Assembly: GCA_037379345.1 (NCBI GenBank)
Contig: CM074516.1
Span: forward strand, 30,541,626-30,605,625
DNA length: 64,000 bases
Source: Perna viridis
Lineage: Eukaryota
Direction of reading: 5' to 3'
Below, piece by piece: positions 1 to 64,000 of the stretch (its first letter is position 1; every line of letters starts with the position of its first letter). Below the pieces are notes generated by a model that ran no database searches, had not been told where the DNA came from, and saw only the letters and a program-made list of their open reading frames with translations. Both the position numbers and the translations under genes were made by a program.

Positions 1-13125: not shown

Positions 13126-16100
13126 ACGAAAACCATACTTGAAGCTGCTGTAATAAAAAAAAAGGATTGTGAATTATTACCACACGTTGGGAAGGTACAA
13201 ACTACGCCTTTGTCTAACTTTTGAAAGATCTCATCATTTTTAGAGTCATGACTTTATTGTAAATCATAGAAATGAAGACATTTCCTATTGACTAAATGGT
13301 TTCTCTAATAGAAGATTTAATCAAATTTAGCAGTTTTGTTTAATAATTAATTATTTTCTAGTTAGAGAGTGAAGACTTGTAATTTCTATAAGTTCAACTC
13401 ACAATGTTTGTTAGAAATTCGAAATGAAATAATATATAGGTATTTAATAGCCACACTTAAAAAAGTGATTTTCCTAGTAAAAACTTATTTAATCTGCAGC
13501 CAGTTAAATGTTTCTATTTTAAAATAACAATTCTGCCAAAATCAATTTAAATCTGTGTTCAAGGTTAGTTTGTTATGATGAAATAATGGCTAAGTACTCC
13601 AACCTGTTCATTAAAAAAAATGTTTTATTTTATTCTATCAAGTAAATGAGGTTATACAATAATTACTTACTTATTTTTTCAAATTACTTTGTTTTATATT
13701 CATTTGAGTCTTTTAAATCTTTCACCTTTAAATCAGGAATTTTCTTCAAAACCTTACAGTAACTTTTGAGAGTTTTTTTTTATTTTCTACCTCCAGCAAA
13801 ATAATGCGAGTAATTTCCCTTGGTAACAATTGACATTTGTTGGTTGTACTGCTGATTGGCACAAGTGTTACAACAAAAGTTACTTAAAAGATCATTTTGT
13901 TAATTAAAAGGCACAATTTTAAGCACAAAAAACTATTATAGATGTTTGACTCTTTTAAGCAAACAAATGAAATATCCATAAGTTTTAAATGGAATTTGTA
14001 CAGCATGAGCAATTTTTAATTTTAATATCATAGGTTGACAGATCACGAACACACCTCAGGGACTGAATTCCAACATTTGATCAAAGGCTAAAAGTTTCCC
14101 ATAAAAATGATTATCACAAATTTGGAGTACTCCAACAGAAAACCAATAATGTGGTCTGCTTCTTGGTACTCTGATATAAAAATAAATGCAAATCTGGTTA
14201 AAAAAAGCACTGTTGTCCTTCCTGATCTTCCCATTACTGCAAGGCATTTCTGAAGTAAACCAAATTCTCAAAAAAAATATCTGTTCAATTCCAATCATTG
14301 TTAGCCATTAATTTGTGTTATGAATTTAGACATGAAGTCCAGATGTTTGTGTAAATCTCTAGTTGTGTTTATGTATAGGTTAGGCAGACACTGGCCACAT
14401 GGCCAATCTGTAGGGTGATGATGGGCAAACATTATAACTGGGACTTTGATGTGACTTATGGTCAGCTGATGTAGGTATCATGGCAAAGGCCAAAAAGTGG
14501 TATAAATTTATGCACTAAACCACCTTAGAGTAATGAAATTATAGCTCAATGCTCCAACATGATATGGAAAATTTTGTCTTTTTTTCTTGATTATGATGGT
14601 GCATATAGTCAAATTACACTATCAAAATGATTGGTTTTGTACATGTTTCACCCACTGCCTGATTCTTTACTGGCACTTAATACTCAACTATAAGTTCAGG
14701 ACCAGGAAACACCAAGTACATGATGGGCAAATGAGGAAAAGTTGGTAGATAGATTGGAATACAAAAATGAAAAAAGTATTAGGAACAGCCTAATAAGAAG
14801 TGACATACATAGACAAAAAGCATTTTTATTTGGCATTTTAAACCTCCTTTTCATTATCTTGACATATATAAAATCTGCATATCTTATTTTAATCCAAAAT
14901 ATTAGATTATTCTTTTGAACAGAGATGGTGAAGAAGTAAAATACATAGTTTTCACAGTTTTCTTTTTTCCATCAATTTGTACACAGAGGCTAGCAATGCA
15001 AGTCAATCCATTCCAAATTATAAATCTTGTTTTACACTATACCATGATGGAATGGAAATGTGTACTTGGGTTGAGGTTTATTGACTGACCACTGGTCATT
15101 AGACATACCACATTGTCTTGTTAATGAGTTTGACCTGCATTTCAGGACAAATAATTGACAATGTTGCTGATTTTAATGCTATATGTCTGCCATTCAATCA
15201 TTACATGTCTGCAGAAGGTATTTATTCACATTTAGAATTAATTAGAAGGGTGTGACCATCTGTTAAATGAAGGCACCCAGCTGTATTGTAAAATTGAGTT
15301 TGTCTCTCCTGATCATTGACCTCTGAAATGAAGCTGGTCACTTGTTGTCCAAATTTTTTAGTTTTAATAACTACAAAATAAATTCTGAACCTTAAAAAAT
15401 CTGGCGAATTTACTTATTAATTGGAATTTGGTATATTGGTGGATGACCATTTGATGTATATGAGAGTGGGGCTAGCAATTTTGTAATGCTTTAGGCCTAC
15501 TGCTTGATTATCAATTTCTACTATACTGTGCTTTAGAATATGGAGACCAGCCACTAAATTCATTTCTTATATGTGCTCAAAGTTTATTTCAAATTTTGTC
15601 CAGGCCAATAAATTTATGAACAGAAACTGCCAGCCCCACATTTTTGGACTTGTGTCATGAAGTACATAGATGTTTTTTTTTTTTTTAAATTTAATTGCCT
15701 ATGTGACTTGAAAGTTTTTGCCTTTATTTCACATTAGCTGATAAGTGTTAACAAGTAAAGAAATTGTTTTGTTATAGAGAAAAAGTACCATTATATTTAA
15801 ATCCTTTAAAAATAGATAACCAACTAATTTAAATTTACAAAAGCATCCTTGTTAATTTGAAACCAGCATTTTTATTATTCATTTAAACAGACAAGTGATT
15901 TTTTTTGTTTTTTGTTTTTTTTTGTTATTTTAGATGAGAATTAACTTAGACCCTTTTGACTTAACTGCAGAGTAGTCATGTGCATGCCCGAAGAATATTT
16001 CTGCAAAGAATTTTACTTTTGTTTTACCCCCAGCCCTTGCCTATTCAACTACCTATCAATTAAGGGGAAAAATGATTTGATGTCATATTCTAAAATAAAT

Positions 16101-17040
16101 CCAGTATTGACACCATTACAGTTTAGGGGATCAAGTATTACAAGTATTAATTAAATTAGATTAAAAGAATAAATAAGGAAATAATCATGTAGCAAAGTAA
16201 TGCATTACATTTTTTTTTATATAATATCTTAGAAAAATCAAAATTTCATTTTTGTGGAATTTACCTATTGAAATTAAATGCATGTCAATCATGTTGTTTC
16301 AATAATTTGCTTAAGACATGCTTGTATATGAAATTTAGAAATAGTTAAACAAATTAAATATTACATCAGCGATAAATATGAATATGATAAAATAAAACTT
16401 GTTACTAACAATTTTGGCAAAACTTTTGACTAGACTTAAAAAAATTTATTGATACAATAAAAGTGGCAAATTCATAATTCTGAGTTTGAAATACACGTGT
16501 TAATATAACAAATCATACATATGAATAAAATTTATGGATCAAATAATCAGATAGTACTCTGGGGCCAATATAACCAGTTAGTGAGCCATCTCCTTCTCTT
16601 ATAATAAATCAAGATTGGGGGATATTACATATGAACATGTCAATCATGTGTCTATTGTCTTATCATAATCCATTTTGTGAGGATTGGAAACTTAAAATGA
16701 TACTAATCAGAGCCTTGTAGAAGCACTTTTCAAGGCAGGATTTGATGTCAATTTGATCATGTAGACTGTGTTAGCTAAATAATACAATAAATTTTGTACT
16801 CTCATCGCTGCCTTCAATTAGGCTGCAAGTAGGAAATTCATTAATAGCAAAAATATTAAACCACATGAAAGGAGGATCTCAAAGAGGAAGACTTGCACAT
16901 ATCAACTTTACACTTGTATCATATTATAGTTCTTTTAGCTCTAATTGTTTCCCTGTTATTGCCCTGATCAAAAAAATTATACAATGATTGACAAGTTGGA
17001 TATCATGTTACCTTTGATGTTTAACTTTCCTTTACACCTT

Positions 17041-17420
17041 GAGCAGATACCATTGTAATTTCCCCAAGTTTTTGTGCATTTTTTTTTCTGCTTTTGCATC
17101 TTAATGTCAAGAGAACTGAGCAGATACCATTGTAGCTTCTCAAAGTTTTTGTGCTTTTTATTTCTGTTTTTGCATTTTAATGTCAAGAGTTCTTAAATAA
17201 ACTGAGCAGATACCATTGTATCTCTCCAAGATTTTGTGCATTTTTTATTCTGTTTTTGCATCTTAATGTCAAGAGTTCTTAAAAAAACAATCACTTGTAA
17301 CAAGACCATAACTTGATTTTTAGCGCTAGAAATAGGAGTAAAGTCAGAGGGTTTTTTTGTAAGAAATAGGAGTAAAATTAAAGGGTTTTTCGCTGGAAAT
17401 AGGAGTAAAGTTAGAGGGGT
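17041..17420. repeat. Three ~80-bp tandem units followed by three ~33-bp units
   Basis: gagcagataccattgta...ttaatgtcaagag x3; gaaataggagtaaa x3. Confidence 0.8.
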
Positions 17421-18303
17421 GTTCATTACATTTTTAATACTCTGCTTACACAGTTTGAGGGATACAGGCTAAATCGTGTGTCTGTCAGTCATTATGCCAA
17501 ATGGTTAAAGTATGTGTTGAAACTTTTTATCTACAAGTTCGAACCATTGCCACCAGATAATTTTTTTTTAAATATTATATATGCCTTATGCATTTTTTGT
17601 AAAGCTCATCTAGTGTCTGTTGTTTAAAAAAGCTAGCTCATTGTTAGCATTGTAAATTAAGAATGGCTAAGATTAATAGGACCTTACATGAGTGAAAATT
17701 AAAGATAGGGCTATCTTTCACGATTATGAGAAGTTCAAGTCTTTTTCACAAGTGGAGTGTAGCATACCTGAGAAAAGACCAAGAATTTCTTTAACAAGTG
17801 AAAGATAACCTAATTTTTAATCTTCATCAAGTATAAGTACCTGTTTCTTCCATGAAAACATATATATTTTGTTTGCTTTCCCTAGGAGCGCCACCATTTC
17901 TGGAAACATAGTGGCGTCAAATTTTCTCTGCCTTTGATTTGAATATGTCTATGACTCTGTCATTTCAAGACATTTCATTGGTTTAAAGAACGAGTATATG
18001 GGTCTTCCTAACTGGCAAAGGGCTACTTCTGGAAGTCTAAAATAGCAGGGATTTAAATAAGCAGGGCCCCACTTGTCAATGGACCCTAAAATTTGGTGTG
18101 GGCTACTAAATGTCTTCAGTGATCATGGAGGACTTTACTTATTGGCTATTAAGCCCAAACCTTAGGTTAAAACCCTGAATAATGATTATATTGGTCATCT
18201 AGTATAGAATTTTTGTTGTAAAATTATCTGACTGCTCCTCCCTTCAAGTTAACAGACCTATATATTGAATGTTTAAAATTTCTCCTTGTTTGGTTTATTA
18301 CAG

Positions 18304-18426
18304 AGACTGATGTATGTGTAACAGGAGAACATGAATGCCACAAATTTGCTGATTGTCAGAGTTCTAAAGGAAGTTATAAATGTTCCTGTAAACAGGGGTA
18401 CAGTGGTAATGGATTTGACTGTCAGC
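18304..18426 (+). CDS. NELL: NELL-like exon, EGF domain (probably EGF3)
   Basis: ttacag| ... C|gtaagc, 123 nt, phase 1-1; ETDVCVTGEHECHKFADCQSSKGSYKCSCKQGYSGNGFDCQ; absent from the ORF track. Confidence 0.9.
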
Positions 18427-18525
18427 GTAAGCATACCTCAGTTTTTATTGACAAATTTTGCTGTTCCAACTTTGAATAATGTATACATTTAGTTCAAGGT
18501 TTTTTATTTAACAACATTATAGATT

Positions 18526-18929
18526 TTAAGTAGCTGTCTTTGTAAGAATCATGCAAAATCTGAAAAATGTGATACGCCCTAAAAAAGGCTACATATTTTT
18601 ATTTTTGTAATTAAGTTGTTTTATGGGTCTATACTATGAAATGTGTAATTATTCATTAAAATCTGCCTGTTCTTAGAAGATAATCAACATTGAAAATCCA
18701 GTAGATTCTATTGTATTTGAGTGTCATTTACAGAGTTATCTCCCTTAATTTTTAAATCTACATTGCATTCTTTACGATTTTTATCTCCTAAGAGCACGGG
18801 TTATATGAAAAACCACATGTTAATTTCTGTTTACTTTGACATTTCAAACAAAATATCAAAAATAAAAATATGTAGGCTTTTTACCCATGAATCACATTTT
18901 GCATGATCCTTAGCTGGAGTGCTACTTAA
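18526..18929 (+). mobile_element. ~400 bp TTAA-bounded MITE-like element, family A copy 1
   Basis: TIRs TTAAGTAGC-N8-TAAGrATCATGCAAAA at both ends; full-length similarity to 28846-29248. Confidence 0.85.
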
Positions 18930-19341
18930 TAATAACATGCTTAGGTAATATTTTATTTTGAAGACATTACTTACCACTGGCTTGGTCATTGTTGTTTTTT
19001 TTTGTTTCTTTGATCCTGCTAGGCTCTTTGTGGATGTAATAACATGTGCCCTGCTTCTGTGTCATGGAAATTAAATACTTTTGATAGAAATCCAATTATA
19101 TGTTTTGACTAAACTACAAAATCTATGAAAAACTTACAGCAAGTAAAACAATTAACCTCAAGGTATATAGCTGGTCTTCCCTTGATAGAATGACAATCAC
19201 CTGATGGATTGTCTTCAGTAGTTCACTAAACAATTGAGGAGGAGATCAAACTCTCTATTTTCCCTTAGGTATTTGAATCTATATATCTCATGGAAAGTTA
19301 AAATCTCCTTGTAAATTGTCCAGTTCACTAAACCAGGTCAT

Positions 19342-19490
19342 TAGGGCCTGGTTATTAAAAAGATTTATCCACTGGAGAAAAGTTATCCACTGGATAAATC
19401 TAGTTCAATCTATACAAGTTATCTACTGGATAGGTCTAGTACAATACATACAAGTTATCCACTGGATAAAGTTTGAACAACTGGGTCCTG
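19342..19490. repeat. Small degenerate MITE-like element with internal TTATCCACTGGATA repeats
   Basis: Four TTATCyACTGGA copies; imperfect inverted ends agggcctggtt / aactgggtcctg. Confidence 0.55.
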
Positions 19491-19812
19491 GTGAATATTA
19501 TTGAATCAAGAGAAGACCAACTTTATTATCCGAATTTAACTGTTATTAGGGCGTAGCCAGGCTTTCTTTGAAGTGGAAGATCATATTTGGCAAGGGGTTT
19601 AGGAGAATGCTCAATGCTGCCAGTGGAAACATGGAGCAAATCTCCAAGAAGCTCCCAGTGTTTGAGCATTTTAGACTCATAAAAGTGAGACAAAAATATG
19701 CTGAAAATGGCTTTATTTTGAGATAATTTTGTGGAAAATGTCTTTTTTTTATTTCATGATACTAGCAGTGACTGTGATCAGGATAATACTCAAATGAAGA
19801 AATTTGATATGT

Positions 19813-20066
19813 GAACAGGGTTATGTTGAAACAAGATTGAAGTCATCACTACAGAAGTTTTATGGTCGTCATCATGAACTCAAGGATCACTACGGTCTAT
19901 CCATCTGCACCATGAAAACTGATTTGTTCAGTGTGTCATAGTTTTCCTTTCCTCTTTTGACTGCCCTGGACTTGACAGGTGTTTCTAAATAAGCAGTGGA
20001 TGCTTACCTTACCAGTGCACCTGGTCCATGCTCTCATTTTTAGTGGAGTCTGAGTTTCTCATTTAC
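19813..20066 (+). mobile_element. Retroelement 3' remnant (RT-protein C-terminus plus 3' UTR)
   Basis: 19813-19941 reads EQGYVETRLKSSLQKFYGRHHELKDHYGLSICTMKTDLFSVS-stop; the following gtgcacctggtccatgctc...tttttagtggagtc recurs inverted at ~50405-50490. Confidence 0.65.
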
Positions 20067-22142
20067 TTGTGAAATAATTGCATCTCGTCTCGGGTTCCAT
20101 AGTTAACCTGATTTGTATGCTTTTGAAAAAGTAACTATTTATGCAACATATTTTTTCAACTTTTTTGGAAAGAGTCTGGTATACTTAAAATAACGAATAA
20201 TCTATCAAGTTTTAAAGTCATCATTGCAATCATCATCAATTTGGCAGATCATTATGGAAAACCCATTCATGTCTTGAGATCAACTAACTTTTAAATAGGT
20301 AATTATAAGTGCTGTTCATTCTGGGATTGTATGCCTGAGTCTGTATGTGTTCCTTTTATGAGGTCTGATTGTTTTTATCTGTTGTCTTCAAGCTCTTATA
20401 ATGACTATAACATACTAGCCAATGGTTAACGTTGACATTTGACCTCACGGGATTCAATCTTTATATTAGCTGACCTATTGCCCTTAAAACAACCATCTCT
20501 ATTCATCATTATTATTGTGAAAGCCCCTTTTGAAACAACCACTGGTCCACACACAGTATACATTGTATGTTGTTTTTTCAGACAAACTCGATCTGTCTTG
20601 AACTTTGACAAATTAATATCATTGAAAATGTTACCCATATTTCTATATGGTACCTTCATGAAAATGGGATTCCAAATTCAACAATATACCTGTGTCTTTA
20701 CTCAATGAGGACAAAGTAAATCAAGAAACAACATAGAAACCCCCGTACATGATCGCTTCCATTTATGAAATAATGCCTCATCTTCTTTTCTTCTCTACCT
20801 CTCTTTATTTTATTTTATTTCATGTTTTTTGGGGTTTTTTTTGCAAAACAAAGTGGAAACTCAGGTTTCTGAGCTTCTGCCTTGCTACCCGCCTGGTTAT
20901 ACTTGCTGTAATATTACATCATACATGTATTTTTTACAGTATTTGGTGAGCTTTCAGAGAAAGCATCTTAAATAAACATACTGGTTATTTCACTATAAAG
21001 CAAATTAAAATTATTCTATATGAGAAAATATTACTCCAGAGAGATATGAGGAGAGTACCTGTAACTTGATTTCCTATTGATATACAATGAAGAGTTTAAA
21101 TTGGCAACTTCTTTGATGCAGAATTCTCACTACTCATTTTGAAAAATCAATGCTCTGCACATTATCAGAATCAAATCATAAGTTGTAGATTACAAATTGT
21201 CTGTCACTTTCAGCATCCATGTTGATTCGAATTTCGATTAGATTTGTAGCATTTTGAAATGGACATTAGCTATCTCATGAGATGATCTTGATGACCAACT
21301 GCAGAAATGTCTGGTCACTTGAACATTGTACTGAAGTTCTGACAGAAATTGTGATTAAATATTCATTTAATGATTGTTGTGTTAACCATTTGTTATCTAT
21401 GAATAAGTAGTCTTTCAATTATATGGTTATTTTGTAGTAAATGTATTGGAGTATGAAAAACCCATGTCTTTTTATTAGTTATTAGTTCCATATAATTGCT
21501 GAATTAATGTAGAAATGTATGAAAATAGGAGAGGTGGTATGATTGCCGTTAAGATGGTCAACCAACCATTAATCAAACTTTACTGGTCACAACATTTTCT
21601 TTAATGATGGGCAAAACTCATACCATAAAGCAAGCTGTAGAAGGCCCCAAAAATAATTAAATGAAATTATTCATAAAAGACGAAGATTGACTTTATCTTC
21701 TGAAAAAATGTAAAAGGAATAACAATAAACATAAACCAAAACAAAGATGTGGTCATTTTCTGAATGCAGTAATTACTGCTTTAGTGTGAAAAGCTATTCG
21801 TAATGAACATATTCTATCTATAAACTTGTTTTCATAGCTTTTGTGGTCGTAAAGAGCTTGTGTCACTTTTTAGTTTAGAGCCTGTCACAAGTTGAGTGTA
21901 TAAACATATACAATGTACATTTTTCCAAGCAATTATATGCTCCCTACAGTGATGGAGCCAAAGGGTTCAGGGGTTTTGAATCCCCATTTTGTTGAAAAAT
22001 TCTGTTAATTTAATGTAAAATTTGGGCAAAATGAGCAAATAATAGCCTGTAACTCCTCTGGAATTTACCCTATATAACATTTTTTGGGGGGTTTGTTTTT
22101 TTTGTAGTTTTTATACGACCCTAAAAATTTGTGGCTGTATAA

Positions 22143-23696
22143 TGTTATGATGCAGCCGTTGTCTTGGTGTTGTGATGCAGTCGTTGTCTTGGTGTTATGA
22201 TGCAGTTGTTTTCTTGGTGTTATGATGCAGTCGTTGTCATGGTGTTATGATGCAGCGGTTGTCTTGGTGTTATGTTGCAGTCATTGTCTTGGTGTTATGA
22301 TGCAGTCATTGTCTTGGTGTTATGATGCAGTCGTTGTCTTGGTGTTATGATGCAGTTGCTTTCTTGGTGTTATGATGCAGTCGTTGTCATGGTGTTATGA
22401 TGCAGCGGTTGTCTTGGTGTTATGATGCAGTCATTGTCTTGGTGTTATGATGCAGCCGTTGTCTTGGTGTTATGGTACAGTCTTTGTCTTGGTGTTATGG
22501 TACAGTCTTTGTCTTGGTGTTATGATGCAGTTGTTATCTTGGTGTTATGGTGCAGTCTTTGTCTCGGTGTTATGATGCAGCGGTTGTCTTGGTGTTATGA
22601 TGCAGTCATTGTCTTGGTGTTATGATGCAGCCGTTGTCTTGGTGTTATGGTACAGTCTTTGTCTTGGTGTTATGATGCAGTTGTTATCTTGGTGTTATGG
22701 TGCAGTCTTTGTCTCGGTGTTATGATGCAGTCGTTGTCTTGGTGTTATAATGCAGTCATTGTCTTGGTGTTATGATGCAGCCGTTTTCTTGGTGTTATGG
22801 TACAGTCTTTGTCTTGGTGTTATGGTGCAGTCTTTGTCTTGGTGTTATGGTGCAGTCTTTGTCTTGGTGTTATGGTACAGTCTTTGTCTTGGTGTTATGG
22901 TACAGTCTTTGTCTTGGTGTTATGGTACAGTCTTTGTCTTGGTGTTATAATGCAGTCGTTGTCTTGGTGTTATAATGCAGTCATTGTCTTGGTGTTATGG
23001 TACAGTCTTTGTCTTGGTGTTATGATGCAGCCGTTGTCTTGGTGTTATGGTACAGTCTTTGTCTTGGTGTTATGGTACAGTCTTTGTCTTGGTGTTATGA
23101 TGCAGTCGTTGTCTTGGTGTTATGGTGCAGTCTTTGTCTTGGTGTTATGATGCAGCCGTTGTCTTGGTGTTATGGTACAGTCTTTGTCTTGGTGTTATGG
23201 TACAGTCTTTGTCTTGGTGTTATGGTACAGTCTTTGTCTTGGTGTTATGATGCAGTCGTTGTCTTGGTGTTATGGTACAGTCTTTGTCTTGGTGTTATGG
23301 TACAGTCTTTGTCTTGGTGTTATGGTACAGTCTTTGTCTTGGTGTTATGATGCAGTCTTTGTCTTGGTGTTATGGTACAGTCTTTGTCTTGGCGTTATGG
23401 TACAGTCTTTGTCTTGGTGTTATGGTACAGTCTTTGTCTTGGTGTTATGATGCAGTCTTTGTCTTGGTGTTATGGTACAGTCTTTGTCTTGGTGTTATGG
23501 TACAGTCTTTTTCTTGGTGTTATGGTACAGTCTTTGTCTTGGTGTTATGATGCAGTCTTTGTCTTGGTGTTATGGTACAGTCTTTGTCTTGGTGTTATGA
23601 TGCAGTCTTTGTCTTGGTGTTATGGTACAGTCTTTGTCTTGGTGTTATGGTGCAGTCGTTGTCTTGGTGTTATGGTACAGTTGTTGTCTTGGTGTT
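22143..23696. repeat. 25-bp minisatellite, about 62 copies
   Basis: Unit GTCTTGGTGTTATG(ATG/GTA)CAGTC(G/T/A)TT. Confidence 0.97.
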
Positions 23697-24427
23697 GCTT
23701 GTTGTTATCTCCATTGTCGTCTTCTATGGACACTCGGTTTCCATGTGATAACGTTAGTTGTGGTTGACCAATAGTTATGAAATTTTAATATTATTTTACT
23801 GACTACTAAAGAAAGGATCCTATATAATTTGGAGTTTTTTTTGAAGAAAAATGGGTCAAAAAGGGTAAAAATAGGTTTTTAAGTAAAACCCACGTAGGAT
23901 GTTTGTTTTTCTTCTGATTTGCATCGTTCTTTTTCATTGTGTTCCAAATTTAATTCTGGTGAAAAATGTACATGTATCAAGTTTTGGACCATTTTCAAGT
24001 TATATGGTGTTAAAGTTGGGCAACACCCAAAAATTCAACTTTTTTTTAGTCCAATTTTGAAATTTTATTTCCTATTGCATTCCTCATAAAAATCTCTGTT
24101 TTTCAATGATATTTCAGATATATCTTATGGTTTTTGAGTTACCGGGGGTCAAAGGGGCCACATCCCAAAAATTTGACTTTTTATTTTTATTCTGATTTAG
24201 AAAATTTTCAATTGAATTTCAGATTTTGTGTAATAAAGTATCCAAGCCATTAGTTGTGTTCATAATGAATGCTTCTTAAGTATTTTCTAGGAAGTTGTAT
24301 ACTCCTGTTTTTCCTTTTTTTTTGTTTTGTCTTTTTGTTCGTTTTTTGGTGACTGTTTATATAAACAACTACCTTAGAGAATTTTGAAAAATTACTCAGT
24401 AACCAGCAAGATTATTTTTATTTTCAG

Positions 24428-24520
24428 CAATATGTCCTGGAGGTTGTCTCCATGGAAAGTGTGTGTTTCCAAACGTCTGTGAATGTCGCCATGGTTACAT
24501 AGGTACCAATTGTGAACTTG
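24428..24520 (+). CDS. NELL: NELL-like exon, short EGF domain (probably EGF4)
   Basis: tttcag| ... G|gtgagt, 93 nt; PICPGGCLHGKCVFPNVCECRHGYIGTNCEL, same Cys spacing as the short NELL EGF4. Confidence 0.9.
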
Positions 24521-26238
24521 GTGAGTGAATTAATAAATAATAATTGTAAGAGAAAACAACACATATTATGAGTAAACAGGACAAAAAAGGATTCAGCAAT
24601 ACCTGATATTAGTTTAGATTTGTACAATATATGCATACTGGTAATATTTTGTTTAGTTGAAGCTCAAACACGAATTTGAATTGAATGATCATTTTGATAT
24701 TTAACATATATTCACATTTTTCCTTTTACTTCATCGAAAAATTTAATCCATTTTCAAAACAAAAATTCATAAAATAAGATAAAATTTATGTTATTATCTG
24801 ATTTTGAGTTCACCTTAGATGTGGGTTTGAGATTAGGATCCCTGTGTTGTATTCCATGTCTGAAACTCCACCCATCACACATTCCATGTCTGCAACTCCG
24901 CCCATCACAAGAAGGAACTTAATGGGCATAGAGAAAGCCTTTATCATTTTATACTGATGATGCAGATGGTCTCTGACATAAATTCCTTTTTTGAATGGGT
25001 TTTTTTATGAAATTAAAAGAAATTGTGTATCTATGATAAATACATAAGTGACACTTAATTTCAAGTACTAGTAACAAGTTATCAGATGTACAACTGCTGG
25101 ACATGATTATTTGTAAGACAATATAGAACCATTCACTTTGAGTCCTATAACTGTGTAATGTCTTACAAATAATCTTGAACTGCTTGTGTTCATCTTATAA
25201 TATATTTGTGTGATGTTGCAGTCATTTTCAGATTGTAGATTTTTTCTATTCTTTCTATAACACCTATTCAGTAAACTAAGTTTTCGTTGTCCACAGCAAC
25301 TGTACTGCATTTCAGTTTAGTCATTGATAAGGCTTCTGAAAATTAATACATCAGAATCTATGACAATGCTACTCTTGTGAATAAACTTCTTATAACAAGC
25401 AATCTTCTTTGGTTGATTAAAGGAGTCAATAGGAAGTCTTGTAGACAGCATTACTAGCAGATAATGTTTAAAACTCAATTATAGAAAAGCTGTTGTTGTA
25501 TTTGTGGAAAATTTGTTCAAGTCTCTGGCTCTTCACCAAATGAGCAGCAAAGAAAAAGCCTGATCTGATGTAATAACCATTTCCAAACCCTTGAAATGGT
25601 TTTTGGTATTATTCTGATAGTGTCAGTTTAAGGAGAGTATTATGTAACTTTCTCAGACTGTTTTTCTCCCATGCAGACGATTTGTCAAATATAATGGATG
25701 TTTACTGCTGACTTGAGATAATTTACTGCTATTCTCCTGGATATTACATAAGCATTAAAAATATCATGAGTCATACTTGCATTTCTCCATATATGGCAGT
25801 ATTCTGTCTTAAAATGTGTAATCTGTCTATTATTGCAATGTCTTATCTGCCAAAAATGCAAAGGGGAGATAACTCATTTTTCACACTCTGAATAACCAAG
25901 TAATATTGGCTAGAATCCTCTAAAAGTAGATTACAGTTTGATATTAGGCCAGTGAAAAGTATTTGCCATGATCTAAAATTTGTTGAATTAGATGATTAAA
26001 AGTCCAAATTAAGCTAGGATTAACAGCTAGTGCCTTTGCACGTACTTTTTCATCCTTTCAGAGATGTAATTAAATATATTTTCACAAAATAAAAAGAAAT
26101 CTTGATTTTTAGAAGTACAGTTATCTCTTATATACTATTCTCTGATGAATCAAACAGGAGAAAAAAATAGATTTTGTTGTAATTGTTCTACTTTAATTGG
26201 TATTGTTTATTGAAATGGAAAAAGGAGTGTGTTCCAGT

Positions 26239-27966
26239 TCATATTACTGTCAGTTTTCTAAACACAGCCCTACTATCAATTACAAGCAACTCATTGCTGT
26301 GTTTATCATAACAAACTAGCTGAGGACGATTTAAACCATCATCTGTATTTAAGAGAACTTGACAATTATCTCCATCTCTTGAAATAAGTAGCAATTTATG
26401 ATTTTTTCAACTGTCCACACAAATGTTCTGATGTTGGTCCATTGAAATACCTAATGGGCTGAACAAATTTTCATCCTCAAATTTTGAAATGACTCTGTTG
26501 TCAGAACCAAGGACCGTAATTGTATGCTTTGAATGACTTGTAAAGCATATTCTGATGCCATCGGTATTAATGTGAGAATGTCCATCAACAGACCCATCAT
26601 CATATACCTTGTCTATTTTTTCAGTTTGTATGTTAATTTTCATTATGCCTTTCTCAGATACACAAAAGAAAATTTGTTCAGAACTATGTGACAATCCACG
26701 GGCCACTTAATTTGTCTTAAGCTTTCTAATGACTTCACTTTTGTCAACAAATAAGATCAAAATAGTCTCTACTTTAGAATTGGAAACAGCAACTTGGTTC
26801 TCATTGATTACTGTTACATCATAAGCTCCCCCTTTAAAGAAGATTGATGATTTTAAAGAACCATTGGATTGCACTATCTTTACTTCATTATTTGTGTTAT
26901 CAGCAAACACCATTAGTCCATTTGGTAATGTACAACAACCGTAATACTGTCCAATATCAAATGTAAAGTTTTGTTTCAGTTTTAATTGTTTAAGGTGTAT
27001 GGTCTTAGCCCTCATCTGGGCACTATTTTGTTCATCTTTATTAATGTTCAAGTATATTGCCTTCTTTTCTTTTGTCACCTAAAATTCTACAAGAGATTTG
27101 ATTTGTGCTATTGCATTCCTTGCTTTGATGTTTTCTTCAATATGTATTTCTGTATGACTCATAACATCTTTGTAATTGTTTAAGAGTGTCCTCTGTTTCT
27201 CTTATTATGTCATTCTTTATCTGTTTAATGCTAATAAATGTTTGTAAGTTTGTTGCATGTTTTTCATTAAATATTCGAGTCCTAAAATGTTTCCAAGGTT
27301 TCTTTCCCTGTCTCTTAATTTTTTAATGCTGACTTTTCATTTGCATTTTCATTTGTAATGGAATCTAATTCTTTAAGTGTCTTAAATGGCCAGAATATAG
27401 CTGAGATATAGCTGCTCGGGTGTTAAACCCCAACAATCAATCAATCAATCATTTTCAAGACCTTTCAATTGGTCAATTAGTCTTTGTGTTATTTCTTTTA
27501 CTTTTGTGGATATTTCTTCTTTTCTTGTTTGCAGTTCATTAAGATTTTTGTCATTAGAATAAATAGCTTCCACAATCAGTTCCTGAGTTTCCCTTAAATC
27601 CTTCCACATATCCTCAACCATGGCCGATGTTTTGATGTTGTGAATAATTTCGTCAATATCAGGAGTGCCATCACATGTTTTGTGTGCTATAGCTTGACAT
27701 TTCTTACAAAGAGGATATTTATGTGACCTGCAGTAATATTGGTACTTTTCTTGGTGCTCTTCACAAAAGTGTTGAACATTCAGAACAAAGGGAGGTAACT
27801 TGCAATAATCGTCATAGGATATTATGGTATGGTCCCTTGTTGCTTTTTGCACTTGATGTTGTCTGCCACATTGTGCACAAAGAAACTCTTCACAGTGAGG
27901 GCACCACCATTCTGGAACACCATTTTTATTTTGCAGCTCACAGACACTGCAGTTATGGATCTCCAT
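26239..27966 (-). pseudogene. Intronless B-box/coiled-coil/beta-propeller (TRIM/NHL-like, RING-less) pseudogene nested in a NELL intron
   Basis: Two B-box-like Cys/His clusters (CSVC..WCPHCEEFLCAQCGRQH; CEEH..YCRSH...CKKC...HKTC), then coiled coil and propeller repeats ending ...DDGLNRPQLVCYDKHSNELLVIDSRAVFRKLTVI-TGA. Disrupted by a SINE tail (~27384-27450), frameshifts and in-frame stops at 27079-81, 26707-09 and 26407-09. Acceptor 6 nt before the ATG; AATAAA at 26206-26211. Confidence 0.88.
27384..27450 (+). mobile_element. 5'-truncated SINE tail inserted in the B-box pseudogene
   Basis: gaatatagctgagatatagctgctcgggtgttaaaccccaacaatcaatcaatcaatc matches ~4000-4058 and ~62435-62493. Confidence 0.85.
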
Positions 27967-28845
27967 TTATCTCTGAAAGAAAATTTTAAATTTTGATCTG
28001 TTGATTGAAGTGATATATGCTCATTTCCTGATGTTACAACTTTATATAAAATCTAAGTGGCTAAAATAAATATCATTTGTTGAACTTGGCTTTTTAACAC
28101 ATGTTTATGTACCAGAAAAAAATGAATTTATAGTAACACAATGAGGCACAATAAATACATCAAATGGAAGCCTTTTCTCCTAAAAAGGTTATTACTATAA
28201 TACATAATTGTTGTTAATTAGCAAATATTAGTAGTTCATGATGCTGAGGTTCATATAAGAATATATGGACTGGTTGATCACCCATAAAAATTAACTGGAC
28301 CCAGTCATAGCTGAATGAAGTCCATTGAACCCAACACTCCATATATTGCCATATGACCTGAAGTTTTATGAACTATTTGCTATATTATACATTTTATATA
28401 TATTTACTCTGCATCATTTGTGTGGAAGGAAGAATAAACATACATGACTTCTTATATTATGATGTCCTTTTCTTAACTTAATTTCCTACCTGTCTATATA
28501 ACATATGTGGACTGCTAGGTATATCTAAGGAAGTAAACAAATGACCATCTTTAAAGTATAATATTTTTATTCATTTCCTCATTGACAACTTCACTGTAGA
28601 AAATTTTACTTGTAATCAATCTTGAAAACTTGACAGACAGACAAATGATGACAGAATTTTAAACAGAAGCAAAGCAAACTTCAGAAAAAAGGTGTTGAAA
28701 ATTTTCCTACCAGTGTTGCCAATCTCACAGACCCAAATATTTTCTTATGGTAAAACCTTAATGAGAGAATTACAATCATCAGCATATATTATATCCCCAT
28801 AATTTAAAACTCCCTGATACTAATGAAGTTGAAGGATTCAATTTT

Positions 28846-29248
28846 TTAAGTAGCTGTCTTTGTAAGAATCAGGCAAAATCTGAAAAAATGTGATACACCC
28901 CAAAAAAGGCTACATATTTTTATTTTTGTAATTAAGTTGTTTTATGGGTCTGTATTATGAAATGTGTAATTATAGATTCAAATGTACCTGCTCTTTAGAG
29001 ATAATCAATATTAAAAATCTAATAGATTCTATTGTATTTGAGTGTCATTTACAGTTATCTCCCTTAATTTTGAATTTTACAGTGCATTCTATACAATTTT
29101 TATCTCCTATGAGCACAGTTTATATGAAAAACCAAATGTTAATTTCTGTTTACTGAAGCATTTAAAACAAAATATCAAAAATAAAAATATGTAGGCTTTT
29201 AACCCATGAATCACTTTTTGCATGATTCTTAGCTGGAGTGCTACTTAA
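28846..29248 (+). mobile_element. Family A MITE copy 2
   Basis: Same TIRs and body as 18526-18929. Confidence 0.85.
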
Positions 29249-32039
29249 AATCTTTAAATTGATTTTCATTCAGTTTAGAACTGGCTTCTTTCAAAGGTCT
29301 GAATTGCTCACATAGTGAAATTAGAAACCCGGTTAGGTACTGTTATTTGATCAAGCGGAATGAATAGAAAGTCATTCCTGCCAAGTTTGCTAAATAGTTG
29401 AGATATATGTTGAAATGTGTTTCCACATTGGATTCAGTTGCAACTGAGAGTGGCTGTAGCCACTTGCTGAACCACCTGAGCCAAAAAAGAGGATTTTTTG
29501 TAGAGGGCTTTAAGGTCAATAACCCTTTTATGTTATAAAACATTGGCACATAGAAGGATGTTTTTTGTCTTCAACTACTTCCAATTTCCAACAGTTTCCT
29601 AATTTGTTTAAAAAGGGGTCAATAATAAACATTGACTTCAACTTAGTATAAATTACTTATTTCTCATGTCTAAACCCAATTATAGTTTATACCACCTTTT
29701 TTGTTGTCAGAACCTTGTCAAACCTTTCACGCAATCCGAATTTAAAGAGCTACATCAAGTTTGATTATGGTGTCCATACTTATCAAACTGTTTAGGGTTA
29801 GACATCTATGATTATATCAAGCTGCAAAGCATTTCATTTGACAGAGAAATGAACCTATAATTTTTTAGCTGGTAGATTGATTTTTTTTACTTGCTGTATG
29901 TACATCGAGAAGATATATCTACATGTATGCAACATTTTCATCTGAAAAACTTGTGACAAAGATTCTGTTGTAACATAAAATAAGCAAACCATGATGAGAA
30001 ACTTGTATTCTTTCACATTTAGTTGACGTGGTCTATTCACATGAAGTAGAAGTGGTCTATTCAATTTATTTAGATTTTCTTGGATCAGAATCAGTTCATT
30101 GACTTGAGATACACATGGTCTTGTAACTAAAGCATACTTCAGCATAGATAATTTACACTTACTTTCATGCCATGTATCCATAAGTGGCAAATCTATTCCA
30201 GTAACAATAAAATTACCCTTTTTAAATTGTCATGCAACTGTCATGTATTCTAGTAGATACTACATGTGTCTGTAGGTGCGACAATAATGTAAAGACGCCA
30301 AACCTATTGTCAACAGTTTTTTCAAGTGTAAAATTGTCAGAAATATGTACAGTGATATAAATCATTTTGGTAAGAACTGAGTACCACCTCCTAACTTTCC
30401 AAAAGTCATGACATGAAAAACATGTTTCTAGAGATGCCTTGAGTGCTTTAGGTCTACTCTATGGGTGTACCTGATTGCACAGACCAGGTAAACTGTCTAT
30501 TTATGTTACTTTTCTAGGTAGATTTGGATTGTTATACTGAATGCACTGAATCTGTCTTTATTCTTGTTTGTTATGGTAACTTTGATTTCACCATTAATCA
30601 TACAAAGGCTATGGAAATAACCATCCAAAAGCAGACATCACCTTGAATCAGTTTTAGTTCAGTTTTAATCCATGTAAAAGGAATACAAGCCAAGAGCAAA
30701 CAAACACTTCAATCACAAAGTGGTTTGGATTGTGGCGGTTTCCCTGATATTTGGCATTAAACAATCAGAGACTTTTTAATTACTACTTTCTTCAGTGTTT
30801 GTGTTCACTTGATTTTTAACCCAATTGCAGGAAAGAGTTTCAGCATATAAATTGTCAATCCAGTTACTTTCACCAAGGAGATTTGCTGCTACATATATAC
30901 CCCAAGACTTTCAGACCTACTTCAACCTTATCCCTAGTCATTATTCTAACATATTTGACAGAAGTTTGTTTCCTGCAAAGCTTTTAAACATGGAAATTTT
31001 TCTAAAATTAAGCAAAATTAAAGACCTACATACAAATTCTGCTCAAGAACAACTTATAATCAGTGACCATTAGCTTACATTAGATCATACTGTTGTTTCC
31101 TTCATATCTTTTATGGAGCTATTTAATCATTGATGAAAGTTCTGGACAACCTTCTTGTATGTCTAGAATTTCAAAAAAAATACTCCATTGAAAAAGTCTT
31201 TAATGGAAAATTAACGTCTTTAATTCATATTTAAGGTATTACATTCTCAGATTAGTATCTGCATTGTGTAACTTCTTCCACCTTTTCTTTTCATGGTCAC
31301 TATTAAGTATCATAAATTGACATTATAGCACTAGATGGATCTCTCTTAGTCATTTCGGTAAAGACCCATTATTCCAAATTTGATGAAATGTTTACTATGA
31401 GATGAAGTTTGATTGCATTGCAAAATGTCATATAAGTAATAAATATAATGTCTTGGGAAATGAGTGGCTAGACACTATAGCAGAATATTTGTCGGCAGTC
31501 GTGAATAAAATCAATCATATCTTCCAAACTCTGTCAAATCTTAGACTTTTCACAATCAAATTTACTATGAATCATAAGGTGTATTTTTTTGTTGTTTTTA
31601 GTTAATTTTTCCAATTTTGTAAGTTGGTTCCAGAAATGAGTCAGCATGACCTTTCCTTTACCTTGAACTAAGGATGTTGATAAATAGTTCCATATTAACT
31701 GATATATACATACTCAAGGGGAAATAGAATCAGAAAGATGAATGTTTTTGGTTTTTATTAATAATTTATATGTTGTTAAATGCAATGTATAACAATAGCA
31801 TTCTAGTATCCATAACATACAAAGTAGTTGAACCCTTTGCTGTTTAATTTTGAGTTTATGTCTAAACATAGGCAGAATTCTTTAAGGGAGTTAGTAGGGG
31901 TGACATTTGGACACAATTTTCCTGAATTTAATAGACTTAACGACTTTTATGCTCATTAATCATTTAATGCTTTTTGTATGACTGCAAAAATTCAGTTATA
32001 TAATGGTATCATGCAATTTCAGCATTGGCATTGTAGATA

Positions 32040-32575
32040 TTTTGTTTCCAGACAATGAATAATTTGAGTATAAGTGTATAGATCTTCAAAATTTTACCAC
32101 AAGGTGCTATACCACAAAAGGAAGGCTGAGATTGATTTTGAGGAGTGTTGCTCAAACTGTTCAGGAACTAATGGCAAAAAAGTGGTCAAAAACAAGCATT
32201 TCATTATTTCTAGACAATAACTTGACTATAAGTGACAGTATATTTTGTAAAATTGTATCACCAGATGCCATACCACTAAGGAATGGTGTGATTTATTTTT
32301 TTGGATTGTAACTTGTGCTGTTTAGGGTTGAGTAGCCAAAAAAGGAGTCAAAAACAATCATTTTCCTGTTGTTTGGGTAATAACATGACTATTCAGGATT
32401 GGATGTCTTTGAAAACGTACTACAAAGGAAGGCTGGGATTGTTATTGGTCAAATACTTATCCTGTGTCAAATAATCAAAATTCAGAGTAGTATCAAGCTT
32501 GAATGATGTGTCCGTATTTGCCCATACCGGTACTTTTCAGGGTTCTACATATGTGATTATATAGCTGCACCCTAC
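32040..32575 (+). repeat. Degenerate dispersed element with ~165-bp internal tandem units
   Basis: Recurring acaataa..tgactataagtg / aaaggaaggctg.gattg / gtcaaaaacaa.cattt; 3' part (atcaag.ttga....gtgtcc.ta.tt) also at ~29733-29830; similar sequence at ~23735-23880. Confidence 0.55.
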
Positions 32576-32722
32576 ATTTTACATGTATGACTTATTTAAG
32601 GGAAGTGAGTGCATTGAGAGATAAGGTTTGTCATAACCTCCGAGCCCCCTGGATAGAGGCTTGTTCCTTTTCAACAATAACAATTAAAATTAAACGTACT
32701 TTGTATCATTTTTTATTACTAG

Positions 32723-32863
32723 ATATTGACGAGTGTGTCATAGGTATTTCCAAGTGTGCTGTCAAAAGTGTATGTATCAACACGCCAGGATGGTATAAAT
32801 GTGATTGTATCGAGGGGTACCACAGCAGATGGCCAGATAATAACTATGGTAGTCTGTGTGTTG
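32723..32863 (+). CDS. NELL: NELL-like exon, Ca-binding EGF domain (probably EGF5)
   Basis: actag| ... G|gtaggt, 141 nt; DIDECVIGISKCAVKSVCINTPGWYKCDCIEGYHSRWPDNNYGSLCV, with the NELL-type CINxPGWYxCxCxxGYH pattern. Confidence 0.92.
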
Positions 32864-35800
32864 GTAGGTAATATTTTATAGATCTTCCTCGATGTTTATT
32901 TTTTTTTTTATAACAAATGGATAGTAACTAGTCTTATCAAAATTAGACCTTCTAATTGTTCAATATAGCCACTGCATGTTCATGTATGATCTAACAACAC
33001 TCTATTTCACTTCCTGTTCAGATGACCTTTCTTGTTAGTCACTTAGTTTCAGCTTTTGTGATTGTGAAAGCATTATTCAAAGGGAAAATCTAATGATTTT
33101 GAAAAAGTCAAAATTGTCGCAGAATTACCTTTTGGTGTCATAGAAATATTAGGACATCATTATAAACTTTCAATAGGAGGAGAGTTCAGAGTGGAAACAA
33201 TTAGAAAATATATTATCTTCATCAATAAGCATTCACTATTGTGAATCAATCTGTTAGACTGTATATTAACTAGAAGTAGTATGTGTATGGTAGTGTAAAG
33301 CAAATGAATATAGTTTATTTCATTTTATTTCTTCAAGATTCATTTCTAGCCTACCAGCAAAAACTATGCTAAGTGTCTGGTTTTGTTCAATAACAATAAT
33401 GCCTTGTTGGCTGTGAAAGTGGAAGACTATCCTGTCACCCCTCCAATCTGGCTATATCTTATATTTTATATCATTTCAAATAGATAAAAAGTCTTTGCTG
33501 AAAAAGATAATGTTTCCACTATAACGGTATTTCCCAATGAATTATATTTTTTCTTTATTTCATTGTTGATATAGCAGATAATATTTGATAAATGTGATTT
33601 TCATAACTAGAATTAATACTTTTAGAACAGAACTAATGTCTTTTTCTTGAAACAATAGCATACTGATTCTTGTGATGTTAGAGACTGCTCTATTGACCTC
33701 AAATGTGCTCAGTACTGGGGATATTATTATCTGATATCAGACCGTTATCACTAATGTTAATGCTGGTCTGGTCTACATCAGGAAGTCTTTGGAACAAGTT
33801 CCAGCATTATACAATTTTCAGATCTGCATAGGTCCAGGGGAAACATTGCATAACCTTATTGTCTGGATTATACAACATTGTCAATATGCTATAAATGTTT
33901 GCTTTATGACTTATGATAGGACTATAGGAACAGAAAGGGGTTATTTCTCCCCAAAACTTTCTGCACTCTGGGGAAAAAAGGCATAAGACATAAATTTTTA
34001 CAATCATATAAGGAGAATGGATATGGAGACAACACCCTCAGATGGATGAACAATGTCAGCTCAGTGCCATTTATGGGTCTTCAGTGAACAATGACGAAAC
34101 TCTCACATTACTGTGAAGGCTGCAGCTGGTCCCAAAACAACATTATACACAGGTACAGCAAAATAGTTGCCTCTATGTATACTCCAGCAACATAAAAGCA
34201 AACTGAAAGTGAAAAGAAACAATACAAACAGAAGCCAATATTGTGATCACAACCCTCCCCCTATTAAAACTGGCCTCTGTGGAAAAATGTTATGTAGTTA
34301 ATAATTCTATATAAGTACACTGTTCAAAATAAAAAGGGGAGATAACTCCAAGGTTGTGTGTTTCTATCATTTCTTGATTAAAATAATTATTGTGTCACAT
34401 TAAGCCTCACAATCATGGTTTGCATTTTTGTTGACAAAGGGGTAAATAAACATTTTTGAAACCATTGGATCAAACTTAAGCTACTTACAAAAATTAATAA
34501 AATGGAACAAGGAGAAAGAAAATAACCCACTTATGCCACAGTTTTAATAAACACAGGTTACTGGAAAACCACAAAAACAGCTTTTCACAAATAAAAGTAA
34601 TTTCACAATTTTTATTTCTGGTATATTGCAGTTTACCCAGTAATCCTGTTACAGTATAAAAGTAGAAGAGTGTTAGATCACTAGAAGTAATTTTCTTATG
34701 CCTGAACTAGTTGACCTGATTTATCACAATGACCCTAGTATTATATAAGAGAGGAATTATGATTTATCTTGGGAATCCTATATACTGGTTAATTGTCTGG
34801 TCATAGTATCATTTGTTTCCTTATTTACCATCAGATTTACATTATTAATGGAATTTGTGTCTTGTGTGAAAATGACTTTCATATAGAGTAGAGATGGACA
34901 AGAATATTTGTTCAGAATTACAGCACATATAACAATGATGTTCAGGTGGAAGAGTGGGTAATAACAGTCTGCTGATGAACTTTCTCAAACAGTTGACTGG
35001 ACAACTGAAAAGGGATTTAAGCTTCAAACAATTCAACAGATATTGATAGAAAATTGAAATCTCTTTCTCAGTTATCCAGTCAAACACCTAAGAAAGCTCA
35101 TTAGGTGATGGTCATTTAATCAAGGAAAGACCAACTCTAACCCCTGAGACCTGAACATCATCATTGTATAAGCTATAAATACAAGCTCTTAATCACCTTT
35201 TTTTTACCCAGGTCTATCTTTATTTTGGGGGATTTGAGTGAGGAATGTGGATAAAAAAGTGCAATACAAATCATTGCTTCCCTGCTGATTTTTCTTTGAG
35301 AAAGAAACTTACATTGATAACTGTCTGATTTAAACATTTGACAACATGGTTAAAAATGAAAAAAAAATGTTGCCTTTTCATGTGGATGGTTCTTGAGCAT
35401 TTATTTTTGCCTGCATAACCAAAGGTGATAGCATGTCTATATCTTTCTGCCTGTCTGTCCGTCATGATGTTTGTGTTAAGGGTAACTCAAAAACCATAGA
35501 ATCATTATTATTCAAACTTCGCACCATGTGTACTTCCTATTATGGCGATATTTAATAAATGTTTTCATACATTTTCAGCATTTTGAAATTAGCTATTTTT
35601 GTCACACTATGTTGTGAATGGTACCTACTTTGTGTAAACTCTAACTGAAACAATACTCAACATATATATTTTCTTAGGAATTATCCCTCATTCAACATTG
35701 ATAAATGGCTTTCTTGTTACGAAATGGATATAAACTTGATACAAATTATTTTGCTGTACATGTATTATAACCTAAAGTTCAAAAGGTTGTTAGGTTTAAA

Positions 35801-35939
35801 AAAACATGGGCATTATGATGTAAAAACATTAACATCTCAGTCAGATGTTTCTACTATGAAAATAATATTTTTCTAAGATTTCAAAGTGCAGCATTTAACA
35901 AAGCAATAATATATACTAACATATCTTCAACTCTAAGAA

Positions 35940-36341
35940 TTAAGTACCAGTCCATATAAAATTCAGACACTGTCCCTATTGAAGTGATTCATGATGAAGA
36001 ATAACCCACCAATCTAAGAATGCTTTTTCTATCTACATATGCTATATTTTTAAGAAACAGTTGTACTTTCCATATTCAGATCTGCACTTTTGAGAAAATC
36101 ATATATTTATCTCCCACTAAAATCAACCAAATCGAACAAAATCAGGGACGATAACTCTTGCAAAGTGCTGACTTCATGTACAATCTATATAAATTTTATT
36201 TTAAAAGTGCAACACCCAAATGAAAAAAGACTGGTTATGTGGTCTATGACAGTTTCTGAACAAGAAATAAAAGTGAATTTGGTGGGTTTTTGACATGCAT
36301 GAATCACCTCCAGTCTGATTTTTGCAAAGACTGATACTTAA
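35940..36341 (+). mobile_element. ~400 bp TTAA-bounded MITE-like element, family B copy 2
   Basis: Imperfect terminal inverted repeats TTAAGTAcCAGTC...TCAGAC / GTCTGA...GACTGaTACTTAA. Confidence 0.78.
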
Positions 36342-37518
36342 TTTATATTCAAGAGTCCTTGAAAATAAAAATGCATAATCAAAGAGTAATGCAAGGTAAT
36401 ACTGCATATAGATATGATCTTGTGCCATATTTTTCACCTTTGAAATTGATTTTTAATACTTCGAAATGAATTTTGAATTGCATCAATTTATGTTAAGGAC
36501 AACCACAAAGAAACTGGCACAGTTACATATTGTAAGAACAGATAAAGTACTTGAGATGGTGCTAACAGAGCACTATTTAACCAGTCTGACTGCCTGCACT
36601 ACTTCTGAAATAAAAACAATATTGAGATATTATAGTTCAAAGAAAAATATATATCATTACATTACATTAAATGTATTAGTCCTGAAAAATAAAACAAATG
36701 TTTGGTGCATGTATTTTTTATTTTTTAATATTATTTTATGATAACTTTTAATTATAATTTTGTAATCTTAATATTGTAAGAAAAATATATTTGAGCAAAC
36801 AGGGTGAGTGTTTCACATTAGAACTTAAATTCTGATCTGATATGGAAGCCTTAAAAATAAAAAAAATCTTGTTTGCAAAATCACTGAAATCTGTGAGCCA
36901 CAGTTGGTTCCTGGAAGCCTTCATAATTACTAGACTCCAACCTATATTGGTAACAGACTGTTTGTAGTAAGCACAATCAATCATTCATTTCAGTATGAAA
37001 CAAGGAGATATTTACCTCTACGGGGGTTGTGTGTTATCCACAACAAGGCCATCAATTGACATAAACACTTGAGATTCCTCAATTTTTTTCTAGATCAAAG
37101 AAAAACTGACAAAGATTAAAGGATTTTGCCACCAGTTTGGCATTGAAATGTGTGAGAGTGGATAGAGACCTGTCTGATGATATGAAACAGAAGTTTCTTC
37201 TCTTATTCAAAGGGAGATAACTCAGTTTTTTCAAATGTAAATTATGTTAGGTTTTTATTCACCATTTATGTTGTTGTTTTCATTTTGTTTACAAGAAAGC
37301 TCTGGAAATATGGGCATTAAAAAACATGGTGCCTTAAATAGGGTTTGTATATTATTTTGGATAACTACACTTTACAGGCACTGAATGAGCTTATAAGGTA
37401 TATCTTGAATAGTGCCATCGTATCATTTGTGTCTTATAGTTGACAAAATTCTTGAAATCTAACCTTTCCTTGAACTTTATGCAGTTTAAAAATAAAAAAT
37501 CTCATTTCACTTTTTTAG

Positions 37519-37635
37519 ATATAAATGAGTGTATTGGTGAGGGAGGTGGTCATAGTTGTCATGAATCAACAGAATGTGTAAACACTGAGGGTGGATATCA
37601 ATGTGTGTGTAACCTGGAGACACCATGTGTTGGAG
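37519..37635 (+). CDS. NELL: NELL-like exon, EGF domain (probably EGF6); 3' end and donor are tandemly amplified
   Basis: ttttag| ... G|gtaagg, 117 nt; DINECIGEGGGHSCHESTECVNTEGGYQCVCNLETPCVG. Confidence 0.88.
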
Positions 37636-38106
37636 GTAAGGAATGTGTGTGTAACATGGAGACATCATGTTTTGGAGGTAAGGAATATGTGTGTGTAACC
37701 TAGAGACACCATATGTTGGAGGTAAGGAATGTGTGTGTAACCTGGAGACACCATGTGTTGGAGGTAAGGAATGTGTATGTAAGCTGGAGAAACCATGTGG
37801 TGGAGGTAAGGAATGTGTATGTAACCTGGAGACACTGTGTGTTGGAGGTAAGGAATGTGTGTGTAACATGGAGACACCATGTATTGGAGGTAAGGAATGT
37901 GTATGTAAGCTGGAGACACCATGTGTTGGAGGTAAGGAATGTGTATGTAACCTGGAGACACTGTGTGTTGGAGGTAAGGAATGTGTGTGTAACCTGGAGA
38001 CACCTTGTGTTGGAGGTAAGGAAGGTGTGTGTTACCTGGAGACACCATGTGTTGGAGGTAAGAAATGTGTATGTAACAAGGAGACACCATGTGTTGGAGG
38101 TAAGGA
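37600..38106 (+). repeat. 42-bp tandem repeat x12 spanning an exon end and its splice donor
   Basis: Unit AATGTGTGTGTAACCTGGAGACACCATGTGTTGGAG|GTAAGG; unit 3 is 44 bp. Confidence 0.96.
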
Positions 38107-38738
38107 AAGAAAAACAAGATGGAGGTCTTTAGATAGTTAACTCTGGATGGAATCCATCTGATTGTGTCTTAATGTTATTAACTTGTTACAATACATGTAT
38201 TATAATTTGTTCATTCCTGTCATTTTATTACAATTCTAGCCTTTAAAACAAACAATAACTACTTTCATGAACAAACACTTTTTCATTTCATTTTTTTTAT
38301 AAATGCAATAGGGGATACATGTACTAGTATTTCATGTGAACATTTTTCATATATTTGTAGATCACAATGTGGACATATTTGGTAGAATGAAAACAAGATC
38401 TAACTTTCTACAATTTTAAGATAATTTTCAAAACTTTCTTAGCTAACATTTCAAAAACATGTATTTTGGAATTGTACAAAACAAAAATGGAACAGTTTTT
38501 TTAGACAAAATAAATCGCAGATCTCTACATTATCTGCAATATATACATTTTCTTATTATTTTCACCACCAGATTTCATTTTCTCATGCTGCTGCCATGTT
38601 ACTGAAAAATCGATGGAATGAATTTTCTAACTGGACCATTACTAATAAAAATCTGCCTTGCTTTGTCTCTGGACTTGCACGACTGTTTTCATTCTGTATA
38701 TTTAACCCACTTCTATTGAAATCAATCTATATTTACAG

Positions 38739-38821
38739 ACTGTATGAAGTATGGCGAGTACCACAGGAACAATACAAAATGGATGGACGATGAAGATAAA
38801 TGTATACAGTGCTCCTGTAAG
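38739..38821 (+). CDS. NELL: NELL-like exon, start of a VWC domain
   Basis: ttacag| ... AAG|gtatgg, 83 nt, phase 1-0; DCMKYGEYHRNNTKWMDDEDKCIQCSCK. Confidence 0.88.
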
Positions 38822-39491
38822 GTATGGATGTATACAAATATATGTATACAGTGCTCCTGTAAGGTACAGATATGTACAATAATAAGGTATTGTAAAAAAA
38901 TACAGCATGTTAGTGTCTGAGGCTGAGGAATGGGTTATGGATGATTTTATATACTGTTCCTGTGTCAGGAATGAATAAATATAAATATATAATGTCACTG
39001 TGTAAGGTATCTGAAGCTTCTATTTTACTTCAATATTAGCTTGAGTCAAATTTAATGTCACCATATTTCCAACAAATTATATCAATATATGTACTTAGAA
39101 AGTAAAAGAACAAAGACTAGACAAAGAAAATACAGATAAATTGAGGAACAACATGTACCAATAGGAAACACTGAGAAAACTTAGGTATATCATGAGCAAC
39201 TGAATGCAATGGCAGTGTAACATTTATGCCAGAATTTTTTTATTTTTTATTGTAATATTTGAACAAGATTTATAAATTCTACAACTTGTAACTATGAGAT
39301 AGATATTGTGTTTTTAAAGCCTATGTTTTGTACTCAGAGACATGTATTTGAAAACAGGTTTGAAGAATAGAATGAAGTATTCCTATGTAGCTGTTCTTTT
39401 GAATAATTTTAATTTACAGGCGGAAGTAAACATAGCAGGACAAAACAAGAGTTACGAACCAAGAAATTATTTTTATTTTCTTATTTATTAG

Positions 39492-39662
39492 AATGGTGTC
39501 ACAACATGTCATAAAAAGTCATGTGACTGCTCTGCTCCTGATGTTGACCTCGAATGTTGTCGTCATTGTGATGAGAAATCTAAATGCCAACATCAACTTG
39601 TATCAACATACCTCAACCATGGACAGAAATGGGTGTTTCAATGTCAGACTTGTGAATGTTTG
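39492..39662 (+). CDS. NELL: NELL-like exon, VWC domains
   Basis: attag| ... TTG|gtaagt, 171 nt, phase 0-0; NGVTTCHKKSCDCSAPDVDLECCRHCDEKSKCQHQLVSTYLNHGQKWVFQCQTCECL. Confidence 0.92.
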
Positions 39663-39818
39663 GTAAGTATAGACATAAAATACCAATGGACTAGTGTAAA
39701 AGTTCCTTGTAACTATAGTTATCTTAAAACATCCAAAATTTGGGGATTATGTGTGCTGTTTATTTCTTTTTTATCTTTGAATATTGTTGTTTTCATATTT
39801 TCTGTTTGATTTTATCAG

Positions 39819-40055
39819 GATGGTGAAATAGACTGCTGGCCAGTGACATGCCCAACATTAGCCTGTCATGTGACTGTCCAGGAACCTGAGGACTGTTGTC
39901 CACGATGTGTTGATGATAATCCATGTCTGTCTCTAACCCATGATGTTGGAGGAACAGACAACTCTGCATTGACATGTCTGTATGAAGGACACAGATATAT
40001 TCATGGGGATCAGTGGTTCCTCAGAGAGGATTCGTGCACAGCTTGTGAATGCAAG
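39819..40055 (+). CDS. NELL: NELL-like exon, VWC domains
   Basis: atcag| ... AAG|gtaaga, 237 nt; DGEIDCWPVTCPTLACHVTVQEPEDCCPRCVDDNPC...CLYEGHRYIHGDQWFLREDSCTACECK. Confidence 0.93.
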
Positions 40056-40419
40056 GTAAGAAAGATCTAGGAAAAACTTAATTGTCAAAATTCTTTTATT
40101 TTTCCTCATAACATTGCATGTTTTCCTTCATTACAAAATAAAGTATAGGTCAATATAAGTTTGCTTAAGTATTTAGTGTGCTTTGATGGATTTTAGGGAA
40201 ACTTGCACAGATTGAAGCTTGAGGGACATTGAAGACTTCTATTGATTTATGAGGCCAGTGGATCATTTATTATGGTCACAATCAGGGTGTATCACCCAGT
40301 GAGGTTACATACTGTTCTAGTTATTTCTATTTCCGTTTTATGTATTGAAAAACCAGAAAAAATGTACTTACAATTAATGAAACTTTATCATATTTTTTAC
40401 ACTTTTTTTCACTTTTTAG

Positions 40420-40515
40420 GTTGGCCATATCTGCTGTCTGTTTAACCACACCTGTACCTCTCTACCTGACCAGTACCATGACAAAGTCACCTTTGACCCT
40501 TATTATATACCTTAG
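40420..40515 (+). CDS. NELL: NELL-like last coding exon
   Basis: tttag|GTT; VGHICCLFNHTCTSLPDQYHDKVTFDPYYIP-TAG; matches the NELL C-terminal xGHICC motif. Confidence 0.9.
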   Translation, partial: VGHICCLFNHTCTSLPDQYHDKVTFDPYYIP

Positions 40516-40774
40516 TTTGAAGTTTCCTTTATGAACTGACATCTATTTAAATGCATGAAATCACTGGCACTTCATACAGATCATCTTCTATTCTACTGCA
40601 ATACATAAGAGAAGTAATGTAGAAACTATTGTTGTAGAAGTCTTGTCCATGTAGTGTTGAATGTATACTATAGGTATATTTACAAGTATGTTGTCTCTGT
40701 CATAATGCTATTTGAACTATATTAGCTTGACCATTTCAACAATTTAGAAAGTCTGATAATATTAGATGAAGATA

Positions 40775-41049
40775 TATACTAATGACTGAGTATAGCCATG
40801 TTATAAGTTAAATAATAGTTATACTAATGATTGAGTATAGCCACATTATAAGTTAGATAATTGTTATACTAATGATTTAGTATAGCCACATTGTAAGTTA
40901 GATAATTGTTATACTAATGATTGAGTATAGCCACATTGTAAGTTAGATAATTGTTATACTAATGATTGAGTATAGCCACATTGTAAGTTAGATAATTGTT
41001 ATACTAATGATTGAGTATAGCCACATTGTAAGTTAAATAAGTGTTATAC
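40775..41049. repeat. 45-bp tandem repeat x6 downstream of the NELL stop codon
   Basis: Unit TATACTAATGATTGAGTATAGCCACATTGTAAGTTAGATAATTGT. Confidence 0.93.
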
Positions 41050-43784
41050 CATATTATAGAGATAGAATACCATTTAACAAGAATTTGTTGTTAAGCTAAA
41101 TTTTCAGGATTTTCTCTGAGACATTGGGTAATACAGAAAATAAAAACTGATGAAATCTTAGTTTTAATATTTTAGAGTAACAAATATTCCTCCATCTTAT
41201 AGTCTATGAAAAGTGAAAATAAAAATTAATACCTCAATTTGAGAACAATCATGAAATTAAGTACCCATAACAATGATCTGTTATATGATATTTATTAAGT
41301 ACAATGTACAATGTACTACCTTCATTGTTGTCATTGTTCAAAACTGTGAAACCGATTGTGGACATGAGTATTGTTTACATATGCTGTACATATCACATAC
41401 ATGAAATAGTATAGAGCAGTATTGTATACATGAAAAATGCATAATTGTAAATTGTAAACTACATGTATATGAAAGGGGTGGTAAAGGGGTATCTGTGAAT
41501 GAAAATGTGAAATGCCTGAAAAATGTATGAAAAATACAAATCCTGAAACACCAAGCATGAGAATAAACTTTCAGCCAGAAATCAATATATCTACATGTTT
41601 TTCTAGGGATTCTAGCTCTTGGGATTTACTTGAATTTTTTTTGGTTCAAGTTAAAAACTGCACCAAATATCAGACCGGGTACCAAAATCAGATACTTGGA
41701 AGTTAATTAGGAGAAACGAGGAAACATAAATCCGTGCAAACACATTAATGTGAACAATAAAATATTGAGATGAACAGAACAACCCAAAATAATCCTTTAC
41801 CACCCTCTATGAAGTAATTTACTCTACCTAAATTTTTTTGGAGACAGATGTTTTCAAATTTTCAAATTATTCTCACTTTCAGATCCGACATATTTGTTAC
41901 CTATTTAGATGGATTGCACTCTGGTTGTGTGTCACGGGTAGATTTTAAGGTTTAAGTGGTTGTATATTGAACTTTTTCTAGATATTTTGTTATTTTACAG
42001 ACTAGTTTGTATTTGATTGTATTTTACCAGAGTTTTAGTGTTTTGGTACATATCATGTTGATTTTTAGGTTTACAACTTAAATGAGATTTCTGTTGCAAG
42101 TTTTAGTTAGAAAGATTTTAATATTGGTGACAATATTTTGGTAGTATTTTTACTATTTGATGAGATTAAGGGTTAGATATTCTATAAAAGTTGATTTGTT
42201 TGCGGATTGTTAAGATACTTGTTACAATTAGAAAGAAAATGATTGTTGTAGGAGTTGGCAATTTCAAAAGAGATTTTACAGTTGAACTTGAGATTTTTAT
42301 ACATGTATTAGAATTACTATTGTATAGCTTACTTGTATTTTTGTACATACCATTTGAGATTTTTGCCTTTGATCAGTGATGTTTTTAAGGATGTTTTTGC
42401 CAGTATTTGTAAGGATATGTGATTTCTAATCACTCTTTAAGAACTTGTCATGTTATGTGATTGGCTGATTGACCAAGAAAAAAAATGCTTTAAACAAAAG
42501 TATAAAATTGTAGTCAATTTTAGGCGGTAGACCTAGGGTAAGGGACATAACTCATGAAATCAGTGATTTGTTTGCATCATACTCAATGTCACCAAAGCCT
42601 CTCAAGCTTTCGTTTGAAGCAGAATAAAATGAATCCAAGTTAATTAGATGCTTACATAAGATTGATGTAAAATGCTGAATACAAACGTTCTTCCAATGAT
42701 TTTGAAGAGTTGGGTCCCTTACCCTAGGGCTACCTCCTTAAATGTAGACTAAATATTAATGCCATGTTAGGCTATTCAAATGTAAATTCTTGGTTCCTAG
42801 GCCAACTGTCATGAAAAGAGTGAAATTGATCGCAAACTCTTGAGGGCTAGAAAAATGATGCAAAAGACTTTTTTCTTTGAACTTTATTGATAATTCAATA
42901 CAATTGGGTAGTGAGACAAACCTTTAAAGAGGAAAGGCGAAACTGTGCACCAAGAAATTATTTTTGTTGGCTTTTTGAGATTTTATTAATGTTGCTTTTG
43001 TGTCATCTTGTCCAATGTGTTTAAACTGCTAAAAAGTTATGTCACCAAACTATTATTAGTCAACTGAATATTTTGAAATTATAAATGTATTCAACATATT
43101 ACATTTGTTATTAGCAGAGCATGACTTAGCTTCATATAACAATTGTAAAGATCGTGTATTGGTAATGAAAATGTCGTGCAACTTGCATAAATGATTTTCT
43201 TGCATTCTATTTGTAATTAACAGAGTGTATTATGAGGAAATAAATTTTGTGACTGAATTGGAATCATAAGTACTAAACACAATTTTTTTCAGAACTTATC
43301 AACTAGGTAAATTTACTTTATGTCCATTACATTCACCAAGTTTTTTAGCAACCTATACTATAGGTATAGTTTAATTCAAAACTTCCAAGAAAATTGCACT
43401 CATTAATTACTATATTGAATATGCAGTTGTCAGCCAAAAAAAATCAAAATTAATAAATATGTATGAAAACTAATCTTGTATAAAATCATCAAACAAGAAA
43501 ATTATAAACAGAAATGTAAAGATTTTTATCTTTATGCATTATTAGTATTGTCACAGTAGTTAAGTCACATATATTGTGACTGACCAGTAAATGATCTATG
43601 CATATTCTTTCATTTTTTATGTTTTAGATAATTCACATGAAATATTTTGTAATAAGTGTTATACAAATATACAAAAAAATATTATCAAAGTTTTCGGCCT
43701 TCAATCAAATTATATTCTATGCAATTGCTATGTACATGTATTTTACCTTTCTTTACCTGTAACAGCATTATTCTACGCCTTCTT

Positions 43785-44573
43785 TGAAGTACCAGTCCAT
43801 AGAAAATTCAGATACTGCCAATGGTACCAGGTGATTCATGGAAAAAGACCTACCCAACAAACAATGCTTTTGCAATCTACATATACCACATTTGTAACTG
43901 TTGTCTTTTCTGTAAACTGATCTGTTTATGCATTTATCTCCCCTTAAATCAAGAAAGATAACTCTTGCAAAGTACTAAGGTCTCACTAACCACTTCTGGG
44001 TCAAATGGCCACCCCCCTATGTAGTACCAAAAACACACTGAACCTAGACATATGCATTGTAAGTGCATTATTTGTGTGTATTATGATTAAAAGTAGTCAA
44101 AATAAAGCTGAGAATGTGTACTTTAAAATCATATATGTAATTAACTACAAAAGTGTATGAATATTGTTTACATGTGTGAGTAATATGCCTCCATGCTGTC
44201 AGTTAGCAGAACAGGTAAAAATGTGGATTTTCAGTATTATTTATTCAAGTAAATTTTGTGAAGAATTTCTACTATCATTGTACCATTAGCATAATGATTT
44301 TGGAAGCCTTATTTTCCAAGCTTCGCAACAGTATGCAGCTTTAAGATGTCATTTGTCCTGGGAATTCACAGTGAGACTTTGAAAATTACTTTTTTAACAT
44401 GTAAAGTAATGGAAACATTAGAAGTGGTTAGTGAGACCTGATTTCATGTATGCAACAATCAAATGACAAACTAAGACGTAAGTAAATGTGTAACCGTTTC
44501 AAAAGTTAATTTGGTTGGTTTTTGACATGCATGAATCACCTTCAGTCTGATTTTCATAAAGGCTGCTACTTGT
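43785..44573 (+). mobile_element. Family B MITE copy 3, interrupted by a nested element
   Basis: Matches 35940-36341 on both sides of 43979-44438. Confidence 0.72.
43979..44438. mobile_element. 460 bp MITE with perfect 19-bp TIRs (Harbinger/Tourist-like by inference)
   Basis: GGTCTCACTAACCACTTCT ... AGAAGTGGTTAGTGAGACC, flanked by taa/tga; the uninterrupted copy 2 reads ctga at the equivalent site. Confidence 0.8.
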
Positions 44574-47500
44574 ACCCTATGCATTTTATGTCAGTTTTTA
44601 ACTTTTTGAAGACAGCTTTACATTTGCAAGAATAAATATGCATATGTATTTTAATTCTTTATGAGTTTTGAATATTTTTTAACATAATTGTATATACATT
44701 GTATTAGGGGCAAGGTTTTATTGGTTGAAGAAAAAATTAAGGTTTAGAAAATGAAATAAAAACTTGCTCTGTCACCAAAGCAAATGAGGAACTTCTTTCC
44801 ATTTTGCGTGTCATGTGTTTTAAGGCAACAGTTTATTTAATTAACCAAACTTTCTTAGAAAATGTTTGCTATGACTGCCAATAGTCAGTGTGGTTATAGT
44901 TATATGTCCCTTGTCCAGCTGTCAGGTCCTTAATTTTACTGTTGTATATATTTGGGATTCCAAAAAAGTCTCAAATTGAGAATTTTTTCAAATTGATGAG
45001 CATTTTAACCAATCTGATTGGTCAAGATTTGAGTTCAGGAAGGATTGAAGGAAAATCTTGTATTGAGATTTTTTAGGAAATTGATCCCTGTCATGAAAAA
45101 TTTTATCATTTAAAATATGGGAACAACATTCATTTTTTTTTTCTGTTGTTGCAACAAAACTTTGTCATTACGAGATATAATGGTAGTTTTAGTACACCTT
45201 AGTTACATGCAAAAGAACATCCAAGAGTTAAAGAAACATTTCTCCAAGAAGCAACTCATTTTCTAAGTCCTAATTTGTTCCAGTTTTAATCAGTACCTTG
45301 TTTAGTGGAGCTGTAAAAATATTTGTACTTCCATGTAATATTTATATCTACATATTGTACAGCTTATATTTATCTACTACATGTACATGTATTCATAGCA
45401 TTGTGTTGTGAGTTTACAGACCTATTTATAGATATAGGTAGTCAATGATATTGTATGTTAATAAATGTTGTATCTTTATTGTTTATGCACCATTGTAGAA
45501 CATATCAGTTTTTTTCCTTGTTACATTGTTTCTCTAAGGTTTGTAGACCGTCCTACCTCTGTCTTTGAAAGGTAGATTAGTTTAGCAACTGACCTATGTA
45601 TTCATAGTAGAGTTATCTCCCTTGCAATAAGTATAGATGAAAACATGGCTTCTGATACATGTTATACTATGCATAAAACTGCTTCTTTTCAGAAAATTAA
45701 TTAGAGTCTAACAATGTGAAGTTTGTTATATCTAGTTGATAAACAGCACTATTCCTATGTCTCCAACAACACACATATTAGGTACTGTTAAGAAGTAATT
45801 ACATAAAGTCTGAATTATGAATTTTGTTACTCGTTATACCCCCTCGTAGGTTGATCCAAAGGGGATCCTAGGGTGCCTGGATTATGCTTGAAAATTTTGG
45901 TTGATTACTGGTATCTAGCAAATCACTGGAAGTAACTGAAACAGGACCCCTCCTCCCCCTTCTTCAGAAAGCTTAAAATTTGTTAAAATGTTTTATAAAA
46001 AGAATGTTACATAAAAAGTATTCTTCCTTAATTCTTCTCATATCAAAAAATGACCACATTTTTAAACATTGCCATTCATTTTTTGTTTTGTTTTTTTTTT
46101 TTAATTACTAAGTCATTTATCAGGATTGACGTCAAACTAGCACTTTTATGTAGTGCACTTGATGGAATTTTCCATTACCCCCTTCAACTTTGCCCTAATA
46201 TTTGGCCTTACAAATAATACACAGAATTTAAACAGTTTAAATGTCTAAATATAATTTCATGGTGATTACTAAAAGACAAATAATGATCAAGTTTAAAAAC
46301 TTCAATATAAGTCTTTTGTAAAGCAAGTTTAGAATTAAAACTCTATATACAAGACGAGTGTCAGATAGGTAGAAGGTTCAATTTAAATCCTTTTGGACAG
46401 GTATAAACCCTGGCATGGTAAAATATTACTGATAAATATTGGATTTCATAAGTATATATTGTAACTTATCCGAATTTCTGGTAATTTGTGCTGTAAACAT
46501 AATTTATGTTTTAAGTTCCTTGTAGTGCTTCATTATATATACTATCAGATGATTGATATAAGTTTACCGGTTATTTTCTAGCACAATATTCAATAGATGG
46601 AATGACCAAACTGGCTCAGCCATTTGTGATAAACCCTACCAAGTCGCCAAAACTGAAACCCTTTCTGTTACCAGAATATCAGTTCAACTCTTTAAATACC
46701 TTTCTTGCAAGTTCTTTAATTCTTTATATCATTATACTATACTCCATGCCTAATTCTTAGAAACAGCAATAGTGTCCTGGTATGTTTAAAGATTGGTAAC
46801 AGGTCAAGTTATGTTTTGTTTACTAATCCTTTTTTGATCCATGAAAGAAATAATTGGAATAATTAGGGTTACTTTGATTAAATTATGATTTCATTGAAAT
46901 GATGTGTATGTAACTTAGGAATGGATTAGTTTTAACTACTTTTACTTTCATTACAGACAAATTTAGAAGGAAGCCTTTTAGCCTCATGTTATGAAAGAAT
47001 GACTGTGACCTAAGAAAATAATTCCAAGACTGATCTTGATATAGAAACTTTGTTGCCTGTTTTACCCTTTTTTTCCAAAATTCTACCCCGGTTGACATTT
47101 AACATTTTTGAGTCACTTAAGGTGTTAAAATATTGTTATAAGGATTTAAAAATTGAACTTGGTTTTCACTTTTAACTTGACTTTGGTGCTACTTGAGTAT
47201 TTTTCTTCCATAAAGGGAGGTAATTCACTATTTTATGTCATTTCTCATGTTTATTGTATTTGCTTTTAACCTCACTAAATGCAATTAAAACTCTATGCTT
47301 TAAAGCCTATATTAAGCTTGATATTTACCTACTTATTCAACATTAAAGTTGTGTAAACTGTTATGGCCCTCTTAACAAACATAACATCTGTCAGAATCAG
47401 GTTTATGTTAAAACAATTTCTCCAAAAAAAAAAAACACAAAACTTAGTCAAATATACTTTGCCTTTTCATTATGTTAATTAGAGGAATTTATAATTGTAT

Positions 47501-50267
47501 GGTTCACTGTACAATTCTCTTCCAAATGTTAAACAGGACAACAGTGTCTATTTGACATTTTTTCTTTCTTTTGTTTCTGCTTTTTTTGTAATCTTTTTGT
47601 TGATTGCATGTCCAATTATATACCAGTAGGCCCAAAACTCTTTCAATAGGCCCCAAAACTCTTCCAGTAGGCCCCAAAACTCAACAACTCTGTAATCTAA
47701 AAATAGCCTCTTATACCTATAGCCTGTGTAAATAAATAATCTAAATAGAACCTTCACTGTAGTGTCAATCTTTTTACTTAAAGGATTAAAACTTGAGAAT
47801 ATTCTGACCATGGTAGTCGTTGTATCAACTAGCCCCTGTCCAGACAACTTTTTATTTACATATCCTCCCCGATAAATACAAAGATATATTTGAATTGTCT
47901 GAGCTATCAAAATTTGTATTGAAGGGAGATATCAAAATTTATATTGTTGTAGATATCAGACTTGGTTTATCAGAGGATAATCACATGTTTATATCTATAT
48001 TTGACAAATGGCTCTCTAAAGTTTACCTAACCCACAAAATATGTTACTGAGATAGTATTTAAAAGTGAAGTTTTTGATAGAAATATCAGGAACATTTTGC
48101 ACCTCCAATTGAGAAGGAAATAGTGTCTCATTGTTTAAATACATATCTAGCATTGCAGTTTTTCCTGGTTCACTTTGATATTTTATGAAAGTCATATCCT
48201 GTGTCATAAATCAGGTTTTATAACATGATCTTATTGGATCTTATGGTAAAAACTAATGTACACATGCTTACAACAATGAAGAAGTTGAAACTTGTACAGG
48301 AAACATCATGTTTTTTTCTGTTTTGTATCCCTCATCTCATATCTTTTTAATGGATGTACAGTGAAAACTGTCTGAACAAAACCGTAAAAATTTGAAAACC
48401 CTTTATATCAGTTTAAATTTATTTTGAACCTTGGTAAACCAAACACTTGTCCATACCACACGGGGTTCAATTTAGACAGGTTTCCCTCTTTTTTTACCAG
48501 GCTTTTTATATAGGAACTGTTTATCTGATGTATGTATTAATTTGTTTTTATGTAAGCTGACTTGTAATAGGTTTGATTGGATTCTTATTTACAATTTCCT
48601 TATTTTTTTACTGACACTGGTATGAAATTATTTGAAAATTTATTTTATTTGTAGATCCTTTGAAAACCATATACCGGTATAATCAATAAAGACCTCTTTT
48701 GAAAATTTCATATTCAAAGTGAAAATACATGTTTCCATTCATTAGAATATAACTTGTTTTCAATTTCCTAGTGGAAATTACAAGTTTTTTTCTCCACAAC
48801 TCTACCAACTTCAATTGTTCTATATAATAGATCTCTAAGCATTGCCATATCTGTGTAACTAATAGATGTTTTACTTATTGAAGTCAATATTGACTTTTTT
48901 TTAGTTTTAGTGCCTTTATTACTGTTTATATTGAAACTTTATATATTTTCTAAGCTTTAGAAAAAAATGGATTGAAAATTTTTAGAACAATGCTTTTGTC
49001 ACTAATGTAACTGAAGATCTTATTGATTACAGAACTCTGCCTATTTATAGGTATACTAGGAAATATTGGATGGATTTCTATAGTGTGGAATTGGGTTTTA
49101 AGGACTTGATGGGAAATTATTTAGAATAAAACTTGTGTATATTTCATATTGCAATGGGTTGAGCATTTTAAATATGTCAGTTAGTAAGATATCTTACAAT
49201 TTTAATCTGCACGACCAATTTGATGTGCCATTTTATGAATCCAGGCCATGTTTTCTAGTATGCTTTTTTGTAGCTTATGGTGCATATGTTAGCATATTTT
49301 GTATATAGTTAATACATGTTTATAGCTGGTATGTTTTTATAGCTTATATGAATTTATAGTTTTAATGAATTTTGTAACTGTTGCTGTCTTGTTAATCCTA
49401 GATTAGAAATAAAGTATTGGTATTGTATAAAAGTATACATGTTTACATAAGGCAGATTCAGGGGTTAAGGGATTCCAGATAAAGGGGGGATTTCATGTTA
49501 CTGTTTGCTTGTTATTGCCCAAAGTTTGCGTGAAAGTAACATTTTCCAACAAATGGCAAGGTGATCAAACCCCAAGAACCCCTGCATCCACTACTGAAAT
49601 CAATCCTTGTTGGCAACTTTTAATCATTCTATTCAAATAAGAGAGAGAGAGCAAATTGTGGTAATCCCAGTGGTTTCTGGAAAATTTAAAAGTTCTGTAT
49701 CTACTCTCATTTATTAATACATTTTCAAAGAACTAACATATTTCACTTATGAAAATTTGAAGATGACATTATTATTTCTCCATCATATGACTGTACCAAT
49801 ATGAACAGTTGGTGTTTCCCCTCTATGCACTGCAATATTTTTAAGAGTTAATTTACAGACAAATATCCTGTCACTTTGAGATAAAAATCATTGGTGTCTC
49901 CAAGAGAAACATTTATGATGAATTAATTGTTCATTTAAGATATGGTCTATAAATTTTTGATGTCCTTCAACTTTTTAGGCCTGCAAAGTTGTTAAATTGT
50001 ACTGAATTGCTGCAGTTGACAGTTAAAAGTAAGCTCTTCATTTAAATATGAATATACTCTTAAAAATATAGTTTTTTAAATCCAGATATTAGACATAAGT
50101 GTATATAGACCCGTAGGTAGTCTATATAGATGTTTGTCAATGTGAGCTGTATATCAAAATGGGTTCTTTTTCATAGGGATTTCCCTTTTTATCAATGCAA
50201 AAGACATAAAATAGTTTGATCTAAATCTTTAAAGTGATTTGTGTAAATCTTGTCAATTCTTGTTTAA

Positions 50268-50490
50268 AGAGTAATCAAGGGAACCAAGGTTATAGTGGTA
50301 ATCACAAGAATGTAATCCAGGGACAAAGACCAGACATGGAAAACAGACATACACAACAAAGAACATAAAGTAACTAAAATCATACATACAAAGTAACAAA
50401 AGTAAATGAGCAACTCGGACTCCACTAAAAACTGGGAGCATGGACCAGGTGCACCGGTAGGGTAAGCGTCCTCTGCTTTTCTAGAAACAT
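50268..50490 (-). mobile_element. 3' UTR fragment of the same retroelement; a smaller piece lies at ~62985-63028
   Basis: Reverse-complement match to ~19980-20066; gacatggaaaacagaca.acacaacaaagaacata shared with ~62990. Confidence 0.65.
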
Positions 50491-53400
50491 ATTAAATTAA
50501 AGTATATTTAACTAAAAGAATTTTCAAACCTAATTGATGGATTTTGAAACCAATTATTTTCCTCAAAACCACACATCCTGCAAATAACCAGACATGAAAG
50601 AACAGAAATTGTATATTATGTAATCATACTTTATATATGCAGTTTCTTAATTAATGAAATTTAAGACCCAATGATTGATTCTGCTTTGAGGGCCCCTGGT
50701 GAAAAATAATTGCTGATATACATACAAAAGTACTATACAAGCAGGTGTATAAAAGAGTGATCCTATCACCTCCTCCCATCAACTATCAATTGGTTGCTGA
50801 GGGGGTATTCTAAAGCCACTGTATCAAAGGCATCCTCCTTCCTTATATGTATGCTTACTCACTTCCAAAATTCCTTTTGTAAGCTCTGAAAAGATGTGTC
50901 CAAATAACCAACAGTTCACTGGAATATGAGATATTTGCCTCATGACCATAGGGACAAAGATCAAAAGTAATAAACCGTTTTTCCAAAATTTCATAAAAAT
51001 TTGTTCAATCTCAACTGAGTGATAGACCGACATTTTTAAAATCTTCCCCCCCCCCCCATTTTTTAATGTGTAATTTTCTTCACATCTCGATTTAGATCTC
51101 CATTAGAAGTTTTCAAAATGCTAAAATTGCGTAGGGTTTTAAGTAGAATTTACAGCCGTATAATTGACTATTTGTATTGGTATGGATGTTGGTGTTTAAA
51201 TTATTCAAACTTTAGATGTGATATCTACAAAGAACCAAGAAATTGAACGAAGTTAAATCGATATCAAATTAAAGTTATTCAATTCCTCTTAGGTTTCTCT
51301 GTGATGTGATCGATCTATACTCATGGTTTCTTTTAAATGTAAATACATCCCTAAGTGATTTTGAGTTCAGATCTTTCCTGTCATTGACAGTAGGTGGATG
51401 CTCTGTTTTCTTGTGTTCATTTTTATTGGTACAGAATGGACTACTACATTGATAGTGTGTTTCCTAAAATTATACAGGCAATGCCAAAAGAGATATGCTA
51501 GTTACATGTGCCTATCCCTTTCATTTTGTTTGTGTTACAACAACCCAGCTTGTTTTAGCGACTATTTCGTTAATGAATTACAAGACATTACTGTTAAACA
51601 TCTAAAAACCTAATTCCAATACTTTTATGATATTTTAATTGTTGTATAGAGATTAAAAACAGATATAGGTTGTTCGGACTTAGTAATAATTTCTCCTTGA
51701 TCAATGTTCGTATTACAAATATTTAAGTAGTTTGCACCCCTTGGAAACCGTACGTTGAGACTAATTGTAACTTTTGACGACTTTGCACGGAACGTCGTGT
51801 ATTCCCTCGCTCTTTTCGTTATTCAATATGTCTTAATTCGATTAAAGCTTTCAGACGCATAAAATCAATTTCATAAGTATGTTTCTTAAATGGAATATGA
51901 AGTAATAAAAGAATTTGCAAATACATATTGAATAGACATTTGACGACTCCATTGAATGAGATCAATGTACCACGATACGGCTACGTTACTGTTCATCGGG
52001 TGTATATAATGTTGGTGAAATATGTAAAATAACGAATGTCGTCAATAAATTCAAACGTTTTACTATTAGGAGTTCATGGGGCGTTAAAATTTAAACAACT
52101 AAACATCCAATTTAACTACTATAGGCTCATGAAAACCATCCTCGTAAATTTAAACTTAGTTGGGTAAATCGAGGCTTTACTCATAGTGCAGCTCTACTCA
52201 GAGAAAACGCATCAACTGAACATATGAACTGGTCGACGTAACAGGGAGAAACTGGGTTGACTACATTATGTCACCAATCACACCATTTTCAATAACTAGA
52301 ACGCACAAGTTTTGCTTAAAAGCCCAAGAGCTGTGAAAAGGATGGTCTTTACTCTCTAGAGCTCATGAAGCTGCAAAAAAAATACATCTATAAATGGCGG
52401 GAATCCAAGTCCAGATCTGTCAGTTCATATCTCAGTACAGATTTCATTACAAAATTACCGTGTGTTTTATAACAGTTTCAGTTACAGTATTCATCGAGAC
52501 ATAATGGTTATTTTGCATATTATGTAACTAAAATGAAAAGTAATTGCGATTTATCCAACACCACGAGTACACCTTTCACCACGCATAGTGCGCAGCAGGT
52601 TGCATTTGATATTAAATTCAAATGTAAGTTTCTCTACTGATCAGTCGTCTGGAAAATCATACTTTAAGTTTGATCAATTTTGTACAGCATTTACTTAGAA
52701 TATGCCTTTTGAAACTGTTTAGAATACCAGGTGTGTAACCGGATTAAAGTAAAAGAGACACAAGAGCCATTTCATCTCTTCGCATTCTTGGCGGAGGTGG
52801 AGTTAGCATGTCGATCCTTGTTGGTTGGTGTTTCTTATATTATATATACATAGGGATTTATTTAGGATACGATAGAAGTTCATCTGAAACAACTACTCAC
52901 CACTATAGTCAAGTAAAAGTCGTCTATTCTCTGACAATATTTACTCTCAACGTGTTGCTATTGCCATTTTCATGGTGTATTCAGGTGAAGAGTTTGGGAA
53001 TGGGGAAATTTTTTTTTTTTTTGTGATTTCAGATGACTTCACTTCTTCCTCGTAGATTTTGTTTTTTGATAGAAAGTGGAAAACTAGATTTGTATGTACA
53101 GACAATTTCGTACGTTTGGAACAATGCCAAAAGTCTTCTTGGCCCAATACAACCATATACAGTAATACCTAGACTACTAGAAACAAATTAGTTATAGATT
53201 TTTAAATCTATTTGACATTTCAATTATCTATCTGGGACAAACTGTGTCTATAGTTTGGCAAGAACTCCAGGTCTAATCCAATACCCATTTGTTTTAAAAA
53301 TATATAATTGTTTAAACATATATCACATGTTGTTAGGAGTGCATATGTCAGTCAATACTAAAATACTTCATCATTAGATATAATTTGTTGTCAACAAGAA

Positions 53401-55715
53401 GTGGATCCAAGCATTTGTTAACAAGATTAAGCAGTAAACTGATTACATTGCAATTTCTCTTTTATTTTTTCAACTATATTGTTGTCCTATTGCAGGAAAT
53501 CCTATAGACTTAAAAAAACATCTAACATCTTTTGTCATATCCCATTTGTACCAATGTTTGTGTTGAAAAAAAAGAATGAATATAAATGCATTTCTGTGTC
53601 AATAATCTAAAATGGTCTGGGTTGACAATACCTCTCCAATACATTTCAAAATATTATCCAATGGATTTTTCCTGGTTTCATGGAACGGCTGAAAACACCA
53701 TAAGGCTATGGCTGAACCATGGAAGAGATTATGTAAATAAGCATTAATAGGAGTAAATCAAGGTGAATCATTTTTTTCTCTTTGAAAAAGTACAGAAGAC
53801 TGCACAAGGTCTAAAGCCACTAGCCTGTAAAATGGTTCATGCAACAAGAAATACATTAACATCCTGTCAGATATCAAGAAACAAAACAAGACAAACCAAA
53901 CTAAAAAATTAAATAATGTTGGTAGGAGAAGCAAGCAAATCAAAGCTAAGCTTGAATTCATGCACTGCAGAAACAACTAATGCTCTTCCAGCACATTTTT
54001 TATGTACTTATCAAAAGTACACCCCCCCCCCCCCACAATATCTGTCACTGTTTTCCTCGATACAATAAAATCTTATACTCTGCTGCTAAATCATACTGCC
54101 AATAGGAAACAATCGGTTCATCAAGCAGTTAAATCAGTCCATTTTGAAGTGAGACTTAAAAAAAGTAAAACCTTAAATTTTCTATCAAATGAAACTTTAA
54201 ACCTAGAAAATTGTAAATGAAAGAGCATTATTGAGAGTCCAGTAAAGTCAGTCCTGGGAAATTCATATTTTTTTCTCTAGGATGATTGACTACTAATTTT
54301 TGTCTATACTCTCTCAAAATACTATTAAATGTTCCTGGATCCTCCTAAGTATGATTCTCCATCTAATCTTACCAGCAAATCTTTATAACTAATAAAGACG
54401 CAAAGCTTATGACAAGGCATTTATTCTGTTAGTAGTACATATACATTATGCAACTGCAGCTATTTTGATACTGGTCCTAAAATTGAGCAAAAGGAAGATT
54501 GTCATATGACCAGATTCTACTTTGTCATGTGACCATATTACTACTTTGTCATGTGTAACATGCCAACTAATTATAAAAATTATAATATCTTTATACTTCA
54601 TTTTTTGTAAATGTTCTTGATATTAATCTATATTTCATAGACATTCTTTAATTCTTGGCTTTTTTCTAGAGTATTGCTTTCATATTGTATATGAATTAAC
54701 GAAAATTCGAAAAAATCAAGGAAAGCAATATAATCCTGAGGAAGAAAGTGTTAACAAGAAATCCCTCTACTCTATTCAAAGTTTTGTAGGTAGAAATGTT
54801 AAAAGGCAACATGAAACTTCAAATGACATAGAGAAAACAAACTTTAATGTATTAATGGACTTTTATAACAAACTATTATAAAAAAATAATTTTAAAAATA
54901 AAAAGTGTATGAATAAATATATGAGAAAACAGAATTACAAATGCTTGAACAAACAGACTCTGACTACAAAACTTTCAAAATGAGCAATTATACAATAAAA
55001 TGTTGCTAAATGATGCCAAGCAGAACCCCGAACAATTACCTCCCTTTATTTCAAACCGAAGTCTGTTGGACTTCCACAAAGATATCCAGTACTTCACTGT
55101 GTGTAAAATTAACAGTGAGAAAACCATATGGTGCAATAAAATACGACAAAACGTTTGCATTTAAAGGTTTCAATATAATGCTTTCAGGTTTGTTTGGCAA
55201 CATTTTCCCCAGTCGGCAACATTTTCCATACAACATGCACTCCAATAAAACAACTTCTTAAGCACAAAACTTCTATATATTTTGTACAATAAAAATTTCA
55301 ATACATTAAGATAAAATTACAATTTTCTAAAATATGTTTCAAACATGTAAATATAAAAGATTTAAGAAACCTAACAAAAAAGATAGGAAAGAAAGTGGTA
55401 CTTAACACAAATCAATGTGCCATTAGAGTAATACAATATTATCATAGAATACTTTTATGGTAATACTGACAATTGGAAAAACAATCATACAAACAACTTG
55501 CACAAGATAGAGATATCACAGTTCAATACGATATTATTTTTGATATACAATAAAATCTGGACGGATGTACTGTATAAATTATTCCGTGTAGAGTTTACTG
55601 GCAGTTCTTTATCATCTGGTTTCTTTGGTGAAGATTTCATTTGTAACACTTACCAATAGTTCTGATATTTTTTTCACATGTCCTTAAAACTTTCTCACGG
55701 TCAATGCTAACATAC

Positions 55716-55808
55716 TTAGTCATGTACCTCGACAATTAAAGGAGCGAGATATTGACTATGTCTGATTCCAAAAGATGGGGCTGGGGCTTGTTTCTTAGTT
55801 ATAGTGAC
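55716..55808 (-). CDS. ODF3: ODF3-like last coding exon, variant B
   Basis: tttcacag|GTC, 93 nt; VTITKKQAPAPSFGIRHSQYLAPLIVEVHD-TAA. Confidence 0.85.
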   Translation of the reverse strand, partial: VTITKKQAPAPSFGIRHSQYLAPLIVEVHD

Positions 55809-55839
55809 CTGTGAAAAGAAAAATAACCAAATTCCAACA

Positions 55840-55932
55840 TTAATCATGGACCTCAACAATGAGAGGTGCAACATAAGGTGAGTGTCTGATTCCAAATGTA
55901 GCAGCTGGCATTTGTCTCTTGTGTACCCAAAC
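55840..55932 (-). CDS. ODF3: ODF3-like last coding exon, variant A
   Basis: ttttag|GTT, 93 nt; VWVHKRQMPAATFGIRHSPYVAPLIVEVHD-TAA. Confidence 0.85.
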   Translation of the reverse strand, partial: VWVHKRQMPAATFGIRHSPYVAPLIVEVHD

Positions 55933-57951
55933 CTAAAACAGAAACAAGATCTTTAGCAATGTGTAAAATACAATAGTTGAACCCTTCACCTATGAAACCA
56001 TTTCACTTTCACCAGAAAATTCTCCTTTGAACCTTTTCCCTGTAAATTGTTAACTTTTCACTGCAAAGTTCAAAATGTTAAATGACTAGGTTTGTCTTGA
56101 ATACACTGATGTTGTTAGCTTTGTAAAATGTTTCTATTATAGTTTCTTTTTTGTTTAAAAAAAATCTGTCATGTATACTAACAATGATTCATTGTATTCA
56201 AAGACAAACATCAGTCTTGAAGTTTACAGAAATCAAAACCTTATCTAAGTCTTTCCATAAAGGTTCCTTCAAAATAAGTTAGATCATAAACAAACTTCAA
56301 ACAGTTAGAACAGATTACTTCCCCTGAATTCCTAAGAAAACAAAAGCTAGTTATCGTGTAGCATGTGTGTAAAGTTTCATGTACCAACTAAAACAATTAT
56401 CAGTCCTTTCGGCAGATTTAAAATTCCATGCTTAAATAATGCAGCAATAAAATAATTTTCTCTAGTGCTGTGTTTTCAATTTGTTCTATATTACACAAAT
56501 AATCAATTTTTTATTCCAAAAATCAAAAGAAACAAAAAGAAACAAATTATTTTCATTGAGCCATAAATAAATAATCTAAGTTGATATTCATGAAACATTG
56601 CAGACATGAAAGCAATAGGTAACATGCATTCCTTTTATAGCACCTATAGGCATTAAATCCTCTAAGGCTAAGCACCCATTATAGCTCTGGAACTACTGGA
56701 CAAAATGTCCCCAAACTAATACTCCATGCTTGTAATTTGGGATATCACTAAAACAGCTAATAAAAAATATACTATCTGGTTTTCTTTAAAGGATAAATGA
56801 TATAAAATTATAGTAGGATATAACAAGCAATAATTTAGTTATCAAATCAACGAAATCTGAAAAAAAGTTTCCTGATTTCAAAGAATGATTTATTTGCCAA
56901 TATTTTCTATAGATGCTAAAGAATACTATAGTTATTCCAAGATGAGATGGGTTTTACTTGTTCAACAAATAGAGAACTTTGTATCATATTGAAATAATTT
57001 TAGACAATTGAGTAATTTGTTTTTGGAAATGATCAAGTATAACCCATCTCAAATGAAAGATGTGATTCTAGGATTTCTAAACATTGTTTTTTTTTTTCCA
57101 CTTTCAAAAGTCTGTTTGATTGTTCTCTGTTCAATTCTATCTATGATCTATAAAGCTTTATTCTAAATAAATACATGTAGTAAAAAATAAAATCACATCT
57201 TTGAATTGGAATAAAGAATAAAATAATCATATATTACTTAATTAAATAGTCTGCAAATGACTAAGAACCAAATAGAAATGGAAAAAGAAAATTTTATCTT
57301 TGTAGCTCTATTGAGGAGAAGGGTGCAACAGATACCCATTAGAAATAGAAAAACAAATTAATTCAAGCTAGATCTCATGTTCTTAGTTCTATTGCATCCA
57401 AATATTTAAAGATTACAAATATCACTAGTCTTAAACTACTGTATTTCTAAGTTACCAGTCACAAGATTCAAATATCAAGATTATGTACACAGAAAGTTAG
57501 ATTTAACTATTGGAATACAGAAAATTTCCAATTTACTGCTCACTAGTTCCAAAAATATACTTTTCATTAATTAAAAAAAAATATCTACTTATGTTATGAA
57601 TAATGTTACCATGTGCATCTTTATATGTTTTGGACTTCCCTTTTCCAAAAAATTCTCATGGTAGAGTCAATTGTACATATTCAAATATTTGAAACTGACA
57701 GTCTACTTTTCCTTCATGACAGTTCTATTGCAGCCTCTCATTAAAAGGAGTCAAATTATTCTGAAAAGATATACCAGTAGTATATCTTCAAATATATCGC
57801 AATTTTGATCCTTTCAACCATTACAAATGATCTGACCCATCAGAGAGATCACTAGTAAGATGTTTCCATGCTGACACAAGAACTTCATGAAGACCAATGT
57901 ATAAAGATAAATTATCCAATCACCACATGGCATGGTTGTGTTGTTACTTAC

Positions 57952-58092
57952 AGTTTCTGGTGAATGAGCTCCAGGACCTGGTTTCTTGGTGGTATCTCCA
58001 GGCATGACATTTCTGCTAGTCATGCTGTATAGAGGTGCTTTATCCTTGTATATGCTGGGCTCACATACATTATATGTTCCAGCACCTGGAGC
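57952..58092 (-). CDS. ODF3: ODF3-like coding exon 3
   Basis: ttccag| ... ACT|gtaagt, 141 nt; APGAGTYNVCEPSIYKDKAPLYSMTSRNVMPGDTTKKPGPGAHSPET. Confidence 0.92.
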
Positions 58093-58339
58093 CTGGAAAC
58101 AAATATATTAGCTAAATACAGAATTGATAAATGATTCAAAGATTTATACAATTCTAACCACATTTTGAAAATTATGAACATAATTATTGTGTATCTAAAA
58201 TAGTTTGAACCTTAATCAGACCACATCTTCATGTAAGTAAGAGTAACACTTACCACAAATGGATAAATGTTTGTCCAACTGAATGGTGAATAGATTTTAC
58301 ACTTTCAAAATACCAATCTTTAAAATCCTCTATACATAC

Positions 58340-58464
58340 CTTGGCCAGATCTTCATGGAAACTTCCGATCTTTGATCGTCCTTTCATTGAGAAAATTGGA
58401 GCCTGTTTGTGGCCACTAGTATTAGTTTTTCCCATCATTGGGGTTAATGTGTAATTATTTGGAG
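58340..58464 (-). CDS. ODF3: ODF3-like coding exon 2
   Basis: tttcag| ... AAG|gtatgt, 125 nt, phase 1-0; APNNYTLTPMMGKTNTSGHKQAPIFSMKGRSKIGSFHEDLAK. Confidence 0.92.
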
Positions 58465-60134
58465 CTGAAAAATAACAATTTAGAATGTCAATTTCAATAA
58501 AATGCATCTTTATCATACCAGATTGAGTGTACATGTAAAACAGGACAAAGTCATAGCTCAAAAAGCATTAAGAAACATGAGAAATATGCTCAAGAAAAAT
58601 TTCTTGAATTTACCTTTTAATCATAACTTGTACAGCTCAAAAATAAAATCCTCCATATGATTACATCACCTTTGGAATCCTATTGTTAAGAAGTGTTAAT
58701 GACTATAGATAGTGATTTAGGTTAAAGTACAGAATTTACCAAAAATGTGAACCAATAGTATTGGAAATCACTTGAAGATACTTATGTGTAAATTAATTTT
58801 TTTTTCTATAAATTGAAAGCTATCAATCATTAAAAAAATTGAAGGGTTTGGGGCAATGATTTGGAAACCTTTGATTCTATACCTGAACTTAAACAACAAA
58901 TGGTTCACTACCTTTATCGTCTCCATTTAAACTTTACATGAATATAGTCAGAACACCTTGGTATTTAGTTTATGATAATTGTATTCTACACTATCTTTTT
59001 CCATTCACTTGACATCTAACCCTACATGGTTAAATCTATCCATGAGGTATTCTGCATCAAGATAGAACTTGTCTGGTATTTAATGGATACAAAACATATT
59101 AGGTTCACATTATACGATAACTGTTTAAATCACTTAATATGGAATGTACATGGAGCATTGATGTGACAGACTTAAAAATACTGATAGTGCCCATGGAGTA
59201 CTTTAAACATGTTCTATGTCCTTCCTCTTTAAAACATTATGCAACTTGAGAGAGTAGTCCCCCTTAATTATTCTAAAGTTTAAAAAAAATTATCCCAAAT
59301 TTCTTCCATTCTTTCAAAAGAAATTTAGTGCTAAATTCCATATTCAAATTCTTTTTTTGAGAAAACAGTAGTCAAATATATTGATAAAACACATAATATT
59401 TGCTTCAATGCTTATCAAAAATAATCTGATTATTTATTTGGTGTTAGGAAAGTACAAGTTTGGCAGGGAATTTGTAGTATGACCAATTTAGGATTACAAC
59501 AACAAATCAAGATCATTTTTCTGCAACAAACATGCATGTTTGACTGGGAATTTTGGGGGAGAGCAAATTTATTACTGAATATAGCTGAAAAATTCTTTTT
59601 CTTGAACCTTAAAAAATCAACACACACACAATTTGAACATTGTAATCTCAGTTAATATGATTCATTTTCATCCTTATAACAAAATGAACTGATTTCTGAA
59701 ACTATCAGTCATCAGTTTTGCAACCAAATATAAAATTTTGTCCAAAGCTATTGAACCCATGTGTGAAATGTGCATGTCTTACCATTTTTCTATTTCTTTT
59801 TAAATACACAAAGAAAAATCTATCAACAACAATTGACCAAATAATTAGTAAAGGAAAAGACATCAGGTACATTAAATGCATAATATAATGAGAATAAGAT
59901 ACATGGAAAACCACTCATTGAATTATCTCCCCTTCTGATGGAAAAAAAACAAAACAAAAAAAACAAGTAAACATGTGTAACTTTAAAGTACATTGTACAA
60001 GCAGACCAATAAGTAAACATTTTAGGATAAGAATTGAAATATCATATCGTTTCTATGCAAAACTGTTCTTTCAAATCTGCTAAATGTTTACACAGACCAA
60101 AATGAACAAAGTCAGGACTAAAACAAAAACCTAC

Positions 60135-60534
60135 CAGGTGTGTTGTCTGTTCTCCTGTGCCTGTGTCTTGTTCCAAAACTGTAGGCTGGGTGTTTAAAGT
60201 GGGCTGTTGGGCCAGAAGATTCTGGGCTGTAGGCTCCTGGTCCTGGGACCTTGAACATTGTGCCATCCTTTTGTCGGCTGTATAATGAGTAATGTGGGGT
60301 GCCATCTCCACCATCTCTGTATACTTTAGGATTGGGATAATAGCAAGGTCCTGGGCTGCAATCATCCTTGAATTTTCCGTGGCGAACACCAAAGGGGTAT
60401 GAAGGCATTTTTGTATGGACACTTCTAGGATCATGGGTTTTTTGTCCAACTAATCCTGGTAATCCATAACATGGGCCAGGGCTACTGTACATAGCAGCAA
60501 TTGGCCCTCTGGGTTTAGTATATTGATACACCAT
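60135..60534 (-). CDS. ODF3: ODF3/CIMAP1-like (SHIPPO-repeat axonemal protein), first coding exon
   Basis: MVYQYTKPRGPIAAMYSSPGPCYGLP... with SPGPCY/PGPGAY repeats and PxYSFGxRH motifs; exon starts at 60573 after tttcag; donor G|gtaggt. Confidence 0.93.
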
Positions 60535-61512
60535 TTTGAATGTTTACTACACGTTAAATCTCACTTTAATATCCTGAAAAAAGAAAGAAGTGTAAACTTT
60601 GTATCATTTTCTTGAGGACACCAAAGCATAAATTTATCTTTTGATAAACTTTTAATAATGAGGAACATGTCCTTTTCAAGTCATAAGTTGAGAATTGCAC
60701 CGAAAAAGTGCAGTTGCTAAGGCAATTCATGAAGTTATAATCATAATCTAAGGGTAAGGTCAAAACCCAGGGGTCAGAAAATCTTCAAACATTCAATAAT
60801 TTGGGATATTTAAGTCCTTGATGTATCTTTGAATGTCCACCTTTTTGTTTACATTTTTGTCCCTTGCGATTGATTTGTCAATAAATTTTATTTACTGTAT
60901 ACACAATAATTGTTTATAGACTACTTATAAACCCATCACACAGACATCATTGAGTATAACATTATCTTCTTCACTGATAAACACAGGTTACTTTAAAAGG
61001 ACAACAAATATTGTTCTGAATTAAGTTCTAAACCCTAAAAATGCTATTGCAAATGAGAACAACATTTTCCTTGCCAATGTTATTACTGGAATAATTGAAT
61101 TCTCAAGGAAAAAAAAGCCAAATATAGTACTATGACTATTAAAGTACTACCGGTATGTACCCAATTAATCCCTGAAAAATGAATTTAAGTTTCTTAAATT
61201 CAAACACTTTCTGTTATCAACAACATCTATTTATGATTTCCAATTCTGTCAATTTTCAAATAAATTTAAACAATGTCCCAGTTACCAATAAATATGGTTG
61301 CCATAGTATAATAGTTTCTTCAAAAGTCAATAGAGTTCTTAAAATTCCCACAGAAACATTTGTTGTCAAACAATTCAATACAAAAACTTTTCTATATGTA
61401 TACCAGTATCATCATATTTTCCATCACAATTGAACACCATAAAAGTTAAATTTTACAAGATTTTGTTATAAGAACATGACCAAGTCACATAAAATAAATA
61501 CAAATTTCTTAC

Positions 61513-61700
61513 CTCAGTAATTTAATCGTTTAAACAAAATAAAAAAGATAATAAACGTCAGCTATGTATATTTCTCATGCTATGATAACTGAGACCTAAT
61601 TGTATTGTGTTTGTCAATGGCAACCCAGCAACCAGTGTCAATACCTGAACGAACTTGTAAAACATTTAATTATTGGTCGATTCCTAAAGCTTGTGCCAAT
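61513..61700 (-). promoter_or_regulatory. Probable non-coding first exon and promoter of the ODF3-like gene, with RFX X-box-like half sites
   Basis: Strong minus-strand donor GAG|gtaaga at 61513/61512; GTTGCTGGGTTGCCATTGACAA (61611-61632) and GTTATCATAGCA (61578-61589) on -; CCAAT boxes near 61672-61700. Confidence 0.5.
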
Positions 61701-62432
61701 CAATCGATCTGGCACAAATTAATGCCTAACCAAGGCATTTAATTACCTTTTTATGTGTTGAATAATAGAAAGTATTAGGTGGAATTAATACAATAGCCTT
61801 AATCAAATCTGTATTTAATAATTTAATATAAATGGCAATGATAGCACATGAAAAAAATGGTGTTGAGGTGTTGGAAAACTGTTTTGACATTTTTTTTTAT
61901 TAAGTGCAAATTTGAATTTTTTGTAAAGGAGATTCTTTTGCCATTTACTTATTCAATATGAATCCAAAAATCAGAAAAATGCTTTTAATGGTTGGCCTTT
62001 CAAGTAGTTATTATATTTAGTCAGCTAAGAGCTTTCTTAATCCAACACTACAGATATACAATGTACTAAAGGAATAAACCTTTACCTTTGCTCAATATAG
62101 AGCATAACAGTACGTTGGTAAAGTTCGTGGGATAAAACTCAGTAGCCATAGAATAAAGGTAGCAAAACTGCACTTATAAATTTGTACAAAAGGTTATAAT
62201 AAATAATATTTATTCATCTTTAGATTCCTAGAATTATCAAGAGATTCACTATTTTATATTTTTTATGGTTTTCCTGCTGAGAGTAAAATGGAGTAAGTTA
62301 TCGAATTAATAATATTCATTATACAGATTGAAAATGTAACAGCAATCAAATCTGGACATACATAAATTTGAAAAGAGAAAAAAAAAGCATTTTATCTGCA
62401 AAAGAAATGTCTAGTGTCGCTCTAATCAATTG

Positions 62433-62493
62433 TCTGAATATAGCTGAAATATTGCTGCTTGGACATTAAACCCCAACAATCAATCAATCAATC
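62433..62493 (+). mobile_element. 5'-truncated SINE tail
   Basis: ctgaatatagctgaaatattgctgcttggacattaaaccccaacaatcaatcaatcaatc, same family as 3546-4056. Confidence 0.8.
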
Positions 62494-64000
62494 TCGAATC
62501 AAAAGTACTTTTATTTCACCAGACTAAATAGAACATGCCAGCATGTATTTATAAAAGGGAAGTAAAATGGACACTGGAAAACAACCATGCAATTTAAAAT
62601 GTTATAGAGTCAACTACTTGTAGAAAAGTATGTTACCCCATTACAAATTATTGAACATGCTAACTTGGGATCTCATGTCACTATTTCATGTCTCTGAAAC
62701 TTTTACCCTGGATTTCCCTACCCAATTCACTAATTTAATAGACACATAGTAAACAAAAGGAAAAGGGGAAATTGAACATTTCACAAACCTAAGAAACTTT
62801 ACCATTCCCATATATCTTATAACTTTTTAAAAGTTTCAATATGTTCCTGTCAATACCATGTATTTCAATGAACACAATTAATCAAGGTTAAAACAGTGAC
62901 ACATAAGTAATCAATATTGAATCTTGAACTGACTTCGGATAGTCTCAACTAAGTTTTTTTCAATCACTTTGTATCTGGGGAAAAGGCCTGACATGGAAAA
63001 CAGACACACACAACAAAGAACATATAATAACCCAAATGTAAGTTACAATTCAACTATGATTAAACTTCTGAATATTACCCTACTTTCATAGAGAGATAGG
63101 CTTTTTGAATATCTGTACACATCAACGATAACATCAGATGATTGATATAAAAAGCCAAGTCAAGTAAACATCATTTATAGTCAATACATGTAAATAACAA
63201 TAACTATTCTAGTTCAACAGAGCTTATAAACCAACATGTATGAGATTCTTTCTTTACTTTGTCCAGAATATTCTATATATATTAAAAAATCTCTTATAAA
63301 TCCTCTAGTGCATTACCTATTATCTGTAAATGACAGATTAAAAATTTCAAATAAAATTGGACAAATTGATAGAAATGCTGTACCATGTGGGATTCTCCTT
63401 TTTTCTGAGACAATTGGTACTAGTAAAGGAAACATAGTTACTTTTATAGATATAACTTGGTTTTCCCGAATTTCAGAAGATCTAAAGAAGACATTACAAA
63501 ATTTTGGAGAAGTACCAAGTAAATGGAGGACACAAGTGGATAGTATTAGGCAGAAACACAAATACAAGTATTTCAATTAGTTTGCGGCTAATCATTTGTT
63601 TTAAGTTTAGCCATAGTCAGTCACAAATCAATAAAATCATTTTCATATTTTACTGTGAGACTGTCTGAACATCTTCTAGTTTTGAGCATTAAGAATTTAA
63701 GTTATTTAATTGTATCTGTCTGTAGCAAGGGAAAATGATTGTCATTTTAGAATATTTTTTATATCACTGCACTTGCATTCTGGAATACATTCAAAAAACT
63801 TTGGGAAAGAAGTCGCATAATCAATCGACATGAAAAAAAAAAAAATACATCCATTCACACCATCATGAAACTTGACTGTGTCTTGAGGTCTTCATCGATC
63901 ATCATTGAAAACAATCAAAGAATATCGTAATAATGCTTGGTTTAAATGCTTCTGGTTTTAATTTCTAATTATCTATTATCATGACATCATTAAACTCACC

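Follow-up and report, generated by a model that had tools for sequence, protein, structure and literature searches.

Minisatellites that lie across an exon–intron boundary have been described in amphioxus and human. In the human F7 gene, the 37-bp VNTR of IVS7 presents 5-9 identical donors, of which only the most upstream is used, and the first donor alone is also used in LMNB2 and PDGF (accessible text of PMC1557585). According to the same text, the minisatellites in IFI6 (6-16) intron 2 and CBS intron 13 differ in that the next two donors are used too. The amphioxus "mirages" are boundary-spanning minisatellites of variable unit number that leave regular splicing undisturbed, and the accessible text of PMC3087553 places them in Adh3 and the globins BflGb6 and BflGb9, citing Canestro et al. 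2002. In the literature searched, mostly non-subscription papers without their supplements, we found no NELL or mussel case of a boundary minisatellite, and the accessible part of PMC10078293 held nothing specific. NELL/Nel proteins themselves have the domain order LamG, two VWC, six EGF, then VWC (accessible text of PMC7083938).

The array described here lies in a NELL gene of Perna viridis. We analysed a window of 64 kb, which sits within a 50-Mb contig of a 723-Mb genome, together with four RNA-like runs from four studies (X11, X12, X13 and X16), whose type is guessed, as no run containing the region is on record as RNA. Three features of the gene frame the array.

4213..40515, + strand: portion of NELL that the window covers, with EGF2 at 4213, EGF3 at 18303, EGF4 at 24428, EGF5 at 32723, EGF6 at 37519, VWC exons at 38739, 39492 and 39819, and a predicted last exon at 40420 (profile and homologue matches)
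37519..37635, + strand: NELL EGF6 exon of 117 nt, the last 36 nt of which are the repeat template, ending at donor 1 (Pfam, NELL2 alignment, RNA-like contigs in X12, X13 and X16)
38739..38821, + strand: next exon, the start of VWC3 and the splice partner of EGF6 (Pfam VWC, E = 0.0078; bin depths in X12 and X16)

From sequence alone, the gene is NELL and the exon at 37519-37635 is EGF6, as the original prediction had it. The exon (phase 1-1) matches Pfam EGF_CA with an E-value of 1.7e-5 and aligns through its final residue with the last EGF of the NELL2 chain 6pog_B (210-243), and 127 homologous proteins, fetched via a VWC exon, are colinear with the exons that the window contains for EGF (five) and VWC domains. 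A further homologue search with the 79-aa VWC exon against longer targets gave 3 candidates, none at E ≤ 0.001. Upstream of the window, loci L002-L005 contain LamG (Laminin_G_3, E = 1.6e-6 at L004:3231-3479), two VWC domains in four half-exons, and EGF1. In the region after LamG, where the coiled coil itself is only putative, homologues match exons at L003:1884-2015 and L003:3693-3869. The six EGF domains are flanked by VWC domains in the order seen in homologues, including NELL1 and NELL2, with the last VWC being short and without a separate score. With the exception of EGF6, the ends of the NELL exons are predicted.

At the 3′ end of the EGF6 exon, we resolve a tandem array and, at the next exon, a smaller duplication of the same period.

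37600..38107, + strand: 42-bp minisatellite of 12 copies with 12 GAG/GTAAG donors (TRF, motif positions)
37636..37677, + strand: unit 2, with a donor at 37677/37678 that is alone among the extra donors in being in frame and stop-free (+14 aa, 3 Cys; frame computation)
37678..37721, + strand: unit 3, 44 nt, in which a 2-nt insertion near 37685-37688 and G>A at 37702 give TAG at 37701-37703 (unit comparison; apparently common to the X11 allele)
37750..37800, + strand: probable one-unit deletion in the X11 allele, a unit 4/5 hybrid with its breakpoint at 37750-37758 (contig differences, jump models)
38796..38879, + strand: 42-bp duplication (two copies) spanning the donor of the next exon, with an extra donor after 38863 that is in frame, open and adds 3 Cys, and decayed copies to ~39010 (TRF, sequence)

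TRF reports the array with a period of 42, 12.0 copies, 89% matches and a score of 816. Eleven of the 12 units are 42 nt long and unit 3 is 44 nt. The array starts 36 nt inside the EGF6 exon, and thus its first unit spans the exon–intron boundary; the repeat unit consists of the 6 first intron nucleotides followed by a copy of the 36 last exon nucleotides. GAG/GTAAG terminates every unit (12/12), and all 12 + strand occurrences of GAGGTAAG in the window fall inside the array. The first intron bases of the donors (37636, 37678, 37722, 37764, 37806, 37848, 37890, 37932, 37974, 38016, 38058 and 38100) are identical to the twelve positions originally predicted, and the unit consensus reads GKECVCNLETPCVG in the frame of the EGF6 exon, in agreement with the expectation of a three-cysteine, in-frame step per 42-bp unit. 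Units diverge from one another in a patterned way by 0-8 substitutions, with units 6 and 9 being identical and unit 4 having 36 nt in common with unit 1. A Pfam search with the array reading frame found no match, Rfam gave 0 matches across the 64-kb window, and a genome search, which skips simple repeats, returned no second genomic copy of the array region.

The predicted products differ by donor. An in-frame, stop-free junction with the exon at 38739 is possible from donors 1 and 2 only, so that both the acceptor position and the restriction to two productive donors stand as first proposed; the donor 2 product gains 14 residues, including 3 Cys. The unit-3 stop had been attributed to the 2-nt insertion. 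The insertion and the TAG at 37701-37703 are both present, but the stop also needs the G>A at 37702 (CTAG versus the consensus CTGG), without which the shifted frame would be open but would not match the phase of the next exon. This TAG is the first stop met by the products of donors 3-12. The shifted frame had also been described as open through units 3-12, and such a frame exists, although units 4-12 are open in two of the three frames rather than in one.

The array is an exon–intron-boundary minisatellite of the mirage or F7 IVS7 kind. As in the amphioxus mirages, it is an invertebrate boundary duplication whose units keep the splice signals, with regular splicing apparently persisting; haplotypes vary in unit number in the mirages and may do so here, as X11 suggests. 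It differs from them in animal group and gene, and in having a unit that is divisible by three and mostly exon, which places donor 2 in frame. With F7 IVS7 it shares a first unit across the boundary and identical pseudo-donors behind it, the most upstream donor apparently being the one used here as well; copy number is polymorphic in F7 and probably variable here. The F7 unit comprises 4 exon and 33 intron bases, however, as opposed to 36 and 6 in NELL, and first-donor use was established in F7 by 50 constructs (accessible text of PMC1557585), whereas here it is suggested by shallow contigs. The many reiterated donors behind an authentic one also recall the IFI6 and CBS minisatellites, except that the next two donors are used there and none is seen here, at low depth.

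We consider it very probable that the array is neutral, a by-product that splicing removes from the first donor in nearly every case. A short tandem duplication straddling the exon end would be its origin, and unequal exchange or slippage would have expanded it and may still alter its copy number. The spliceosome would pick the most upstream of the identical donors, giving the normal protein; donor 2, if used occasionally, would insert 14 residues, and donors 3-12 would yield stop-containing RNA to be cleared by NMD, an established pathway. The RNA-like contigs are consistent with first-donor use. In three runs from three studies, a contig covers the EGF6 exon with 0 mismatches (X12 rec 16, X13 rec 24 and X16 rec 32), and the match stops at 37633-37635, with a two-base play because AG flanks the intron on both sides. 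In these runs, depth multiplied by length shows that exon pieces account fully for the bin 37500-38049, and therefore no array contig lies there. The unmatched remainder of the exon contigs, 53 letters in X12 and 46 in X16, accounts in turn for the bin 38600-39149 (0.299 versus 0.30 and 0.184 versus 0.18, respectively), and from the coordinates and bin depths we infer a junction from donor 1 to the exon at 38739 in both runs. The exon contigs thus appear to leave at donor 1 in 3/4 RNA-like runs, at a low depth where minor forms are undetectable: the evidence consists of assembled contigs of depth 2-3, and such contigs drop rare variants. Products of donors 3-12 that are removed by NMD would be absent from shallow steady-state contigs even if made.

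The fourth run bears on copy number. X11 has 0 contigs on the EGF6 exon and one 198-nt contig inside the array (37650-37847), which differs from the window at 11 positions without a gap. Of 1,672 single-jump models compared, the one in which a unit is lost, with its breakpoint at 37750-37758, predicts a total of exactly 11 differences; 6 of the 11 in this single contig are listed, all of them matched by the model, and the other 5 are deduced. At this breakpoint the identity between units 4 and 5 extends over only 8 bases, and a chimeric join of 31-letter words would need more. We infer that the X11 allele has one unit fewer and has units 2-3 as in the window, including the insertion and the stop. 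Because the contig fits a shorter allele that has the unit-3 indel as well, the array is unlikely to be an assembly error, and its copy number likely varies between alleles. The variable-copy array of the original prediction is upheld to this extent, indirectly, by the single RNA-like contig that is consistent with the loss of one unit.

The NELL array is also one of many in a repeat-rich genome. We surveyed EGF, LDLa and TSP1 exons in 120 genome stretches picked for those families; after 194 of 625 domain matches without scored splice sites were dropped, the 431 remaining exons reduced to 413 non-redundant ones, all of them sequence-based predictions from few large genes. An array starting in the exon crosses the donor in 13/413 predicted exons, and an array crosses the acceptor in 5/413, where random placement gives ~6 per side and at least 13 donor-spanning arrays in 3/500 shuffles. 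Donor-spanning arrays have periods of 31-142 nt, and the two that are divisible by 3 (2/13, p = 0.14) do not amount to a depletion of in-frame periods. By family, donor versus acceptor arrays number 13 versus 0 in 221 EGF exons (10 versus 0 of 215 with paralogues collapsed), 3 versus 5 in 109 LDLa exons, and 0 versus 0 in 89 TSP1 exons. A stricter first pass over 185 exons only had given 13 versus 2. We do not claim a general donor-over-acceptor bias, as the EGF excess was not replicated in LDLa or TSP1 and the pooled 13 versus 5 has a binomial p of 0.10. EGF loci carry 2.9 arrays per 10 kb, covering 6% of bases. TRF found no arrays near the nine upstream NELL exon matches, and the gene is therefore not generally decorated. 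Two observations from this comparison run counter to a neutral reading, namely that donor-spanning arrays exceed the number given by random placement and that the adjacent exon also bears a 42-bp in-frame donor duplicate; the shared period at two adjacent NELL exons may be chance.

Several repeats observed alongside are recorded here, with positions on the stated strand. Large donor-spanning arrays of 8-18 copies and periods of 43-98 nt occur at L053 (+) 4634, L084 (+) 3890, L066 (+) 5733, L062 (+) 3620 and L126 (-) 5361. Acceptor-spanning arrays of up to 14.5 copies occur at LDLa exons in L101 (-) 3379, L112 (-) 5541, L114 (-) 7541, L141 (-) 5579 and L145 (-) 767, and in L112 a predicted exon carries arrays at both ends. 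In the stretch G000:C7:21374000-21420000, excluded from the survey, a ~1.3-kb segment carrying two TSP1 exons is repeated in tandem as ~30 nearly identical copies. Within the window, further minisatellites lie at 10737-12354 (38 bp x 43), 22143-23696 (25 bp x 62, with strong G/T skew) and 40775-41049 (45 bp x 6), none of them overlapping a mapped exon. The intronic stretches 27050-27600, 28846-29249 and 35940-36322, where summed contig depth reaches thousands to tens of thousands in each of X11, X12, X13 and X16, are abundant transcribed repeats with no Rfam match.

Among the alternatives to a neutral by-product, the one that survives best, which we nonetheless think unlikely, is that the array acts as a set of decoy donors, an idea of the original prediction: later donors would take a measurable share of splicing, the shift and stop in unit 3 would have their products destroyed by NMD, and the level of NELL would be set by copy number. 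The GAG/GTAAG core common to all 12 donors and the position of the stop at 37701, upstream of four exon junctions, would suit such a mechanism, as would the apparent retention of the shift and stop in both alleles seen. Extra donors are active in IFI6 and CBS, yet the F7 experiments in mammalian cells found use of strictly the first functional donor (both in the accessible text of PMC1557585). The end of the X11 contig at 37847 coincides exactly with a donor, which has a chance of ~1 in 42 and could reflect a branch into a spliced form, but the piece may equally be pre-mRNA or DNA carry-over, and the contig rows listed for the four RNA-like runs include no spliced product of any later donor. 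A broader form, in which the array is a heritable expression dial with leaky donors feeding NMD, the unit-3 shift serves as a safety catch against Cys-rich inserts, and the array is one of many (~3% of sampled exons) acting genome-wide, strikes us as quite improbable.

A second alternative, likewise raised in the original prediction, is that donor choice or copy number extends the link between EGF6 and VWC3 by 14-residue, Cys-rich steps and so produces isoforms; we give this very little credence. The period of 14 codons and the open, in-frame donor 2 speak for it at first sight, but since the unit is mostly copied exon and its length happens to be divisible by three, a 14-codon step and an open frame are expected, and 341/413 control exons yield an open frame when a 36+6 unit is taken from them. 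The ten 42-nt copies contain 15 distinct substitutions, 12 nonsynonymous and 3 synonymous, which is in line with the neutral expectation from a synonymous share of 29/123 possible unit changes, and the probability of zero stops among the 15 is 0.42. We thus see no sign of coding constraint on the units. With these neutral proportions, no array contig in X12, X13 or X16, and a frame broken in unit 3, the array does not behave as a coding VNTR whose units are kept in the mRNA under coding constraint.

The spacing of cysteines in homologues also points to donor 1. Of the 127 fetched proteins, 40 matched the probe exon, and removal of 12 that start too near and 7 without an upstream EGF motif left 21, one of which is probably not NELL. 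Splicing from donor 1 gives a C5-C6 spacing of 5, a C6-to-next-Cys spacing of 3, and 36 residues to the second exon of VWC3. This 5/3/36 combination is the commonest among the homologues (10/21), and the 3-residue spacer is found in 19/21. Their EGF6-to-VWC3 lengths range over 26-42 residues, and none (0/21) reaches the 50 residues of donor 2 or has additional cysteines at the link. The homologues do tolerate 5-11 residues between C5 and C6, and the next exon has its similar 42-nt in-frame duplicate, both of which would favour a tunable linker. Against this, both alleles seen permit one extra step only, by donor 2; the step would leave a secreted, disulfide-bonded protein with three more cysteines, an odd number; and no contig displays the insert. 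Finally, we regard it as extremely improbable that the array or its unit-3 indel is an assembly error, since, error-prone as tandem arrays are and though the copy-number evidence is an RNA-like contig rather than DNA runs, the units differ in a patterned way, the gap-free contig of another sample and study across units 2-6 needs the 44-nt unit (26/36 mismatches out of register), and nine DNA-like runs from three studies contain at least half of the sampled words of 37400-38900.

Read as an ordinary mirage, the NELL array is a further case outside chordates and offers a natural test, in another animal group, of the first-donor rule established for mammalian F7. Our survey suggests that, in this genome, such arrays occupy the donor of ~3% and the acceptor of ~1% of the sampled modular exons. 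This matters for gene annotation, as open frames continue through an array, and also bears on how intron gain is modelled. Should later donors prove leaky and dependent on copy number, the length of the repeat would act as a rheostat on NELL, a neural guidance gene.
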